Part shown: positions 1-32,000 of the stretch, piece after piece
Numbering within the stretch: the stretch's first letter is position 1
Layout: the number at the start of each line of letters is the position of its first letter
Assembly: GCF_000018465.1 (NCBI RefSeq)
Contig: NC_010085.1
Coordinates: 120,001-152,000, forward strand
DNA: 32,000 bases
Reading direction: 5' to 3'
Source of the DNA: Nitrosopumilus maritimus SCM1
Lineage (GTDB): Archaea; Thermoproteota; Nitrososphaeria; Nitrososphaerales; Nitrosopumilaceae
Position numbers and translations under genes: made by a program
Notes under the pieces: model-generated
Told to the model about the DNA's origin: nothing
Seen by the model: the letters and a program-made list of their open reading frames with translations, nothing else
The model's database searches: none

Positions 1-735
1 TCCCTTCCAACTAGAAAGAGTGGTAAGAGTTGAAAAACACATCCATCTTCCATCATCTCTATTCCAATCTATATCTGAATCAGGATCAATTGGATCTACC
101 CCGTGAGATATTTGTGGGTAAAATGCTATAGCATCACCCGGTGAAACTAAATTATCTACAAAAAGTTTCTCATTATTTTCATCTCTTACGAATAAACCTC
201 CTTTTTTGTAATCTTTAGGGGCTGAGCTAAGGATCGTATCAATAACAAGTTTCTGACCTATATCGGGATCTTTGTGTTCTTGCATGTACCCACCTCCACA
301 TGGATATTGTTGAATACTCGGAATCGAAATAAAATCATCATCTAAATTATTTAATGCATAATCTTCCTTTAATCCTGAAATTAAATTTCTTAATCTAAAT
401 TGTCTTTTAAAATAATTTGCAATAGGATTTGTTTCTGAATTCCAATAAAAAAAACAATAAAGATGATTTATTCTTTTAACTTGTGATTTTTCTGGATTGT
501 TATCTATTCTGTGAAAATTTGGAATGTTTAAATCAATTTCAGGACAAGAATCATGATTATTTTTTGCAAATTCTCGTGAAAATTCTCTAATTTCTTGTGC
601 TTCTTTTTGAGAAAGCAGATTCTTAATAATTACTAAATTTTTTGATAGGATATTTTCCTTAATTTCATCAATGGATTTGTCTAATTTACACTCATCTCTA
701 TTCCTATCTAAAACATTAACTTCTAAAATTTTCAA
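1..735 (-). CDS. 2OG-Fe(II) oxygenase-like protein; the C-terminus is cut by the window edge
   Basis: I translated the minus strand by hand and found an open frame from TTG (complement of 733-735) to position 1, 245 codons, with an in-frame TGA just upstream. The product reads LKILEVNVLDRNRDE...QQYPCGGGYMQEHKDPD...AFYPQISHGVDPI. H-x-D (EHKDPD) followed about 60 aa later by a distal His (ISHG) fits the 2-His-1-carboxylate triad of 2OG oxygenases. It is absent from the supplied ORF track, presumably because it runs off the edge. Confidence 0.55.
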   Translation of the reverse strand, partial: MKILEVNVLDRNRDECKLDKSIDEIKENILSKNLVIIKNLLSQKEAQEIREFSREFAKNNHDSCPEIDLNIPNFHRIDNNPEKSQVKRINHLYCFFYWNSETNPIANYFKRQFRLRNLISGLKEDYALNNLDDDFISIPSIQQYPCGGGYMQEHKDPDIGQKLVIDTILSSAPKDYKKGGLFVRDENNEKLFVDNLVSPGDAIAFYPQISHGVDPIDPDSDIDWNRDDGRWMCFSTLTTLSSWKG

Positions 736-841
736 TATTTTGTGATGATGTCATCTATATAAAAACATGTTTTTAAATCTAATTTTTGATTTTATCACAC
801 ATACCAATAAATTCTTAAAAATGAACATGTGTGAATTTTAG

Positions 842-1897
842 ATGATAACAATGAAATCTTTTTCTGCATTAGACCGAGTTTTTGTAATTGCTGAAGCTGG
901 TTCTAATTGGAAATGTGGTGATTACTCTGACGATTTGGAACAAGCAAAAAAATTAATTGAAACTGCAGCAAAAGCCGGAGCAGATGCTGTAAAATTTCAA
1001 ACTTACAAACCTGAAACAATTTATGTTTCAGATGCAGGTAACAGTGATTATTTAGAAAAATATGGGATAAAAGAAAACATTAATGAAATTTTTGAACACT
1101 TATCCATGCCATATGAGATGATTCCTGAATTAAAGAAATATTGTGATGAAAAAAATATTCAATTTATGTCCACACCATTTTCAGTTCAAGATGCAAAAGA
1201 AGTTGATAAATTTACAGAAATTCATAAAGTTGCTTCATTTGAAATAAACCACATACGATTGCTAGAATTTTTGGCTAAAACTCAAAAACCCATAATTGTT
1301 TCAACGGGTGCTAGTACATTCAAAGAAATTGATTTTGCAATAAATCTAATTAGAAAGAACGGCAATGATAATATTGCTTTAATGCAATGCACCTCAAAAT
1401 ATCCCTGCCCTATTGATTCATTAAATCTAAAAACTATTTCAACGATGGGACAAAAATACAAAATTCCTGTTGGTCTTTCAGATCATTCATTAGATCCCAT
1501 CATTGGACCTATCACTGCAATTTCCCTTGGTGCAAAATTTATTGAAAAACACTTTACTTTAGACAAAAATTTACCTGGGCCAGATCACCCTTTTGCATTA
1601 AACCCAGATGAACTAGAATTAATGATTACTTCAATCCGTAATACTGAAAAAGCTCTTGGAACAGGCATAAAAGAAATTTTACCTGTTGAAGACGAACTCA
1701 GAAAATTTGCCAAACGTTCAATTCAAGCAATTCAAGATATTAAAAAAGGTGATTTATTGATTGAAGGACAAAATTTTGAAATTCTTCGACCTGGGAACAG
1801 ATTAAGAGGAATGGATCCACTTTATCTAGATACTATTTCTGGAAAAAAATCCAAAAAAGATGTTCAAAAAGGTGATGGAATCATTGATGTAGAATAA
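842..1897 (+). CDS. NeuB/PseI/SpsE-family nonulosonic acid synthase (paralogue 1, divergent)
   Basis: N-terminal VIAEAGSNW...AKAGADAVKFQTYK is the NeuB TIM-barrel entry motif. GLSDHS and IEKHFTLD carry the metal-binding His residues, and PGPDHPFALNPDEL is also present. The C-terminal ~60 aa (IQAIQDIKKGDLL...) looks like a SAF/antifreeze-like domain. An alternative ATG lies at 851. Confidence 0.85.
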   Translation: MITMKSFSALDRVFVIAEAGSNWKCGDYSDDLEQAKKLIETAAKAGADAVKFQTYKPETIYVSDAGNSDYLEKYGIKENINEIFEHLSMPYEMIPELKKYCDEKNIQFMSTPFSVQDAKEVDKFTEIHKVASFEINHIRLLEFLAKTQKPIIVSTGASTFKEIDFAINLIRKNGNDNIALMQCTSKYPCPIDSLNLKTISTMGQKYKIPVGLSDHSLDPIIGPITAISLGAKFIEKHFTLDKNLPGPDHPFALNPDELELMITSIRNTEKALGTGIKEILPVEDELRKFAKRSIQAIQDIKKGDLLIEGQNFEILRPGNRLRGMDPLYLDTISGKKSKKDVQKGDGIIDVE

Positions 1898-1899
1898 TG

Positions 1900-2988
1900 T
1901 TAATTACTAAACTTATTTACATTTTGAATTATTTTATCTACATCATTTTCAGAAAGGTTTGGATGTATGGGTAATGTGACAATTTTTGATGCTACAGATT
2001 CTGTTATTGGTAATTTTACTTTATTTTTATAAAATTTCATTTTATGTATGGGAGAATAATGAGTTCCTATTTCAATTCCTTTCTCAAATAATTTTTTCAT
2101 AAATTTTTCTCTATTATCAACCTGAATCCAGAAAAAGTGATATGAACAATCTTGAGAAAATGGCATTTTTTCTTCAAGATTGATTTCTGTTGAATATTGT
2201 TTCGCAATTTTTTTCCTAATTTTATTCATTTTATCGAGTTTCTTTAACTGTTCTAAACCGATCACAGCTGAAAATTCATTAAGATAAGCATTCCATCCCA
2301 ACTCTGTAATATCATATTGTGAGTTGTGCCTATTTGATATGCCACACCATCTTTTTATTTTTATTAAATTAGAATTTACTTTATTTTTTTTACCATTGAG
2401 TGTTATGGCTCCCCCATTCGGCATTGCCAAATTTTTTACAGGATGAAAACTAAAGCAAATCGCTTCACTTACAGTACCAATCTTTTTCTCTTTGTATTTT
2501 GCACCTGCTGCATGAGCAGCATCTTCAACAAGATTTATTTGATTTTCTTTACAAATTTTCCTAATTTTATCTAAATCTGCAGGAAATCCTCCAAAATGAA
2601 CTGGAATAATTACTTTGGTTTTTCTTGTAATGTGTTTTTTTATTTTTTCTACATCTATACACAATGTTTTAGGATCTACATCAACAAAAACTGGTTTAGC
2701 ATTGTTATATAATGCTGAATGTGCAGTTGATACAAAGGAAAGAGATGGCATAATTATTTCACTATTTTTTACATCAAACAATGATACAGCTAATTGAAGT
2801 GCTGATGTGCCATTGTTAACAGTAACACAACTATTTGAGCCAATGTACTCATTGAATTTTTTCTCAAATTTTTGTACATTCCCAACACCTGAACCCGATG
2901 CCCAATAACCACTTTTTAGAACTTTATTTATTGCAATTTCTTCTTTAGTTCCAATAATAGGATCAAAAAGTTTTATTCTTTTTTTCAT
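1900..2988 (-). CDS. DegT/DnrJ/EryC1/StrS-family PLP-dependent sugar aminotransferase (PseC-like)
   Basis: The length (362 aa), GSGVGNVQKFEKKF, LVEDAAHAAGA and FSFHPVKNL (PLP lysine) are typical of this family. A 4-bp start/stop overlap joins it to the downstream GNAT gene. Confidence 0.85.
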   Translation of the reverse strand: MKKRIKLFDPIIGTKEEIAINKVLKSGYWASGSGVGNVQKFEKKFNEYIGSNSCVTVNNGTSALQLAVSLFDVKNSEIIMPSLSFVSTAHSALYNNAKPVFVDVDPKTLCIDVEKIKKHITRKTKVIIPVHFGGFPADLDKIRKICKENQINLVEDAAHAAGAKYKEKKIGTVSEAICFSFHPVKNLAMPNGGAITLNGKKNKVNSNLIKIKRWCGISNRHNSQYDITELGWNAYLNEFSAVIGLEQLKKLDKMNKIRKKIAKQYSTEINLEEKMPFSQDCSYHFFWIQVDNREKFMKKLFEKGIEIGTHYSPIHKMKFYKNKVKLPITESVASKIVTLPIHPNLSENDVDKIIQNVNKFSN

Positions 2989-3404
2989 TTTAGATTTTTC
3001 TCTTTTACAAGTTCAAAAGTATATTGAATTAATTTAAATCCATTATTTTTATAGAATGTTATCAAACTTTTATTTTTATAATTTGTATTTGCTAGATACC
3101 TAGATTTTGGGTGTTTCTCTAGAATTAATTCCAATACATGATTCATATTTTTGTTAGAATCAAATTTTGGTAAAAAATGCATAGAAATTTCATCTTGTTT
3201 ACTAATATATGTAGAACCAATCTTTTTTTTATTTTCAAAAATAATATACCATTTTTGATAAGGTTTAGATTTGACAAACTTTGTATGTTCATTATAACTA
3301 GGCATATTCTTATGTGAAATATTTTCTAATGGTTTTCTTAATTTGAGAAGTTGATATAAAAATCGAATATCTTTCTCATCCACCAATTTTAAAATAATTG
3401 TCAT
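2985..3404 (-). CDS. GNAT-family N-acetyltransferase (PseH-like candidate)
   Basis: The protein is 139 aa. C-terminal NYKNKSLITFYKNNGFKLI matches the GNAT motif-B pattern N-x2-A/S-x3-Y-x-K-x-GF. It is translationally coupled to the aminotransferase. Confidence 0.6.
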   Translation of the reverse strand: MTIILKLVDEKDIRFLYQLLKLRKPLENISHKNMPSYNEHTKFVKSKPYQKWYIIFENKKKIGSTYISKQDEISMHFLPKFDSNKNMNHVLELILEKHPKSRYLANTNYKNKSLITFYKNNGFKLIQYTFELVKEKNLK

Positions 3405-3482
3405 TTTCTTCTTTTCCTTATATTGATTATATAAAATGAATTAAAAACAATTAAGTTATTTTGTTTTAATTTAACAAATATT

Positions 3483-4076
3483 GTGATTGATATTGTTTGT
3501 TTTTTATCTAGGCCTCATGGATTTGCGGTACTAGAAAAACTAATTAAAATAAAAAAATTTAACATATTAAAATTATACACACATTCTTTAAATCCAAAAT
3601 CCCAAGATCCAAACAGATCAATTAGAACTGATTTTAAATTATTTCAACAAATATGTGAACAAAATAATATAGATTTAGAATCAATTGATTCAAAAGAATC
3701 TGAAATTACTTCTTTCCCAAACTGTGATTATATAATAGAAGTTTCATGGCGTTATTTAATTCCCACAAAAATTTTATCACTAGCTAGAAAAGACGCATTT
3801 GGAATACATCGAGGTAAATTACCTGATTATGCAGGTGCAGAACCAATAAAACAAGCATTGTTAAAAAATGATAATAAAATTATTCTGTCTGCCCATTATT
3901 TAGCTAATAAAATTGACATGGGAAATGTCATAGATACTGTAGAACATGATGTGAATTATGATAAAAGTAAATCTTTTGAGGAAAATATTCAGAGACTTAG
4001 AGATGAAATAACACCATTTTTCCCTCAATTGGCAATATCTGCAATAAATGTATTAGAAGAAAAAAATTCTGATTAA
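3483..4076 (+). CDS. Formyltransferase-like protein (Formyl_trans_N domain only)
   Basis: GTG start. SWRYLIP...FGIHRGKLPDYAGAEPIKQALL resembles the HxSLLPxxRG-xxPIxWAI core of Fmt/PurN-type formyltransferases. At 197 aa it has no Fmt C-terminal domain. Confidence 0.6.
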   Translation: MIDIVCFLSRPHGFAVLEKLIKIKKFNILKLYTHSLNPKSQDPNRSIRTDFKLFQQICEQNNIDLESIDSKESEITSFPNCDYIIEVSWRYLIPTKILSLARKDAFGIHRGKLPDYAGAEPIKQALLKNDNKIILSAHYLANKIDMGNVIDTVEHDVNYDKSKSFEENIQRLRDEITPFFPQLAISAINVLEEKNSD

Positions 4077-4077
4077 T

Positions 4078-4836
4078 ATGAAATTCTGTAATGTTGGTAT
4101 AATTATTCAAGCAAGAACTGGTTCTGATAGATTCCCAAAAAAGGTTCTTGCATCTATTGAAAAAAAACCTATGATTTGGCATATTGTCAATAGATGCAAA
4201 AAAGTCAAAAATATTGATAAAATTATTTTGGCTACTACAACACTAAAAGAAGACTATCCTTTAATTTCATTAGCAAAAAAAAATAAGATAGAATATTTTC
4301 GTGGTTCTAAGAATGACGTGTTAGATAGATTTTACCAATGTTCAACTTCAAATAATTTAGATATCATAATACGAATAACAGGAGATTGCCCCTTAGTAGA
4401 TCCAAAACTAATTGATCAATTTTTAGATTTTTTCTCTCATAAAAAATATGATTATGTTAGTAATACTATTAATCCAACATATCCTGATGGTCTCGATATA
4501 GAAATTTTTTCCTTTAAAGCATTAAAAAAAGCATGGAATATGTCTAAAAAAAAATCAAATAGGGAACATGTTACTACATTCATAAAACATCATCCTGAAA
4601 AATTTAAAATTAAAAATTTTGAAAATAATACTAATTTATCAAATTATAGATTGACTGTAGATCATAAAAATGATCTAAAATTAATTCGGAAAATTTACAA
4701 AGAATTTCGTCCTAACATTAAATTTAGTACCAAATCAGTAATTTCATTGTTAAACAAAAATCCTGAATTATTCAAAATCAATCAGAACATATCTAGAAAT
4801 GAAGGTTATGAAAAATCTCTTTTAAATGATAACTAA
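4078..4836 (+). CDS. Cytidylyltransferase, CTP_transf_3/SpsF-like (CMP-sugar synthetase candidate, paralogue 1)
   Basis: N-terminal IIIQARTGSDRFPKKVL is the acylneuraminate cytidylyltransferase/SpsF P-loop-like motif, and ITGDCPLVDP is also present. It starts 1 nt after the upstream stop. Confidence 0.75.
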   Translation: MKFCNVGIIIQARTGSDRFPKKVLASIEKKPMIWHIVNRCKKVKNIDKIILATTTLKEDYPLISLAKKNKIEYFRGSKNDVLDRFYQCSTSNNLDIIIRITGDCPLVDPKLIDQFLDFFSHKKYDYVSNTINPTYPDGLDIEIFSFKALKKAWNMSKKKSNREHVTTFIKHHPEKFKIKNFENNTNLSNYRLTVDHKNDLKLIRKIYKEFRPNIKFSTKSVISLLNKNPELFKINQNISRNEGYEKSLLNDN

Positions 4837-5885
4837 TATCTAATGTATTGAACCTTTCCTTTTTTAGCAGATTCTAATGCAGCATTACCAATTTTCAAAG
4901 TTTCTAATGCATCCCATCCATCAATGGTGGGTTTTGTATCCTTAATTATAGATGAAATAAAATCATACATTTCTTTTTGATACATTTCATTAACTTTTTC
5001 TGAAATTTTTTGAATTTTTCTTTGGGTATCTAATTTTTGAGATGTAATAGTAATATTCGCTATATTTTGATAATTTTTATTTTTTTTCTTTATATTGAAA
5101 TCCCAATTGAATTCTTTATCTTCAAATAATATCTTACAATTTCTTTGATAGCTTGGTCTTAAAAAATCTAAAGTAAGATTAGCTATCGTACCTTTTTTGA
5201 ATTTTAATACTATTGATGCTAAACTTTCAGAATATTTACTTAATTTGGGAGTTTTAATTGATTGACAATAAACAGATTCTACTTTATCTTCCAATAACCA
5301 TTTGATTAAATCATATTCATGTGAATCATCAAGGATAATTCCGTTATTTTTTTTCAAAATATAGTGGTTTTTGAAATTGCTATTTGGATGCCAATATTTG
5401 ATATGATGACCAAAATTACTAGAAATTAGATACGGAGATTTATTCTGTTTTTTCAAAATATTTTTTAATTCATTTAATCCTGAATTATATCTAAAATTAT
5501 ATCCAACAAAAATTTTCAATTTCTTTGAATCCGCATTTTTTAAGAGGAGTTTTACTTTGTTAGGATCATGTGAAATCGGCTTTTCGATAAAAATATGTGA
5601 TGATTTTTTCAAACACTTTTCAGCTAATGTGATGTGTGATGCAGGATCTGTACATATTATTGATAAGTCAGGATTAACTGAAAGTGATTTGTCTGTTGAA
5701 AAATGTCCTTTAACATTATACTTGGCTTCTAATTTCTTTACTTTGTTTTTATCAAAATCAACTATATGTAATGAATTCACTCCAAAATTTTTTAGATTAT
5801 AGATATGGCGTTCCCCAATAGATCCACACCCAATTACTACAACTGTTAATTTTTTGATTTTTTTAGAAAAATCATTCATTACCAT
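4833..5885 (-). CDS. Gfo/Idh/MocA-family NAD(P)-dependent oxidoreductase (paralogue 1)
   Basis: It has the Rossmann motif VVVIGCGSIGERH and the family-typical EKP motif (IFIEKPIS). Its stop codon shares the tetranucleotide CTAA with the stop of the convergent 4078-4836 gene. Confidence 0.75.
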   Translation of the reverse strand: MVMNDFSKKIKKLTVVVIGCGSIGERHIYNLKNFGVNSLHIVDFDKNKVKKLEAKYNVKGHFSTDKSLSVNPDLSIICTDPASHITLAEKCLKKSSHIFIEKPISHDPNKVKLLLKNADSKKLKIFVGYNFRYNSGLNELKNILKKQNKSPYLISSNFGHHIKYWHPNSNFKNHYILKKNNGIILDDSHEYDLIKWLLEDKVESVYCQSIKTPKLSKYSESLASIVLKFKKGTIANLTLDFLRPSYQRNCKILFEDKEFNWDFNIKKKNKNYQNIANITITSQKLDTQRKIQKISEKVNEMYQKEMYDFISSIIKDTKPTIDGWDALETLKIGNAALESAKKGKVQYIRY

Positions 5886-5942
5886 TCCTCATTTTAGAAA
5901 TATAAAAATTAGAATGTTTAGATTTAGCTGAAAATGTAAAAT

Positions 5943-7181
5943 TCATTTTTTTTCTACAAGTTTTGCTTGTAAGAATTTATTCACATAATCTAACAAAACA
6001 AAAAAATCTAAATTTAATTTTTCAGCAATTTCTACTATTGAATTATCTCCTTCAAATTCAAGAAAAATTTTTTCCAACATTTTATTTAATTCTAAATCAT
6101 CTCTCCAGTCTACCCATAATCCGTATTTTGAAAGGTGTGGTGGACCTTTAAATTTTCTAATTGGCGTGTAGTTATTTTCTAATGCCTCCAAAATCTTTAA
6201 AACCAATTTTTTAGATTCTTCTAAATTTTCTTTTTTTATAATTGAAATATTGTCATCACTGGTATGGTATTCTGGATATGGCCATCTGCTGATTGAAATC
6301 ATTGGTATGTTTACTCCTGGACCATTGAAAACCATTTCATCATTACTTATAATTTCACGGAAGTCTCCTGTTTTGAATTCTTTCTGATTATGTTTAATTA
6401 CATTCTCTGCAATTTTATCAATTTCAGTATTTTTTTGCCTACTAAATTGTAATGAATGAAAATTATCATTTCCTAACATTTCTAAAAATAATCCAAATTT
6501 CATGTCTGAAATTAATTCTTCATTTTGACTAAGATAAGCTATTGAACCTATTGTTTCAGGGAGGAATAAAATTCTGTAACTATATTTTAGATTATTTTTT
6601 TCTAAAAGATTTTTTCCTATATCTACTAAAACAGAAACGCCTGAAAGATCATCATTTGCCATTGCAGGATGGCATAAATGTGCAACAAGAACAATGGTTT
6701 CTTTTAATTCTCCTTTAACGAATAATTCTCCAATTTTTAATTCTCCTTCTTTAAATTCAGAATTTATAACTACATGGTAATTTTTTTCAGTAAAATCTTT
6801 TAATTTGTTAAATTGTACACAAAAACCCCAATCGTTCTGATAATATTTGTAATCAAATGGAATGGCATTTGGCCTTTCTTTATTTGATGATAAATGTTTC
6901 ATTAATTCTTCTTTAGAAATTATTTTATCAATTGGAGTAGAATATGATGCTAAATGAAGTGGATGATCTTTTACATCAATAATTTTCCCCCCATTATTTT
7001 CAATAAAAGCTTCTTTAACTTCCCATGCTAAGGGAACTTCCCATGTCCAACATTTTGTTCCCGAAGGAATTTTATGAATTTTTAAGGGTAGTATTTTTGA
7101 AATGTATTCAAGTGATTCATCATAATCTATTGAAACAAGATTTCTCTGTTTTTGATATAGATCATTAATTAAATTATACAC
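5943..7181 (-). CDS. Aminopeptidase-like (M28-like, DUF4910-type) protein of unknown role in glycan clusters
   Basis: VAHLCHPAMANDDLSGV resembles the conserved HP-x-ANDN-SG core I associate with DUF2172/DUF4910 proteins. The family assignment is from memory and its function is unknown. Confidence 0.5.
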   Translation of the reverse strand: MYNLINDLYQKQRNLVSIDYDESLEYISKILPLKIHKIPSGTKCWTWEVPLAWEVKEAFIENNGGKIIDVKDHPLHLASYSTPIDKIISKEELMKHLSSNKERPNAIPFDYKYYQNDWGFCVQFNKLKDFTEKNYHVVINSEFKEGELKIGELFVKGELKETIVLVAHLCHPAMANDDLSGVSVLVDIGKNLLEKNNLKYSYRILFLPETIGSIAYLSQNEELISDMKFGLFLEMLGNDNFHSLQFSRQKNTEIDKIAENVIKHNQKEFKTGDFREIISNDEMVFNGPGVNIPMISISRWPYPEYHTSDDNISIIKKENLEESKKLVLKILEALENNYTPIRKFKGPPHLSKYGLWVDWRDDLELNKMLEKIFLEFEGDNSIVEIAEKLNLDFFVLLDYVNKFLQAKLVEKK

Positions 7182-7274
7182 ACATCTCTCTAATGTATAT
7201 GATATTTAATTTATCATCTTGATTTGTTTTTTTGTTCTCTAAACTATTTAGCCTCTTATATTCAATAATTTATA

Positions 7275-7622
7275 ATGATTTCAGTAGGTGTTGACATAGA
7301 AAAAATCAATAGATTTGAATCATTATTACCTGAATCTTCATTTATAAAAAAAATTTTCTCTCCTGAGGAAATTAAATACTGTTTTTCAAAAAAACACCCT
7401 GCAGAAACTTTAGCAGCAAAATTTGCAGGAAAAGAAGCTATTATTAAAGCATTAAATGGTTTAAACTATAAATCTAATTCTTATCATGAAATAGAGATTT
7501 TAAATAAAAATGATAATTCTCCTTATGTGAACTTGAAAAATTTTTTAAATTATCATATATCGATTAGTTTATCTCATTCTGATCAATATGCTATTGCATT
7601 TGTTTTAATTTTTAATAAATAA
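7275..7622 (+). CDS. acpS: Holo-[acyl-carrier-protein] synthase (AcpS-type 4'-phosphopantetheinyl transferase)
   Basis: The protein is 115 aa. GVDIEKINRF, FSPEEIKYC, AAKFAGKEAIIKAL and ISLSHSDQYAIAFV are all classic AcpS blocks in the correct order. Confidence 0.85.
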   Translation: MISVGVDIEKINRFESLLPESSFIKKIFSPEEIKYCFSKKHPAETLAAKFAGKEAIIKALNGLNYKSNSYHEIEILNKNDNSPYVNLKNFLNYHISISLSHSDQYAIAFVLIFNK

Positions 7623-7630
7623 GATTCTAA

Positions 7631-9448
7631 CTAGAGCTTGGAAATAAATTCAATAAATTTGTCTGTAGAATTATTTATGTGTGAAACATATTGTTTTAAA
7701 AATTTTTTTTGTTTTGCAAGTAAACTTTTTTCAAAATCTTTATCCTTTAGAATTTTTTCAATACTTTCATCTAATTCATTAATAGTTGAAACATGACATC
7801 CATTTTTTTCAAAAACAATTGGAGTTCCATAATATTCTTCTTTAATTCTAACTGAAATTACTGGTTTTTCAAATAATGTTCCTTCTAAAATAGTTGTAGA
7901 AAAATCTGTAACTATCATTAATCTACAATTATTAATCAATTCGTGAATATTGCCATCTTTTACAATACGTGCTTTTGGCATAGTCTTGGAAATACTCTTT
8001 CCTACATCTCTTTCTGACGGAGCAGGATGCAGTTTTACTACTAACTCTAAATTTAATTTTTTGATTATTTTTGCAATTTCTTCTATTGTTTTTTCATAAT
8101 TTAATATCTTTTTTGCTGAATAGTCAAAAATTTGATTATTAGTTAACCAAGAAGTTGTTAATAAAACATATTCCTTATTTTTACACTTAGAAAGGTTATC
8201 AAATACTGGATTTCCAACTTCGATAATTTTATTTTCATTAATTCCGTTTTCAGATGAAATCTTTCTAACAATATTACCCCATACACATATGTAATCTGAT
8301 TTAATGGGCCATACGCCATCAAATTTTTTTAAATTTAATGTCTCTCTACTTTCTGGTCCCATTCCGTGTTGTAACAAAATTATTGGAATTCCTTGTTTTT
8401 TGGCCAATTCTATTACAATTTGTTCGTTAAATCCTGATTCAGATAAAATAACCATTGAAGAAAACTGATATTTTTCAAATATTTGTTTTGCATAATCAAT
8501 TTCAGTAATTGCTTCAGGAATTCGTTTTTTACTCAAGTTGATGAGTTTGGGTTTTAATTCATCCCAAAAATTTATAGAATCTATTTCAAATAATTTTTTT
8601 AATTCACCTGAATTTTCAATTAAATTAATTATTTGTGAAACTTCAAAATCATTTTTTCTATATTTTTTGAAATTATTTTCTGATATGTAACTGCATTTTG
8701 AATCTTTTAAAATATTAATTGATTTTTTATTGATAAAAATTGGTCTTCTTCGATTGTATAAAATAAAATTAAATTTTTTTTGTGGATGTAAAAATAAATT
8801 TTGAAATTTGTTTAAATCAAATTCAACAAATAGTACTGACTTATTATTTTTTGAAATCCTTTTATCTACATCTAAAATCTTTTTCATAAAATTTTCTGAA
8901 AAATTTTTGATTTGTTTAATATTTTTTCTACTTAAATTAATTTTTAGATTCTGATTCCATATTTTTTTTGTTATGGGCAGTGAGTCGTATAAAAAATCTG
9001 AATTTTCTAATGATTCTGGATTTATACATTCAAAATCACTTGTGTGTTTTTTAATTATACTGATAAGATTTTTAGACGTAAAAATTTTATAGTTTTTATA
9101 TTCTTTACATATGTAATATATCTCAAACAATTTTTTTAAGAAAGGAATCATAAATGCATGAAATTCTATGTAGAATAAACCCCCTAAGTTAATACTATTG
9201 TATGTAATTTTTTCTGAAATTTCTGGTGTATTGTACCATTTTGCAATTTTATATGACTCTTTTTGAATTTTTATCAATAATTTTTGATCTAAAAAATCAT
9301 CTGAGATAAAATGTTCGATTTTTTCATCATTCAATTTTTTATGAATTTCGTAATCAACTGTAATGATTTTGGAATTAGACAATTCCAAATTTTTTATTTT
9401 GGAAATTTCTATTGAATTATCTATTATGATGATTTGATTAATGCTCAA
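7631..9448 (-). CDS. Large GT-B-fold protein; the C-terminal half resembles WecB/NeuC (Epimerase_2) or CDP/CMP-dependent transferases
   Basis: The C-terminal blocks EVGNPVFDNL, VVKLHPAPSE and RLMIVTDFSTTILEGTLFEKPVISVR are collinear with E. coli WecB as I remember it ([41 protein letters not shown]). The N-terminal ~330 aa is very AT-rich, Lys/Asn/Ile-rich, and shows no motif I recognise. It is paralogous to 15375-16670. Confidence 0.4.
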   Translation of the reverse strand: MSINQIIIIDNSIEISKIKNLELSNSKIITVDYEIHKKLNDEKIEHFISDDFLDQKLLIKIQKESYKIAKWYNTPEISEKITYNSINLGGLFYIEFHAFMIPFLKKLFEIYYICKEYKNYKIFTSKNLISIIKKHTSDFECINPESLENSDFLYDSLPITKKIWNQNLKINLSRKNIKQIKNFSENFMKKILDVDKRISKNNKSVLFVEFDLNKFQNLFLHPQKKFNFILYNRRRPIFINKKSINILKDSKCSYISENNFKKYRKNDFEVSQIINLIENSGELKKLFEIDSINFWDELKPKLINLSKKRIPEAITEIDYAKQIFEKYQFSSMVILSESGFNEQIVIELAKKQGIPIILLQHGMGPESRETLNLKKFDGVWPIKSDYICVWGNIVRKISSENGINENKIIEVGNPVFDNLSKCKNKEYVLLTTSWLTNNQIFDYSAKKILNYEKTIEEIAKIIKKLNLELVVKLHPAPSERDVGKSISKTMPKARIVKDGNIHELINNCRLMIVTDFSTTILEGTLFEKPVISVRIKEEYYGTPIVFEKNGCHVSTINELDESIEKILKDKDFEKSLLAKQKKFLKQYVSHINNSTDKFIEFISKL

Positions 9449-9567
9449 TATTCTTCACTTTTTATTTTCTTAATATCTAATAATGAATTTATCTTCATGT
9501 TTATAATGTAGTTGAAATAGTTCCATGTATGATTGCATGGAATATAGATTCTTTGAAGAGGTAAGAT

Positions 9568-10626
9568 ATGTCCAAAAAAGTTCAAATCCTTGACACTACA
9601 TTACGAGATGGCAGTTATTCTGTGAATTTTTCATTTACTAGTTCTGATACATCTATAATCTGTTCTAAATTGGAAAAATCTGGAATTAAATTAATTGAAG
9701 TTGGTCATGGACTTGGGTTTAATGCTTCTAACTCTGGTTATGGAAAATCTACACAATCTGATGAAGAATATATGATTGCTGCAAAAGAGTCTTTATCAAA
9801 ATCAATGTATGGAATGTTTTGTATTCCTGGAATTGCTAAACTATCTGATTTAGAACTTGCTAAAAAACATGGTATGGGATTTATTCGAGTAGGTACCGAT
9901 GTTACCAAAGTACATCAATCTGAAAAATTTATCAAAAAAGCAAAAAATCTTGGATTTTTTGTGGCCTCAAATTTTATGAAATCTTATGTAATGCCACCTG
10001 ATAAATTTGCATCAATTGTTAAACAATCTGAAGAATTTGGAACTGATATGGTGTATATTGTGGATTCTGCTGGAGGTATGTTTTCTTCAGATTTGTTAGA
10101 ATATTATAATTCAATAAGAAACGTATCTGAAATTCCACTTGGTTTTCATGGTCATGATAATTTAGGTATGGCAATTTCAAACAGTCTGTATGCTGCTGAT
10201 TTAGGTATGGAATACATAGATTCTTCTCTTCAGGGAATTGGAAGAAGTTCTGGAAATGCTTGTACTGAAGTTTTAGTTATGGCATTGAAGAAAAAAGGAT
10301 TCAAGATAGATGTTGATTTTCATAGTCTCTTTGAAGCAGGACAAGAATGTGTTTACCCATTAATCAATAATTCTAATAAATTACCCCTTGATATTGTTTC
10401 AGGTTATGCTGATTTTCATTCAAGTTATATGCATCATATAATGAAATATTCTTCCAAGTTTAAAGTTGATCCATTATTATTGATTATAGAATATTCTAAA
10501 ATTAATAAAATTGATATTGATGAAAAAAAATTAGAACAAATTGCTAAAAAATTAAAGAGAAAACAGGATATTTACACTGCAAAATACAGATTTAACAGAT
10601 ATGTCGGAAGAGAACAAGATAATTAA
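9568..10626 (+). CDS. HMGL-like (pyruvate carboxyltransferase domain) aldolase, DmpG/4-hydroxy-2-oxovalerate aldolase-like
   Basis: It has the N-terminal ILDTTLRDGSY signature, a later IVDSAGG, and FHGHDNLGMAISNSL (metal-binding His-x-His). An SD-like GAGGT lies about 6 nt upstream of the ATG. Confidence 0.75.
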   Translation: MSKKVQILDTTLRDGSYSVNFSFTSSDTSIICSKLEKSGIKLIEVGHGLGFNASNSGYGKSTQSDEEYMIAAKESLSKSMYGMFCIPGIAKLSDLELAKKHGMGFIRVGTDVTKVHQSEKFIKKAKNLGFFVASNFMKSYVMPPDKFASIVKQSEEFGTDMVYIVDSAGGMFSSDLLEYYNSIRNVSEIPLGFHGHDNLGMAISNSLYAADLGMEYIDSSLQGIGRSSGNACTEVLVMALKKKGFKIDVDFHSLFEAGQECVYPLINNSNKLPLDIVSGYADFHSSYMHHIMKYSSKFKVDPLLLIIEYSKINKIDIDEKKLEQIAKKLKRKQDIYTAKYRFNRYVGREQDN

Positions 10627-12058
10627 CTCAGAAACTATTAATCAAATTTTTTATGACATTTTTAAGAATAATTGGAATGAATATTTTATTTTTGACACAA
10701 TTACTCAGAAAAAAATAAAATATTCTGAATTTTATAATGAAATTCAATTATGTATTGACAAATTAACTAAAAATGGTATTACTGAAGGAAGTACTATATG
10801 TCTAATTCTAGAAAATTCATATAATTTTGTTAAAATAATCTTTTCTTGTATTTTTTCAAATTTAACTGTGGTTCCAATAGATCCACAAAAAGGATCTGAA
10901 GAAATTAAAGAAATTATTGATTCTGTTAATCCACAAACAATTATTTTTGACAATCAAAAAAATATTTTTTCTAAAAATTCAATAGAAATTAGTAAAATTG
11001 TAAATGACACACAATTTTCTAAACCTCAAAAACTTGAACAGATTAGAAATATTGATAGTGATAAGGATTTTCTTATTACTTTTACATCTGGCTCAACTGG
11101 TAAATCAAAAGGTGTTATCCATTCATTAAAAAATTTAATTCATTGTTCATTGTCATTTAATGAAAAATTTCATTTTAATTCAAAAAATGTGTTTTTGCAT
11201 TGTTTGCCGATGTCTTATATGGCTGGGATCTTAAATTCAATCATTTTACCCTTTATATCTAACAGCAAAATAGTCATCATTCCAAGATTTACTGTAAAAA
11301 CTGTACTTGATTTTTGGTCTATTCCACTAAAATACTCAGTCAACACCTTCTGGTTTACTCCTACAATGATTGGATTGATTTTAAAATTTGATAGAAAAAA
11401 CAAAATTGATTTGTCTGACAAAAATCTAATTGGCTGCGTGGCCACTTCTTCTTTAAATACATCTGTAAAGAACGATTTTGAAAAGAAATATGATATTGAA
11501 TTATTCGAAAGTTATGGATTGTCAGAACTTTTGTTTGTAAGTACAAACTCCCCAAATAATAATTCCTTTACAGCTGGACAACTTATTTCTGGTACTAACG
11601 TAAAATTTGATAATGATGAAATTTTGGTAAAAGTTCCATGGATGTTTAAAAAATATTTTAATTCCGAAAAAAATAATTTAGAAAATAATTATTTTTCTAC
11701 AGGAGATCTTGGAAAAATATCTAAAGATAATCTTTTAATCATTACTGGACGGAAAAAAGATTTGATTATCAAAGGTGGAATAAATATTAGTCCTAAAAAA
11801 ATTGAAGATTTTATACTTAATAAAAAATTTTTAAAGGAATGTGTTATTCTAGGTTTTCCTGATCCAATATTGGGTGAAAAAATTGTTTGTTTTATTTTAA
11901 AGAATTCAATAGATACTGATAGCAAAAAAGAACTAAATAAAAAAATTGTTGAACACTTAGGCAATGATTATCATATTGATGAATTTAAAGAACTAATAGA
12001 AATTCCTAAAAACATTAATGGAAAAATTGATAAAATTCAAATTAGAAATTTTTTTTAA
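10601..12058 (+). CDS. AMP-dependent synthetase/ligase (adenylating enzyme, DltA/acyl-ACP ligase-like)
   Basis: Adenylation core motifs are present: TFTSGSTGKSKGV (A3), YGLSE (A5), TGDLG (A7), GRKKDLIIKGGINISP (A8) and a C-terminal NGKIDK (A10 Lys). Its start overlaps the HMGL-like gene by 26 nt. Confidence 0.85.
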   Translation: MSEENKIINSETINQIFYDIFKNNWNEYFIFDTITQKKIKYSEFYNEIQLCIDKLTKNGITEGSTICLILENSYNFVKIIFSCIFSNLTVVPIDPQKGSEEIKEIIDSVNPQTIIFDNQKNIFSKNSIEISKIVNDTQFSKPQKLEQIRNIDSDKDFLITFTSGSTGKSKGVIHSLKNLIHCSLSFNEKFHFNSKNVFLHCLPMSYMAGILNSIILPFISNSKIVIIPRFTVKTVLDFWSIPLKYSVNTFWFTPTMIGLILKFDRKNKIDLSDKNLIGCVATSSLNTSVKNDFEKKYDIELFESYGLSELLFVSTNSPNNNSFTAGQLISGTNVKFDNDEILVKVPWMFKKYFNSEKNNLENNYFSTGDLGKISKDNLLIITGRKKDLIIKGGINISPKKIEDFILNKKFLKECVILGFPDPILGEKIVCFILKNSIDTDSKKELNKKIVEHLGNDYHIDEFKELIEIPKNINGKIDKIQIRNFF

Positions 12059-12141
12059 ATTTTAATTATCCAGAATTATTTTATATTTGAAACTAAATTT
12101 GTACATGAAAAATAGAAATATTACTAAAAATAGATAAAAGA

Positions 12142-12786
12142 ATGAATGAAATTATCGATTTGACTTATTCAATAAATGAAAAAATGATTACTTATCCTTC
12201 TCCATGGCATCCAAAAGTTTCTCTTGAACGATTAGGTAAAATTGAAGATGTTGGAAGAAATACTCGTAAATTGGTTCTTGGAACCCATACAGGAACTCAT
12301 ATTGATGCTCCTCTACATTTTATCCCTGATGGAAATAGTATAGAAAGTATTCCATTGGAGAAAATTACAGGTACAGTAACTATTTTGGATTTTACAAACT
12401 TGAAAAATAATCACCCAATTACAAAAGAAGAATTACAAGATAAAAAAATCTCAAAACGATTAATTTTTAGATTTGGTTGGCAGAAATATTGGAATACTCC
12501 TAATTTTTATAATGATTATCCATTTTTTACTGAAGATGCTGCAAATTATCTTGTTTCACAAGGTGTTGAATTGATTGGTTATGATACTCCTTCTCCTGAT
12601 AAAAGTAAACAAGATGATGTAGACTCTCCAATTCATAAGATCTTTTTAAGTAATCAAATTGTTCTGTTAGAATATTTATCAAATTTAGATTGTGTACAAA
12701 ATCTTGAAGGATGGAGTATTGTTGTTGCTCCAATGAAAATAGATGGTTCAGACGGTTCTCCTTCAAGAGTTTTTATTTTCAAGTAG
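12142..12786 (+). CDS. Cyclase-family protein (kynurenine formamidase-like metal hydrolase)
   Basis: HTGTHIDAPLHF matches the HxGTHxDxPxH motif of the putative cyclase/arylformamidase family. The protein is 214 aa. Confidence 0.7.
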   Translation: MNEIIDLTYSINEKMITYPSPWHPKVSLERLGKIEDVGRNTRKLVLGTHTGTHIDAPLHFIPDGNSIESIPLEKITGTVTILDFTNLKNNHPITKEELQDKKISKRLIFRFGWQKYWNTPNFYNDYPFFTEDAANYLVSQGVELIGYDTPSPDKSKQDDVDSPIHKIFLSNQIVLLEYLSNLDCVQNLEGWSIVVAPMKIDGSDGSPSRVFIFK

Positions 12787-12794
12787 GTGATTTT

Positions 12795-13049
12795 TTGACA
12801 ATATTGGAATGGTTGCTTGAATGGTTTGAAAATAATTCTGATCTAAAATCAAATGAAATTTTGAGTTCTTTAAATGAAGATTTTCTAATTAAAGGATGGA
12901 TAGACTCATTTACTTTTATAAATTTAATCACTGAAATAGAAGAAAAATATAAAATTTCTTTTAACACTGATGAATTACAAAATGAAAAATTTGCAACTTT
13001 AGATGGTTTAGCTAATATCATTGGAGATAGAATTGAAAAAAACTTATGA
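12795..13049 (+). CDS. Acyl/peptidyl carrier protein (ACP/DltC-like)
   Basis: The frame contains KGWIDSFTFINLITEIEEKY, a D-S phosphopantetheine attachment motif followed by an amphipathic helix. Starting at TTG 12795 gives ~85 aa with the Ser at residue 38, which is typical carrier-protein geometry. The track's ATG at 12711 would overlap the cyclase gene by 76 nt, so the start is uncertain. Confidence 0.7.
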   Translation: MTILEWLLEWFENNSDLKSNEILSSLNEDFLIKGWIDSFTFINLITEIEEKYKISFNTDELQNEKFATLDGLANIIGDRIEKNL

Positions 13050-13818
13050 TTTTACTAAGGAAGAAATTGTAACAAAACTAAAACAAATACAAATTAAAAA
13101 AAATGATTCTATATTTATCCATAGTAACTTAGGTCTTTTTGGAAAACTTCCAAATGTAAAAACTGCAGATGAATATTGTACAGTATTTAAAGATGCTATT
13201 TTTGATGTAATTGGAGAGGAAGGAACTTTAGTTATTCCAACCTTCTCATTATCTTTTTGCAAGAATGAGGTTTTTGATAAAAAATATACTCCTAGTTTTG
13301 AATGTGGAATTTTCTCTGAATTTATAAGAACTGATTCTTCTTCTCTTCGTTCTGACGATGCAAATTTTTCTATTGCTGCAATAGGTAAAAATGCAAAATT
13401 TTTTACAGAATTTTCTCCAATTGATTCCTTTGGGGTTGACTCTTTTTGGGAAAAATTTCTTAACGTAGATGGTAAATTATGTAGGTTTAATCTTCCTGCA
13501 AATTATGTAACTTTTATTCATTATATTGAAAAATTTTTGAATGTACCGTATAGATATGATAAAATCTTCTTAGGTTATTCCTTAATTGATGGTTTACAAA
13601 CTAAAAGAAAATTCTCACATTTTGTAAGAGACCTTTCAAATGAAAATCATTCCACAGATTTGACAAAATTGGAGAAGATTTCAATTGATTTAGGATTGCT
13701 TCATAAAACAAATCTTGGTCGTGGGCTGATTTATTCTATATCTTCACAGAGCTTATTCTCGTTGGTTAAAAGTGAAATTAGAAAAGATCCTTCATTATTA
13801 ATCACTGGGAAAATTTAG
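13021..13818 (+). CDS. AAC(3)-family (Antibiotic_NAT) N-acyltransferase-like protein
   Basis: IFIHSNLGLFG near the N-terminus and GTLVIPTFS resemble the (M/I)VHSSLSxxG and GTLxMPT blocks of aminoglycoside 3-N-acetyltransferases. TTG start, 29-nt overlap with the ACP gene. Confidence 0.6.
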   Translation: MEIELKKTYDFTKEEIVTKLKQIQIKKNDSIFIHSNLGLFGKLPNVKTADEYCTVFKDAIFDVIGEEGTLVIPTFSLSFCKNEVFDKKYTPSFECGIFSEFIRTDSSSLRSDDANFSIAAIGKNAKFFTEFSPIDSFGVDSFWEKFLNVDGKLCRFNLPANYVTFIHYIEKFLNVPYRYDKIFLGYSLIDGLQTKRKFSHFVRDLSNENHSTDLTKLEKISIDLGLLHKTNLGRGLIYSISSQSLFSLVKSEIRKDPSLLITGKI

Positions 13819-14257
13819 TCCACTTTTCCCAGTTATAATCCTCAAAGTTTACATTCTCCATTTCATTATCATTTGGTTTCCATGAAATATCAGCTAAAGT
13901 AAGAATACTTGAAATATTTTCTGATAAGTTGATGTGAGCTGATGGGACATTTTTTGGAATATATACCATCTTCGGATTATTTTCATCTGCCAATATCTCA
14001 GTGTATTTCCCATTTTCTTTTACAATAAAAATAACTTTTCCCTTAATACATACAAAACAACTATTTCGTTTTTTATGTAGATGTGGACCTTTAATTCCTC
14101 TTGGATGTACTGAACTAACATATACCATCTTCGGATCATTTTCAATGAATTTATCCCAGTCTCTCCATATCACTGACAATGTTCCATTAATTTTATTTGA
14201 TCTAGTATCTTTTGTAGGATGAGTTTCTAATGGTATTTCTTTAATCTTACTGTTCAT
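13802..14257 (-). CDS. Small cupin-fold protein (RmlC/FdtA/WbuC-like sugar epimerase or isomerase candidate)
   Basis: The protein is 151 aa. PRGIKGPHLHKKRNSCFVCIKGKV...VYIPKNVPSAHIN shows cupin motifs 1 and 2 (G-x-H-x-H ... P-x-x-x-x-H). It sits next to the PseB-like dehydratase, and its 3' end overlaps the convergent gene by 17 nt. Confidence 0.5.
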   Translation of the reverse strand: MNSKIKEIPLETHPTKDTRSNKINGTLSVIWRDWDKFIENDPKMVYVSSVHPRGIKGPHLHKKRNSCFVCIKGKVIFIVKENGKYTEILADENNPKMVYIPKNVPSAHINLSENISSILTLADISWKPNDNEMENVNFEDYNWEKWTKFSQ

Positions 14258-14266
14258 AATTCCTGT

Positions 14267-15256
14267 TCAAAAATACCCTTCTTCACGAATCATTTTTTTC
14301 AATTGATTTTTTGAAATAAAATTATTCTTGTTAGAGATATAAGCTGATTTCAATTTTGTTTTTTTATACTTAAGTTTTTTTAACGAGCTAATTTTATCAA
14401 TTGATTGTTGAAATATTATGTAATCTTCTTTTGATTCATATGTTTGAGAAATTTCATCTCCTGAAATTAGTGTCTCATGAAATTTTTCACCCGGTCTTAA
14501 AGAAATTTTTTTAATTTTAACTTTTTTTCCTGATAACTCAATAATTGCATTTTTGAGTTCTTCTAATGTATATGATTTAAGGCGTGGAACAAAAAGCTCA
14601 CCACCATTCCCGTTTTTTAATGCTCTTAGAACCAAGTCAATTGCACCATTCATGGTAATTGTAAATCTTGTCATCTTTGGATCGGTCAAAGTTATTACTC
14701 CTTTATTGGAAATTTGTTCAATAAATCTAGGTAAAACTGAACCTCTACTACCTAAAACATTCCCGTACCTGACACAAACAAATGATGTCTTATGAATTCC
14801 TTTGAAAAAATTTGCTGAAATAATTATTTTTTCCATTAATAATTTGGTAGCTCCATATGTGTTTGCAGGTGATGCTGCTTTATCTGTCCCAATGGCAACC
14901 ACTTTTTTTACATTATTATCTAAACATACATCAACTAAATTTTGAGTACCATAAACATTTGTTTTGATTGCTTCAAATGGATTGTATTCTGCAATAGGAA
15001 CTTGTTTTAATGCTGCAGCATGAAAAACATAATCTACTCCTTCAACAGCTCTTGAAAGTCTTTCCTTATCTCTAATATCTCCAATGAAAAATCGTAGCCT
15101 GCTATCATCTAACTCTTCAAACATTTTGGTTTGTTTCCATTCATCTCTACTAAAAATTCTGATTGTACCGACTTTGCTCTTAAGAAGACGTTTTGTTAAT
15201 GCTGTTCCTAAGGAACCAGTTCCTCCTGTAATGAGAATTGTTTTATTTTCTAACAT
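14267..15256 (-). CDS. pseB: UDP-N-acetylglucosamine 4,6-dehydratase, PseB/FlaA1-type short-chain dehydrogenase
   Basis: It is near-collinear with H. pylori FlaA1 as I remember it: ILITGGTGSLG, SRDEWKQ, RFFIGDIRD, FHAAALKQVPIAEYNP, IKTNV.G, TDKAA.P.N.YGATK, VRYGNVLGSRGSV.P, MTRF.IT. A retaining (LegB/PglF-like) activity cannot be excluded from sequence alone. Confidence 0.8.
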   Translation of the reverse strand: MLENKTILITGGTGSLGTALTKRLLKSKVGTIRIFSRDEWKQTKMFEELDDSRLRFFIGDIRDKERLSRAVEGVDYVFHAAALKQVPIAEYNPFEAIKTNVYGTQNLVDVCLDNNVKKVVAIGTDKAASPANTYGATKLLMEKIIISANFFKGIHKTSFVCVRYGNVLGSRGSVLPRFIEQISNKGVITLTDPKMTRFTITMNGAIDLVLRALKNGNGGELFVPRLKSYTLEELKNAIIELSGKKVKIKKISLRPGEKFHETLISGDEISQTYESKEDYIIFQQSIDKISSLKKLKYKKTKLKSAYISNKNNFISKNQLKKMIREEGYF

Positions 15257-15374
15257 TGTTTTGATGAATTACCAGTCATAAAATAACCTTGCTCAAATTT
15301 TTTTCTTATAATTGGTACAAAAACTACATCAATTAAAACAAAGATGATTAATATGTTAAAAATTTATAAAATTA

Positions 15375-16670
15375 ATGAAAATTCTAGTCCCTACCTCTGT
15401 TTTACCTGAAAAAAAAGGTCTTAGATTCAATTTCATTTCAAATATTGTTGATTCAGTGAGAAAAAATAACGATGTAAAAATAATTTGGGTTATATATCAA
15501 CCAGATAAAATTTTAAAAAAAGATACGTCTGAGAATCAAATTTTAGATATACATGATTTTAAGAATGCTATAGATTTAGTTGAAAAATCAAACCCTGATT
15601 GCATTATGGTTGGACAAGAATTGGAACCTATTCAACATTCTTTAAGTTTAGCTGCTAAGAAATTTAATGTACCATTAATCAGTTTTTTCTATAATAATTT
15701 TGAAATAACAAATTCAAATATGTTGGAAAGAAAAAAACAACTTTTATCTTATTTGAGAATTATTCTTTCAAGTAGAGTCCCATCAGATTCATCACATAAA
15801 GGATTTTTAAGAAGATTTAGATTTATTTTATTTAAATTAAATTTTTTAAAAAATACGAAATCATCTCTTAACATGTCTGATTTTAATAACTTCTTTTTTG
15901 TTTTTAAAGAACTTTTTAGTTATTTAACAAAAAAAGAAATAGATGTAAATATTTTTCCTGATCTTTTTCTTTTACCCGATAATTCATGGAATAAAAAATT
16001 ATTATCATTAGGAATTCCTGAAAAAAAATTTGCAGTTGTTGGTAATCCAATTCTAGATGAATTGTATGATAAATCTAAAATAATTAAACAATATTATAAA
16101 AATGATAAAATCTCGATTTTGATTGTTACAGATGCTTTAGTTGAACATGGAATTTGGAGTAGAACTCAAATGACTTATTTTTTTACTGCGCTAATTAAAC
16201 AATTAATTAAAAACCAAAATTTTACTTTTTCTTTAAAAATTCATCCATCATCTGAAAATAAAATTATTTATGAAAAATTATTAAATAAAAATAATGTCTC
16301 GTCTAAAATTTACCAACATGAAAATATTTTGGAAATTATTGAAAAATTTGATATAGTTATTTCTTATGGAATATCTACAATTCATACTGAAATTGCATTG
16401 TTAGGAATGAAAATGTTACTTTTGGATCTGAATTTTAATTTTCCACTTGGTTATTTTGTTAAAGAAGGAATAGAATGCGGAAATATCATCAAATGTCAAA
16501 ATTTTGAATACATGAATAAACAAATTAAACAACTTGTTGACTCGAAATTAGAAAATTTCAGTACTTTTGAGAAAGAACGCAAAAATCTGATTTTTGGTTT
16601 TGATGGATTATCTAGTAAAAGAGCTGCTGACGCTGTACAACAAATTCTTAAAAATAGGGATCAATTATGA
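15375..16670 (+). CDS. GT-B-fold protein, paralogue of the C-terminal half of 7631-9448
   Basis: VVGNPILDELYD, SLKIHPSSEN and DIVISYGISTIHTEIALLGMKMLLLD align block for block with EVGNPVFDNL, VKLHPAPSE and LMIVTDFSTTILEGTLFEKPVISV of the 605-aa protein. Function is unresolved: a NeuC/PseG-like UDP-sugar hydrolase/epimerase or a CMP/CDP-donor transferase. Confidence 0.4.
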   Translation: MKILVPTSVLPEKKGLRFNFISNIVDSVRKNNDVKIIWVIYQPDKILKKDTSENQILDIHDFKNAIDLVEKSNPDCIMVGQELEPIQHSLSLAAKKFNVPLISFFYNNFEITNSNMLERKKQLLSYLRIILSSRVPSDSSHKGFLRRFRFILFKLNFLKNTKSSLNMSDFNNFFFVFKELFSYLTKKEIDVNIFPDLFLLPDNSWNKKLLSLGIPEKKFAVVGNPILDELYDKSKIIKQYYKNDKISILIVTDALVEHGIWSRTQMTYFFTALIKQLIKNQNFTFSLKIHPSSENKIIYEKLLNKNNVSSKIYQHENILEIIEKFDIVISYGISTIHTEIALLGMKMLLLDLNFNFPLGYFVKEGIECGNIIKCQNFEYMNKQIKQLVDSKLENFSTFEKERKNLIFGFDGLSSKRAADAVQQILKNRDQL

Positions 16671-17995
16671 CAAATGTGCTACATTCTCTGGATAACTCTA
16701 ACAATTTAAAAGAAAGAGCCAGAAAAGTCATTCCTCATTTGACTGGAACATTTAGTAGGGCTGCCCCATCATATGTTGAAGGGGTTTTCCCAGTGTATAT
16801 TCAATCTGGAAATGGTTCTCATTTTACTGATGTAGATCAAAATGAATACATTGACTATCTTATGGGACTAGGTCCAATTACATTAGGATATAACTACGAA
16901 CCAGTTAATCGCGCCATTATTTCTCAGCTTAATGATGGAATATTGTTTTCACTCCCTCATCCCATAGAAGTAGAACTATCTGAGAAAGTATGTGAAATTA
17001 TTCCCCACGCTGAGATGACAAAATTTGAAAAATCTGGTTCTAATGCCGTTACTGGAGCTGTTCGAGCAGCAAGAGCATTTACCAAAAATGAAAAAATTGC
17101 ATACTGTGGTTCTGGTGGTGTTTGGCATGATTGGCAAGCCGCTATGGTTAGCAGAGATGATGGAGTTCCAAAATTCAATTCTGAATTAATAAAATTATTT
17201 GATTATAACGATGCAGATGGTTTGGAACAAATTTTTGATGACAATCCTAATGAAATTGCTGCTATTGTTTTAGAACCAACTATGTATGAAAAACCCGAAA
17301 ATGATTTTTTAAAGAAAGTTAGAAAAATTGCAACCCAAAATAATTCTCTTTTAATTCTAGATGAAATAGTTACAGGCTTTCGATTTGATCTTGCAGGAGC
17401 TCAAAAATATTTCGATATTAAAGGTGATTTAGTGTGTTTTGGGAAAGGAATGGGAAATGGCTTGCCAATTTCAGCAATTACCGGACCTTCAGAATATATG
17501 AAAATTTTCGATAAGTTGTGGGTCTCATCTACAAATAATAGTGAAACTCTCTCATTAGCAGGAACAAAAGCTGTCATTTCTGAAATGCAGGAAAAAAATA
17601 CTATTTCACATTGTTGGAAAATTGGAGAGAGCTTACTTGAAGGATGGAATAAGATTGTTGAAAAATTTGATTTAGATGCAAAAATGTCTGGATATCCAAT
17701 TAGAATGCATTTGAAATGCTTTGATTCAAAACATCAAGAATCACTTACTATGAAATCTCTTTTACTGCAAGAAATGGTCAAAAATGGTGTATTTATGTCT
17801 GTATTGGGAGCCACCTTTATTTCATATTCTCATTCACTGGAAGATGTTCAAAAAACTCTTTCCGGATTAGAAACTGTATGTGAATTTATTTCAAAAAATG
17901 TAAAAAATGATAATTATTTGGAATTTTTGGAGGGTGAATTACCCAAAACAATTTGGTCTATGAAATTATCTCCAACTAAGAAAAAAAATCAATAA
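16667..17995 (+). CDS. Class-III PLP aminotransferase (glutamate-1-semialdehyde 2,1-aminomutase-like)
   Basis: SGSNAVTGAVRAARAFT, LILDEIVTGFRF and CFGKGMGNGLPISAI (PLP Lys in the GK-x-x-GNG context) are typical of the HemL/class-III fold. A 4-bp overlap joins it to the upstream gene. Confidence 0.8.
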   Translation: MTNVLHSLDNSNNLKERARKVIPHLTGTFSRAAPSYVEGVFPVYIQSGNGSHFTDVDQNEYIDYLMGLGPITLGYNYEPVNRAIISQLNDGILFSLPHPIEVELSEKVCEIIPHAEMTKFEKSGSNAVTGAVRAARAFTKNEKIAYCGSGGVWHDWQAAMVSRDDGVPKFNSELIKLFDYNDADGLEQIFDDNPNEIAAIVLEPTMYEKPENDFLKKVRKIATQNNSLLILDEIVTGFRFDLAGAQKYFDIKGDLVCFGKGMGNGLPISAITGPSEYMKIFDKLWVSSTNNSETLSLAGTKAVISEMQEKNTISHCWKIGESLLEGWNKIVEKFDLDAKMSGYPIRMHLKCFDSKHQESLTMKSLLLQEMVKNGVFMSVLGATFISYSHSLEDVQKTLSGLETVCEFISKNVKNDNYLEFLEGELPKTIWSMKLSPTKKKNQ

Positions 17996-18000
17996 TTTCT

Positions 18001-18744
18001 TCATTTCACACTTTCATTAAACTTTGCTTGATTATCAAGAAATTCTTTCTGTTTATGAAAATTAATTTGTATCAAATGTTTATTATTGTTCAAAAAATCT
18101 AGAATCTCTTTTCCAGAAGATAAGATATCTAAATTTTCATATAGCTTTTTAAAAAATTCTAAATCTTCTTTATAATCTAAAGTAAATCTTACATTTTCAT
18201 TTTTTTCAAAATCTTTCAATGGAACAATATCTGTAGTTAAATTAGCTTTTTCTATATATCTTGTTATGACATCTGTATTGATTTCATCAGTGGGTGCAAC
18301 AGAAAATAATTTTTTTATTCCTTTCTCGTTTATTGCTGATGTAAAAAACCCTGTCACAATATCTTTTGGGTGAGTAATCATATCGACTGATTTATTTTTT
18401 AATTCTGAAATTGCTCTTTTTCCAATATCATAACTATATGAAAGATCATCTCCATCAACTAATAATGCATATTGAATTCCAAATTTATTAAAACACTCAT
18501 ACCATCTTTTAATTTTATTTATTAATGGTCCACGAAATATTTCCACATCATTTTTCTTAGCAATATCTTCAAAAATATCATCTTCTTTTGATGTTGATGT
18601 TGCAATAATTACTGGCAATTCTGTTTTTTTTGCTCTTTGAATGACAACGTCTATTGAAGTGAAGTTATTTTTAATTTCCATTATTGCTTTATTTGGTAAT
18701 CTAGTTGAAGAGTTTCTTACTGAAACAATTGCAGCTGAGTTCAT
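18001..18744 (-). CDS. Cytidylyltransferase, CTP_transf_3/SpsF-like (paralogue 2)
   Basis: N-terminal AAIVSVRNSSTRLPNKA matches the same motif as 4078-4836 (ARTGSDRFPKKV). It is the last gene of a four-gene minus-strand operon with 1-4 nt junctions. Confidence 0.7.
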   Translation of the reverse strand: MNSAAIVSVRNSSTRLPNKAIMEIKNNFTSIDVVIQRAKKTELPVIIATSTSKEDDIFEDIAKKNDVEIFRGPLINKIKRWYECFNKFGIQYALLVDGDDLSYSYDIGKRAISELKNKSVDMITHPKDIVTGFFTSAINEKGIKKLFSVAPTDEINTDVITRYIEKANLTTDIVPLKDFEKNENVRFTLDYKEDLEFFKKLYENLDILSSGKEILDFLNNNKHLIQINFHKQKEFLDNQAKFNESVK

Positions 18745-18745
18745 T

Positions 18746-19729
18746 TTAATATTGACTTGATGGGTGTTGTTTGTGATATTCTATATCATGGTCCATCATT
18801 TTTTTAACTAATTCTTTAAAACTTGTTTTTGGCTCCCAATTCAGATTTTTTCTTGCTTTAGATGCATCCCCAACAAGATCTTCTATGTCTGTTGGTCTCA
18901 TTAGAGATTCATCAATTTCGACAAATTCATGCCAATCTCCTAATCCTGCATATTCTGATGCTATATCTAAAAACTCCTTAATTGAATGGGATTTACCAGT
19001 TGCAATGACATAGTTGTCTGGCTCTTTTTGTTGTAACATAAGCCACATGGCTTCAACATAATCTCCTGCAAAACCCCAATCTCTTTTTGCATTAATATTT
19101 CCCAAATGTAATTTATCTAATGTATTAAATTTGATTTTTGATAATGCATAGGTAATTTTTCTTGTAACAAATTCAAGGCCTCTTAAAGGAGATTCATGAT
19201 TAAATAAAATACCACAACATGCAAAAATATTGTAAGCTTCTTTATAATGATTTGTCATGTGGTGACCAAATACTTTTGCTGCTCCATACGGACTTCGTGG
19301 TCTAAATGGGGATTCTTCATTTTTTATTCCAGGATAATTTCCATACATTTCACTAGATGAAGCTTGATAAAATTTTGCATCTGGAACATTTTCTCTAATT
19401 GCTTCTAATACTCTTAAAACACCAAGACCTGTTATATCTGAAGTTAAAACTGGTTGTTGAAAAGAGGCTCCAACAAATGATTGAGCTCCTAAATTGTATA
19501 TCTCATCAGGTTCTGATTGTTTAATTGCAGCTTGAACTGATCCATAATCTGATAAATCCGCTTTTATGTCCGTCACTTTGTGAAAAATCTCCATTTCTTC
19601 TAATCTTTCAAAACATCTATGACTAGTTCTTCTAAACGTGCCAAACACATTGTATCCTTTCTTAAGCAAAAAATCCGCTAGATATGTGCCATCTTGACCC
19701 GTTAGTCCAAAAATCAACGCATTTTTCAA
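18746..19729 (-). CDS. gmd: GDP-mannose 4,6-dehydratase
   Basis: ALIFGLTGQDGTYLADFLLKKGY, RRTS, QASSSEMYG, PRSPYGAAKVF, GILFNHESPLRG..FVTRKIT, LGNINAKRDWGFAGDYVEAMWLMLQQ. All canonical Gmd blocks are present in order. Confidence 0.9.
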   Translation of the reverse strand: MKNALIFGLTGQDGTYLADFLLKKGYNVFGTFRRTSHRCFERLEEMEIFHKVTDIKADLSDYGSVQAAIKQSEPDEIYNLGAQSFVGASFQQPVLTSDITGLGVLRVLEAIRENVPDAKFYQASSSEMYGNYPGIKNEESPFRPRSPYGAAKVFGHHMTNHYKEAYNIFACCGILFNHESPLRGLEFVTRKITYALSKIKFNTLDKLHLGNINAKRDWGFAGDYVEAMWLMLQQKEPDNYVIATGKSHSIKEFLDIASEYAGLGDWHEFVEIDESLMRPTDIEDLVGDASKARKNLNWEPKTSFKELVKKMMDHDIEYHKQHPSSQY

Positions 19730-20547
19730 TTTACTATCAACCCTGCCTCTGTAATACTCTCTAGAAACTGCCTAAAACCTTTTCCACCATTTTCATGGCC
19801 TTTCCATACTTCTATCGCAAATCCCTTATCTTTATGATTATTTAACATTGGAATAATTTTATCAAATTCCATATTTCCCTCTCCATATTGTAACCCTTCT
19901 CCATCTATATCATCTGCATCTGATAAATGGAAATGATCAACTCTTTTTTCAATTATCTTTAATTGATCTATTAGAGAAATTTGTTTAGTATTACAATACA
20001 GTTGTGCGTGACATAAATCATAGCAAACATTTAGACCCAATTTTTCACAATATTTTTCCATATCATTTGCGTCAAGAAAAACATTTGAATGCCATCTTCC
20101 TCCAAAAAACCAAGCATACGGAGGCATATTCTCCATTAAAAAATTCACTTTACTAATATCCAATTTTTCCACTGCATCAAACATACCATTTTTCATTTTT
20201 TCTTTATCTTCTATGCTAAGTTCAGATAATGAATATCCTCCAGGGTGTACAATTATAGATGGTTTGCCTTGAAATTGTTCATTTAATGACACTGTTTTAT
20301 CAATTGCCTTTTGAATCAATTCAATAGTCTTTTCTTGAGAATGAATTTGGTTTGTTTCTCCAAAACTAACTATATCCAACAATTTTCGCTCAAAATATTC
20401 ATAGCAATGAACAATTAATCTTTGATCAAATTTTTGATCTAATTCTAAATTTAAATCACTATCAGAAAAATGAAATTCTAAAATTTTTGGATTGAATGCC
20501 AACATATCATCCAAATCTTGTTTTCTAACTTTCATTCCTAAAATCAT
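19726..20547 (-). CDS. Xylose-isomerase-like TIM-barrel protein (AP_endonuc_2 family, sugar phosphate isomerase/epimerase-like)
   Basis: The size (273 aa) and the spaced conserved His/Glu/Asp blocks (IIVHPGG, LMENM, YDLCHAQL, HFHLSD, AIEVW) fit this fold. It is sandwiched between NeuB2 and Gmd with 4-bp overlaps on both sides. Confidence 0.55.
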   Translation of the reverse strand: MILGMKVRKQDLDDMLAFNPKILEFHFSDSDLNLELDQKFDQRLIVHCYEYFERKLLDIVSFGETNQIHSQEKTIELIQKAIDKTVSLNEQFQGKPSIIVHPGGYSLSELSIEDKEKMKNGMFDAVEKLDISKVNFLMENMPPYAWFFGGRWHSNVFLDANDMEKYCEKLGLNVCYDLCHAQLYCNTKQISLIDQLKIIEKRVDHFHLSDADDIDGEGLQYGEGNMEFDKIIPMLNNHKDKGFAIEVWKGHENGGKGFRQFLESITEAGLIVN

Positions 20548-21593
20548 AAATCATCATCCTGAAGATAGTCATTTCTTTTAATTTCTCTTTTTGATTTTTT
20601 TCCTAAAATTTCATAATAATATTGTGGAGAAAGTCCTTTAGCTGGACCTTTTATTGCTAAATTATTTTCAGAAAATATTTCATCTTTTTTAATATCATTT
20701 TTTGCAGTAATGCTTTTGCCTAAAACCTCTTTCTGTAAAATTTCTCCCCTGGTCATTTTTTTTATGGGCTTTCCTTTTGCTTTTTCAGCTTCCCTGATAT
20801 CTTTTACTAGTTTTTTAAACTCATCTGGTTCTAATGATGCTGCTTGATCTAAACCTTCCATGGTTTTGTCTAATGTGATATGCCTTTCAACAATTATTGC
20901 TCCTAACATAACTGCAGCTAACGTGCTTACAATCCCTGGTTCATGGCCACTGTAACCAATCAAAACTTGAAATTTTTCTTTTAAGAGTGAAATTAGTTCA
21001 AGATTTAATGTTTCAACTGGAGCTGGATATGTGCTATTACAATGAAGTAAAGCAAATTTGGCATTTTTTTCTTTCATAAAAGAAACTGTTTTTTCTATTT
21101 CATTCATGTTTGACATGCCAGTTGATACAATCAATGGTTTACCTGTTTGAATTAGACTTGATATCAAAGGAAAATTTGTCATATCTGCAGATGCTATTTT
21201 GTAAGCTGGAAGATCAAATTTTTCCAAAAATTCCACACTTGGAATATCCCAAGGTGTGCAAAGAAATGTAATGTGTTTTTCTTTGCAGTACTCGGTTAAT
21301 TCTTTATATGCATCATCATCAAATTCAACTTCATTTAAAACATCTAGAAGAATTTCTAATCCTTGACTTTCAATGTTTGGATCTTTTAGAACATCTTCTC
21401 GATAAATATCATTTAGAGATCTTTTCTGAAACTTTACTGCATTTGCCCCCGCATCTACTGCAACATCAATTAATTTTTTAGCAGTTGTTATGTTGCCGTT
21501 ATGATTGATTCCTATTTCTGCAATGATATATGCAGGTTCTTTAGTGCTTATCCTGTCCTTTCCAATTACTATATCATTTTCATGCTCTGCCAT
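20544..21593 (-). CDS. neuB: NeuB-family nonulosonic acid synthase (paralogue 2, canonical type)
   Basis: IIAEIGINHNGNITTAKKLIDVAVDAGANAVKFQKR is the textbook NeuB N-terminus. GYSGHE and VERHITLD carry the metal-binding His residues, and a C-terminal SAF-like domain (SITAKNDIKKDEIF) is present. Confidence 0.88.
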   Translation of the reverse strand: MAEHENDIVIGKDRISTKEPAYIIAEIGINHNGNITTAKKLIDVAVDAGANAVKFQKRSLNDIYREDVLKDPNIESQGLEILLDVLNEVEFDDDAYKELTEYCKEKHITFLCTPWDIPSVEFLEKFDLPAYKIASADMTNFPLISSLIQTGKPLIVSTGMSNMNEIEKTVSFMKEKNAKFALLHCNSTYPAPVETLNLELISLLKEKFQVLIGYSGHEPGIVSTLAAVMLGAIIVERHITLDKTMEGLDQAASLEPDEFKKLVKDIREAEKAKGKPIKKMTRGEILQKEVLGKSITAKNDIKKDEIFSENNLAIKGPAKGLSPQYYYEILGKKSKREIKRNDYLQDDDL

Positions 21594-21683
21594 TTAACCA
21601 AATGAAAATTATTGACTATTTTAAGGTGATTTTACCTTTTTTTCAAAAGGGATATTTAACACTCGTAAAATTAGAATTTAGTC

Positions 21684-22691
21684 ATGCAAATTTTAGTAGT
21701 GGGTCTAGGCTCTATGGGAAAACGAAGAATTCGTTGTTTACAAAAACTTGGTTTAAAAAATATTATTGGATTTGATCCAAGACAAGATAGACGAGATGAA
21801 TCTGAAAAACTTTACAAAATTTCAACAGTACCCACAATCAATGATGGCTTAAAACTTAATCCCAAATGTATGATCATCTCTACCCCTCCTGATCTTCATT
21901 ACAAATATGCATTAGTTGCAATGAAAAATAAAATTCATTTTTTCACAGAAGTTAATTTGTCTTCAAATGATGTACAAAAAATTATCAAAAAACTAAATGG
22001 GTTGTCTATATTGGGATTACCTTCAAATACTTTAATCTATCATCCATTGATTAAAAAATTAAAAACTCTAATATCAAAAAACCAAATTGGTAAAACACTA
22101 ACCGTTTATCATCATTTTGGACATTATCTGCCTAATTGGCATCCTTGGGAAGATTATAGGGATTTTTATGTTTCAAAGCGACAAACTGGAGCTGCAAGAG
22201 AAATCGTTCCCTTTGAATTAGTTTGGTTATCGTACATTTTTTCAAGTATAAAATCTGTTTATGGAAGTATTCACAAAGTATCCTCTCTAAAAACAGATAT
22301 TGATGATCTCTATCAAGCAATTATTGAATTTTCAAACGGAATTCAATGCATTTTGGTGATTGATGTAATTTCTGACCCAGCTTTTAGTGAAACTAAGATC
22401 ATAGGCGAAAAAGGTGTTATACTATGTAATCATAATGAAGGTATTTTGAAGATTGGAAAATCATCAAAATGGAAAACTACAAAAATTGAATCTGGTGAAG
22501 TTGCAAAAGGATACAAAGGAAATACTCCTTCAGAATCTCTTTATGTTGCAGAAATAAAAAATTTCTTAGATTCGATTAAACAAAAGAAAAAACCAAATTA
22601 TACTTTTGTAGAAGAATTGAGAATTTTAAAAGTTTTAGATGCAATAGAATTGAGTAATAGAAAGTCCAAAAAAATTGTAATTAAAAAATGA
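21684..22691 (+). CDS. Gfo/Idh/MocA-family oxidoreductase (paralogue 2)
   Basis: It has the N-terminal Rossmann motif ILVVGLGSMGKRRIRCL and a layout similar to 4833-5885. The EKP motif is replaced by TEVN. Confidence 0.65.
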   Translation: MQILVVGLGSMGKRRIRCLQKLGLKNIIGFDPRQDRRDESEKLYKISTVPTINDGLKLNPKCMIISTPPDLHYKYALVAMKNKIHFFTEVNLSSNDVQKIIKKLNGLSILGLPSNTLIYHPLIKKLKTLISKNQIGKTLTVYHHFGHYLPNWHPWEDYRDFYVSKRQTGAAREIVPFELVWLSYIFSSIKSVYGSIHKVSSLKTDIDDLYQAIIEFSNGIQCILVIDVISDPAFSETKIIGEKGVILCNHNEGILKIGKSSKWKTTKIESGEVAKGYKGNTPSESLYVAEIKNFLDSIKQKKKPNYTFVEELRILKVLDAIELSNRKSKKIVIKK

Positions 22692-24052
22692 AACCAAATA
22701 TACTGTTTTTAGTTGTAGACTCTTTACGTTCGGATAAATTTTATGGAGAATCTAAAACATCAATTACTCCGAACCTTGATTCTCTTTTAGAAAACGGAGT
22801 TTATTTTTCTCAGGCAATTAGTTCTGTACCTTCAACATCTCCATCAATGGGAAGTATATTCACTGGACTGTTTCCAATAAAAATTGGAATGGGACCTGAA
22901 TCCTATGAAAAATTAAATCCAAATGTTTCTACTTTTATAGAACATTTTAAAAAAAATGGATATTCAACTTTTGCAACTACTTCAGAGATCAATTCATTTT
23001 TGGGATTAACCGAAGATTTTGATCTGACTCTTCAACAGACTTCTCATAATAATTATTTCAGCCTATTTTCTGGATTGGGGGAAAAAATTACTGAAAAATT
23101 ACGTACTATGAAAAAAGAACCTTGGTTCTTTTATATTCATATTAATGATTTACATCAACCCGTTATTGTACCTGAAAAATACTCTGAAGAAAAATTTGGA
23201 ATAACAGATTACGAAAAAATGCTTTCAGCAATAGATTTTTGGATTGGAAAATTTTTTGAACAAATAGATTTTTCAAAAACTCTAGTAGTTTTAACTGCAG
23301 ATCATGGTGAATATGTTCGCTCACTCCAAATTGATGGAAAAATGATCAATCTTGAATCAAGCTCATCTGAAAAGACCTTGTGGAAGTTGGGGAATAAAAT
23401 TCCCAATTTTCTTTATGGGCCAAAAAGAAAATTATCTTCAATATTACAAAAAACTAGAGATAAAAATCGTCAAAAGAAAATTGAAGAACTTGATCTTTCT
23501 GAATATGAAAAAAGAGTATTATCAATGTCTAGAATGAGTTCAGGTTCTCATGTTTTTGATGATGTGTTAAAAGTTCCATTAGTTTTCAAAGGATTCCCGA
23601 TAAAAAACCCAAAACTAATTTCCCAACAAGTTGGCTTGTTGGACATCTTTCCCACTATTACAGATCTTATTGAAATTCCAAAGATTAATGCAAAAATTGA
23701 TGGTAATAGTTTGTATCCATTGATTCAAAATGAAAAAATTGATGAAAAACCATTATTTATTCAAAGTATGCCGTCAATATCTGATGATAATCTAATTCTT
23801 GTTGGAATTAGAACAAACTCTTTCAAATATTTTCGTGAAAAGAACAACAAAAAGAAAAACAAACTTTTTGATTTGGCAAATGATCCCTTAGAAGAAAAAG
23901 ATATCTCTTCTCAAAAACCAGAGATTGTTTTAAAAATGGAAAAAATTCTCCAAGAATATCTGATCACTGAAAATAATTTTTCTCCAGACTCTTTACAGAA
24001 TGATGAAAGAAAGAAAGTTGAAGACGAATTAAAAAAACTGGGATATCTTTAA
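22688..24052 (+). CDS. Alkaline-phosphatase-superfamily ('sulfatase'-family) protein with a Thr nucleophile; NPP/phosphodiesterase- or phospho(no)transferase-like
   Basis: ILFLVVDSLRSD is the metal-binding first strand, and ITPNLDSL follows it. The nucleophile motif reads T50-S-P-S-M-G-S-I-F-T-G-L-F-P where arylsulfatases have C-x-P-x-R-xxxxTG. It looks closer to the NPP motif T-F-P-N-H-Y-S-I-V-T-G-L-Y-P. LTADHGE is also present. I see no N-terminal TM segment or signal peptide. Confidence 0.7.
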   Translation: MKPNILFLVVDSLRSDKFYGESKTSITPNLDSLLENGVYFSQAISSVPSTSPSMGSIFTGLFPIKIGMGPESYEKLNPNVSTFIEHFKKNGYSTFATTSEINSFLGLTEDFDLTLQQTSHNNYFSLFSGLGEKITEKLRTMKKEPWFFYIHINDLHQPVIVPEKYSEEKFGITDYEKMLSAIDFWIGKFFEQIDFSKTLVVLTADHGEYVRSLQIDGKMINLESSSSEKTLWKLGNKIPNFLYGPKRKLSSILQKTRDKNRQKKIEELDLSEYEKRVLSMSRMSSGSHVFDDVLKVPLVFKGFPIKNPKLISQQVGLLDIFPTITDLIEIPKINAKIDGNSLYPLIQNEKIDEKPLFIQSMPSISDDNLILVGIRTNSFKYFREKNNKKKNKLFDLANDPLEEKDISSQKPEIVLKMEKILQEYLITENNFSPDSLQNDERKKVEDELKKLGYL

Positions 24053-24142
24053 ACACTAAATTTTTTCATGTACTAATTTCTATTATATGTGAGATTTATA
24101 CCAAGAATATAATAGGTAGAAATTATTAAAAAAATTACGTTG

Positions 24143-25516
24143 ATGGAAAAAAAGATTGATTTCAAGCCTGATTCTTATTTGATTCGTTCTGGAAACAATT
24201 TTTTGGGAATTTTAAATGATATTAAACGAAGACCAGAAGATGCTGCAAATGAATTGGGTGTTTCTATTGAAGAAATTAACTCAATAATTTCTGGAAAGCA
24301 AAAAATCTCCCCATCTTTAATTGAAAAAGCCGTAAATATCTGGCCAGTTAATGAAAGAGATTTCTATATTGTTTCCGATGATTGTTCTTCTGGAATCTTA
24401 ATTATGACTTCTCAAGATTCAATCAAATCATCTCGCATTATGGAAAGAGCTGGAAAACCATATTATGAATATCGAGATACTGCTATGAGCAAAACTGCTC
24501 CTTTTAGGCCTGAATGGATTTTGGAATTATGCAAAGTTGAAAATAATGACCCTGAAAATCCAAAAGCGCAATGGAATAATGGACATTTCATGCATCAATT
24601 TACATATTTTATCGGAGAAGTAAATTTCTATTACAAAGATCCTGAAGGAAAAAAACATGTCGCAATTATGAATACTGGTGATTCAATGTATATTACTCCA
24701 TTTACTCCTCACACCTTTACTACAAGAGATGGTGCATCTCAAAATGGTTTAATTTTAGCATTAACTTATGGGAGTAAACTTACTGGTGATATTCAGCAAG
24801 AATTGTCGTCATTATCGCTTGATTGTGGAAGTCAATATGCATTAGATTTTACTAATCACGAAAATGCCAGTTTATCATTATTAGAATATTATTTTGAATT
24901 ATCAAATCTGACTAAAGAAAAATTTGCAAAACGAACAAACTTTTCTATGGAAACACTTGCTGATTTCTTTACAAAAAAGAAATTACCAACTTTTGATGAA
25001 CTTAAGATTATTGCTAAAGCTCTAAATGTAAATTCTAGAGATTTAATGCCTAATGATTTGACTGAATCTAAAGTTATTGTAAAAACTCATGATCAATGTG
25101 ATCATTGGAAATACCCTGAATCTGGAAATTATGAATTTTACGAACTTGCATCAACCACCGCTTTGCCTCACTCCAAAGCATTTGAAATTGATGTTTCATC
25201 ATCAGAAGATCTCAATCTTGATCTGAAAGTTGGATTACATCAATATGTGTATAATATTGGCGATTCTGCACTGACAATTAATTGGAATTATGAGAATAAA
25301 ACATATCAGAAATCATTGAATCCTGGCGATTCTGCTTATATCAAACCTTTTGTTCCTCACAATTTCCGTGGAAATGGCAAAATTCTAATTTTGAGAATTG
25401 GTGGAAAAATTTCTGGTGATTCACAACGAGAATTATCATTTGTAGGAAGGGAAAATACTCAACGAGCAATTTCTGAAACAATGCAATGGTTTGATCCAAA
25501 AGGTTCAAACTCTTAA
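24143..25516 (+). CDS. mpnS: Methylphosphonate synthase (non-heme Fe(II) 2-hydroxyethylphosphonate oxygenase, HEPD/HppE family)
   Basis: The architecture is a tandem (HTH-like + cupin) x2. Numbering from ATG 24143, the metal ligands are His148 (24584-24586), Gln152 (24596-24598) and His190 (24710-24712). Phe162 and Ile184 are also present, matching my recollection of the published N. maritimus MPnS structure. It is clustered with ppm, ppd and an Fe-ADH. The track's TTG at 24140 adds one residue and is probably not the start. Confidence 0.9.
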   Translation: MEKKIDFKPDSYLIRSGNNFLGILNDIKRRPEDAANELGVSIEEINSIISGKQKISPSLIEKAVNIWPVNERDFYIVSDDCSSGILIMTSQDSIKSSRIMERAGKPYYEYRDTAMSKTAPFRPEWILELCKVENNDPENPKAQWNNGHFMHQFTYFIGEVNFYYKDPEGKKHVAIMNTGDSMYITPFTPHTFTTRDGASQNGLILALTYGSKLTGDIQQELSSLSLDCGSQYALDFTNHENASLSLLEYYFELSNLTKEKFAKRTNFSMETLADFFTKKKLPTFDELKIIAKALNVNSRDLMPNDLTESKVIVKTHDQCDHWKYPESGNYEFYELASTTALPHSKAFEIDVSSSEDLNLDLKVGLHQYVYNIGDSALTINWNYENKTYQKSLNPGDSAYIKPFVPHNFRGNGKILILRIGGKISGDSQRELSFVGRENTQRAISETMQWFDPKGSNS

Positions 25517-25546
25517 TTTTAATTATAGTTATCTAAATTTCATTTT

Positions 25547-26671
25547 ATGGCAAAAGAAAATTTGATCATCATAATGATTGATGGTGGAAGATTTGATTAT
25601 GGTTTAAATTCAAAAGTTTTTCAGGAAGTAGAAAAAACTTCAGTATTTTTTTCAAATTCTATAACTTATGGGCCCCATACAATTGCTGCAATGCATGCAG
25701 TATTTAGTGGATGTTATGGAACTAGAACAGGAACAAACAGTTATTGGTCTACATATGATTTTAAAAAAGAAAGTTTTGTCACACTCACTGAATATTTGTC
25801 TTCTAATGGATATTTTACATCTGCAGATCTGATTAATGAGTTAGTAGTTCCTAAACAAGGATTTGATGAATATATCGTACATGATGAAATTAATGACGAT
25901 TTAACTTTAAGACACAAAAAAATCTTATCAAAAATTCAAACTAAAAATCAAAAGGGTCAACCATCTTTTCTTTATTTACATTATAGTAAAATTCACACAG
26001 GTATAATGAATGAGGTCTTAAAAAAATATGATAATTTTAGTGACGAATTCTTTGATAATCCTGATCAAAACAAAAATAGATATGAAAAATTATTTATTTC
26101 TGCTGAAAATTATTTAAAAACAATTTTAGAAGAAATTAAAAAACTAGGATTGGATGATAATTCTCTTATTCTAATTATGTCTGATCATGGTGTAAGTGTA
26201 GGTGAAAAATTTGGTGAACGAGCTTATGGAGCATTCTGTTATGATTACACGTTAAAAACAATCACCCATTTCATTTCAAAAAAATTTCAATCAAAAAGAA
26301 TTACACAGCAAGTACGCACAATAGATTTCATGCCTACAATTTTACAATTTTTAAAGATCCCATTAGATAATACCAAAGAACCATTAGACGGGGTTTCTTT
26401 GATGCCCTTGATCAATAACAAAAAAATTGATGAACAATTTGCCTATTCTGAAACAGGTAATCCTCTAAAAGAAAAACAACCTCCAAAAATTCCAAATGTT
26501 ATGTCTATTCGTAACTCAAATTGGAAACTAATATACAATTTACACAATGATTCCAAAGAAATGTACAATTTGCTTGAAGATCCGTTAGAATTAAAAAATT
26601 TGATTGGAACAAATAACGAAATTGAATCCATGCTTTGGAATGAATTACTCAAAATCCAACAATCTAACTAA
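25547..26671 (+). CDS. Alkaline-phosphatase-superfamily ('sulfatase'-family) protein with a Thr nucleophile (paralogue 2)
   Basis: LIIIMIDGGRFDY is the first strand with the metal-binding Asp. The nucleophile-position motif is T45-I-A-A-M-H-A-V-F-S-G, with Thr for Cys and Met for Arg, the same substitutions as in 22688-24052. MSDHGVS is also present. It lies 30 nt downstream of mpnS on the same strand. Confidence 0.65.
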   Translation: MAKENLIIIMIDGGRFDYGLNSKVFQEVEKTSVFFSNSITYGPHTIAAMHAVFSGCYGTRTGTNSYWSTYDFKKESFVTLTEYLSSNGYFTSADLINELVVPKQGFDEYIVHDEINDDLTLRHKKILSKIQTKNQKGQPSFLYLHYSKIHTGIMNEVLKKYDNFSDEFFDNPDQNKNRYEKLFISAENYLKTILEEIKKLGLDDNSLILIMSDHGVSVGEKFGERAYGAFCYDYTLKTITHFISKKFQSKRITQQVRTIDFMPTILQFLKIPLDNTKEPLDGVSLMPLINNKKIDEQFAYSETGNPLKEKQPPKIPNVMSIRNSNWKLIYNLHNDSKEMYNLLEDPLELKNLIGTNNEIESMLWNELLKIQQSN

Positions 26672-26672
26672 T

Positions 26673-27416
26673 TTATTTAAATAATTCTTCAGCTCTGTTT
26701 AGATCCTGTTTTGTATCAATTTCACACCATTTACCTGAAATGAATATTGGTGAAACTTGAATTGAATTATTAATTAATTCTTGAATCATATCTGTTAGAT
26801 ATCCTTTTTCTAAAGAAACTGCATTATGGAATTTTCCCGTATGGTTTTTTTGTAAGTAATCAATTTTTTCTAAAAATACTTTTGTTCCATGTTCACTCAT
26901 TTTTATAATTCCTAGAAATTCCCCAACAATATTTGAAGTACTTTGAATATTCTTTTTAATTTCAACAATGTTATTTTTTTTATCTAACAATACATTCTCT
27001 GCTTCAGAAAATGGATGTTCTGTTCTCCCTTCATAAGATTTTTTCCAGTCTAAATCAATTGCAATAGCAATATCTTTTGTTGTGTTAAGTATTTGATGAA
27101 TAATATTTTCATCAAAAATTATATCCGAATACAAAATTATTACTTCTCCTTGTAAGAAATTTTTAGCCACCATCAAACTTCCTAAAATATCATGCTTTTC
27201 ATTTTCAAAATCTTTGACTATTTTCATTCCTTTATTATCAAATTGATTATGTTTTCCTGAAATAACTATGATTTCTGAAATATTATTTGATTCAAATGCT
27301 TTAATTTGTCTCTCTAAGATAGTTTTTCCATTTACAGGAATTAGTGATTTTGGAATTTCTTTAAATTCTTTCGAAATTCTTTGACCTTTTCCTGCTGCAA
27401 TTATGATTACTTTCAT
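26673..27416 (-). CDS. Nucleotidyltransferase (NTP_transferase fold, LicC/PntC-like; candidate phosphonate cytidylyltransferase)
   Basis: It has the N-terminal MKVIIIAAGKGQRIS (G-x-G-x-R) signature and is 247 aa. It is the last gene of the ppm-ppdA-ppdB operon, with a 7-nt gap. The substrate is inferred from context only. Confidence 0.7.
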   Translation of the reverse strand: MKVIIIAAGKGQRISKEFKEIPKSLIPVNGKTILERQIKAFESNNISEIIVISGKHNQFDNKGMKIVKDFENEKHDILGSLMVAKNFLQGEVIILYSDIIFDENIIHQILNTTKDIAIAIDLDWKKSYEGRTEHPFSEAENVLLDKKNNIVEIKKNIQSTSNIVGEFLGIIKMSEHGTKVFLEKIDYLQKNHTGKFHNAVSLEKGYLTDMIQELINNSIQVSPIFISGKWCEIDTKQDLNRAEELFK

Positions 27417-27423
27417 GAATATT

Positions 27424-27972
27424 CTATAATGATTTTTTTACTCTATCTCTAATATCTTTAGGTTTCCAGATTACTCTTTTGCTTCTTTCTTTACTTGTAG
27501 AAATTTTTACCAACAAAAAGATCGGTCCATTGAGTCTCTTAATTTTTTTCAACATACTTTCTAATTGATTTTTGGATTTAGCTGTAAATGTTGTGTAGTT
27601 ACCAATTTTTGCAATTTTTTCTAAATGAATTTTTGAAGAATTTGTAGGCTGACCTCCAGTTGATTCATGACTACTATTATCAAAAACTACATGGATCAAA
27701 TTTTTTGGTTTCATACTACCAATAGTTACAATTGAACCTAAATTCATCAAAATATTCCCATCTCCATCAAACACAAAAACTCGTTTTTTTGGATTTTTTA
27801 TTGCTAATCCTAATCCTATTGATGATGCCAATCCCATTGACCCGATCATGTAAAAATTTGATTCCTTATCACATACTTCAAACAAATCTCTACTCATAAA
27901 GCCATTAGCTGAAACAATTGGAGAATTTTTTATATTTCTAGCTATGGTTGCCACTGCTTCTTTTCTAATCAT
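27424..27972 (-). CDS. ppd: Phosphonopyruvate decarboxylase, beta subunit (ThDP-binding C-terminal domain, ComE-like)
   Basis: It has the ThDP motif FDGDGNILMNLGS...VVFDNSSHESTGGQ (GDG-x~25-N). It overlaps the alpha-subunit gene by 8 nt and lies directly downstream of ppm. Confidence 0.85.
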   Translation of the reverse strand: MIRKEAVATIARNIKNSPIVSANGFMSRDLFEVCDKESNFYMIGSMGLASSIGLGLAIKNPKKRVFVFDGDGNILMNLGSIVTIGSMKPKNLIHVVFDNSSHESTGGQPTNSSKIHLEKIAKIGNYTTFTAKSKNQLESMLKKIKRLNGPIFLLVKISTSKERSKRVIWKPKDIRDRVKKSL

Positions 27973-28453
27973 GAAATAATCTCCGAATTACTAAGGCACA
28001 AGGTTTGTTGTTTTTCAAATTTTCTATTGCCCAATCACAACAAGATTTCCAATTAGAGTCAGTTAACACCTTTGATTTTAAACCAATAATTTTTAATAAA
28101 TCAGGTTGAATTTTTCCAATTTTTAGATGTTCAGGAGCATCATCTGATAAGTACCCTCTCCATCCTATCAAAAAAATTATTGGAATTTCGTATAATTGAA
28201 CTAATGATGTAATTGTACTTATGGAATTGGCAAATCCAGCATTTTGCATGAATACTAATGATGAACTTTTTGATATAGTAGTACCAGTTGCTATTCCAAT
28301 AGCTTCTTCTTCTCTAGTTGTAATGATGGAATTTTTATTTTTAATAGATTCGTCAATAAAGTGTTTCAGTGTAGAATCTGGGACCCCTATAAAATTTTCA
28401 ATTTTTTTCTTTTTTAGATAATGAAATAATTTTCTTTGATTTTTTTCATTCAA
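27965..28453 (-). CDS. ppd: Phosphonopyruvate decarboxylase, alpha subunit (ThDP pyrimidine-binding N-terminal domain, ComD-like)
   Basis: GVPDSTLKHF and REEEAIGIATG (catalytic Glu) are typical of the N-terminal domain of ThDP decarboxylases. A 4-bp overlap joins it to ppm. Confidence 0.85.
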   Translation of the reverse strand: MNEKNQRKLFHYLKKKKIENFIGVPDSTLKHFIDESIKNKNSIITTREEEAIGIATGTTISKSSSLVFMQNAGFANSISTITSLVQLYEIPIIFLIGWRGYLSDDAPEHLKIGKIQPDLLKIIGLKSKVLTDSNWKSCCDWAIENLKNNKPCALVIRRLFHD

Positions 28454-29349
28454 TTTATGTAACCCAATTTTTTAAGATTTTTTTCTATATCTGTTTCTTG
28501 TTTTTTTATTTCATACATTTCTTGCAGTTTAAAAATTTCTTCCATTGTAGTCATATTTGATTTTATTTGACTGAGACTTTTAGCTTTAGATAGTTGCTCC
28601 AGATGTTCTTTCATTGCTAAATGTGCTACTCGAAGTGATTGATTTGCATAAATTGCTATTCTTATTTTGTGTTTTTCTAATTCATCAATAGTTACATTTG
28701 GATATGATGTTGGAATTGCAATTATGGGTATATCTCCGTCCCACAAATCACAAAATTCAAAAATCTCATCAGGAGTTTTACTCTTTGAATGAATTAAAAT
28801 CGCATCTGCCCCAGCTTTTTTGTATGCATTAGCTCTTTTCAATGCTTCATCTACCCCTAATCCAGCTATTAATGCCTCCACTCTGGCAATGATCATAAAA
28901 TTTTCATTTACTTTAGCATTTTTAGCTGCAATTAATTTTGCAACAAAATCTTTTTCTGATAACAATTGTTGATTACCGTTTTCCAATAAACTGTTTTGTT
29001 TAGGAAAAATCTTATCCTCAATACTAACTGCAGCCACTCCTGCACTTTCATATTTTTTTACCATGTGACTCACATTGCTCGGTCCACCAAACCCTGTATC
29101 GCAATCTGCAATAACTGGAATTGAGCAAGCATCAGTCATATTAGATGCTACAGAAAGAAATTCTGTCATTGTAAGAATACTGGCATCTGGTAATGCATGA
29201 GTTGCAGAAATTGCAAAACTCCCGGCCCAAATTGCATCAAAACCGCTCAATTCCACTAATTTTGCCGACATTGCATCAAATGCACCAGCAACTTTCAAAA
29301 TTGATTTTTGATTAAGTTGAGAGTTTAGTATGTTTGCACCATCATTCAT
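28450..29349 (-). CDS. ppm: Phosphoenolpyruvate phosphomutase (PEP mutase)
   Basis: It belongs to the isocitrate-lyase/PEP-mutase superfamily (ADCDTGFGG). It carries the PepM-specific signature EDK-x5-NS as E111-D-K-I-F-P-K-Q-N-S120 (nt 28990-29019, checked codon by codon). Confidence 0.92.
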   Translation of the reverse strand: MNDGANILNSQLNQKSILKVAGAFDAMSAKLVELSGFDAIWAGSFAISATHALPDASILTMTEFLSVASNMTDACSIPVIADCDTGFGGPSNVSHMVKKYESAGVAAVSIEDKIFPKQNSLLENGNQQLLSEKDFVAKLIAAKNAKVNENFMIIARVEALIAGLGVDEALKRANAYKKAGADAILIHSKSKTPDEIFEFCDLWDGDIPIIAIPTSYPNVTIDELEKHKIRIAIYANQSLRVAHLAMKEHLEQLSKAKSLSQIKSNMTTMEEIFKLQEMYEIKKQETDIEKNLKKLGYIN

Positions 29350-29379
29350 TTCAATCAGTTATGCTTAGCAAATAATTTA

Positions 29380-29395
29380 ATCTATTATAATAGAT
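29380..29395. promoter_or_regulatory. Perfect 16-bp palindrome ATCTATTATAATAGAT in the 62-bp divergent ppm/pdh intergenic region; candidate bidirectional TATA element or operator
   Basis: I verified that the sequence is its own reverse complement. Its TTATAA centre lies about 24 nt upstream of the pdh ATG (29412) and about 38 nt upstream of the ppm ATG (29349), which is compatible with archaeal TATA spacing. There is no experimental support. Confidence 0.35.
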
Positions 29396-29411
29396 CTTTT
29401 TTGTTCTTTAT

Positions 29412-30347
29412 ATGTGGACCATTAAACAGCCTCCAAAAATCATTTTTGGTAAAAATTGTGTATCTGAGTTTATTTTTCCGACAAAGTGTTTAGTTGTAAC
29501 ATCTAAAGGAGCAAAATCTAGAGGATGGCTTGATTATTGTGGGTTAAATGATCAAATGATTTTTAATAATGTTGAACCAAACCCTTCAATCGAAACAACA
29601 GAAAAAATTATTTCAGAATTCCAAAATTCTGATTTTACACATATTGTTGGTATTGGAGGGGGCAGCTCAATGGATGTTGCCAAATATTGTGGTTTTAAAA
29701 TGAATAAACAAAAACTCATGATTCCAACTACTTTTGGAAGCGGTAGTGAAGTAACCCGTATTTCCGTATTGAAGGTTAATGGAAAGAAAAAAAGTTTTCA
29801 TGATGATGGAATCTTTTCTGATACTGCATTAATTGATTCATTTTTTCTTGAAAATTCTACACCTAAAATTTTTAAGAATTCTGTCATAGATGCATGTGCA
29901 CAATGTACTGAAGCATATGATAGTAAATCATCAAATCCATATACGAAGTTTTTTTGTAATCAAGCTTTTGAATTGTTAGAAGAAGGAATTCTTACAAATA
30001 ATAATGAAAAAATTGTATTGGGATCCTTATTTGATGGATTGGGATTTGGAAATTCTTCTACTACTTTAGGACATGCACTGTCCTATGTTTTTTCAAATGA
30101 GGGAATTTCTCATGGTCATGCTTTAGCATTTACTACTTCTGCTGCTCACAAATTTAACAAATCAAAATATTTTGAACGATTTGAAAAACTAGTTTCTTTC
30201 TTAGGTTTTGAACCCATCACATTAGAGCAATCATTAGATCATGCTACAGAAACAATCTTACCTGATAAAAAACACCTTGATAATAACCCAATTCCTGTAT
30301 CGAAAGACGACATCTATAACTTGTTAAAAACAATTATTTCAAAATAA
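29412..30347 (+). CDS. pdh: Iron-containing alcohol dehydrogenase (phosphonoacetaldehyde reductase, making 2-hydroxyethylphosphonate)
   Basis: It has the Fe-ADH motifs GIGGGSSMDVAKY and LGHALSY...ISHGHALA (metal-binding His residues). It is divergent from ppm. At 311 aa it is compact compared with typical ~380-aa family members. Substrate assignment comes from context and analogy with PhpC/FomC. Confidence 0.8.
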   Translation: MWTIKQPPKIIFGKNCVSEFIFPTKCLVVTSKGAKSRGWLDYCGLNDQMIFNNVEPNPSIETTEKIISEFQNSDFTHIVGIGGGSSMDVAKYCGFKMNKQKLMIPTTFGSGSEVTRISVLKVNGKKKSFHDDGIFSDTALIDSFFLENSTPKIFKNSVIDACAQCTEAYDSKSSNPYTKFFCNQAFELLEEGILTNNNEKIVLGSLFDGLGFGNSSTTLGHALSYVFSNEGISHGHALAFTTSAAHKFNKSKYFERFEKLVSFLGFEPITLEQSLDHATETILPDKKHLDNNPIPVSKDDIYNLLKTIISK

Positions 30348-30348
30348 T

Positions 30349-30645
30349 TTACTCATCAAAAATTATAACTTCATTTTGATTTTCGATGACTCTATAATTT
30401 TTTAAATCTCTACCTGGATTAGTTACACAATTTCCTTTAGAAATATCAAATTCCCATCCATGACCCCCACAAGTTAATGTTTGTCCTTTAACAAATCCCA
30501 ATTCTAATGGCCATTTGGCATGAGGACAGATTCCACTAACTGCAAAAATTTGTTCCCCGTTATTAAAAACAATAATTTTTGGACTGACTGATACTTCGAC
30601 TAATTTACCAATAGGAATATCTTGTTTTTTTACAGTGAATTTCAT
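30349..30645 (-). CDS. Rieske [2Fe-2S] domain protein
   Basis: C40-P-H42 ... C59-G-G-H62, with 16 residues between H42 and C59, fits the canonical C-x-H-x15-17-C-x2-H. The protein is 98 aa and starts 2 nt after the stop of the upstream MBL-fold gene. Confidence 0.85.
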   Translation of the reverse strand: MKFTVKKQDIPIGKLVEVSVSPKIIVFNNGEQIFAVSGICPHAKWPLELGFVKGQTLTCGGHGWEFDISKGNCVTNPGRDLKNYRVIENQNEVIIFDE

Positions 30646-30647
30646 AA

Positions 30648-31970
30648 TTAATGTAATCTATTATAGATTTTGTATATATTGCTAATTCTTGTTGGATCTG
30701 GATCATATAGCAAATTAATGAAATGTTCGTTCCATTGATCAGGTTTTCTATCCCCTTGCCACCTAGCTGATAAAAATAATGTTTCCCAAAGTAGTTCATT
30801 ATTAACTGCTTTTTGAACTAAATGTGCAGGGATTTTCATCCAATAATTCCAATCATCCGTTTTTCCTTCTGTTACAAAAGAACCTGATTCCTTATCTTTA
30901 GAAATATCTAAAATATACTCTCCTCCATTTTTACCGTCTGCAATCAGTTGAACTTTCATATCGATATGTTTTCGTGCAACAGGGTTTTCAGAGATTATTT
31001 TGTTGAAATAATCATATATCTCATTAGATAATTTTTGTGAAGCTTCTCCTTCTTCCTTCCATCGTCTATTAAGATCTTCTTGAACTTGGATTGAAAACTC
31101 ATTTACTACATCTGTCTTGTCTGATGAAAAAATTGGATTATTATTTTTGGTGTGTGTGCCATCAATTGAAATTTCATCATCTGCTGCCATGGCTACCACT
31201 TCTGTTCCTAAATTTCCACTATTATCCCACGCCTTTTTTGGTTCATCAGGACATCCAAAAACTGAGATGGGATAGTTTAGTTTTAGTTGAGATTCATGAG
31301 GAAATAATGGGCCTCCAGCATACGGAATAGCAAATTTTGGTTTTATAGTATTTACATAATTTACAAATCCATTGATTTTATTGTCTTTTCTTTTAATAGC
31401 AATTTCATCTCGTTTCTCTTTTGAATAATTATATGCATCTGGATACCAGTTTGCCACAGAATACATGAAAAATCCAATATCTGGTTTTGCAGCATTTACT
31501 TTCTTAAGGGATTCAAAATCCATTTTACAATCAGTCTGACAAAAAACTGTTCCTTCTTTGCTTTTGATAAGTAAAGCGGAATCCTCAAACATCAAATCTG
31601 GGTTTTTAATAGATGTGATTTCTAAACCCTCATTAATTTTTTCAGGTTTCCAAGAGTCAAGAACAGTGATGTTAGAAAATCCTAATTCTTTGATAGCATT
31701 ATGAAATCTATTTGTTGGAAAATTACAAATATAGATTTGTGTTTTTTTATCAAATTGACATAATGATTCTGCTTGAAAATGATCTTCATGTTCATGAGAA
31801 ATGTAAATTGCGTCAACGTCAGTAGGAATGTTTTTCTTTGTAGCTGGTTCTCTTCTAAGTGTATACCATGTGTTTACATTGCAAGGACCAACAATCCATG
31901 GATCAACAATTATTCTAAAATTATTCGTTTCAATTAGTGTACAAGCTTGTCCTAAAAATCTTACAAACAT
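30648..31970 (-). CDS. MBL-fold (Lactamase_B_3-like) protein; resembles the catalytic domain of CMP-N-acetylneuraminate hydroxylase (CMAH)
   Basis: It has H59-E-H-E-D-H64 (HxHxDH) preceded by IVDPWIVGP. By eye it is collinear over its full length with vertebrate CMAH as I remember it: DPWLIGP; IYISHLHSDH; ...CPFAGYF versus AIPYAGGP; GLLWDELYIG versus ELLWETLFLS. This needs a real alignment. Confidence 0.6.
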   Translation of the reverse strand: MFVRFLGQACTLIETNNFRIIVDPWIVGPCNVNTWYTLRREPATKKNIPTDVDAIYISHEHEDHFQAESLCQFDKKTQIYICNFPTNRFHNAIKELGFSNITVLDSWKPEKINEGLEITSIKNPDLMFEDSALLIKSKEGTVFCQTDCKMDFESLKKVNAAKPDIGFFMYSVANWYPDAYNYSKEKRDEIAIKRKDNKINGFVNYVNTIKPKFAIPYAGGPLFPHESQLKLNYPISVFGCPDEPKKAWDNSGNLGTEVVAMAADDEISIDGTHTKNNNPIFSSDKTDVVNEFSIQVQEDLNRRWKEEGEASQKLSNEIYDYFNKIISENPVARKHIDMKVQLIADGKNGGEYILDISKDKESGSFVTEGKTDDWNYWMKIPAHLVQKAVNNELLWETLFLSARWQGDRKPDQWNEHFINLLYDPDPTRISNIYKIYNRLH

Positions 31971-32000
31971 AAGTTTGTTTTAACCCAAATGGATTTAAAA

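What the first reader, a model, noticed from the sequence alone, without database searches (positions are those of the whole stretch)
7275..13818. Carrier-protein-dependent acylation cassette (AcpS + aldolase + AMP-ligase + hydrolase + ACP + AAC(3)-like) inside the sugar cluster
Six adjacent genes encode a self-contained load-and-transfer system. These are a PPTase (AcpS), an adenylating enzyme of DltA-like size, an ~85-aa carrier protein with a D-S38 attachment site, and an aminoglycoside-3-N-acetyltransferase-like protein that could pass the acyl group to an amino sugar. An HMGL-like aldolase could build the acid from pyruvate, and a cyclase-family hydrolase completes the set. As far as I know, ACP and AcpS are absent from most archaea, whose fatty-acid metabolism is ACP-independent. 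A dedicated ACP/AcpS pair in a glycan island is therefore unusual and suggests bacterial origin. I know of no characterised pathway with this exact combination. The simplest hypothesis is N-acylation of the diamino-NulO (or another amino sugar) with a short hydroxy- or keto-acid, in a Dlt-like manner.
Basis: partly seen in the sequence, partly recalled or inferred. Interest (0 to 1): 0.7.

Follow-up and report, generated by a model that had tools for sequence, protein, structure and literature searches.

The report
Carrier-protein acylation cassette for surface sugars
This stretch of the Nitrosopumilus maritimus genome carries a widely shared but biochemically untested gene set that most likely builds a small unusual acid, loads it on a dedicated carrier protein and swaps it onto an amino group of a sialic-acid-like surface sugar.

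Summary
The window is N. maritimus SCM1, genes Nmar_0137 to Nmar_0144. They are not six adjacent genes. A 605-aa transferase-like gene on the opposite strand separates AcpS from the other five. A seventh conserved partner, the DUF4910 protein at 5943-7181, was left out.

In 76 non-redundant related loci from many bacterial and archaeal phyla, aldolase, ligase, cyclase, ACP and NAT occur together in 41. DUF4910 joins them in 37. These loci usually sit beside NeuB, CMP-transferase, PseB or DegT genes. Natural fusions (ligase-cyclase, ACP-NAT, NAT-DUF4910) tie the parts into one chain. An AcpS inside the cluster is enriched in archaea and CPR bacteria.

Best reading: an ACP-dependent N-acyl exchange module for a nonulosonic acid. 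It resembles the genetically implicated but uncharacterised Cj1295-Cj1297 genes of Campylobacter jejuni. The acyl group is unknown; I infer it comes from a pyruvate aldol product. The aldolase has an invariant swapped catalytic pair relative to DmpG. The ligase is of the acyl-CoA-synthetase type, not the DltA type. Bacterial origin is not shown. No biochemistry exists for any step. I rate it a new variant of a known kind, of moderately high interest.

The parts
5943..7181 (-). DUF4910/DUF2172 M28-like protein (Nmar_0137). It is the conserved partner of the NAT. Proposed role: it exposes the acceptor amine by de-N-acylation.
   Evidence: Pfam DUF4910 315 bits. E=1.7e-81 to PDB 3k9t, CA_C2195. 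Present in 63 of 76 related loci. Fused to the NAT in 12 of the related loci and in 7 of 7 long representatives tested. The C. jejuni homologue Cj1295 is required for an N5-acyl variant of pseudaminic acid (PMC3068675, PMC6321876).
7275..7622 (+). AcpS-type 4'-phosphopantetheinyl transferase (Nmar_0138), 115 aa.
   Evidence: PF01648 70 bits; TIGR00516 64.9 bits, above its 59.8 cut-off. An AcpS inside the cluster occurs in 5 of 8 archaeal/CPR loci against 1 of 68 other bacterial loci, Fisher p=1.8e-5. It lies directly upstream of the aldolase in Nitrosopumilus sp. S6.
7631..9448 (-). 605-aa LIC12162/Epimerase_2-like putative glycan transferase (Nmar_0139). It interrupts the cassette and is not a core member.
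   Evidence: TIGR04331 at 1e-9 and PF02350 35 bits; PF27859. Homologues sit next to the cassette only in L011, L013 and L063.
9568..10626 (+). DmpG-like class II (metal-dependent) pyruvate aldolase, 352 aa (Nmar_0140), with a swapped catalytic pair.
   Evidence: NF006049 280 bits; E=1.4e-50 to DmpG 1nvm. Arg13, Asp14, His194 and His196 are kept. DmpG His21 aligns with Tyr17 and DmpG Tyr291 with His284, invariant in 46 of 46 cassette aldolases. It never occurs without the cyclase.
10601..12058 (+). ANL-family adenylating enzyme, 485 aa (Nmar_0141). Proposed acyl-ACP ligase.
   Evidence: PF00501 144 bits plus PF13193. Closest NCBIfam models are FadD, MenE and malonyl-CoA-synthase types, all below their cut-offs. 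The A4 region reads HxLPMxYMAG. Fused to the cyclase domain in L076 and L080.
12142..12786 (+). Cyclase-family (kynurenine-formamidase/isatin-hydrolase fold) metal hydrolase, 214 aa (Nmar_0142).
   Evidence: PF04199 107 bits. The HxGTHxDxPxH motif is conserved across 57 orthologues. Nearest solved structures are kynurenine formamidases and isatin hydrolases.
12795..13049 (+). 84-aa acyl carrier protein (WP_187146545.1) with attachment Ser38.
   Evidence: TTG start after AGGTGA. Asp37-Ser38 are conserved in 98% and 100% of 59 orthologues. The profile hits 58 PDB carrier proteins, with ACP and DltC at the top. The single-sequence AF2 model has a helical ACP-like secondary-structure pattern, with Ser38 at the N-terminus of helix 38-52, but low confidence at pLDDT 63. 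Fused to the NAT in Saprospiraceae and Ignavibacteriales.
13033..13818 (+). AAC(3)-fold N-acyltransferase, 261 aa (Nmar_0144). Proposed acyl-ACP:aminosugar N-acyltransferase.
   Evidence: PF02522 98 bits; far below the cut-offs of the AAC(3) resistance equivalogs. His163 and Glu166 (100% and 98% conserved) align with the conserved H..E of BA2930 and YokD. 167 representatives at E<=1e-30.

Best explanation
The locus encodes a carrier-protein-dependent N-acyl exchange module for a nonulosonic-acid (pseudaminic/legionaminic-type) surface sugar.

Proposed steps, all inferred and none shown biochemically:
1. AcpS converts the 84-aa apo-carrier to its holo form at Ser38.
2. The DmpG-like metal aldolase condenses pyruvate with a small aldehyde to give a 4-hydroxy-2-oxo acid.
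3. The cyclase-family metal hydrolase works together with the ligase. Most likely it opens or closes a lactone or amide form of that acid so that a free carboxylate is available.
4. The ANL ligase adenylates the acid and thioesterifies it to holo-ACP.
5. The DUF4910 protein frees the acceptor amine by removing the resident N-acetyl group. This is by analogy with Cj1295.
6. The AAC(3)-fold enzyme transfers the acyl group from ACP to that amine.
7. NeuB, the CMP-transferase and the transferase-like genes of the island then use the sugar.

N. maritimus carries a reduced form of the cassette. Most relatives have two further genes, a VOC/glyoxalase-fold protein and a SAM methyltransferase.
For: **Family assignments:**

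**Synteny.** In 76 non-redundant loci seeded by NAT homologues:
- NAT 66, DUF4910 63, ligase 59, ACP 59, cyclase 58, aldolase 46.
- All five of aldolase, ligase, cyclase, ACP and NAT occur together in 41, and with DUF4910 in 37.
- NeuB lies within 10 kb in 33, and some sugar-nucleotide gene in 48.

**Gene fusions that chain the parts**
- Ligase-cyclase in L076 and L080.
- ACP-NAT in P0096, P0116, P0142 and five loci.
- NAT-DUF4910 in 12 loci. About 47 of the best 150 NAT representatives are 466-705 aa long, and 7 of 7 long ones tested carry DUF4910.
- A MaoC-NAT fusion (P0251) fits a thioester-borne acyl donor.

**Conservation of key residues**
- ACP Asp37-Ser38 are conserved in 98% and 100% of 59 orthologues; AcpS catalytic residues are conserved.
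- NAT His163 and Glu166 align with the AAC(3) H..E pair.

**Modular behaviour**
- Aldolase and cyclase are lost together in variants that keep ligase, ACP, NAT and DUF4910. This marks them as the acid-supply arm.

**AcpS distribution**
- An AcpS inside the cluster is enriched where the host is expected to lack its own: archaea and CPR bacteria, p=1.8e-5.
- Nitrosopumilus sp. S6 has the same arrangement.

**Genetic precedent**
- Cj1295 (DUF2172/DUF4910) is required for 5-N-(2,3-di-O-methylglyceroyl)-pseudaminic acid. Its authors proposed that it removes the 5-N-acetyl group (PMC3068675).
- The neighbouring Cj1296/7 is annotated as aminoglycoside N3'-acetyltransferase (PMC3025981).
- The C. acetobutylicum homologue CA_C2195 sits with an ACP, aminosugar N-acetyltransferases and NeuB (PMC4000134).
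Against: - No biochemical or glycan-structure data exist for N. maritimus or for any member of the cassette.
- The acyl group cannot be named.
- The aldolase lacks DmpG's His21/Tyr291 arrangement, so its reaction may differ.
- The structural paper on CA_C2195 found no recognisable peptidase active site (PMC4000134), so a deacetylase role for DUF4910 is a hypothesis.
- In the window, DUF4910 and AcpS are on other transcription units than the five-gene block.
- A weak GNAT-like ORF (2985-3404) could supply ordinary N-acetylation, so which amine is targeted is open.
- NeuB lies within 10 kb in only 33 of 76 loci. The acceptor could therefore be a 6-deoxy-amino-hexose rather than the nine-carbon sugar.
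- The loci were ascertained through the NAT, so the co-occurrence figures describe this NAT subfamily only.
Confidence: 0.62

Rival explanations
1. The cassette acylates a different amino sugar of the island. One candidate is the UDP-2-acetamido-3- or 4-amino-2,x,6-trideoxyhexose made by the neighbouring PseB-like, FdtA-like and DegT enzymes, used as such in the glycan rather than as a NulO precursor or CMP-NulO.
For: - In the window the NAT abuts an FdtA-like cupin and a PseB-like dehydratase.
- PseB or DegT lie near the cassette in 29 of 76 loci.
- NeuB is not always within 10 kb: 33 of 76.
- Unusual N-acyl groups are common on 3- and 4-amino-6-deoxyhexoses (own knowledge).
Against: - The FdtA homologue is found next to the cassette only in N. 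maritimus.
- PseB and DegT are themselves the first NulO-pathway enzymes.
- NeuB and CMP-transferase are the most frequent sugar neighbours.
- The C. jejuni precedent is a pseudaminic acid (PMC3068675).
Confidence: 0.17
2. The NAT is an ordinary acetyl-CoA-dependent N-acetyltransferase that stands in for PseH. The aldolase, ligase, cyclase and ACP make a separate product, such as an O-acyl or lipid-like substituent.
For: - Characterised members of the AAC(3) fold, for example the aminoglycoside acetyltransferases, use acyl-CoA donors (own knowledge; the solved relatives appear).
- A few loci have NAT and DUF4910 without ligase or ACP: L044, L046, L051 and L060.
Against: - ACP-NAT fusions occur in several lineages.
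- ACP and NAT reading frames overlap by 17 nt in the window.
- ACP is detected in 59 of 76 loci by phmmer. An ACP profile finds it in 72 of the 82 loci, duplicates included.
- No other acyltransferase is conserved in the cassette.
Confidence: 0.1
3. This is a Dlt-like aminoacylation. The ligase activates an amino acid such as D-alanine, the carrier is a DltC analogue, and the sugar receives an aminoacyl group.
For: - The carrier profile's best PDB hits include D-alanyl carrier proteins.
- NCBIfam DltC scores 9e-6.
- A class I/II aminotransferase accompanies the cassette in about 10 loci.
- D-alanyl NulO derivatives are known (own knowledge).
Against: - The ligase A4 region is HxLPMxYMAG, the acyl-CoA-synthetase type, with no Asp for an alpha-amino group.
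- The best NCBIfam matches are FadD, MenE and malonyl-CoA synthase.
- N. maritimus has no such aminotransferase inside the cassette.
- The aldolase and cyclase would have no role.
Confidence: 0.06
4. The cassette makes a small secondary metabolite unrelated to glycans and only happens to lie in the island.
For: Carrier protein, PPTase and adenylating enzyme are hallmarks of natural-product clusters.
Against: - There is no ketosynthase, condensation or thioesterase domain.
- 48 of 76 loci have sugar-nucleotide genes within 10 kb.
- The NAT is fused to DUF4910, a family tied to glycan modification (PMC4000134, PMC3068675).
Confidence: 0.03

Closest known systems
Campylobacter jejuni NCTC 11168 flagellin-glycosylation genes Cj1295 (DUF2172/DUF4910 'aminopeptidase') and Cj1296/7 ('aminoglycoside N3'-acetyltransferase')
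   Same: - It has the same pair of families, AAC(3)-fold NAT and DUF4910, in a nonulosonic-acid locus.
- Cj1295 is genetically required for replacing the 5-N-acetyl group of pseudaminic acid with a 2,3-di-O-methylglyceroyl group (PMC3068675, PMC3025981, PMC6321876).
   Different: - The acid-supply arm differs. No DmpG-like aldolase or cyclase is reported there.
- From memory, that locus also holds ACPs (Cj1299, Cj1304, Cj1308), an adenylating enzyme (Cj1307) and FabH2. I did not verify this here.
- Neither enzyme has been characterised biochemically. A 2026 paper still calls cj1295 a putative transferase (PMC13130089).
Clostridium acetobutylicum CA_C2195 neighbourhood (PDB 3k9t)
   Same: - The window's DUF4910 protein matches 3k9t at E=1.7e-81.
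- That gene sits with an ACP (CA_C2198), aminosugar N-acetyltransferases, NeuB and a cytidylyltransferase-type gene (PMC4000134).
   Different: - The partner there is an ATP-grasp ligase and an acetyltransferase-HAD protein, not aldolase, ANL ligase and cyclase.
- The authors left its function as 'modified carbohydrate biosynthesis'.
Vibrio cholerae O1 tetronate arm (wbeK-O / rfbK-O)
   Same: - It N-acylates an amino sugar (perosamine) with a short hydroxy acid.
[quoted passage not shown]
- That wbeK/rfbK is an ACP and wbeL an AMP-ligase is from memory.
   Different: - The acceptor is different (GDP-perosamine).
- The transferase family is different.
- There is no aldolase, cyclase, DUF4910 or AcpS inside the cluster.
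DltA/DltC D-alanylation
   Same: It follows the same logic: adenylate, then a dedicated ~80-aa carrier, then transfer to a cell-surface polymer. The carrier profile resembles DltC.
   Different: - The ligase pocket is not of the amino-acid type.
- The transferase is a soluble AAC(3)-fold enzyme, not the MBOAT DltB.
- The product is an amide on a sugar amine rather than an ester on teichoic acid.
DmpG/BphI 4-hydroxy-2-oxovalerate aldolases
   Same: - It shares the TIM-barrel fold, the metal ligands and the pyruvate-binding Arg.
- E=1.4e-50 to 1nvm.
   Different: - It falls below the equivalog cut-off (256 against 286 bits).
- The positions aligned with DmpG His21 and Tyr291 carry Tyr17 and His284, an exchange that is invariant in the cassette clade. 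That these two DmpG residues are catalytic is from memory.
- No DmpF dehydrogenase partner is present.
- The context is biosynthetic, not catabolic.
AAC(3) aminoglycoside resistance acetyltransferases, YokD, FrbF
   Same: It shares the fold and the conserved His..Glu pair.
   Different: - It scores 67 bits against a 270-bit cut-off for the AAC(3) equivalog.
- It is fused or adjacent to ACP and DUF4910.
- The predicted donor is acyl-ACP, not acetyl-CoA.

Membership tests
AcpS-type phosphopantetheinyl transferase | Protein of about 120 aa matching PF01648/TIGR00516 above cut-off, with conserved Mg-binding acidic residues and a catalytic Lys. | tested here: met
   PF01648 70.2 bits against 25. 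TIGR00516 64.9 bits against 59.8. Asp7, Glu9, Lys53-Glu54 and Lys58 are conserved among the 7 AcpS genes found inside clusters.
Acyl/peptidyl carrier protein (PF00550) | A helical protein of about 80 aa with the Asp-Ser attachment motif at the start of helix II. | tested here: met
   Asp37-Ser38 are conserved in 98% and 100% of 59 orthologues. The profile hits 58 PDB carrier proteins. The AF2 secondary-structure pattern fits but confidence is low, pLDDT 63.
Acyl/peptidyl carrier protein (PF00550) | Pfam gathering score reached by the single sequence. | tested here: not met
   20.2 bits against a 20.8 cut-off. The fusion protein P0142 reaches 26.8 bits.
Acyl/peptidyl carrier protein (PF00550) | Ser38 is actually phosphopantetheinylated. 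| not testable with these tools
   This needs MS of the protein co-expressed with Nmar_0138.
ANL adenylate-forming enzymes | PF00501 plus PF13193, with the core motifs (TSGSTGxxKG, GRxKD, C-terminal catalytic Lys). | tested here: met
   143.9 and 34.6 bits. TFTSGSTGKSKG, GRKKDLIIKGG and PKNINGKIDK can be read directly in the translation.
DltA / amino-acid-activating adenylation domains | An A4 motif of the FDxS type with the Asp that binds the alpha-amino group. | tested here: not met
   The region reads H-x-L-P-M-x-Y-M-A-G in 50 cassette ligases. That the Asp is a defining feature comes from my own knowledge.
4-hydroxy-2-oxovalerate aldolase DmpG (TIGR03217 equivalog) | Score above the equivalog cut-off. 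| tested here: not met
   255.9 bits against 286. The broader subfamily NF006049 is met, 280 against 229.
4-hydroxy-2-oxovalerate aldolase DmpG (TIGR03217 equivalog) | Metal ligands Asp, His and His, and the Arg that binds pyruvate. | tested here: met
   Arg13, Asp14, His194 and His196 are invariant in 46 of 46.
4-hydroxy-2-oxovalerate aldolase DmpG (TIGR03217 equivalog) | Catalytic His21 and Tyr291 (DmpG numbering), and a DmpF acylating dehydrogenase partner. | tested here: not met
   Tyr17 and His284 occupy these positions, invariant in 46 of 46. No DmpF-like gene is in the window. The DmpG_comm domain is below cut-off, 22.7 against 27.
Kynurenine formamidase (TIGR03035) | Equivalog score. 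| tested here: not met
   95.5 bits against 223. The protein belongs only to the wider PF04199 family, 107 bits. The HxGTHxDxPxH metal motif is present.
AAC(3) aminoglycoside N-acetyltransferase (NF033082) | Equivalog score, and activity on aminoglycosides. | tested here: not met
   67.5 bits against 270. Only the Pfam fold family PF02522 is met, 98 bits. Aminoglycoside activity was not tested.
Cj1295/CA_C2195-type NAT + DUF4910 glycan-modification pair | A DUF4910/DUF2172 protein together with an AAC(3)-fold NAT in a nonulosonic-acid locus. | tested here: met
   Both are in the window: 5943-7181 and 13033-13818. NeuB (two copies), CMP-transferases, PseB-like and DegT genes are present. The pair is adjacent or fused in most relatives.
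Cj1295/CA_C2195-type NAT + DUF4910 glycan-modification pair | A non-acetyl N-acyl group on the NulO that depends on these genes. | not testable with these tools
   I found no glycan structure for N. maritimus. No paper cites Nmar_0138 or Nmar_0140 to Nmar_0144.

The most novel reading that the evidence does not exclude
The cassette defines a widespread, cross-domain and so far uncharacterised pathway of N-acyl exchange on nonulosonic acids. A DUF4910 enzyme removes an N-acetyl group. An AAC(3)-fold enzyme then installs an acyl group delivered on a dedicated ACP. In N. maritimus this would give a previously undescribed N-acyl substituent derived from a 4-hydroxy-2-oxo acid on the cell surface of a very abundant marine archaeon. 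It would also give DUF4910 its first function. Acyl-ACP-dependent sugar acylation would then be the native job of the fold that gave rise to AAC(3) antibiotic-resistance enzymes.
Probability: 0.35. Interest if true: 0.78.

Novelty: new variant of a known kind. Interest (0 to 1): 0.6.

Why it matters
- Non-acetyl N-acyl groups on pseudaminic and legionaminic acids shape recognition of bacterial and archaeal surfaces by phages and immune systems. The enzymes that install them are largely unknown, as PMC5378307 states.
- This locus offers a compact, recurrent and testable gene set for such a modification.
- It suggests a job for DUF4910 (solved structure, unknown function) and for a large non-resistance clade of AAC(3)-fold enzymes.
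- It explains why an archaeon that should not need ACP carries an ACP/AcpS pair.
- It sits in a low-GC glycan island of a model ammonia oxidiser. Strain-level variation there is likely to matter for virus-host interactions in the ocean.

Tried and rejected
- **Literature on the locus.** A search for Nmar_0138 and Nmar_0140 to Nmar_0144 found no papers. A search for a DmpG-type aldolase together with pseudaminic or legionaminic acid found none. A search for ACP/AcpS in Nitrosopumilus found nothing relevant. A search for N. maritimus glycan composition found nothing.
- **Lombard et al. 2012** on ACP-independent archaeal fatty-acid synthesis is not held. The statement that most archaea lack ACP/AcpS rests on my own knowledge.
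- **SAR11 as the source.** I considered this at first because of the low GC and the mpnS-like genes. The exact match to N. maritimus SCM1 rejects it.
- **HMG-CoA-lyase-type supply of acetoacetate** for 3-hydroxybutyryl groups. Rejected because the protein matches DmpG at 1e-83 but HMG-CoA lyase only at 5e-11.
- **An oxygen-dependent VOC dioxygenase step.** Judged unlikely because many hosts are strict anaerobes, and N. maritimus lacks that gene anyway.
- **Single-sequence AF2 of the carrier.** It gave only pLDDT 63, so I ran no fold search on it.
- **PDB search with the ligase** found nothing at E<=1e-30.
- **Direction of horizontal transfer.** It could not be resolved from identity rankings.

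Full report
**Source and observation**

The NAT, ligase and six other proteins of the region match Nitrosopumilus maritimus SCM1 exactly. They are Nmar_0137 to Nmar_0142, WP_187146545.1 (the carrier) and Nmar_0144.

| Gene | Coordinates | Family evidence |
|---|---|---|
| AcpS | 7275-7622 (+) | PF01648, TIGR00516 |
| DmpG-like aldolase | 9568-10626 (+) | HMGL-like, NF006049 |
| ANL ligase | 10601-12058 (+) | PF00501, PF13193 |
| Cyclase-family hydrolase | 12142-12786 (+) | PF04199 |
| Carrier protein, 84 aa | 12795-13049 (+) | TTG start behind AGGTGA |
| AAC(3)-fold NAT | 13033-13818 (+) | PF02522 |

Two corrections are needed.
- A 605-aa LIC12162/Epimerase_2-like gene on the minus strand (7631-9448) separates AcpS from the rest. 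Only aldolase to NAT form one tight block.
- The DUF4910 protein at 5943-7181 (-), outside the reported span, turns out to be a core partner.

**The surrounding island**

The window is a low-GC (23-33%) glycan island. It holds:
- two NeuB genes, a PseB-like dehydratase and a DegT aminotransferase;
- two CMP-type cytidylyltransferases, GFO/IDH oxidoreductases and a class III aminotransferase;
- sulfatases and a phosphonate cluster.

**Conservation**

A search with the NAT found 161 close relatives. Gene neighbourhoods of several showed the same set in Ignavibacteriales, Saprospiraceae and Babeliales.

A scan of one genome per species returned 75 loci. They come from Micrarchaeota, Aenigmatarchaeota, Methanobacterium, CPR bacteria, Planctomycetes, Bacteroidota, Lachnospiraceae, Oceanospirillum, Roseibium/Labrenzia, SAR86, Elusimicrobia and others.

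I searched their six-frame ORFs with the window's proteins. In 76 non-redundant loci the counts were:

| Gene | Loci (of 76) |
|---|---|
| NAT | 66 |
| DUF4910 | 63 |
| Ligase | 59 |
| ACP | 59 |
| Cyclase | 58 |
| Aldolase | 46 |
| Aldolase, ligase, cyclase, ACP and NAT together | 41 |
| The same five plus DUF4910 | 37 |
| NeuB within 10 kb | 33 |
| Any sugar-nucleotide gene within 10 kb | 48 |

- The canonical order is aldolase, ligase, VOC-fold protein, methyltransferase, cyclase, ACP, NAT, DUF4910. N. maritimus lacks the VOC-fold protein and the methyltransferase, as does its closest relative contig L084.
- Cassette proteins of N. maritimus are 45-62% identical to those of Methanobacterium, Micrarchaeota, Planctomycetes and Ignavibacteriales. 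The unit has therefore moved between domains, but the direction is unresolved.

**Functional coupling**

Natural gene fusions link the parts:
- ligase-cyclase in L076 and L080;
- ACP-NAT in P0096, P0116, P0142 and five loci, all keeping the Asp-Ser motif;
- NAT-DUF4910 in 12 loci.

About 47 of the best 150 NAT representatives are 466-705 aa long. All seven long ones I tested are NAT-DUF4910 fusions. A MaoC-NAT fusion also exists.

Aldolase and cyclase behave as one arm. The aldolase never occurs without the cyclase, and variants that keep ligase, ACP, NAT and DUF4910 lose both together.

An AcpS inside the cluster occurs in 5 of 8 archaeal/CPR loci against 1 of 68 other bacterial loci, p=1.8e-5. 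It also occurs in Nitrosopumilus sp. S6 and a related metagenome contig. This fits a cassette that brings its own PPTase into hosts that lack one.

**Sequence-level checks**

- **Carrier.** Asp37-Ser38 are conserved in 98% and 100% of 59 orthologues. A profile hits only carrier proteins in the PDB. Single-sequence AF2 gives a helical ACP-like pattern at low confidence.
- **NAT.** His163 and Glu166 align with the conserved H..E of AAC(3)-fold structures. The protein is far below the resistance-enzyme cut-offs.
- **Ligase.** It has all ANL core motifs but an acyl-CoA-synthetase-type A4 region. This argues against an amino-acid substrate.
- **Aldolase.** It keeps DmpG's metal ligands and Arg. Tyr replaces DmpG His21 and His replaces DmpG Tyr291, invariant in 46 of 46. 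There is no DmpF partner.
- **Cyclase.** It keeps the HxGTHxDxPxH metal site of kynurenine formamidase and isatin hydrolase.

**Literature**

- DUF4910 is CA_C2195 (PDB 3k9t), and the window protein matches it at E=1.7e-81. Its authors noted neighbours including an ACP, aminosugar N-acetyltransferases and NeuB. They proposed a role in modified carbohydrate synthesis (PMC4000134).
- In C. jejuni, Cj1295 of the same family (PMC6321876) is required for 5-N-(2,3-di-O-methylglyceroyl)-pseudaminic acid. It was proposed to remove the 5-N-acetyl group (PMC3068675).
- Its neighbour Cj1296/7 is annotated as aminoglycoside N3'-acetyltransferase (PMC3025981).
- A 2026 study still treats cj1295 as a putative transferase (PMC13130089).
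- ACPs and ligases in flagellin glycosylation islands are a known general theme (PMC4875605).
- I found no paper on this cassette or on these N. maritimus genes.

**Mechanism**

I commit to an ACP-dependent N-acyl exchange on a nonulosonic-acid pathway intermediate. The steps are:
1. AcpS primes the carrier.
2. The aldolase, with the cyclase, supplies a pyruvate-derived 4-hydroxy-2-oxo acid.
3. The ligase loads that acid on the carrier.
4. DUF4910 exposes the amine.
5. The NAT transfers the acyl group.

The gene set, synteny and fusions are shown. Every catalytic step, the acceptor and the acyl group are inferred.

The main rival is acylation of a 6-deoxy-amino-hexose rather than the nine-carbon sugar. 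Weaker rivals are a plain acetyl-CoA NAT, a Dlt-like aminoacylation and an unrelated small metabolite.

**Verdict**

It needs three changes: the adjacency claim is corrected, DUF4910 is added, and the Dlt analogy and the bacterial-origin claim are weakened.

It is a new variant of a known kind, namely carrier-dependent acyl decoration of surface sugars. The gene set is well defined, widespread and experimentally tractable.

Noticed in passing
window 24140-30347: A phosphonate cluster. It comprises an HTH+cupin protein of 458 aa (MpnS/HepD-like architecture), two sulfatases, a nucleotidyltransferase, a split TPP decarboxylase (27424-28453), PEP mutase (28450-29349) and an Fe-alcohol dehydrogenase (29412-30347). 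From my own knowledge this looks like the known N. maritimus methylphosphonate locus. It lies next to the glycan island.
   Followed up: partly
window 7631-9448 (-) and 15375-16670 (+): Two paralogous LIC12162/Epimerase_2-like proteins of 605 and 431 aa. They may be GT-B-type transferases for the modified sugar. A homologue sits beside AcpS in Micrarchaeota locus L013 and beside the cassette in Methanobacterium locus L011.
   Followed up: partly
related loci, e.g. L006 7966-9302, L011, L013, L086 7609-9095: Most cassettes elsewhere carry two extra genes between ligase and cyclase: a ~215-aa VOC/glyoxalase-fold protein (48 loci) and a ~230-aa SAM methyltransferase (31 loci). N. maritimus and contig L084 lack both, so their product should be a simpler, unmethylated version.
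   Followed up: partly
L003 and L017 (Babeliales): A variant arm in which a NicX-like protein and a class I/II aminotransferase replace aldolase and cyclase upstream of ligase, ACP, NAT and DUF4910. This suggests interchangeable acid-supply modules feeding a constant transfer module.
   Followed up: no
window 13802-14257 (-): An FdtA/WxcM-like cupin (a putative 3,4-ketoisomerase) overlaps the NAT stop by 17 nt, convergent with it. It is found next to the cassette only in N. maritimus. With the PseB-like gene it could mean that a 3-amino sugar is also made here.
   Followed up: no
window 2985-3404 (-): A 139-aa ORF that overlaps the DegT stop, with only a weak GNAT match (Acetyltransf_4, E=0.021). 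It may be a divergent PseH-like N-acetyltransferase.
   Followed up: no
L002 12583-14298 and cluster c14 (7 loci): FkbH_N-like proteins, which load glyceryl units in polyketide systems, occur beside NAT/DUF4910 in several loci. This hints at glyceroyl-ACP as an alternative donor, in line with the N-glyceroyl NulOs known from Campylobacter and Tannerella.
   Followed up: no
window 1-32000: GC is only 23-33% across the whole window and lowest (23-26%) from 3 to 13 kb. This fits a horizontally exchanged, strain-variable surface-glycan island. Nitrosopumilus sp. S6 carries a rearranged version flanked by similar sulfatases.
   Followed up: partly

What the first reader, a model, noticed from the sequence alone, without database searches (positions are those of the whole stretch)
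22688..30347. Complete methylphosphonate (MPn) biosynthetic cluster embedded in glycan genes
All four steps from PEP to a reduced C1 phosphonate are encoded within 6.2 kb. The enzymes are PEP mutase (EDK-x5-NS signature), a two-subunit ThDP phosphonopyruvate decarboxylase, an Fe-alcohol dehydrogenase (PnAA -> 2-HEP) and an HEPD-family oxygenase with the MPnS-type ligand set. There is no AEP transaminase, so 2-AEP is not the product. As I recall (Metcalf et al., Science 2012), this pathway was discovered in Nitrosopumilus maritimus and proposed as the source of the methylphosphonate whose C-P lyase cleavage releases methane in oxic ocean water. The residue numbering here fits that enzyme exactly. 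The pathway is therefore probably described, but it is the biologically outstanding content of the window. The sequence also shows it is wired into NulO/sugar, nucleotidyltransferase and phosphotransferase-like genes, and as far as I know the final MPn-bearing macromolecule is not defined.
Basis: partly seen in the sequence, partly recalled or inferred. Interest (0 to 1): 0.95.

Follow-up and report, generated by a model that had tools for sequence, protein, structure and literature searches.

The report
Known methylphosphonate gene cluster of Nitrosopumilus

Summary
ORF 24143-25516(+) is 457/457 identical to PDB 6B9S/6B9T 'Methylphosphonate synthase'. Every cluster protein is an exact NCBI entry of N. 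maritimus SCM1, so the window is the type locus. PEP mutase carries EDKIFPKQNS. The phosphonopyruvate decarboxylase really is two subunits: the split is conserved in 9 Nitrosopumilaceae-type loci at 60-68% identity. An Fe-ADH follows, and MPnS has H148/Q152/H190 plus the discriminating F162/I184. All four steps lie within 6,205 bp. No class-V (PhnW/AepZ-type) aminotransferase is present among the 33 ORFs scanned.

The 2-His-1-Gln ligand set alone does not separate MPnS from class-II HEPD. Ppm, Ppd and Pdh all score below their NCBIfam equivalog cut-offs, so those three steps rest on motifs and context. A non-PhnW class-III aminotransferase lies 4.7 kb upstream of the cluster's first gene.

Three additions concern attachment. 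The cluster nucleotidyltransferase is PntC/LicC-like and is fused to Ppm in six other MPnS loci. Both 'sulfatases' have a conserved Thr where formylglycine should be. The core gene order is conserved across Nitrosopumilaceae. Attachment chemistry is inferred only. Novelty: already known. Interest is low.

The parts
24143..25516 (+). mpnS, methylphosphonate synthase (2-HEP + O2 -> methylphosphonate + CO2/HCO3-). NCBI ABX12053 / UniProt A9A1T2.
   Evidence: It is 457/457 identical to PDB 6B9S/6B9T and NCBI names it methylphosphonate synthase [N. maritimus]. H148, Q152, F162, I184 and H190 are all present and match the mpnS criteria of PMC9381506 Table S2.
28450..29349 (-). ppm/pepM, PEP phosphomutase (PEP <-> phosphonopyruvate). 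ABX12056.
   Evidence: EDKIFPKQNS lies at residues 111-120. PF13714 scores 197 bits. The best PDB hits are PEP phosphomutases 5UNC (E 2e-74) and 1M1B (E 2.5e-60). TIGR02320 scores 295.3 bits, below the 319.55 cut-off.
27965..28453 (-). ppd alpha-like subunit (ThDP pyrimidine-binding N-domain) of phosphonopyruvate decarboxylase. WP_187146547.
   Evidence: PF02776 matches. It covers TIGR03297 positions 2-152 of 360 at 105.7 bits, better than ComD at 96.2. The split from the C-domain ORF is conserved in 9 Nitrosopumilaceae-type loci and 2 Chloroflexi/SAR202 loci, while 10 other loci have a fused gene. It overlaps ppm by 4 nt and the ppd beta-like ORF by 8 nt.
27424..27972 (-). ppd beta-like subunit (ThDP diphosphate-binding C-domain). 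WP_148680008.
   Evidence: PF02775 matches. It covers TIGR03297 positions 171-353 of 360 at 183.2 bits, better than ComE at 163.1. The GDG motif starts at residue 70.
29412..30347 (+). pdh/phpC-like group-III Fe-alcohol dehydrogenase, the inferred phosphonoacetaldehyde reductase (PnAA -> 2-HEP). ABX12057.
   Evidence: PF00465 and PF25137 match. D160, H221 and H234 align with the Fe-ADH metal ligands, and Q164 replaces the fourth. Homologues are found in 21 of 29 MPnS loci. TIGR03405 scores only 77 bits against a 423.7 cut-off. It is transcribed divergently from ppm across a 62-bp spacer.
26673..27416 (-). PntC/LicC-like nucleotidyltransferase, last gene of the ppm-ppdAB operon. Inferred to form a CMP-phosphonate (CMP-MPn or CMP-2-HEP). 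ABX12055.
   Evidence: PF12804 matches. The best PDB hit is 6PD1, the T. denticola PntC-AEPT fusion (E 5e-12), followed further down by LicC 1JYK. Homologues occur in 18 of 29 MPnS loci. It is fused to Ppm in L021, L022, L023, L024, L027 and L029. One RefSeq name is 'phosphocholine cytidylyltransferase family protein'.
25547..26671 (+). Sulfatase-fold (alkaline-phosphatase superfamily) protein with a Thr nucleophile, immediately downstream of mpnS. Inferred phosphonyl transferase or phosphonate-ester hydrolase. ABX12054.
   Evidence: PF00884 matches. T45 aligns with the formylglycine Cys of sulfatase 6HR5, giving T45-I-A-A-M49 in place of C-x-P/A-x-R. T45 is invariant in 11 orthologues. Identity is 55-67% in the 11 archaeal loci that have it, 10 of them directly flanking mpnS. 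No TM segment is predicted.
22688..24052 (+). Second sulfatase-fold protein with a Thr nucleophile, upstream of mpnS. ABX12052.
   Evidence: PF00884 matches. T50-S-P-S-M54 aligns with the sulfatase S/C-x-P-x-R motif. The Thr is conserved in all paralogues and orthologues, and the metal-ligand DHGE motif is present. It overlaps the upstream Gfo/Idh/MocA gene by 4 nt.
21684..22691 (+). Gfo/Idh/MocA-family sugar oxidoreductase, translationally coupled to the first sulfatase-like gene. Probably the first gene of the + strand mpnS transcription unit.
   Evidence: GFO_IDH_MocA Pfam domains match. It has a weak match to the archaeal UDP-GlcNAc 3-dehydrogenase model. Its stop overlaps the next start by 4 nt.
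18001..21593 (-). Adjacent nonulosonic-acid/sugar genes: NeuB-family synthase 20544-21593, TIM-barrel protein 19726-20547, GDP-mannose 4,6-dehydratase 18746-19729 and CMP-sugar-type cytidylyltransferase 18001-18744. These are the candidate source of the acceptor glycan.
   Evidence: Pfam and NCBIfam hits support each assignment. NeuB homologues lie within 10 kb of mpnS in 8 other loci, including a Methanosarcinales MAG and an Elusimicrobiota MAG.

Best explanation
The region is the methylphosphonate (MPn) biosynthetic locus of Nitrosopumilus maritimus SCM1.

Pathway:
- PEP mutase (28450-29349) isomerises PEP to phosphonopyruvate.
- A two-subunit ThDP decarboxylase (27965-28453 plus 27424-27972) pulls that unfavourable equilibrium forward by making phosphonoacetaldehyde.
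- A compact Fe-type alcohol dehydrogenase (29412-30347) reduces phosphonoacetaldehyde to 2-hydroxyethylphosphonate (2-HEP).
- MPnS (24143-25516), a non-haem Fe(II) oxygenase with a 2-His-1-Gln site, cleaves the C1-C2 bond of 2-HEP with O2 to give MPn plus CO2/HCO3-.

What is shown and what is inferred: step 4 is shown, because the sequence is identical to the crystallised, biochemically used enzyme, and the organism is reported to make an MPn adduct. Steps 1-3 are inferred from motifs, homology and conserved synteny.

Downstream steps, all inferred: the PntC/LicC-like nucleotidyltransferase at the end of the ppm operon activates the phosphonate as a CMP conjugate. One or both soluble Thr-nucleophile alkaline-phosphatase-superfamily ('sulfatase') proteins flanking mpnS then transfer or trim the methylphosphonyl group on a sugar or glycan, possibly one built by the neighbouring nonulosonic-acid genes. 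The result would be the cell-associated MPn ester.

The genes form three units: + strand 21684->26671, - strand 29349->26673, and + strand 29412->30347.
For: - Identity of MPnS: one search gives 457/457 identity to 6B9S/6B9T 'Methylphosphonate synthase'. Searches show all proteins are exact N. maritimus SCM1 entries.
- Diagnostic residues: searches show the pepM (EDK..NS) and mpnS (H148, Q152, F162, I184, H190) residues are met. One search shows the Ppd GDG motif.
- Family hits: searches give Pfam and NCBIfam hits for each enzyme, with Ppd models scoring above the sulfopyruvate decarboxylase models. One search shows the closest solved structures to Ppm are PEP mutases.
- Real two-subunit Ppd: one search shows the split is conserved in 9 loci at 60-68% identity.
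- Conserved synteny: one search shows the order sulf1-mpnS-sulf2-<NTase-<ppdB-<ppdA-<ppm-pdh> conserved in L004, L005, L007, L008, L010 and L017, inverted in L009, and without an upstream sulf1 in L002/L003. Ppm (23), Ppd (21-22) and ADH (21) homologues occur in the 29 MPnS loci.
- Nucleotidyltransferase: searches show it is closest to the phosphonate cytidylyltransferase PntC and is fused to Ppm in six MPnS loci, matching the general logic of Rice et al. 2019 (PMC6697681).
- 'Sulfatases': searches show a conserved Thr at the formylglycine position of both proteins.
- Literature: PMC12619172 states that N. maritimus MpnS converts 2-HEP to MPn, and itself used that enzyme to make MPn from PEP in a four-enzyme cascade. 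PMC8942020, PMC9381506 and bioRxiv 10.1101/2020.11.04.368217 report the MPn adduct or exopolysaccharide and N. maritimus as a confirmed producer.
Against: Nothing contradicts the core pathway. The caveats are:
- Ppm (295.3 vs 319.55 bits), Ppd (183.2 + 105.7 vs 312.5) and Pdh (77 vs 423.7) all fall below their NCBIfam equivalog cut-offs.
- RefSeq names these proteins only generically.
- I found no paper in the library reporting assays of the N. maritimus Ppm, Ppd or Pdh. The cascade paper used bacterial enzymes for those three steps.
- Pdh has Gln instead of the second metal-binding His.
- For the downstream steps there is no direct evidence at all. No LicD-type or CDP-alcohol-type transferase was detected in the window. 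The sulfatase-like proteins could be hydrolases. They are restricted to archaeal loci, 12 of the 29 MPnS loci.
- The primary papers (Metcalf 2012, Born 2017) could not be read here.
Confidence: 0.95

Rival explanations
1. The oxygenase is an HEPD-type enzyme that makes hydroxymethylphosphonate plus formate, so the cluster does not make MPn.
For: The second-best PDB hit is a class-II HEPD (6B9R, E 3e-85), which shares the 2-His-1-Gln ligand set. One syntenic relative (L017) carries the HEPD-type Y162/G184.
Against: The protein is sequence-identical to the enzyme deposited as methylphosphonate synthase. That enzyme is described and used as converting 2-HEP to MPn (PMC12619172). F162 and I184, the residues used to separate mpnS from hepD, are present.
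Confidence: 0.01
2. The two small ThDP ORFs are a frameshifted, dead phosphonopyruvate decarboxylase, so the cluster is a decayed remnant.
For: Neither ORF has an ABX accession, so neither was a CDS in the original GenBank annotation. In 10 other loci Ppd is one polypeptide of about 375-477 aa. The two ORFs overlap by 8 nt in different frames.
Against: The break falls exactly in the inter-domain linker (profile positions 152 and 171 of 360). The same split is kept in 9 Nitrosopumilaceae-type loci at only 60-68% protein identity, and arose independently in 2 Chloroflexi/SAR202 loci. Both ORFs are full length with their own start codons. The related sulfopyruvate decarboxylase is modelled by NCBIfam as separate alpha and beta subunits (TIGR03845 and TIGR03846). 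The organism is reported to produce MPn.
Confidence: 0.02
3. The moiety that is nucleotide-activated and attached is 2-HEP, or a mixture of 2-HEP and MPn, rather than MPn alone. MPnS would then act on only part of the flux.
For: Both MPn and 2-HEP esters are reported on marine high-molecular-weight polysaccharides (PMC9381506 introduction). The nucleotidyltransferase sits in the ppm-ppd operon, not next to mpnS. Ppm-NTase fusions occur generally in phosphonate clusters that do not make MPn.
Against: The isolated product from N. maritimus is described as a methylphosphonate adduct (PMC8942020). mpnS is flanked on both sides by the candidate transfer or trimming enzymes, and that arrangement is conserved.
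Confidence: 0.15
4. The two sulfatase-fold proteins are hydrolases, either true sulfatases or phosphonate/phosphate ester hydrolases acting on the glycan or recycling MPn esters. They would not be phosphonyl transferases, and the real transferase would lie elsewhere.
For: All sequence hits are to sulfatases, choline sulfatases, PehA and phosphonate monoester hydrolases. The proteins are soluble with no membrane anchor, unlike the EptA/LtaS-type transferases I know from the literature. They are absent from the bacterial MPnS loci.
Against: Both lack the C/S-x-P-x-R formylglycine motif and have a conserved Thr instead. From general knowledge, that argues against sulfate-ester hydrolysis and for phosphoryl or phosphonyl chemistry. 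The second one is as conserved as MPnS itself and lies next to it in 10 of the 11 archaeal loci that have it. No other candidate phosphonyl transferase (LicD, CDP-alcohol transferase) was detected in the window.
Confidence: 0.4

Closest known systems
Methylphosphonate synthase locus of Nitrosopumilus maritimus SCM1 (Metcalf et al. 2012, Science 337:1104; structure in Born et al. 2017, Science 358:1336, PDB 6B9S/6B9T)
   Same: It is the same locus. MPnS is 100% identical to the PDB chain, and all neighbouring proteins are exact SCM1 entries on a 1,645,259-bp contig.
   Different: Nothing differs in sequence. This analysis adds only annotation detail: the real two-subunit Ppd that was missing from the original CDS list, the Thr-nucleophile 'sulfatases', and the PntC-like nucleotidyltransferase.
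Class-II 2-hydroxyethylphosphonate dioxygenase (Streptomyces albus HEPD, PDB 6B9R) and class-I HEPD/PhpD (3G7D)
   Same: The fold is the same (tandem cupin plus HTH), the substrate 2-HEP is the same, and class II shares the 2-His-1-Gln iron site (6B9R E 3e-85).
   Different: HEPD yields hydroxymethylphosphonate plus formate. The hepD criteria are I/Y162 and E/G184, whereas the window protein has F162 and I184. Class-I PhpD is only distantly related (E 1e-4).
AEP-type phosphonyl tailoring pathways (Ppm-Ppd-AEPT-PntC; Rice et al. 2019, PMC6697681; B. fragilis aepXYZ)
   Same: Both use Ppm plus Ppd as the thermodynamic pair and have a LicC/PntC-like nucleotidyltransferase in the cluster, within a cell-surface glycan context. 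PDB 6PD1 (PntC) is the best structural relative of the window's nucleotidyltransferase.
   Different: There is no class-V AEP transaminase here, and an ADH plus MPnS are present instead. The Glu104 that contacts the AEP amine in Tde-PntC aligns with Tyr96 here. No LicD-type transferase was found.
Sulfopyruvate decarboxylase ComD/ComE (coenzyme M biosynthesis)
   Same: It has the same two-subunit ThDP architecture. The window ORFs score 96 and 163 bits on the ComD and ComE models.
   Different: The scores are lower than on the Ppd model and below the ComDE cut-offs. The genes are translationally coupled to a PEP mutase bearing EDK-x5-NS.
Formylglycine-dependent type I sulfatases, and phosphonate monoester hydrolases of the alkaline phosphatase superfamily
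   Same: They share the PF00884 fold, the N-terminal metal-binding Asp and the DHG motif. Distant hits include phosphonate monoester hydrolases 4UPK and 2W8S.
   Different: The C/S-x-P-x-R motif is replaced by T-x-x-x-M in both proteins, with the Thr conserved.

Membership tests
Methylphosphonate synthase (MPnS) | Iron ligands H148, Q152 and H190 (2-His-1-Gln) | tested here: met
   One search gives the residues. One search gives the criteria (Table S2 of PMC9381506).
Methylphosphonate synthase (MPnS) | Second-sphere residues F162 and I/V184, which distinguish MPnS from HEPD | tested here: met
   F162 and I184 are present. They are conserved in 25 of 29 homologues.
Methylphosphonate synthase (MPnS) | Sequence identity to the experimentally characterised enzyme | tested here: met
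   457/457 identical to 6B9S/6B9T. It is ABX12053/A9A1T2, named methylphosphonate synthase.
Methylphosphonate synthase (MPnS) | Conversion of 2-HEP plus O2 to MPn plus CO2/HCO3- | not testable with these tools
   Reported for this protein in the literature (PMC12619172). The primary papers are not held.
PEP phosphomutase (PepM/Ppm) | Active-site motif EDK-x5-NS (E114, D115, K116, N122 and S123 in Mytilus numbering) | tested here: met
   EDKIFPKQNS at residues 111-120. The criterion is quoted.
PEP phosphomutase (PepM/Ppm) | Score above the NCBIfam TIGR02320 equivalog cut-off | tested here: not met
   295.3 bits against 319.55. It is still the best-scoring model, ahead of phosphonopyruvate hydrolase at 254.8. 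Pfam PF13714 is passed easily (197 vs 31.5 bits).
PEP phosphomutase (PepM/Ppm) | Adjacent Ppd (or MPnS) gene within 5 kb | tested here: met
   The ppm stop overlaps the ppdA start by 4 nt.
Phosphonopyruvate decarboxylase (Ppd/AepY, TIGR03297) | ThDP-binding N- and C-domains with the GDG motif | tested here: met
   PF02776 and PF02775 match. GDG starts at residue 70 of the C-domain subunit. The aepY criterion G259-D260-G261 is given.
Phosphonopyruvate decarboxylase (Ppd/AepY, TIGR03297) | Score above the equivalog cut-off (312.5 bits) | tested here: inconclusive
   The model describes a single chain. The two subunits score 105.7 and 183.2 bits (sum 288.9) and together cover positions 2-353 of 360.
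Phosphonoacetaldehyde reductase (PhpC/FomC-type group III ADH) | Fe-ADH fold with metal ligands D199, H268 and H282 (PhpC numbering) | tested here: met
   PF00465 matches. D160, H221 and H234 align with the ligands of 1VHD and 9JX4. The criteria are given.
Phosphonoacetaldehyde reductase (PhpC/FomC-type group III ADH) | Score above the TIGR03405 (Phn_Fe-ADH) cut-off | tested here: not met
   77 bits against 423.7. The assignment therefore rests on context: homologues occur in 21 of 29 MPnS loci.
Phosphonyl-tailoring cytidylyltransferase (PntC) / LicC family | LicC-like NTP-transferase fold, gene inside a ppm cluster, and fusions to Ppm in relatives | tested here: met
   PF12804 matches. The best PDB hit is 6PD1 and LicC 1JYK is also hit. 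Fusions occur in 6 loci. The general pattern is described in PMC6697681.
Phosphonyl-tailoring cytidylyltransferase (PntC) / LicC family | CTP-dependent activation of a phosphonate (here MPn or 2-HEP) | not testable with these tools
The amine-contacting Glu104 of Tde-PntC aligns with Tyr96, which is only suggestive of a non-amino substrate.
Formylglycine-dependent sulfatase (type I) | C/S-x-P-x-R formylglycine motif at the nucleophile position | tested here: not met
   The first protein has T50-S-P-S-M54 and the second has T45-I-A-A-M49. The Thr is conserved in orthologues.
2-AEP biosynthetic pathway | PhnW/AepZ-type (class V) AEP transaminase in the cluster | tested here: not met
   No PF00266 hit was found in any of the 33 ORFs scanned. 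The class-III enzyme at 16667-17995 best matches GSA-aminomutase-like models.

The most novel reading that the evidence does not exclude
The PntC-like nucleotidyltransferase and the two conserved, soluble, Thr-nucleophile sulfatase-fold proteins flanking mpnS may form a previously uncharacterised phosphonyl-transfer route. In this route CMP-MPn would give a covalent methylphosphonyl-Thr enzyme, which would then pass the group to a sugar hydroxyl. The result would be MPn attached to a nonulosonic-acid-containing archaeal surface glycan. This would define both the missing attachment enzymes and the MPn-bearing macromolecule that feeds oceanic methane production.
Probability: 0.25. Interest if true: 0.55.

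Novelty: already known. Interest (0 to 1): 0.15.

Why it matters
The locus matters biologically. It is the genetic basis of methylphosphonate synthesis in marine Thaumarchaeota. C-P lyase cleavage of MPn is the accepted explanation for methane supersaturation in oxic ocean water. All of that has been published, down to a crystal structure of this exact protein, so re-finding it adds no knowledge.

The residual value lies in the unresolved attachment step. The annotation details gathered here name concrete candidate enzymes for biochemical tests. These details are the real two-subunit Ppd, the PntC-like nucleotidyltransferase with Tyr in place of the amine-binding Glu, the Thr-nucleophile 'sulfatases', and the recurrent NeuB neighbourhood.

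Tried and rejected
- Primary papers: I tried to read Metcalf 2012 (PMC3466329) and Born 2017 (PMC5901744). Neither is held, so statements about them rest on secondary papers and my own knowledge.
- Genome scan: the genome-contig scan with MPnS returned 29 relatives but not N. maritimus itself (best 71%). I established the origin by exact protein look-up instead.
- Rfam: a gathering-threshold scan of the whole window found nothing.
- Pseudogene Ppd: I considered that the split Ppd is a frameshift pseudogene and rejected this on conservation of the split.
- Hidden AEP transaminase: I considered that the class-III aminotransferase at 16667-17995 might be one. I rejected this because it best matches GSA-aminomutase-like models, lies 4.7 kb upstream of the cluster's first gene among sugar genes, and has no homologue in the other MPnS loci.
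- ComDE: I considered sulfopyruvate decarboxylase for the ThDP ORFs. I rejected this on lower scores and coupling to Ppm.
- True sulfatases: I considered this for the PF00884 proteins and rejected it because the formylglycine motif is absent.
- Searches not run: I did not run the large protein-database searches or structure predictions. The main question was settled by exact identity, and the remaining question (transferase versus hydrolase) would not be decided by a fold match.

Full report
**Observation.**
- On the + strand, a Gfo/Idh/MocA oxidoreductase (21684-22691) overlaps by 4 nt a sulfatase-family gene (22688-24052). The oxygenase follows after 90 bp (24143-25516), and a second sulfatase-family gene after 30 bp (25547-26671).
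- Converging on these from the - strand is a tightly coupled operon: PEP mutase (28450-29349), a ThDP N-domain ORF (27965-28453, 4-nt overlap), a ThDP C-domain ORF (27424-27972, 8-nt overlap) and a nucleotidyltransferase (26673-27416, 7-nt gap).
- An Fe-alcohol dehydrogenase (29412-30347) is transcribed divergently from ppm across 62 bp.
- The four pathway enzymes span 6,205 bp. Pfam supports every family assignment.

**Identity of the locus.** The oxygenase is 457/457 identical to PDB chains 6B9S/6B9T, deposited as 'Methylphosphonate synthase'. The next hit is a class-II HEPD (6B9R, E 3e-85), with HppE and class-I HEPD far behind. Exact-sequence look-ups show that all cluster proteins are NCBI entries of Nitrosopumilus maritimus SCM1 (ABX12051-12059 or WP_ entries) on a 1,645,259-bp contig, and NCBI names the oxygenase methylphosphonate synthase. 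The window is therefore the type MPn locus.

Papers held in the library agree with this:
- PMC12619172 states that Metcalf et al. identified MpnS in N. maritimus and that it cleaves 2-HEP to MPn and CO2. The authors used this enzyme (CP000866) to make MPn from PEP in a four-enzyme cascade.
- The Acker et al. preprint lists N. maritimus as one of two experimentally confirmed planktonic phosphonate producers.
- PMC9381506 recalls that the SCM1 neighbourhood and biophysical evidence point to an MPn-modified exopolysaccharide.
- The two primary papers were not available to me.

**Checks of the individual claims.**
- *MPnS.* H148, Q152 and H190 are present. So are F162 and I184, the residues that the curated criteria of PMC9381506 Table S2 use to separate mpnS (F162, I/V184) from hepD (I/Y162, E/G184).
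- *Ppm.* EDKIFPKQNS lies at residues 111-120. The closest solved structures are PEP mutases (5UNC E 2e-74, 1M1B E 2.5e-60). The TIGR02320 score (295.3) falls just under its cut-off (319.55), which explains the generic RefSeq name.
- *Ppd.* The two ORFs cover profile positions 2-152 and 171-353 of the 360-position Ppd model and beat the sulfopyruvate decarboxylase models. GDG is present. Neither ORF has an ABX accession, so they were not CDSs in the original GenBank record, which raises the pseudogene question. The same split is kept in nine Nitrosopumilaceae-type loci at 60-68% identity and in two Chloroflexi/SAR202 loci, while ten other loci carry a fused gene. It is a real two-subunit enzyme.
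- *Pdh.* The fold is Fe-ADH and D160, H221 and H234 are in place. Gln164 replaces the second metal-binding His, a substitution shared by the archaeal and Chloroflexi MPnS-linked ADHs. It scores far below the phosphonate-ADH equivalog (77 vs 423.7 bits), so its role rests on context: homologues occur in 21 of 29 MPnS loci.
- *No AEP transaminase.* None of the 33 ORFs scanned hits the class-V aminotransferase family. A class-III GSA-aminomutase-like enzyme (16667-17995) and a PseC/DegT enzyme (1900-2988) sit among the sugar genes.

**Surroundings and relatives.** The rest of the window is a low-GC (23-33%) glycan island. It holds two NeuB-family synthases, two CMP-sugar-type cytidylyltransferases, a PseB-like dehydratase, an FdtA-like isomerase, a formyltransferase, a GDP-mannose dehydratase and two GT-B-like transferases. 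It also holds an acyl-carrier module consisting of a PPTase, an HMGL-like aldolase, an AMP-ligase, a cyclase, a carrier protein and an N-acetyltransferase-like protein.

A scan of species-representative genomes found 29 MPnS homologues at 47-71% identity. In L004, L005, L007, L008, L010 and L017 the order sulfatase1-mpnS-sulfatase2-<NTase-<ppdB-<ppdA-<ppm-pdh> is conserved; L009 has it inverted, and L002/L003 lack an upstream sulfatase1. Clustering of all neighbouring ORFs shows a near-universal core of MPnS, Ppm, Ppd, ADH and the nucleotidyltransferase. The sulfatase-fold proteins are restricted to archaeal loci (12 of the 29), and NeuB homologues lie within about 10 kb of mpnS in 8 other loci by tblastn (9 by ORF clustering).

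**How attachment probably works (inferred).** The nucleotidyltransferase's best solved relative is the Treponema denticola PntC-AEPT fusion (6PD1, E 5e-12), with LicC (1JYK) also hit. In six MPnS loci a homologous domain is fused to Ppm, at either end. This fits the finding of Rice et al. that nucleotidyltransferases accompany over two-thirds of phosphonate clusters and are fused to about 60% of Ppm enzymes. Glu104, one of two carboxylates contacting the AEP amine in Tde-PntC, aligns with Tyr96 here. That Tyr is conserved in most MPnS-linked homologues, which is compatible with a substrate lacking an amine (MPn or 2-HEP).

Both 'sulfatases' have Thr at the formylglycine position and Met in place of the motif Arg: T50-S-P-S-M54 and T45-I-A-A-M49. 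The Thr is invariant in orthologues and the metal-binding D and DHG motifs are intact. Neither has a hydrophobic segment. From general knowledge of the alkaline phosphatase superfamily, Thr or Ser nucleophiles mark phosphoryl-transfer enzymes (NPP, EptA, LtaS) rather than sulfatases. I therefore favour a CMP-phosphonate donor and a covalent phosphonyl-Thr intermediate, but a hydrolytic role is nearly as likely. No LicD- or CDP-alcohol-type transferase was seen.

**Verdict.** The novelty class is 'already known', since this is the published type locus itself. A specialist would not be surprised by any part of the core finding. The candidate attachment enzymes named here make it somewhat more testable, but none of this was demonstrated.

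Noticed in passing
L017:2943-4274 (Marine Group I SAG AC-665-F20, JACASX010000009): This relative keeps the full Nitrosopumilaceae gene order, but its MPnS homologue has Y162/G184, the HEPD-type second-sphere residues. It may therefore make hydroxymethylphosphonate rather than MPn. Three Chloroflexi/SAR202 loci (L019, L021, L024) have the mixed Y162/I184.
   Followed up: partly
window 30349-31970 (- strand): An MBL-fold protein (440 aa, HxHxDH motif, C-terminal SCP2-like domain) has as its best solved relative a non-haem diiron monooxygenase (8A90, E 5.6e-9). Next to it is a 98-aa Rieske ferredoxin. Homologues of the MBL protein lie beside mpnS clusters in L001 and L007, in a different position relative to mpnS. 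This may be an oxygenase pair functionally linked to the phosphonate or glycan pathway.
   Followed up: partly
window 29412-30347: The pathway ADH is compact (311 aa against about 370-390 for typical Fe-ADHs). It has Gln164 at the position of the second metal-binding His. The Gln is conserved in archaeal and Chloroflexi MPnS-linked ADHs, while four bacterial loci keep His.
   Followed up: partly
window 27424-28453 and 20544-21593: The two ppd subunit ORFs and one NeuB-family gene carry only RefSeq WP_ accessions and no ABX accession. They were therefore not annotated as CDSs in the original GenBank record of the genome. RefSeq names the ppd subunits only generically as ThDP proteins.
   Followed up: yes
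window 7275-13818: A carrier-protein acylation module sits inside the nonulosonic-acid island: a 4'-phosphopantetheinyl transferase, an HMGL-like aldolase, an AMP-binding ligase, a cyclase-family protein, a small PP-binding protein and an aminoglycoside-N-acetyltransferase-like protein. It suggests an unusual N-acyl decoration of an amino sugar.
   Followed up: no
L021, L022, L023, L024, L027, L029; also L013-L016, L018, L020: In six MPnS loci Ppm is fused to a nucleotidyltransferase domain, either N- or C-terminally. In the Methanosarcinales and Nanoarchaeota MAG loci Ppm carries an unexplained N-terminal extension of about 145 aa.
   Followed up: partly
L003 (JANWIZ010000035, labelled Patescibacteria group bacterium): Its gene order and per-gene identities to the window are almost the same as those of the thaumarchaeal contig L002. 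The contig is probably mis-binned.
   Followed up: no
window 1-32000: GC content is 23-33% across the window with no compositional break at the phosphonate cluster. From memory the genome average is about 34%, so the whole glycan and phosphonate island is AT-rich. There are no Rfam matches.
   Followed up: no

What the first reader, a model, noticed from the sequence alone, without database searches (positions are those of the whole stretch)
22688..24052. The 'sulfatases' flanking mpnS cannot be formylglycine sulfatases; they have a Thr nucleophile and an NPP-like motif
In the 454-aa protein the C-x-P-x-R formylglycine motif is replaced by T50-S-P-S-M, followed by G-S-I-F-T-G-L-F-P. This closely resembles the T-F-P-N-H-Y-S-I-V-T-G-L-Y-P nucleophile motif of nucleotide pyrophosphatase/phosphodiesterases as I remember it. 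In the 374-aa protein (25547-26671) the same position reads T45-I-A-A-M-H-A-V-F-S-G. Both have Thr for Cys and Met for Arg. Thr-nucleophile members of the alkaline-phosphatase superfamily (NPP, phosphonoacetate hydrolase PhnA, LtaS, EptA/MCR-type transferases) act on phosphodiesters or phosphonates, or transfer phospho-groups through a covalent Thr intermediate. Both genes bracket mpnS and sit near a nucleotidyltransferase. They are therefore prime candidates for moving MPn (or 2-HEP) from a nucleotide carrier to a sugar hydroxyl, or for trimming such esters. Unlike LtaS and EptA, neither has an N-terminal membrane domain, so any such chemistry would be cytoplasmic.
Basis: partly seen in the sequence, partly recalled or inferred. 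Interest (0 to 1): 0.7.

Follow-up and report, generated by a model that had tools for sequence, protein, structure and literature searches.

The report
Threonine-type sulfatase look-alikes flanking mpnS
The two "sulfatase" genes beside the methylphosphonate synthase gene of the marine archaeon Nitrosopumilus maritimus cannot be true sulfatases; they have a threonine active site and travel with a cytidylyltransferase, so they are the best candidates for attaching methylphosphonate, a source of ocean methane, to cell-surface sugars.

Summary
The window is the Nitrosopumilus maritimus SCM1 mpnS cluster. The 454-aa protein reads T50-S-P-S-M and the 374-aa protein T45-I-A-A-M at the formylglycine position. 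Neither has a C/S-x-P/A-x-R motif, and the 454-aa protein has no cysteine at all. Thr is conserved in both families, and in relatives Cys occurs only with Arg at +4.

The "NPP-like" reading holds only locally. By sequence, profile and predicted fold, both proteins are offshoots of the arylsulfatase / phosphonate-monoester-hydrolase branch. They are not NPP, LtaS or EptA relatives. Both are soluble.

New here: in 15 of 17 informative Thaumarchaeal contexts the two proteins sit with a LicC/PntC-type cytidylyltransferase, while the head-group genes between or beside them change. Variants are mpnS+ppm/ppd/pdh (MPn), ppm/ppd(/pdh) without mpnS in view (probably 2-HEP), or a glutamine-kinase-like plus amidohydrolase-like cassette (probably phosphoramidate). 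The 374-aa type and the cytidylyltransferase co-vary with head group; the 454-aa type does not.

Best reading (inferred, untested): a Thr-based module that installs CMP-activated phosphonyl or phosphoramidyl groups on glycans. A hydrolase or editing role is the main rival.

The parts
22688..24052 (+). AP454: 454-aa soluble Thr-type sulfatase-fold protein (Nmar ABX12052 / A9A1T1). This is the paralogue that does not vary with head group.
   Evidence: ORF. Exact database match. Pfam Sulfatase 110.6 bits plus SGSH_C. AF2 model pLDDT 88.4. Foldseek top hits are S1 sulfatases. The L001 orthologue is 61% identical despite sitting next to a different head-group cassette.
22835..22849 (+). T50-S-P-S-M, the nucleophile motif of AP454. 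It replaces C-x-P-x-R.
   Evidence: Translation. Aligned on the FGly column of solved sulfatases. T in 115 of 118 aligned close-homologue residues and 123 T / 11 S / 0 C in representatives.
22718..22720 (+). D11, predicted metal ligand on strand 1. The neighbouring S12 replaces the second Asp of the sulfatase D-D pair.
   Evidence: D in every aligned sequence of the close-homologue set (117, the other 4 gapped) and invariant in alignments A1 and A3.
23138..23155 (+). H151-I-N-D154-L-H156. H156 corresponds to the conserved active-site His of sulfatases. H151 is family-specific (the solved sulfatases compared have Ser or Ala there). D154 is conserved in this family but variable in sulfatases (Ser, Gln or Glu).
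   Evidence: Translation. H151 141/151, D154 116 plus E 25, H156 127/151 in representatives. Residue mapping from the alignments.
23300..23308 (+). D205-H206-G207, predicted metal ligands. Sulfatases have D-N/Q-G here.
   Evidence: Translation. D 146, H 147 and G 146 of 151. Aligned to GDNG / SDNG / SDQG of solved sulfatases.
24140..25516 (+). mpnS (methylphosphonate synthase), lying between the two AP-like genes. The listed ORF starts at TTG; the annotated start is probably the ATG one codon later.
   Evidence: ORF. HTH_3 plus weak cupin hits. Its orthologue lies between the AP-like pair in L002, L018-L020, L025 and L026, and downstream of a tandem AP454-like pair in L033. It is absent from within 10 kb of the L024 pair and from between the adjacent pair in L032.
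25547..26671 (+). AP374: 374-aa soluble Thr-type sulfatase-fold protein (ABX12054 / A9A1T3). This is the paralogue that co-varies with the head group.
   Evidence: ORF. Exact match. Pfam Sulfatase 77.1 bits plus SGSH_C. AF2 pLDDT 84.9. Foldseek top hits are S1 sulfatases. It splits into a phosphonate type and a phosphoramidate type.
25679..25693 (+). T45-I-A-A-M, the nucleophile motif of AP374. The block P-H-T-I-A-A-M-H-A-V-F-S-G is almost fully invariant: only A48 and V52 vary, in 2 of 121 sequences each.
   Evidence: Translation. T45 121/121. The phosphoramidate-type paralogues read P-Y-T-[IF]-G-S-[VI]-N.
26183..26191 (+). D213-H214-G215 of AP374, predicted metal ligands.
   Evidence: Invariant in 121/121 and in alignment A2.
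26673..27416 (-). LicC/PntC-type nucleotidyltransferase. It converges on AP374, with the two ORFs ending 1 nt apart.
   Evidence: Pfam NTP_transf_3 / IspD / NTP_transferase. The best solved relative is 6pd1, the phosphonate-specific cytidylyltransferase PntC of Tde1415 (E 5e-12; identity of the entry confirmed in PMC6697681). It is co-located with the AP-like pair in 15 of 17 informative contexts.
27424..28453 (-). Phosphonopyruvate decarboxylase, two subunits (27424-27972 and 27965-28453).
   Evidence: Pfam TPP_enzyme_C and TPP_enzyme_N.
28450..29349 (-). PEP mutase (ppm).
   Evidence: Pfam PEP_mutase 197 bits.
29412..30347 (+). Fe-dependent alcohol dehydrogenase (pdh: phosphonoacetaldehyde to 2-HEP).
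   Evidence: Pfam Fe-ADH.
21684..22691 (+). GFO/IDH/MocA oxidoreductase whose stop codon overlaps the AP454 start codon (ATGA), so the two are probably co-translated.
   Evidence: Pfam. Junction sequence. The same gene precedes AP454 in L025, but lies about 6.7 kb upstream in L024.

Best explanation
Both proteins are soluble, metal-dependent enzymes of the alkaline-phosphatase superfamily with a Thr nucleophile. They evolved from the arylsulfatase / phosphonate-monoester-hydrolase branch and lost the formylglycine apparatus (Cys and the +4 Arg), the second Asp of the D-D pair and the G-K-x-H sulfate-binding motif.

Together with the adjacent LicC/PntC-type cytidylyltransferase they form a conserved three-gene module for decorating a glycan. 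In this window the glycan is probably rich in nonulosonic acids. The decoration is a small, singly charged phosphorus head group.

Proposed mechanism, all inferred:
1. The cytidylyltransferase makes CMP-X. X is methylphosphonyl here, 2-hydroxyethylphosphonyl in clusters without mpnS, and phosphoramidyl in clusters with a glutamine-kinase-like cassette.
2. The 374-aa enzyme, whose sequence tracks the head group, attacks the X phosphorus with Thr45. This releases CMP and forms a covalent X-Thr intermediate.
3. That enzyme passes X to a sugar hydroxyl on the cytoplasmic side.
4. The 454-aa enzyme is independent of head group. It is either a second, acceptor-specific transferase or an esterase that edits the decoration.

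Shown: the Thr active site, the fold, solubility, and the conserved module with swappable head-group genes. Inferred: the substrates, the covalent intermediate, and transfer rather than hydrolysis.
For: Active site
- Thr at the FGly column with conserved D11, H151, D154, H156 and D205-H206.
- Strict coupling of Cys with Arg at +4, and of Thr with a non-Arg residue, across 95 relatives.
- No Cys at all in AP454.

Fold and solubility
- Confident sulfatase-fold models.
- No membrane segment.

Module
- AP454, AP374 and a LicC/PntC-type NTase are co-located in 15 of 17 informative Thaumarchaeal contexts, although the gene order is shuffled.

Head-group swap
- mpnS lies between the pair in SCM1, L002, L018-L020, L025 and L026 (and, by a gene of MpnS size, in the P0044 contig). 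In L033 it lies downstream of a tandem AP454-like pair and directly before AP374.
- In L024 (Nitrosopumilus sp. b3) the pair is directly adjacent to NTase-ppd-ppm-pdh, with no mpnS within 10 kb. L032 has the same adjacent arrangement.
- In L001 and L004 the space between the pair holds three genes. One is a PPDK_N plus PEP-utilizers protein matching NCBIfam PRK05849 at 819 bits. One is a GATase whose best NCBIfam hit is gamma-glutamyl-CDP-amidate hydrolase. The third is an NTase. No ppm or mpnS lies within 10 kb.
- This set mirrors Cj1418, Cj1417 and Cj1416 of the Campylobacter phosphoramidate pathway (PMC11800397, PMC3907429).

Co-variation
- AP374-likes and NTases each split into a phosphonate type and a phosphoramidate type, with 34-40% and 30-35% identity between types.
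- The AP454 of L001 is 61-62% identical to phosphonate-cluster orthologues.
- Residues at +2 to +5 from the AP374 nucleophile differ between types: A-A-M-H versus G-S-V/I-N.

No rival transferase
- No LicD, TagF, CDP-alcohol phosphotransferase or sulfotransferase Pfam hit in any ORF of at least 100 aa scanned in the 32-kb window (the one ORF left unscanned, 20544-21593, has a NeuB orthologue in L024).

Donor
- The SCM1 NTase is closest to the phosphonate-specific cytidylyltransferase PntC.

Chemistry (established knowledge)
- Arylsulfatase and PMH scaffolds bind singly charged tetrahedral esters such as phosphonate monoesters.
- Thr-nucleophile members of the superfamily (EptA, LtaS) carry out transfer through a covalent intermediate.
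Against: - There are no biochemical data, and transfer cannot be told from hydrolysis by sequence.
- No alkaline-phosphatase-superfamily enzyme is known to me that takes its group from a nucleotide-activated donor. EptA and LtaS use lipids (own knowledge).
- Bacterial AP454-type relatives (27-29% identity) sit in exopolysaccharide clusters directly followed by a sulfotransferase, with several more in the cluster and no phosphonate genes. L027 also has a sulfotransferase-fold gene beside a pair. The AP454 type may therefore have a generic, non-transferase role.
- Exceptions to the module: L036 has AP454-likes plus a kinase-like gene but no AP374 or LicC-type NTase in 15 kb. L039 has an AP454-like alone.
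- The co-variation argument rests on about ten loci.
- That PRK05849 corresponds to Cj1418 is from my memory. The GATase scores 122 bits, below the 250-bit cutoff of the Cj1417 model. No Cj1415-type kinase was seen.
Confidence: 0.45

Rival explanations
1. They are hydrolases, not transferases. They would be Thr-type phosphonate- or phosphoramidate-monoester or diester hydrolases, working like PMH or NPP. Possible jobs are trimming or editing the decoration, recycling it, or hydrolysing CMP-X in the way FomD hydrolyses CMP-linked phosphonate in fosfomycin biosynthesis (own knowledge).
For: - Their closest relatives by sequence and fold are hydrolases: S1 sulfatases and PMHs.
- Bacterial AP454-type relatives lie next to sulfotransferases, which would already provide the transfer step.
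- AP454 does not track the head group.
Against: - Two conserved hydrolases inside a biosynthetic operon, with no other candidate transferase in 32 kb, would leave the attachment step unexplained.
- AP374 co-varies with the activating enzyme, as expected for a donor-binding enzyme.
Confidence: 0.3
2. They are generic accessory enzymes of glycan islands and unrelated to the phosphorus head group. They might act on phospho-sugars, lipid carriers or nucleotide by-products. Their position next to mpnS would then reflect island architecture only.
For: - Thr-type relatives are widespread in bacterial surface-polysaccharide clusters that lack phosphonate genes.
- The window is a hypervariable, low-GC glycan island.
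Against: - The trio with the LicC/PntC-type NTase persists through several gene-order rearrangements and three different head-group cassettes, while the surrounding glycan genes differ.
- mpnS and the kinase/amidohydrolase-like cassette are inserted precisely between the two genes.
- The AP374 clades match the head-group type.
Confidence: 0.12
3. They are catalytically dead sulfatase relics that serve as binding or scaffold proteins.
For: Several canonical sulfatase residues are lost: Cys, the +4 Arg, the second Asp and the Lys-x-His motif.
Against: - The nucleophile Thr and the predicted metal ligands D11, D205 and H206 are near-invariant over more than 250 sequences, and H156 is strongly conserved.
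- The family has additionally fixed H151 and D154.
Confidence: 0.05
4. They are genuine sulfatases that use Thr, or an unknown modification of Thr, instead of formylglycine.
For: Sulfatase is the best Pfam and NCBIfam match and the best fold match. Relatives lie next to sulfotransferases.
Against: - There is no recognition motif for FGE or anSME, and no Cys in AP454.
- The sulfate-binding Arg and the Lys-x-His motif are absent.
- A sulfo-Thr or sulfo-Ser intermediate is a dead end in characterised sulfatases (established knowledge: C69S arylsulfatase A).
- All hits fall far below the NCBIfam equivalog cutoffs, for example 100 bits against 481.
Confidence: 0.03

Closest known systems
S1 formylglycine-dependent sulfatases and phosphonate monoester hydrolases (arylsulfatase A, choline sulfatase, Rhizobium/Burkholderia PMH)
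   Same: - Closest by sequence, profile and predicted fold. Both have the N-terminal alpha/beta core plus the SGSH_C-type C-terminal subdomain.
- Same nucleophile-helix frame (x-x-P-S-x-x-S-I/L-x-T-G), the first Asp, the active-site His (H156) and the D-x-G metal motif.
- PMHs already act on phosphonate monoesters (established knowledge).
   Different: - The nucleophile is Thr, not Cys/Ser converted to formylglycine.
- The +4 Arg is replaced by Met, Val, Leu or His.
- The second Asp is Ser or Gly.
- D-N/Q-G becomes D-H-G.
- The G-K-x-H motif is absent.
- H151 and D154 are fixed in this family.
- The proteins are cytoplasmic and sit in a biosynthetic operon.
EptA / MCR-1 phosphoethanolamine transferases and LtaS-type glycerophosphate transferases (Pfam Sulfatase, Thr nucleophile)
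   Same: Thr nucleophile with a D-H metal pair in a Sulfatase-family fold. They transfer a phospho head group to a glycan or lipid through a covalent Thr intermediate (established knowledge). This is the mechanism proposed here.
   Different: - They have an N-terminal multi-pass membrane domain, an extracytoplasmic catalytic domain and lipid donors. None of these applies here.
- They are absent from the top 60 profile hits and the top 50 fold hits.
- Their first metal ligand is Glu (own knowledge); here it is Asp.
Nucleotide pyrophosphatase/phosphodiesterases (NPP, Pfam Phosphodiest) and phosphonoacetate hydrolase PhnA
   Same: Thr nucleophile at the start of the equivalent helix. There is a local match of residues 6-68 to the Phosphodiest profile (45.9 bits). 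These enzymes act on nucleotide-linked anhydrides and diesters.
   Different: - Only the N-terminal 62 profile positions match.
- The overall sequence and fold are sulfatase-type, with a C-terminal SGSH_C domain.
- A six-ligand two-zinc site could not be verified.
LicD-type phosphotransferases (phosphocholine / AEP tailoring downstream of LicC/PntC)
   Same: The same place in the pathway logic is proposed: taking a CMP/CDP-activated head group made by a LicC/PntC-type cytidylyltransferase and putting it on a glycan (PMC6697681).
   Different: The fold and chemistry are unrelated. No LicD homologue is present in the window.
Campylobacter jejuni MeOPN system (Cj1415-Cj1418 biosynthesis; Cj1421/Cj1422 transferases)
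   Same: - Relatives of the AP-like pair flank Cj1418-, Cj1417- and Cj1416-like genes in L001 and L004.
- There are two paralogous putative transferases per cluster, as with Cj1421 and Cj1422 (PMC3907429).
- Cytidine diphosphoramidate is the NH2 analogue of CMP-methylphosphonate.
   Different: - No Cj1415-type kinase was seen next to the archaeal cassettes.
- The genetically defined Campylobacter transferases are, to my knowledge, not sulfatase-fold proteins.
- The archaeal GATase scores below the family cutoff.

Membership tests
S1 formylglycine-dependent sulfatase | C/S-x-P/A-x-R motif that is converted to formylglycine | tested here: not met
   T50-S-P-S-M and T45-I-A-A-M occupy the aligned position. 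No [CS]x[PA]xR occurs anywhere, and AP454 has no Cys.
S1 formylglycine-dependent sulfatase | Sulfatase fold: Pfam PF00884 core plus C-terminal subdomain | tested here: met
   PF00884 at 110.6 and 77.1 bits, plus SGSH_C. Foldseek top 50 are all S1 sulfatases, TM about 0.6-0.7.
S1 formylglycine-dependent sulfatase | Sulfate- and Ca-binding set: D-D on strand 1, Arg at +4, G-K-x-H motif, D-N/Q | tested here: not met
   D-D becomes D-S or D-G. Arg becomes Met/Val/Leu. No G-K-x-H is aligned. D-N becomes D-H. Only the first Asp, the active-site His and the later Asp are kept.
S1 formylglycine-dependent sulfatase | NCBIfam equivalog score for arylsulfatase, choline sulfatase or PehA | tested here: not met
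   Best scores are 100 bits against a 481 cutoff, 85 against 433 and 58 against 900.
S1 formylglycine-dependent sulfatase | A formylglycine-generating enzyme (FGE or anSME) in the genome | not testable with these tools
   Only the 32-kb window is available. None is encoded in it.
NPP / Phosphodiest (PF01663) | Full-length match to the Phosphodiest profile | tested here: not met
   AP454 matches profile positions 2-62 of 342 only (45.9 bits). AP374 scores 25.7 bits, just above the cutoff and far below its Sulfatase score.
NPP / Phosphodiest (PF01663) | Thr nucleophile | tested here: met
   T50 and T45 sit at the nucleophile position.
NPP / Phosphodiest (PF01663) | Two-zinc site with six Asp/His ligands | tested here: inconclusive
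   D11, D205 and H206 fit one site. H151, D154 and H156 are conserved and could form a second.
EptA / LtaS-type phospho-head-group transferases | N-terminal multi-pass membrane domain with an extracytoplasmic catalytic domain | tested here: not met
   Both proteins begin at strand 1. The maximum hydropathy window is 1.16 and 0.74.
EptA / LtaS-type phospho-head-group transferases | Thr nucleophile plus D-H metal pair in a PF00884 domain | tested here: met
   T50 with D205-H206, and T45 with D213-H214.
EptA / LtaS-type phospho-head-group transferases | Closest sequence or structure relatives are EptA, MCR or LtaS | tested here: not met
   None appears among the top 60 profile hits or the top 50 Foldseek hits.
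EptA / LtaS-type phospho-head-group transferases | Transfer through a covalent phospho-Thr intermediate | not testable with these tools
   This needs intact-protein mass spectrometry or a trapped crystal structure.
Phosphonate monoester hydrolase (PMH / PehA) | Formylglycine nucleophile and the PehA equivalog score | tested here: not met
   Thr is the nucleophile. NF045661 scores 58 and 35 bits against a 900 cutoff.

The most novel reading that the evidence does not exclude
The two Thr-type sulfatase-fold proteins and the cytidylyltransferase form a cytoplasmic installation system whose head group can be swapped. They would be the first alkaline-phosphatase-superfamily transferases known to take phosphonyl or phosphoramidyl groups from CMP-linked donors through a covalent Thr intermediate.

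This would be the missing machinery that esterifies methylphosphonate and 2-HEP onto marine archaeal glycans, the pool that feeds aerobic ocean methane. The same scaffold would install phosphoramidate in other Nitrosopumilaceae, which would make P-N-decorated glycans an archaeal trait.
Probability: 0.35. Interest if true: 0.85.

Novelty: new variant of a known kind. Interest (0 to 1): 0.65.

Why it matters
Methylphosphonate and 2-HEP esters in marine dissolved organic matter are the proposed source of methane in oxygenated ocean water. N. maritimus is the organism in which MPn synthesis was discovered. How MPn becomes attached to a macromolecule is unknown.

This work does three things:
- It removes a misleading 'sulfatase' label.
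- It names two specific candidate enzymes and their catalytic threonines, so the attachment step can be tested directly.
- It shows that the same enzyme pair is reused with different head-group genes (MPn, probably 2-HEP, probably phosphoramidate).

The third point predicts strain-specific surface chemistry in abundant marine archaea.

For enzymology, it is a clear natural case of an arylsulfatase-type scaffold that has switched from formylglycine to Thr. The switch comes with a strictly coupled loss of the +4 Arg, and the resulting family is large and has no solved structure.

Tried and rejected
Tools and searches that failed
- The genome-contig scan with diverse alignments failed for lack of conserved stretches. 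The narrower alignment returned only 17 loci, of which 4 were Thaumarchaeal.
- Metcalf et al. 2012, Yu et al. 2013 and the Taylor/Raushel 2017 papers are not held. What Metcalf et al. said about the 'sulfatases', and that PRK05849 contains Cj1418, therefore rest on my memory.
- Literature searches found nothing on these proteins. I tried mpnS plus sulfatase, Nmar locus tags, Thr-nucleophile sulfatase-like, and phosphonate plus sulfatase.

Ideas considered and rejected
- NPP, LtaS or EptA ancestry: rejected.
- A membrane-anchored enzyme: rejected.
- The 605-aa and 431-aa GT-B-like ORFs (7631-9448, 15375-16670) as TagF-like alternative transferases. They give only weak Epimerase_2 hits. A 426-aa ORF with a similar weak Epimerase_2 hit in L027 also weakly matches polysialyltransferase. 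They are more likely nonulosonic-acid transferases.
- The tandem two-domain protein P0358 as evidence that AP454 and AP374 pair physically. Both of its domains are AP454-like and it is a secreted lipoprotein, so it says little.
- PDB searches for the L001 kinase-like and GATase-like proteins gave only generic PEP-utilising and GATase hits.

Full report
**Source and observation**

The 374-aa and 454-aa proteins are exact matches to Nitrosopumilus maritimus SCM1 proteins. These are ABX12054 / A9A1T3 and ABX12052 / A9A1T1, annotated 'sulfatase family' or 'sulfatase-like hydrolase/transferase'. The window is therefore the well-known mpnS cluster of that archaeon.

Direct translation gives T50-S-P-S-M-G-S-I-F-T-G-L-F-P and T45-I-A-A-M-H-A-V-F-S-G. 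HMMER alignments to solved sulfatases place T50 on the formylglycine Cys/Ser column and M54 on the Arg column. AP454 contains no cysteine, and neither protein has a [CS]-x-[PA]-x-R motif anywhere.

The substitution is a family trait, not an accident:
- At the T50 column the query and its 120 closest homologues give T in 115 of 118 aligned residues, S in 3 and never C.
- It is T 123 / S 11 / C 0 / P 1 among the query pair plus 149 representatives clustered at 50% identity.
- T45 is invariant in 121/121 sequences of the AP374 family.
- Among 95 aligned relatives from a metagenome scan the column is T 88, S 2, C 5. Every Cys has Arg at +4, and no Thr or Ser does.

So there are two discrete active-site states, and these proteins are in the Thr state.

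**What family they belong to**

Pfam scores Sulfatase (PF00884) at 110.6 and 77.1 bits, and both proteins carry the SGSH_C C-terminal domain. Phosphodiest matches only residues 6-68 of AP454 (45.9 bits) and scores 25.7 bits for AP374.

Three further searches agree:
- Single-sequence searches of the PDB return only formylglycine sulfatases and phosphonate monoester hydrolases.
- A profile of 62 diverse Thr-type members does the same. Its top 60 hits run from E 1.9e-48 to 8e-22, with no LtaS, EptA, NPP or PhnA among them.
- AlphaFold2 models are confident: pLDDT 88.4 with pTM 0.91, and pLDDT 84.9 with pTM 0.88. In each model Thr sits at the N-terminus of the helix that follows a core strand. Foldseek against the PDB lists only S1 sulfatases in the top 50 for both.

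The motif is a sulfatase nucleophile helix with C->T and R->M.

Other sulfatase hallmarks are dismantled. The second Asp of the D-D pair is Ser or Gly. The G-K-x-H motif is absent. D-N/Q-G has become D-H-G. H151 is family-specific, and D154 is conserved here although that position varies in sulfatases. NCBIfam equivalog models for arylsulfatase, choline sulfatase and PehA are missed by wide margins. No solved structure belongs to this Thr-type clade.

Neither protein has a membrane segment or an N-terminal extension.

**Genomic context in the window**

A GFO/IDH/MocA oxidoreductase gene overlaps the AP454 start codon (ATGA). mpnS follows AP454 after 87 nt, and AP374 follows mpnS after 30 nt. 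The nucleotidyltransferase converges on AP374, with the two ORFs ending 1 nt apart, and is followed by ppd (two subunits) and ppm. pdh is divergent from ppm.

The nucleotidyltransferase's best solved relative is 6pd1. That entry is the phosphonate-specific cytidylyltransferase PntC of Treponema denticola Tde1415, as confirmed in PMC6697681.

The rest of the window encodes nonulosonic-acid and sugar-modification enzymes: two NeuB genes (one assigned from its L024 orthologue), two CMP-sugar synthetases, DegT, a PseB-like dehydratase, FdtA, and an acyl-carrier / AMP-ligase set. No LicD, TagF, CDP-alcohol phosphotransferase or sulfotransferase was found in any ORF of at least 100 aa that I scanned. 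In bacteria, LicD-like enzymes are thought to take CMP/CDP-activated head groups to glycans (PMC6697681). Here the AP-like pair are the only candidate phosphotransferases nearby.

**Comparative context: the main new result**

Across Thaumarchaeal loci from genomes, assemblies and metagenomes, AP454-like, AP374-like and a LicC/PntC-type NTase occur together in 15 of 17 informative contexts, in several different gene orders. What changes is the head-group machinery.

| Variant | Loci | Arrangement |
|---|---|---|
| MPn type | SCM1, L002, L018-L020, L025, L026 (P0044 contig by gene size) | mpnS between the two AP-like genes |
| MPn type, tandem | L033 | two AP454-likes in tandem, then mpnS, AP374, NTase, ppd, ppm |
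| No mpnS, adjacent pair | L024 (Nitrosopumilus sp. b3) | AP454 and AP374 adjacent, then NTase-ppd-ppm-pdh; no mpnS within 10 kb |
| No mpnS, adjacent pair | L032 | AP454-AP374-NTase; contig ends there |
| No mpnS in view, other orders | L035, L038 | ppm/ppd present on 7-kb contigs |
| Kinase / amidohydrolase-like cassette | L001, L004 (two Nitrosopumilaceae genomes) | three other genes between the pair; no ppm or mpnS within 10 kb |

The variants without mpnS predict a 2-HEP head group.

In L001 and L004 the three genes between the pair are:
- an 837/821-aa PPDK_N plus PEP-utilizers protein, which in L001 matches NCBIfam PRK05849 at 819 bits over its full length;
- a class-I glutamine amidotransferase, whose best NCBIfam hit in L001 is gamma-glutamyl-CDP-amidate hydrolase (122 bits, below the 250-bit cutoff);
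- a nucleotidyltransferase.

This is the gene set that makes cytidine diphosphoramidate in Campylobacter jejuni: Cj1418 glutamine kinase, Cj1417 and Cj1416 (PMC11800397 and PMC3907429; PMC6429109). Cytidine diphosphoramidate is the NH2 analogue of CMP-methylphosphonate.

L027 carries two AP-like pairs, a sulfotransferase-fold gene, methyltransferases and the same kinase-like gene. All of these AP-like genes are Thr-type.

**Co-variation**

AP374-likes fall into two types. The phosphonate type shows 61-71% mutual identity and includes the L024 protein from the cluster without mpnS. The phosphoramidate type (L001, L004, L027c) shows 56-62% mutual identity. Identity between the types is 34-40%.

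The NTases split the same way, with 30-35% identity between types. AP454 does not split. The L001 protein is 61-62% identical to SCM1, L025 and L024, which is closer than some MPn-cluster orthologues at 51-55%.

Next to the AP374 nucleophile, the phosphonate type reads P-H-T-I-A-A-M-H and the phosphoramidate type reads P-Y-T-[IF]-G-S-[VI]-N.

This suggests that AP374 and the NTase see the head group, while AP454 acts on something common to all variants. The sample is about ten loci, so this is a lead rather than a statistic.

**Wider family**

Thr-type relatives are abundant in bacteria. A common motif is T-L-P-S-H, often with N-terminal extensions or in tandem copies.

Soluble AP454-type bacterial relatives (27-29% identity over the full length) lie in Wzz / Bac_transf / GT4 exopolysaccharide clusters that carry several sulfotransferase genes, one directly downstream of the AP-like gene. 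Others sit with Phosphodiest proteins and an LPG_synthase_TM-Sulfatase fusion, or with GT2/GT4 genes.

The broad family is thus tied to glycans that carry anionic decorations. This cuts both ways. It fits a scaffold specialised for singly charged tetrahedral esters. It also shows that AP454-type enzymes can coexist with dedicated group-transfer enzymes, which keeps a hydrolase or editing role alive for AP454.

**Mechanism**

Shown: the Thr active site with conserved putative metal ligands, the sulfatase-type fold, solubility, and the conserved trio with swappable head-group genes.

Inferred:
1. The NTase makes CMP-X.
2. AP374 takes X onto Thr45, releasing CMP.
3. AP374 passes X to a sugar hydroxyl on the cytoplasmic face, before the glycan is exported.
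4. AP454 is a second, acceptor-directed transferase or an esterase.

The chemistry is plausible. The parent scaffold binds phosphonate monoesters, and Thr-type members of the superfamily carry out ping-pong transfer (established knowledge). No member is known to me that uses a nucleotide-linked donor.

I put about 0.85 on 'active Thr-type enzymes functionally tied to the phosphorus head-group module'. I put about 0.45 on the transferase mechanism as stated and 0.3 on hydrolase roles. Exceptions to the module (L036, L039) and the below-cutoff amidohydrolase hit are recorded above.

**Novelty**

The cluster and the 'sulfatase' label are known. From memory, Metcalf et al. 2012 noted sulfatase and nucleotidyltransferase homologues as hints of an MPn-decorated polysaccharide, but that paper is not held here.

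I found nothing in the searchable literature on three points: the Thr-for-Cys state of these proteins, the conserved trio, and the replacement of the phosphonate genes by a phosphoramidate-type cassette in Nitrosopumilaceae. A 2024 preprint reports MeOPN-like genes on archaeal Borg elements.

I rate this a new variant of a known kind: a Thr-nucleophile alkaline-phosphatase-superfamily enzyme on an arylsulfatase scaffold, soluble, and coupled to nucleotide activation.

Noticed in passing
L001:11458-15455 and L004:11382-15316 (between the AP454-like and AP374-like genes): Two Nitrosopumilaceae genomes carry other genes in place of mpnS and ppm. These are a PPDK-like protein (PRK05849 at 819 bits in L001), a GATase (best NCBIfam hit in L001 is gamma-glutamyl-CDP-amidate hydrolase) and a cytidylyltransferase. 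This is the Campylobacter Cj1418/1417/1416 logic and predicts phosphoramidate-decorated glycans in marine ammonia-oxidising archaea. No Cj1415-type kinase was seen.
   Followed up: partly
L024:10001-16223 (Nitrosopumilus sp. b3, GCA_014078525.1); also L032, L035, L038: The same cluster occurs without mpnS. In L024, AP454 and AP374 are directly adjacent and are followed by NTase, ppd, ppm and pdh. This predicts 2-HEP rather than MPn esters. A B12-binding radical SAM gene lies about 3.5 kb upstream in L024, directly upstream of AP454 in L026, and downstream of the pair on the P0044 contig.
   Followed up: partly
L027:8001-17371 (GCA_041294365.1): One contig has four Thr-type AP-like genes (two AP454/AP374 pairs), a sulfotransferase-fold gene, two methyltransferases between or next to them, and the kinase-like gene. 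The sulfotransferase-fold protein could be an alternative transferase if it uses a PAPS-like donor.
   Followed up: partly
L028:9001-11519 and L029:9001-11005 (bacterial metagenome contigs, GC 0.51-0.60): Soluble Thr-type AP454-like genes sit inside Wzz / Bac_transf / GT4 exopolysaccharide clusters. Each is directly followed by a sulfotransferase gene, and two more sulfotransferases lie nearby. Their role there is unknown.
   Followed up: partly
window 30648-31970 (- strand): A 440-aa metallo-beta-lactamase-fold protein with an SCP2-like C-terminal domain lies next to pdh. It is conserved beside the cluster in L025, where a small Rieske gene sits between it and pdh. It is fused to a Rieske domain in L027, and a 29%-identical relative lies upstream of the cluster in L002. 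Its function is unknown and it may belong to the phosphonate pathway.
   Followed up: no
window 842-21593: The upstream 20 kb is a nonulosonic-acid and sugar-modification island. It holds two NeuB paralogues (842-1897; 20544-21593, the latter assigned from its L024 orthologue), two CMP-sugar synthetases (4078-4836, 18001-18744), DegT, a PseB-like dehydratase, FdtA, a formyltransferase-like gene, an acyl carrier protein with AMP-ligase and a phosphopantetheinyl transferase (7275-7622, 10601-12058, 12711-13049), and an HMGL-like aldolase. GC is 25-30% throughout.
   Followed up: partly
window 7631-9448 (-) and 15375-16670 (+): Two large ORFs (605 and 431 aa) have only weak Epimerase_2 hits. A 426-aa ORF in L027 with a similar weak Epimerase_2 hit also weakly matches polysialyltransferase. 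They are probably GT-B nonulosonic-acid transferases, which may define the glycan that receives MPn.
   Followed up: partly
window 24140-24145: The mechanical mpnS ORF starts at TTG (458 aa), and that exact sequence is not in the protein collection. The annotated start is probably the ATG one codon downstream.
   Followed up: no
P0358 (1450 aa, from the representative search): A bacterial lipoprotein carries an NMT1-like domain followed by two Thr-type sulfatase-fold domains in tandem (motifs Y-T-V-P-S-T and W-T-L-P-S-F). Thr-type domains therefore also occur as secreted tandem pairs.
   Followed up: partly
L036:772-11822: This locus is an exception to the trio. It has two AP454-like genes, one of them with Ser at the nucleophile position, and a glutamine-kinase-like gene directly downstream of the other. 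It has no AP374-like gene, GATase or LicC-type NTase in 15 kb. Nonulosonic-acid genes are again nearby.
   Followed up: partly

What the first reader, a model, noticed from the sequence alone, without database searches (positions are those of the whole stretch)
24584..24712. The oxygenase carries the 2-His-1-Gln triad and the Phe162/Ile184 pair that separate MPnS from HEPD
Codon-level reading gives CAT His148 (24584-24586), CAA Gln152 (24596-24598) and CAC His190 (24710-24712), in the context NNGH-FMH-Q-FTYF...ITPFTPH. Phe162 (VNF-YYK) and Ile184 (SMY-I-TPF) are also present. From my memory of the MPnS structural work (Born et al., Science 2017), Gln152 replaces the Glu ligand of HEPD. Phe162 and Ile184 pin the Gln in place, while HEPD-type enzymes carry Tyr and Gly there. 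These residues were used as the signature to tell MPnS from HEPD in metagenomes. Choosing ATG 24143 rather than the track's TTG 24140 reproduces the published numbering.
Basis: partly seen in the sequence, partly recalled or inferred. Interest (0 to 1): 0.85.

Follow-up and report, generated by a model that had tools for sequence, protein, structure and literature searches.

The report
Known methylphosphonate synthase, signature residues confirmed

Summary
Observation confirmed. With ATG 24143 as codon 1, the codons are His148 CAT 24584-24586, Gln152 CAA 24596-24598, Phe162 TTC 24626-24628, Ile184 ATT 24692-24694 and His190 CAC 24710-24712.

The 457-aa product is 100% identical over its full length to PDB 6B9S/6B9T 'Methylphosphonate synthase'. 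It is also identical to the NCBI protein 'methylphosphonate synthase [Nitrosopumilus maritimus]'. The gene sits beside PEP mutase, a split phosphonopyruvate decarboxylase and an Fe-alcohol dehydrogenase.

H148/Q152/F162/I-or-V184/H190 is the published MPnS filter (PMC9381506 Table S2).

Two details of the interpretation need correcting:
- The 2-His-1-Gln triad does not by itself separate MPnS from HEPD. The S. albus-type (class II) HEPD 6B9R has His/Gln/His too and differs only by Tyr/Gly at positions 162/184.
- The Glu ligand of class I HEPD (PhpD Glu176) aligns with Ile184, not with Gln152, which aligns with PhpD Ala133. Gln152 sits where the related epoxidase HppE has Glu142.

Verdict: correct, ordinary and already known. 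Interest is low.

The parts
24143..25516 (+). mpnS, methylphosphonate synthase, 457 aa plus stop. The mechanical ORF starts one codon upstream at TTG 24140.
   Evidence: 100% identical over residues 1-457 to PDB 6B9S/6B9T 'Methylphosphonate synthase'. Identical to the NCBI protein 'methylphosphonate synthase [Nitrosopumilus maritimus]'. Pfam HTH_3 matches residues 249-300, with a weak Cupin_2 match at 390-412.
24584..24586 (+). His148 (CAT), Fe(II) ligand
   Evidence: Codon verified. Invariant in 48 diverse homologues. Aligns with 6B9R H149, PhpD H129 and HppE H138. Listed as an essential mpnS residue in PMC9381506 Table S2.
24596..24598 (+). Gln152 (CAA), third Fe(II) ligand
   Evidence: Codon verified. 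Invariant. Aligns with 6B9R Q153, HppE E142 and PhpD A133. Listed in PMC9381506 Table S2.
24626..24628 (+). Phe162 (TTC), second-shell residue diagnostic of MPnS (Tyr in class II HEPD)
   Evidence: Codon verified. Phe in all 120 closest relatives. Aligns with Tyr163 of 6B9R.
24692..24694 (+). Ile184 (ATT), second-shell residue diagnostic of MPnS (Gly in class II HEPD, the Glu176 ligand in class I HEPD)
   Evidence: Codon verified. Ile in 119 and Val in 1 of the 120 closest relatives. Aligns with Gly184 of 6B9R and Glu176 of PhpD.
24710..24712 (+). His190 (CAC), Fe(II) ligand
   Evidence: Codon verified. Invariant. Aligns with 6B9R H190, PhpD H182 and HppE H180.
24224..24226 (+). Lys28 (AAA), invariant. 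Probable phosphonate-binding residue, equivalent to PhpD Lys16.
   Evidence: Invariant column. Codon verified. Aligned to PhpD K16. The substrate-binding role is recalled from the HEPD literature and was not tested here.
24446..24448 (+). Arg102 (AGA), invariant. Probable phosphonate-binding residue, equivalent to PhpD Arg90.
   Evidence: The role is from memory.
24470..24472 (+). Tyr110 (TAT), invariant. Probable substrate-binding residue, equivalent to PhpD Tyr98.
   Evidence: The role is from memory.
24575..24577 (+). Asn145 (AAT), invariant. Probable substrate-binding residue, equivalent to PhpD Asn126.
   Evidence: The role is from memory.
28450..29349 (-). ppm, PEP mutase (first step of the pathway that supplies 2-HEP)
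   Evidence: Pfam PEP_mutase E 3.8e-58. TIGR02320 at 295 bits, just under its 319.55 cut-off. The EDK(X)5NS motif is present as EDKIFPKQNS at residue 111.
27424..28453 (-). ppd, phosphonopyruvate decarboxylase, split into two overlapping ORFs (27965-28453 N-terminal TPP domain, 27424-27972 C-terminal TPP domain)
   Evidence: TIGR03297 matches profile positions 2-152 and 171-353 on the two ORFs. Pfam TPP_enzyme_N and TPP_enzyme_C.
29412..30347 (+). pdh, Fe-dependent alcohol dehydrogenase (phosphonoacetaldehyde reductase, makes 2-HEP)
   Evidence: Pfam Fe-ADH and ADH_Fe_C. TIGR03405 Phn_Fe-ADH matches partially.
26673..27416 (-). Nucleotidyltransferase (NTP_transf_3), presumed to activate the phosphonate for attachment to a glycan
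   Evidence: Pfam. The same domain is fused to the N-terminus of many MPnS homologues. The function is inferred.
22688..24052 (+). Sulfatase / alkaline-phosphatase-superfamily protein upstream of mpnS
   Evidence: Pfam Sulfatase E 1.2e-31.
25547..26671 (+). Second sulfatase-family protein downstream of mpnS
   Evidence: Pfam Sulfatase E 2e-21.

Best explanation
ORF 24143-25516 is mpnS of Nitrosopumilus maritimus. It encodes the non-haem Fe(II), O2-dependent methylphosphonate synthase that cleaves the C1-C2 bond of 2-hydroxyethylphosphonate (2-HEP) to give methylphosphonate plus CO2/bicarbonate.

Shown here:
- The protein is identical to the crystallised enzyme.
- His148, Gln152 and His190 are invariant, and they align with the His/Glu/His metal triad positions of HppE.
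- Phe162 and Ile184 are the MPnS-type residues, where class II HEPD has Tyr/Gly.
- The three genes that make 2-HEP from PEP (ppm, ppd, pdh) lie within 5 kb.

From the literature: MPnS and HEPD share a methylphosphonate-radical intermediate. In HEPD the radical rebounds onto Fe(III)-OH to give hydroxymethylphosphonate. In MPnS it abstracts the hydrogen of the formate co-product to give methylphosphonate (PMC5350257).

Inferred, or recalled from Born et al. 2017 (not readable here): the bulky Phe162 and Ile184 hold Gln152 on the iron. This keeps formate positioned for H-abstraction. Tyr/Gly in class II HEPD let the Gln move, which favours OH rebound.
For:: 100% identity over residues 1-457 to 6B9S/6B9T 'Methylphosphonate synthase'. 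The next hit is 6B9R (HEPD) at E 3.4e-85, with Q153/Y163/G184 aligned to Q152/F162/I184.
identical NCBI/UniRef entry named methylphosphonate synthase [Nitrosopumilus maritimus], on a 1,645,259-bp contig.
the window DNA is 100% identical to independent assemblies that carry the gene.
all five codons verified.
120/120 closest relatives carry H-Q-F-(I/V)-H.
homologues split mainly into HQFIH (102 of 150 representatives; 44 of 80 genomes) and HQYGH (24 representatives; 35 genomes, mostly actinomycetes).
H148, Q152 and H190 are invariant.
the published filter for mpnS is H148/Q152/F162/I-V184/H190.
Tyr-Gly is described as diagnostic of class II HEPD.
ppm (with the EDK(X)5NS motif), split ppd and pdh are adjacent.
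N. maritimus MpnS (CP000866) was used experimentally to make methylphosphonate from 2-HEP.
the mechanism of the branch point between the two enzymes.
Against: Nothing found argues against the identification. The limits are these:
- Metal coordination could not be inspected in the coordinates with these tools. The ligand assignment rests on invariance, on alignment to HppE and PhpD, and on a secondary source (PMC9381506 Table S2).
- The primary structural paper (Born et al. 2017) and the discovery paper (Metcalf et al. 2012) are not in the held library.
- NCBIfam has no MPnS model, so family scans return only weak HTH hits.
- The native start codon (ATG 24143 or TTG 24140) is not determined experimentally here.
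Confidence: 0.97

Rival explanations
1. The enzyme is a class II 2-hydroxyethylphosphonate dioxygenase (HEPD). It would use the same 2-His-1-Gln iron site but produce hydroxymethylphosphonate plus formate.
For: Same length, same architecture and the same H-Q-H triad as 6B9R. That chain aligns over residues 23-449 at E 3.4e-85.
Against: Positions 162/184 are Phe/Ile, not Tyr/Gly. The sequence is identical to the chain deposited as MPnS. All 120 closest relatives carry F and I/V. N. maritimus MpnS yields methylphosphonate in vitro (PMC12619172).
Confidence: 0.01
2. The ORF is an XRE-family helix-turn-helix transcriptional regulator, as several sources name its homologues, and the cupin domains are sensory.
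For: Pfam HTH_3 matches residues 249-300 at E 4.9e-12. JGI and NCBI label several homologues 'transcriptional regulator with XRE-family HTH domain' or 'helix-turn-helix domain-containing protein'.
Against: The protein is identical to a structurally and enzymatically characterised oxygenase. The same HTH-like domain is part of the fold of HEPD and HppE, which match the same region. The regulator names are automatic annotations driven by the Pfam hit.
Confidence: 0.01
3. Translation starts at TTG 24140, giving a 458-aa protein. On that reading every residue number shifts by one, so the ligands would be His149, Gln153 and His191.
For: TTG 24140 is in frame and is the first possible start after the upstream stop.
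Against: The PDB and NCBI sequences and five independent gene calls use the ATG, giving 457 aa. Most close homologues start 'ME' at the aligned position. The choice affects numbering only, not function.
Confidence: 0.08

Closest known systems
Methylphosphonate synthase (MPnS) of Nitrosopumilus maritimus SCM1, PDB 6B9S/6B9T
   Same: Everything. All 457 residues are identical, the organism name matches, and so does the gene neighbourhood.
   Different: Nothing detectable. This is the same protein.
Class II HEPD (Streptomyces albus-type), PDB 6B9R
   Same: Full-length homologue, aligned over residues 23-449. It has the same His/Gln/His iron ligands at aligned positions 149/153/190 and acts on the same substrate, 2-HEP.
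   Different: It has Tyr163/Gly184 where MPnS has Phe162/Ile184. Its product is hydroxymethylphosphonate plus formate instead of methylphosphonate plus CO2 (PMC5350257; PMC8976061).
Class I HEPD (PhpD of Streptomyces viridochromogenes), PDB 3G7D/3GBF/3RZZ/4YAR
   Same: Same bi-cupin plus HTH architecture and the same substrate. His129 and His182 align with His148 and His190. Lys16, Arg90, Tyr98 and Asn126 align with the invariant Lys28, Arg102, Tyr110 and Asn145.
   Different: A distant relative: E about 1e-4 with a single sequence and 1e-23 with a profile. Its third ligand is Glu176, which aligns with Ile184. The residue aligned with Gln152 is Ala133. The 4YAR chain carries His at exactly that Glu position.
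HppE, (S)-2-hydroxypropylphosphonate epoxidase, PDB 1ZZ6 and others
   Same: An HTH plus cupin module and Fe(II) phosphonate chemistry. H138/E142/H180 align with H148/Q152/H190.
   Different: A single module of about 198 aa. It has Glu where MPnS has Gln, and it forms an epoxide rather than cleaving a C-C bond.

Membership tests
Methylphosphonate synthase (MPnS, EC 1.13.11.73) | Full-length sequence homology to the characterised enzyme | tested here: met
   100% identity over residues 1-457 to 6B9S_A. Identical NCBI entry named MPnS [N. maritimus].
Methylphosphonate synthase (MPnS, EC 1.13.11.73) | 2-His-1-Gln iron ligands at positions 148/152/190 | tested here: met
   Codons verified. Invariant columns. 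Listed in PMC9381506 Table S2. Direct coordination geometry could not be inspected.
Methylphosphonate synthase (MPnS, EC 1.13.11.73) | Phe at 162 and Ile/Val at 184 (not Tyr/Gly) | tested here: met
   TTC Phe162 and ATT Ile184. The aligned residues in 6B9R are Tyr163/Gly184.
Methylphosphonate synthase (MPnS, EC 1.13.11.73) | Genomic association with the 2-HEP pathway (ppm, ppd, pdh) | tested here: met
   PEP mutase 28450-29349, split ppd 27424-28453 and Fe-ADH 29412-30347.
Methylphosphonate synthase (MPnS, EC 1.13.11.73) | Converts 2-HEP and O2 to methylphosphonate and CO2/HCO3- | not testable with these tools
   Published for this protein. PMC12619172 used N. maritimus MpnS (CP000866) to make methylphosphonate.
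Class II HEPD | Tyr/Gly motif at the positions equivalent to 162/184 | tested here: not met
   Phe/Ile are present instead. The motif is called diagnostic in PMC8976061.
Class I HEPD (PhpD type) | Glu ligand at the position equivalent to 184 (PhpD Glu176), with Ala at the position equivalent to 152 | tested here: not met
   The profile alignment puts PhpD E176 opposite I184 and A133 opposite Q152. Table S2 of PMC9381506 lists A/Q152 and E/G184 for hepD.
HppE epoxidase | Single HTH-cupin module of about 198 aa with a His/Glu/His triad | tested here: not met
   The query is a 457-aa double module with Gln opposite HppE Glu142.

The most novel reading that the evidence does not exclude
Nothing about the five residues is new. 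The least conventional reading the data leave open concerns the partner enzyme. The stand-alone nucleotidyltransferase at 26673-27416 may act directly on the MPnS product, making a nucleotide-activated methylphosphonate, as one functional unit with MPnS. The basis is that many distant homologues with the F/I signature are natural fusions of an NTP_transf_3 domain to the MPnS-like body. Separately, a minority of homologues keep H-Q-H but carry neither F/I nor Y/G at positions 162/184 (L/G, V/M, H/T, A/G and others). These could define a third, uncharacterised product outcome in the family.
Probability: 0.25. Interest if true: 0.35.

Novelty: already known. Interest (0 to 1): 0.08.

Why it matters
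MPnS supplies the methylphosphonate whose breakdown by C-P lyase is a leading explanation for methane supersaturation in oxygenated ocean water. The F162/I184 signature is what allows mpnS to be counted separately from hepD in metagenomes. For this window the practical value is a secure annotation, and it shows that the first-stage reader can recover a published active-site signature from raw DNA. It adds no new biology.

One correction is useful to anyone applying the signature. The Gln ligand alone does not discriminate MPnS from class II HEPD. The Glu of class I HEPD lies at the position of Ile184, not of Gln152.

Tried and rejected
Literature access:
- I tried to read the primary papers: Born et al. 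2017 by DOI and as PMC5901744, Metcalf et al. 2012 (PMC3466329), Peck et al. 2015 (PMC4487810) and Cicchillo et al. 2009 (PMC2874955). None is held.
- Statements about how Phe162/Ile184 restrain Gln152, and about the Y163F/G184I conversion of S. albus HEPD, therefore rest on memory and are marked as such.
- Full-text searches for Gln152/Phe162/Ile184, Q152/F162/I184, Glu176/His129 and Y163F/G184I returned no paper with those terms in an MPnS context. The useful support came from a supplementary table and one sentence in PMC8976061.

Database scans:
- The NCBIfam scan of the protein gave only sub-threshold HTH-repressor hits, because there is no MPnS model.
- Single-sequence phmmer aligned PhpD only from residue 178 onward. 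A 48-sequence profile was needed to align the N-terminal cupin and to place H129 and A133.
- In that profile alignment Phe162 falls next to a 2-residue insertion in PhpD, opposite Gly145. The published table gives Ile for class I. I treat the class I equivalent of position 162 as unresolved.
- The genome-contig scan did not return N. maritimus itself. The best hit was 71% identical, from Ca. N. salarius. The organism assignment therefore rests on the protein's source name.

Considered and not done: structure prediction was judged unnecessary, because an experimental structure of the identical sequence exists.

Full report
**Observation.** I read the region, translated the ORF from ATG 24143 and checked each codon by script. 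His148 is CAT 24584-24586. Gln152 is CAA 24596-24598. Phe162 is TTC 24626-24628. Ile184 is ATT 24692-24694. His190 is CAC 24710-24712. The quoted contexts (NNGHFMHQFTYF, VNFYYK, SMYITPFTPH) are correct.

**Identity.** A search of all PDB chains gives a 100% match over residues 1-457 to 6B9S/6B9T, deposited as 'Methylphosphonate synthase'. The large protein collection holds the identical sequence. It is named 'methylphosphonate synthase [Nitrosopumilus maritimus]' by NCBI and UniRef and lies on a 1,645,259-bp contig. Five independent assemblies carrying this protein match the window DNA at 99.96-100% over up to 9.1 kb. All five call the 457-aa product. The window is therefore the mpnS locus of N. 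maritimus, and the ATG start reproduces the published numbering. Most close homologues also begin 'ME..' at the aligned position.

**Context.** The genes that make 2-hydroxyethylphosphonate lie within 5 kb:
- PEP mutase, 28450-29349 on the minus strand. Pfam E 3.8e-58, with the EDK(X)5NS motif present as EDKIFPKQNS.
- Phosphonopyruvate decarboxylase, split into two ORFs that match the two halves of TIGR03297.
- An Fe-dependent alcohol dehydrogenase, 29412-30347.

A nucleotidyltransferase and two sulfatase-family genes flank mpnS. The rest of the window encodes sugar-modifying and nonulosonic-acid-type enzymes, including two NeuB homologues, two CMP-transferases, a DegT aminotransferase and dehydratases. 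G+C is uniformly low, 24.5-31% per 2-kb window and 28% overall.

- In 48 homologues that are 27-58% identical to the query, H148, Q152 and H190 are invariant columns.
- All 120 closest relatives (63-100% identical) read H-Q-F-(I/V)-H, with Ile in 119 and Val in 1.
- Among 150 representatives of clusters at 50% identity, 102 read HQFIH and 24 read HQYGH. The rest are fragments or minor variants.
- Among 80 species genomes, 44 read HQFIH. These are Nitrosopumilaceae, other archaeal MAGs, Chloroflexota, Myxococcota, Gammaproteobacteria and others. Another 35 read HQYGH, mostly Streptomyces, Kitasatospora, Nonomuraea, Amycolatopsis and relatives. One reads HQYAH.
- A published metagenome survey used exactly these positions as its filter. 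For mpnS it required H148, Q152, F162, I/V184 and H190. For hepD it required H148, A/Q152, I/Y162, E/G184 and H190 (PMC9381506 Suppl. Table S2).
- PMC8976061 calls the Tyr-Gly motif 'diagnostic of class II HEPD'.
- The bioRxiv survey 10.1101/2020.11.04.368217 likewise kept only sequences with 'essential catalytic residues'.

**First correction to the interpretation.** The second-best PDB hit, 6B9R (HEPD, E 3.4e-85), aligns H149/Q153/H190 with H148/Q152/H190. It differs at Tyr163 and Gly184. The 2-His-1-Gln triad is therefore shared with class II HEPD. Only the Phe/Ile pair separates MPnS from it. The family-wide counts agree, because H-Q-H is constant across both the F/I and the Y/G groups.

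**Second correction.** The classical HEPD, PhpD (3G7D), is a distant relative. In both the single-sequence and the profile alignments, TGDSYVEPSYCPH of PhpD lies opposite TGDSMYITPFTPH of MPnS. This puts PhpD Glu176 opposite Ile184 and His182 opposite His190. The profile alignment puts His129 opposite His148 and Ala133 opposite Gln152. The PDB chain 4YAR differs from wild-type PhpD by His at exactly this Glu position, which fits its being the targeted ligand. So 'Gln152 replaces the Glu ligand of HEPD' holds functionally but not positionally. By contrast, HppE aligns H138/E142/H180 with H148/Q152/H190. Gln152 therefore occupies the canonical cupin carboxylate position. That these HppE and PhpD residues are the metal ligands is from my memory of the structural literature. 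The hepD row of Table S2 (A/Q152, E/G184) agrees with it.

**Mechanism.** MPnS and HEPD both oxidise 2-HEP through a common methylphosphonate radical plus formate. In HEPD the radical rebounds onto Fe(III)-OH and gives hydroxymethylphosphonate. In MPnS it abstracts the formate hydrogen and gives methylphosphonate and CO2 (PMC5350257). The overall reaction is 2-HEP + O2 -> MPn + HCO3-, and it has been run with this very enzyme (PMC12619172). My recollection of Born et al. 2017, which is not held, is as follows: Phe162 and Ile184 fix Gln152 on the iron so that formate stays in place, Tyr/Gly in class II HEPD allow the Gln to shift, and a Y163F/G184I variant of the S. albus enzyme gains MPnS activity. 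Other invariant residues (Lys28, Arg102, Tyr110, Asn145) align with PhpD Lys16, Arg90, Tyr98 and Asn126. I recall these as the phosphonate-binding residues.

**Rivals.**
- Class II HEPD is excluded by the F/I pair and by identity to the deposited MPnS.
- The 'XRE-family regulator' label on many homologues comes from the HTH_3 Pfam hit. That domain is part of the HEPD/MPnS/HppE fold.
- A TTG start would only shift the numbering by one.

**Verdict.** The object is the type member of a known enzyme family with a solved structure. It is already known, and interest is low.

Noticed in passing
Proteins P0123, P0146, P0189, P0198, P0209, P0241 (homologues); compare window 26673-27416: Many distant MPnS/HEPD-family representatives of 700-815 aa are natural fusions with an N-terminal NTP_transf_3 nucleotidyltransferase domain. 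This is the same family as the separate gene next to mpnS in the window. P0214 (813 aa) is instead fused to an Fe-alcohol dehydrogenase. The fusions suggest a tight functional coupling of phosphonate synthesis and nucleotidyl activation.
   Followed up: partly
Homologues (e.g. P0144 and P0178 L/G; P0214 and P0222 V/M; P0167 H/T; P0180 A/G; P0132 L/F; P0229 Y/I): About a dozen cluster representatives keep the His/Gln/His triad but carry neither Phe/Ile nor Tyr/Gly at positions 162/184. Their product specificity cannot be read from the published signature.
   Followed up: no
window 7275-7622, 10601-12058, 12711-13049: A 4'-phosphopantetheinyl transferase, an AMP-binding (adenylating) enzyme and a small ORF with no Pfam hit lie together in the sugar-modification part of the island. 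The small ORF contains '..GWIDSFTFINLITEIEEKY..' and looks like an acyl/peptidyl carrier protein, probably starting downstream of the listed ATG. A cyclase-family protein and an aminoglycoside-N-acetyltransferase-like protein are adjacent. Together this suggests carrier-protein-dependent acylation of a sugar.
   Followed up: no
window 842-1897 and 20544-21593; 4078-4836 and 18001-18744: There are two NeuB-family synthases and two CMP-sugar cytidylyltransferases (CTP_transf_3) in one 32-kb window, i.e. apparently two nonulosonic-acid pathways next to the phosphonate genes.
   Followed up: no
window 30349-30645 and 30648-31970: A small Rieske [2Fe-2S] protein and a 440-aa metallo-beta-lactamase-fold protein sit directly after the phosphonoacetaldehyde reductase gene, on the opposite strand. 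Their role in the cluster is unknown.
   Followed up: no
L008 (JANWIZ010000035.1) and L018-L021: A contig binned as 'Patescibacteria group bacterium' carries a 66%-identical, Nitrosopumilaceae-like MPnS. Several MAGs labelled 'uncultured Methanosarcinales archaeon' carry versions that are 53-56% identical. These may be binning or labelling artefacts, or real transfers.
   Followed up: no
L003 1051-2414 and L004: In two assemblies of old sequencing runs (SRR000223, SRR000222) the DNA differs from the window by one or two single-base gaps. In L003 the upstream sulfatase gene is split into two ORFs. These are most likely read errors rather than real variants.
   Followed up: partly
whole window: G+C is only 24.5-31% in every 2-kb window and 28% overall. 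From memory this is lower than the N. maritimus genome average of about 34%. That would fit a variable, possibly horizontally acquired, cell-surface glycan island.
   Followed up: no
Genome-contig scan: The species-representative genome collection returned no 100% match to this gene, although the peptide pattern used (YYEYRDTAMS) is present in it. The best hit was Ca. Nitrosopumilus salarius at 71%. The source genome seems to be absent or masked in that collection.
   Followed up: no

What the first reader, a model, noticed from the sequence alone, without database searches (positions are those of the whole stretch)
30349..31970. Rieske protein plus MBL-fold protein look like a split, order-swapped homologue of animal CMP-sialic acid hydroxylase (CMAH)
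Animal CMAH converts CMP-Neu5Ac to CMP-Neu5Gc. As I recall, it consists of an N-terminal Rieske domain fused to a metallo-beta-lactamase-like catalytic domain. Here a 440-aa MBL-fold protein (HEHEDH) is followed 2 nt later by a 98-aa Rieske protein (CPH...CGGH). By eye the MBL protein tracks my memory of vertebrate CMAH along its whole length. The matches are IVDPWIVGP/LLDPWLIGP, AIYISHEHEDH/LIYISHLHSDH, KPKFAIPYAGGP/QPRIYCPFAGYF and NNELLWETLFLS/KNGLLWDELYIG. The island contains two NulO synthases and two CMP-sugar synthetases, so a CMP-NulO N-acyl hydroxylase would fit well. It would make a glycolyl-type or otherwise hydroxylated NulO in an archaeon. Because the pair sits next to the phosphonate genes, a role in oxidising a phosphonate or its carrier is an alternative.
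Basis: inference. Interest (0 to 1): 0.7.

Follow-up and report, generated by a model that had tools for sequence, protein, structure and literature searches.

The report
Split CMAH/NamH-type sugar hydroxylase in Nitrosopumilus
Two adjacent genes in the marine archaeon Nitrosopumilus maritimus encode, as separate proteins, the catalytic and the iron-sulfur parts of the enzyme family that turns N-acetyl sugars into N-glycolyl sugars in animals (CMAH) and mycobacteria (NamH); they most likely decorate the cell-surface glycan, but the substrate has not been shown.

Summary
A 440-aa MBL-fold ORF (30648-31970, minus strand) is followed after TAA-tt-ATG by a 98-aa Rieske ORF (30349-30645). The homology to CMAH is real and covers the whole length: BLASTP against Tasmanian devil CMAH gives E=8e-14, and profile-profile comparison gives E=1.3e-14 to 1.3e-37 over 385-448 columns. 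The profile matches NamH-like bacterial proteins even better (E=1.8e-33), and their domain order (MBL then Rieske) equals the gene order here. So the pair is a split member of the CMAH/NamH superfamily and is swapped only relative to CMAH. The window is N. maritimus SCM1, and the MpnS gene in it matches PDB 6b9s.

The function is inferred. Three bacterial relatives examined in detail sit inside nonulosonic-acid (NulO) operons, and the closest bacterial representative follows a PseB-like dehydratase. In Nitrosopumilaceae the pair has a conserved glycosyltransferase on one side. On the other side is a variable nucleotidyltransferase plus sulfatase-family module, with phosphonate genes in 12 of 17 loci.

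The best reading is a two-component monooxygenase that hydroxylates the N-acyl group of an activated amino sugar, probably a CMP-NulO. Prokaryotic CMAH homologues, archaeal ones included, were already noted in the literature, and JGI labels close homologues "UDP-MurNAc hydroxylase". Interest is moderate.

The parts
30648..31970 (-). Catalytic subunit, 440 aa. It has an N-terminal metallo-beta-lactamase-fold domain (about residues 1-280) and a C-terminal SCP2-like (Rv3818-like) domain. It is homologous over its full length to the non-Rieske part of CMAH and NamH.
   Evidence: ORF. Pfam. 100% identical to an N. maritimus protein. BLASTP against CMAH E=8e-14. hhalign against CMAH E=1.3e-14 and 1.3e-37. 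hhalign against NamH-like proteins E=1.8e-33. AF2 model pLDDT 93.7, pTM 0.92.
31779..31796 (-). HEHEDH (residues 59-64), the H-x-H-x-D-H metal-binding motif. H59, H61, D63 and H64, together with D147, are invariant across the 32-sequence family alignment. D130 is nearly invariant.
   Evidence: Invariant columns. In some searches these residues align to CMAH H195/H197/D199/H200, D287 and D270. That they are metal ligands is inferred from knowledge of the MBL fold.
30681..31025 (-). SCP2-like C-terminal domain (residues 316-430), including the conserved LLWETLFLSxRWxxDRxPD segment.
   Evidence: The Pfam SCP2_Rv3818 hit at 5e-5 is below the gathering score. The same family is precomputed for many orthologues. 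The domain aligns with CMAH residues about 440-556 and with NamH-like proteins.
30349..30645 (-). Rieske [2Fe-2S] ferredoxin-like subunit, 98 aa. It corresponds to the Rieske domain that is fused C-terminally in NamH-type proteins and N-terminally in CMAH.
   Evidence: Pfam Rieske 8.8e-16. NCBIfam dioxygenase ferredoxin subunits. PDB Rieske ferredoxins such as BphF, TodB and T4moC. BLASTP to the CMAH Rieske domain E=1e-4. BLASTP to the C-terminal Rieske domain of a fused Nitrosopumilus homologue E=4e-10.
30460..30528 (-). Rieske cluster-ligand motifs: C40-P-H42, then 16 residues, then C59-G-G-H62.
   Evidence: Read from the translation and the sequence.
30646..30650 (-). Junction of the two ORFs: TAA stop, 2 nt, then ATG. 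This spacing suggests co-transcription and translational coupling.
   Evidence: The same MBL-then-Rieske gene pair is found in all thaumarchaeal relatives that have enough flank.
29412..30347 (+). Context, not part of the operon: the Fe-dependent alcohol dehydrogenase of the methylphosphonate cluster. It is convergent with the Rieske gene, and the two ends lie 1 nt apart.
   Evidence: The convergent arrangement means it is a separate transcription unit.
22688..29349 (.). Context, and a candidate functional partner by inference only: a head-group module. It holds an alkaline-phosphatase-superfamily 'sulfatase' (22688-24052), MpnS (24140-25516), a second 'sulfatase' (25547-26671), an NTP-transferase (26673-27416), split Ppd (27424-28453) and Ppm (28450-29349).
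   Evidence: The 'sulfatases' lack the formylglycine motif. A sulfatase-family plus NTP-transferase module lies within 10 kb in 15 of 17 thaumarchaeal loci.
18001..21593 (-). Context, and a candidate source of substrate by inference only: a NulO operon. It holds NeuB (20544-21593), a TIM-barrel protein, a GMD-like dehydratase and a CMP-NulO synthetase (18001-18744).

Best explanation
The two ORFs encode a two-component, split member of the CMAH/NamH superfamily of Rieske-dependent monooxygenases with an MBL-fold non-heme-iron catalytic domain.

Shown: the 440-aa protein carries the catalytic MBL-fold domain and the SCP2-like domain of CMAH/NamH. The 98-aa protein is the Rieske [2Fe-2S] module, which is fused to the catalytic part in NamH (C-terminal) and in CMAH (N-terminal). 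The two genes are 2 nt apart and always occur together in Nitrosopumilaceae.

Inferred mechanism: the Rieske protein receives electrons from an unidentified reductase and passes them one at a time to the iron site, formed by H59, H61, D63, H64, D130 and D147. That site activates O2 and hydroxylates the methyl carbon of an N-acetyl (N-acyl) group on a nucleotide-activated amino sugar, giving an N-glycolyl (hydroxyacyl) sugar for the surface glycan. This follows the chemistry of CMAH (CMP-Neu5Ac to CMP-Neu5Gc) and NamH (UDP-MurNAc to UDP-MurNGlyc).

The most likely substrate in N. maritimus is a CMP-activated 5,7-diamino nonulosonic acid made by the neuB and CMP-synthetase genes of the same island. 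I put about 0.35-0.4 on that specific substrate and about 0.55 on the general mechanism.
For: Homology:
- Searches show significant full-length similarity to CMAH.
- One search shows the same for NamH-like proteins.
- Searches cover the Rieske domain.
- One search gives the Pfam hits, including the Rv3818-like SCP2 domain.

Architecture:
- 82 of 170 related loci encode MBL-SCP2-Rieske fusions and 3 encode Rieske-MBL fusions.
- About 15 of the top 150 representatives have the match starting after an N-terminal extension of roughly 85-140 residues, as a CMAH-order fusion would.
- Fusion in relatives is strong evidence that the two proteins here work together.
- The closest non-thaumarchaeal representative, P0202, is also split in the same order.

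Context pointing to sugar and NulO chemistry:
- P0059 (CMAH domain order) sits inside a legionaminic-acid-type operon, between NeuB and NeuC.
- The Okeania homologue lies between PIG-L/methyltransferase and NeuB/CMP-synthetase.
- The Pelagibacteraceae homologue is directly downstream of NeuB.
- P0202 is directly downstream of a PseB-like dehydratase.
- A distant fused paralogue in another Nitrosopumilus lineage lies next to NeuB and NeuC.
- The window carries two NulO gene sets.
- In Nitrosopumilaceae a GT2 glycosyltransferase is the conserved divergent neighbour.

The best solved-structure sequence match of the MBL part is a non-heme diiron monooxygenase, 8a90 (5.6e-9), which is consistent with oxygenase rather than hydrolase chemistry.
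Against: - No activity, substrate or product has been measured, and no N-glycolyl NulO is known from archaea. In 2017 it was said not to have been described in bacteria either (PMC5378307).
- Within Nitrosopumilaceae, NeuB lies within 10 kb in only 2 of 17 loci, whereas Ppm does in 12 of 17.
- The subclade at about 60% identity has neither NeuB nor Ppm within 10 kb.
- Deep branches of the family tree are poorly resolved. Bootstrap support is 0.38 for grouping the thaumarchaeal clade with the NulO-linked/CMAH clades, so transferring function from those clades is weak.
- No reductase partner was identified.
- Whether the metal site holds one or two irons is unknown.
Confidence: 0.55

Rival explanations
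1. A phosphonate-directed oxygenase. On this reading the pair hydroxylates a phosphonate or its CMP-activated form (2-hydroxyethylphosphonate, methylphosphonate or CMP-MPn) as a tailoring step of the neighbouring phosphonate pathway.
For: - The pair abuts the phosphonate cluster in the window.
- In the thaumarchaeal clade at 69% identity or above, an alcohol dehydrogenase of a phosphonate cluster lies 0.3 kb beyond the Rieske gene in about 20 loci.
- Ppm is within 10 kb in 12 of 17 loci with enough flank. These include two different cluster types: Fe-ADH with MpnS, and Zn-ADH with AsnS but no MpnS.
- A distantly related fused paralogue also flanks the MPn cluster in another Nitrosopumilus lineage.
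Against: - The pair is convergent with the phosphonate genes, not in their operon.
- The pair stays constant while the head-group genes vary. It persists where Ppm is replaced by PPDK-like and GATase genes (L174) and where there is no Ppm at all (L001, L088 and the 60% clade).
- None of the bacterial relatives' loci has Ppm nearby.
- The two characterised family members act on N-acetyl groups of nucleotide sugars.
- The position may simply mark the edge of a hypervariable island next to a conserved block of IF-2B, epimerase, SIS and GT2.
Confidence: 0.12
2. The same chemistry on a different sugar. The enzyme hydroxylates the N-acetyl group of a UDP-activated HexNAc or 2-acetamido uronic acid (for example UDP-ManNAcA or UDP-GlcNAcA) rather than a CMP-NulO.
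For: - NamH acts on a UDP-sugar, and the profile is closer to NamH-like proteins than to CMAH.
- The 60% subclade sits among UDP-sugar dehydrogenases, an Asn-synthase-like amidotransferase, an epimerase and GT4 genes, with no NeuB.
- The conserved neighbour in the main clade is a GT2, next to an epimerase and SIS.
- The pair is present whatever the variable island content.
Against: - The non-thaumarchaeal unfused and CMAH-order relatives that were examined (P0059, Okeania, Pelagibacteraceae) are embedded in NulO operons.
- N. maritimus has two NulO pathways within 30 kb.
- No UDP-sugar dehydrogenase was found among the ORFs annotated in the window.
Confidence: 0.2
3. An ordinary Zn-dependent MBL-fold hydrolase, as current NCBI and UniRef names say, that merely sits next to an unrelated Rieske ferredoxin.
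For: - The database names are 'MBL fold metallo-hydrolase' and 'Zn-dependent hydrolase'.
- Foldseek against PDB returns only generic MBL hydrolases.
- A Binatia-type sister clade lacks any Rieske domain and sits beside sulfatase-family and phosphodiesterase-family genes.
Against: - Homology to CMAH/NamH covers the full length, including the family-specific C-terminal domain.
- The Rieske module is fused to the MBL part in about half of all relatives and is always adjacent in Nitrosopumilaceae.
- The canonical motif-3 and motif-5 histidines of hydrolytic MBLs are not among the conserved columns, while Asp130 and Asp147 are.
- The best PDB sequence hit is a diiron monooxygenase.
Confidence: 0.03

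Closest known systems
NamH (Rv3818), the UDP-N-acetylmuramic acid hydroxylase of mycobacteria and related actinomycetes
   Same: It has the same three modules in the same order: an MBL/UlaG-like domain, an SCP2-like domain named after Rv3818 in Pfam, and a Rieske domain (PMC10050696). The profile-profile match to NamH-like proteins is the strongest found: E=1.8e-33 over 411 columns. JGI labels close homologues of the window protein 'UDP-MurNAc hydroxylase'.
   Different: Here the Rieske module is a separate 98-aa protein. Identity is only about 20-28%. Archaea make no murein (established knowledge), so UDP-MurNAc cannot be the substrate and the JGI name cannot be literally right.
Animal CMAH, the CMP-N-acetylneuraminic acid hydroxylase (EC 1.14.18.2)
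   Same: The catalytic MBL and C-terminal regions are homologous over their full length, and so is the Rieske domain. H-x-H-x-D-H and two Asp residues are conserved. A link to nine-carbon sugar acid pathways is seen in several prokaryotic relatives.
   Different: CMAH is one polypeptide with the Rieske domain at the N-terminus. Identity is 22% over the MBL domain. CMAH uses cytochrome b5 and b5 reductase (own knowledge), and no equivalent was seen here. N. maritimus probably makes Leg/Pse-type NulOs rather than Neu5Ac. Orthology is not resolved (bootstrap 0.38).
Prokaryotic CMAH-order homologues embedded in legionaminic-acid-type operons (for example P0059, loci L005/L006; uncharacterised)
   Same: They belong to the same superfamily, sit in a NulO gene context, and are uncharacterised surface-glycan tailoring candidates.
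   Different: They are fused and have an N-terminal Rieske domain. Identity to the window protein is 27% over half its length.
CmlA/FrsH-type MBL-fold non-heme diiron monooxygenases (PDB 8a90) and Rieske-ferredoxin-dependent diiron hydroxylases such as T4moC/T4moH
   Same: 8a90 shows an MBL fold used for O2 activation, and it is the best PDB sequence hit (5.6e-9, residues 3-140). A small Rieske ferredoxin that donates electrons to a separate iron hydroxylase is the T4moC arrangement, and T4moC is among the PDB hits of the 98-aa protein.
   Different: Only the N-terminal part of the MBL domain matches 8a90. Naming 8a90 a CmlA/FrsH-type enzyme is from memory; the database calls it only a 'non-heme diiron monooxygenase'. 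CmlA-type enzymes act on carrier-protein-bound amino acids (own knowledge) and have no Rieske partner. T4mo hydroxylase is a ferritin-like four-helix-bundle protein, not an MBL.

Membership tests
CMAH/NamH superfamily (Rieske + MBL-fold + SCP2-like hydroxylases) | MBL-fold catalytic domain with a conserved H-x-H-x-D-H | tested here: met
   Pfam Lactamase_B_3 at 5.5e-13. HEHEDH lies at residues 59-64 and is invariant in 32 family members. It aligns to CMAH HMHSDH.
CMAH/NamH superfamily (Rieske + MBL-fold + SCP2-like hydroxylases) | Significant similarity to characterised members beyond the generic metal motif, over the whole catalytic region | tested here: met
   BLASTP E=8e-14 over 217 residues. 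hhalign against vertebrate CMAH: 98.3% and E=1.3e-14 with thaumarchaeal sequences only, 99.95% and E=1.3e-37 with the wider family. hhalign against NamH-like proteins: 99.9% and E=1.8e-33.
CMAH/NamH superfamily (Rieske + MBL-fold + SCP2-like hydroxylases) | C-terminal Rv3818-like SCP2 domain | tested here: met
   The single-sequence Pfam hit (5e-5, 23.9 bits) is below the cut-off of 28.2. However, PF25451 is precomputed for many orthologues, and the profile alignments run through this domain in both CMAH and NamH-like proteins.
CMAH/NamH superfamily (Rieske + MBL-fold + SCP2-like hydroxylases) | Rieske [2Fe-2S] domain on the same polypeptide | tested here: not met
   The Rieske module is a separate 98-aa ORF 2 nt downstream. 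It is homologous to the fused domains. This is the feature that makes the pair a split variant.
CMAH/NamH superfamily (Rieske + MBL-fold + SCP2-like hydroxylases) | O2- and reductant-dependent hydroxylation of the N-acetyl methyl group of a nucleotide sugar | not testable with these tools
   This needs an enzyme assay or glycan analysis.
CMAH proper (EC 1.14.18.2) | N-terminal Rieske domain and orthology to deuterostome CMAH | tested here: not met
   The gene order is MBL then Rieske. The NJ tree places the thaumarchaeal clade outside the clade of CMAH plus N-Rieske prokaryotes, and deep nodes have weak support (0.38-0.78).
CMAH proper (EC 1.14.18.2) | CMP-Neu5Ac as substrate | not testable with these tools
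   The island encodes NeuB-family synthases and CMP-sugar synthetases together with PseB-like, DegT and formyltransferase genes. This suggests Leg/Pse-type NulOs, but their identity was not established.
NamH (UDP-MurNAc hydroxylase) | Domain order: N-terminal MBL/UlaG, C-terminal Rieske | tested here: met
   This is met at the level of gene order. The NamH architecture is taken from PMC10050696.
NamH (UDP-MurNAc hydroxylase) | UDP-MurNAc (a peptidoglycan precursor) as substrate | not testable with these tools
   Not assayed. By established knowledge Nitrosopumilus has no murein, so this substrate is implausible, and no mur genes were found among the ORFs annotated in the window. The pair is therefore filed under the superfamily, not as NamH.

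The most novel reading that the evidence does not exclude
The hydroxylase creates the attachment point for the ocean's methylphosphonate. On this reading it converts an N-acetyl group on a surface sugar (NulO) into N-glycolyl. The new primary hydroxyl is then esterified with CMP-activated methylphosphonate, or with other phospho(no) head groups in other strains, by the neighbouring alkaline-phosphatase-superfamily 'sulfatase-like' transferases.

This would explain several observations:
- The pair is constant while the head-group genes next to it vary: MPn, a Zn-ADH/AsnS phosphonate type, or a PPDK-like type without Ppm.
- A non-orthologous fused paralogue sits between NeuB/NeuC and the MPn genes in another Nitrosopumilus lineage.
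- A Rieske-less sister clade in Binatia-type bacteria has a sulfatase-family gene immediately downstream in 15 of 25 loci.
Probability: 0.12. Interest if true: 0.8.

Novelty: new variant of a known kind. Interest (0 to 1): 0.45.

Why it matters
Nitrosopumilus-type ammonia oxidisers are among the most abundant cells in the ocean. Their methylphosphonate-bearing surface polymer is the proposed source of aerobic marine methane. The sugar that carries the phosphonate, and the chemistry of the island around mpnS, are still undefined.

A CMAH/NamH-type hydroxylase beside that cluster predicts a concrete and easily testable modification: a +16 Da N-glycolyl or hydroxyacyl sugar on the archaeal surface glycan. 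N-glycolyl nonulosonic acids have not been established in prokaryotes.

A naturally split enzyme, with a small soluble Rieske protein and a 440-aa catalytic protein that models with high confidence, could also be a tractable system. No solved structure of CMAH or NamH appeared in the PDB searches here, and the metal centre and electron path of these medically relevant enzymes could be worked out on it.

Full report
**1. The observation**

The ORF list shows a 440-aa ORF at 30648..31970 and a 98-aa ORF at 30349..30645, both on the minus strand.

The large protein has HEHEDH at residues 59-64. The small one has C40-P-H42, then 16 residues, then C59-G-G-H62. Pfam gives Lactamase_B_3 (5.5e-13) and a sub-threshold hit to SCP2_Rv3818 (5e-5) for the large protein, and Rieske (8.8e-16) for the small one. 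NCBIfam places the small protein among the Rieske ferredoxin subunits of dioxygenases, and so do its PDB hits (BphF, TodB, T4moC).

- There are two NeuB genes and two CTP_transf_3 CMP-sugar synthetases, plus many amino-sugar tailoring genes.
- There is a full methylphosphonate cluster: Ppm, a split Ppd, Fe-ADH, an NTP-transferase, two sulfatase-family proteins and MpnS.
- The 458-aa protein at 24140-25516 matches PDB 6b9s, methylphosphonate synthase (1049.8 bits over its whole length).
- The 440-aa protein is 100% identical to an NCBI protein of Nitrosopumilus maritimus on a contig of 1,645,259 bp. The window is therefore the surface-glycan island of N. maritimus SCM1.

**2. Is it a CMAH homologue?**

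It is, and the similarity goes well beyond the metal motif. The family profile did not reach animal sequences through the word index. I therefore retrieved authentic, source-named vertebrate CMAH sequences, using a recalled mouse sequence only as bait.

| Comparison | Result |
|---|---|
| BLASTP, window protein against Tasmanian devil CMAH | E=8e-14, residues 3-219 against 139-360 |
| hhalign, 21 thaumarchaeal split-type proteins against 14 vertebrate CMAHs | probability 98.3%, E=1.3e-14, 385 columns, residues 1-419 against CMAH 136-556 |
| hhalign, with more distant relatives added to the query | probability 99.95%, E=1.3e-37, 448 columns |
| BLASTP, Rieske ORF against the CMAH Rieske domain | E=1e-4 |
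| BLASTP, Rieske ORF against the C-terminal Rieske domain of a fused Nitrosopumilus homologue | E=4e-10 |

**3. 'Order-swapped' needs correcting**

Mycobacterial NamH (Rv3818), the other characterised member of the family, has an N-terminal MBL/UlaG domain and a C-terminal Rieske domain (PMC10050696).

Among 170 related loci fetched from genomes and metagenomes:
- 82 encode MBL-SCP2-Rieske fusions of about 510-550 aa.
- 3 encode Rieske-MBL fusions in the CMAH order.
- 42 have a separate adjacent Rieske gene.
- 43 have none nearby.

The thaumarchaeal profile matches the NamH-like fused proteins better than it matches CMAH (E=1.8e-33 over 411 columns). The pair is best described as a split form of the NamH-type arrangement within the CMAH/NamH superfamily.

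JGI's KO-based label for close homologues is 'UDP-MurNAc hydroxylase'. This cannot be literally correct in an organism without murein.

The exhaustive HMMER search found 2,080 representative clusters at E<=1e-3 but only 17 at E<=1e-30. The closest one outside Thaumarchaeota (P0202, 30% identity, from a 58% GC bacterium) is also split in the same order and follows a PseB-like dehydratase.

**4. Structure**

The AF2 model is confident (pLDDT 93.7, pTM 0.92). It shows an alpha-beta/beta-alpha MBL core and a mixed C-terminal domain. Foldseek against PDB returns only generic MBL hydrolases for the N-terminal domain, and no solved CMAH or NamH structure appeared. By sequence, the best solved relative is a non-heme diiron monooxygenase, 8a90.

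Across the family the invariant polar residues are H59, H61, D63, H64 and D147, with D130 nearly invariant. They align to CMAH H195, H197, D199, H200, D287 and D270. The canonical motif-3 and motif-5 histidines of hydrolytic MBLs are not conserved. A carboxylate-rich His/Asp site fits redox-active iron. That is an inference, not a measurement.

**5. What does it act on?**

Three lines of neighbourhood evidence bear on this.

(a) *Relatives outside Thaumarchaeota.*
- The CMAH-order protein P0059 lies inside a legionaminic-acid-type operon. The gene order is PglF-like, DegT, PglD-like, NeuB, the hydroxylase, NeuC-like, NTP-transferase, CMP-synthetase.
- The Okeania homologue lies between PIG-L/methyltransferase genes and NeuB/CMP-synthetase.
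- The Pelagibacteraceae homologue follows NeuB directly.
- P0202 follows a PseB-like dehydratase.
- None of the bacterial relatives' loci has Ppm nearby.

(b) *A fused paralogue in another Nitrosopumilus lineage.* It shares only 28-31% identity with the window protein. It lies between NeuB/NeuC and a hexapeptide acetyltransferase followed by the MPn cluster.

(c) *The split-type clade in Nitrosopumilaceae.*
- The left flank is conserved: IF-2B, an epimerase, SIS/PGI and a divergent GT2 about 0.2 kb away, seen in most loci that have enough upstream flank (Pfam).
- The right flank is variable and convergent. It is either Fe-ADH with the MPn cluster, or Zn-ADH, NTP-transferase, Asn-synthase-like, Ppm and Ppd without MpnS, or a methyltransferase, PPDK-like, GATase set without any Ppm, or NulO genes.
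- Among 17 loci with at least 7 kb downstream, counts within 10 kb are as follows:

| Feature within 10 kb | Loci (of 17) |
|---|---|
| Sulfatase-family gene plus NTP-transferase | 15 |
| Ppm | 12 |
| MpnS | 5 |
| NeuB | 2 |

- A subclade at about 60% identity sits among UDP-sugar dehydrogenases, an Asn-synthase-like gene, an epimerase, GT4s and a radical-SAM gene, with neither NeuB nor Ppm within 10 kb.

Some of the 17 loci are duplicate fetches of the same contig.

**6. Reading of this evidence**

The family chemistry (N-acetyl to N-glycolyl on a nucleotide sugar) and every neighbourhood point to tailoring of cell-surface glycans. A CMP-NulO is the single most likely substrate in N. maritimus. 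The NulO-embedded relatives support this, and so do the two NulO pathways in the island.

The thaumarchaeal neighbourhoods alone do not prove it. A UDP-HexNAc(A) substrate remains a serious alternative.

A direct role on the phosphonate is less likely, for four reasons:
- The pair is transcribed convergently to the phosphonate genes.
- It is constant while the head-group pathway changes or lacks Ppm.
- No bacterial relative is linked to Ppm.
- The adjacency may simply reflect the pair's position at the edge of a hypervariable island.

One pattern is still unexplained and worth following. CMAH-like MBL genes recur next to alkaline-phosphatase-superfamily 'sulfatase' genes. This is seen in 15 of 17 thaumarchaeal loci and, independently, in 15 of 25 loci of a Rieske-less Binatia-type clade, where the sulfatase-family gene lies within 162 bp downstream on the same strand. 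These 'sulfatases' lack the formylglycine motif. They look like phospho(no)-transferases or diesterases rather than sulfatases.

This suggests the most novel reading: the hydroxylase makes the hydroxyl to which methylphosphonate, or another head group, is esterified. I give that about 0.12.

**7. Novelty**

[quoted passage not shown] KO-based annotation already labels this family. In 2017, N-glycolyl NulOs were said not to have been described in bacteria (PMC5378307). My literature searches found no paper connecting this pair with Nitrosopumilus, NulOs or phosphonates.

What is new:
- the split two-component architecture;
- its conservation across marine Nitrosopumilaceae;
- its constant position beside the variable phospho(no) head-group module;
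- the resulting testable prediction of a hydroxyacyl sugar.

I rate it a new variant of a known kind, of moderate interest (0.45).

**8. Limits**

- No fold comparison with a CMAH or NamH model was possible, because the libraries were unavailable.
- No genome-level co-occurrence could be computed.
- Deep phylogeny is unresolved.
- No reductase partner was identified.
- All functional statements are inferences from homology and gene context.

Noticed in passing
window 22688-24052 and 25547-26671 (also L021 11277-12665): The two 'sulfatase'-family proteins flanking MpnS, and the Binatia one, lack the C/S-x-P/A-x-R formylglycine signature. They have Ser/Thr at that position. They look like alkaline-phosphatase-superfamily phospho(no)transferases or diesterases rather than sulfatases.
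   Followed up: partly
L007-L053 (Binatia-type loci), e.g. L021 8817-16886: A Rieske-less sister clade of about 419 aa sits in an operon with the gene order GT4, MBL, sulfatase-family, phosphodiesterase-family, PMT_2, GT2. In 15 of 25 loci a sulfatase-family gene lies within 162 bp downstream on the same strand. The function of this clade, and how it would obtain electrons, is unknown.
   Followed up: partly
window 7275-13818: This is a carrier-protein-dependent acylation module inside the NulO island. It holds a PPTase (7275-7622), an HMGL-like aldolase (9568-10626), an AMP-binding ligase (10601-12058), a cyclase (12142-12786), a small ORF with an acyl-carrier-like 'IDSF' motif (12711-13049, no Pfam hit) and an aminoglycoside-N-acetyltransferase-like protein (13021-13818). 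This suggests an unusual N-acyl group on an amino sugar.
   Followed up: no
window 21684-24052: The GFO/IDH/MocA sugar oxidoreductase gene overlaps the first sulfatase-family gene by 4 nt. They therefore lie in one operon with MpnS, and this operon is divergent from the NeuB (20544-21593) operon. The NulO and methylphosphonate genes are physically interleaved.
   Followed up: no
L167, L172, L173 (metagenome contigs of Nitrosopumilaceae): This is a second type of thaumarchaeal phosphonate cluster without MpnS. Its genes are Zn-ADH, one or two NTP-transferases, a GATase/Asn-synthase-like amidotransferase, Ppm, split Ppd and two sulfatase-family genes. L172 also has NUDIX and TauD-like dioxygenase genes. 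It occupies the same chromosomal slot as the MPn cluster. Its product is unknown.
   Followed up: partly
L174 6589-13832: In the same slot a third variant lacks Ppm altogether. Its genes are a methyltransferase, an 809-aa PPDK_N/PEP-utilizer protein, a GATase, an NTP-transferase and two sulfatase-family genes. Most of them are co-directional with the MBL-Rieske pair.
   Followed up: no
L003/L004/L028/L029 (Nitrosopumilus and Nitrosarchaeum MAGs): A different, fused (C-terminal Rieske) family member of 519-520 aa, only 28-31% identical to the window protein, flanks the MPn cluster on the opposite side, next to NeuB and NeuC. In these loci the canonical GT2-MBL-Rieske slot is empty: the order there runs Fe-ADH, SIS, IF-2B. 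This looks like a paralogous replacement.
   Followed up: partly
window 27424-28453: Phosphonopyruvate decarboxylase is encoded as two overlapping ORFs (162 aa and 182 aa, with an 8-nt overlap). They correspond to the N- and C-terminal halves of the bacterial enzyme and resemble the sulfopyruvate decarboxylase alpha and beta subunits.
   Followed up: no
L001 1841-3787: In a related thaumarchaeal contig, a 648-aa intein-containing gene (Intein_splicing, LAGLIDADG) lies next to a Cdc6-like gene, just outside the conserved block of epimerase, SIS and GT2.
   Followed up: no
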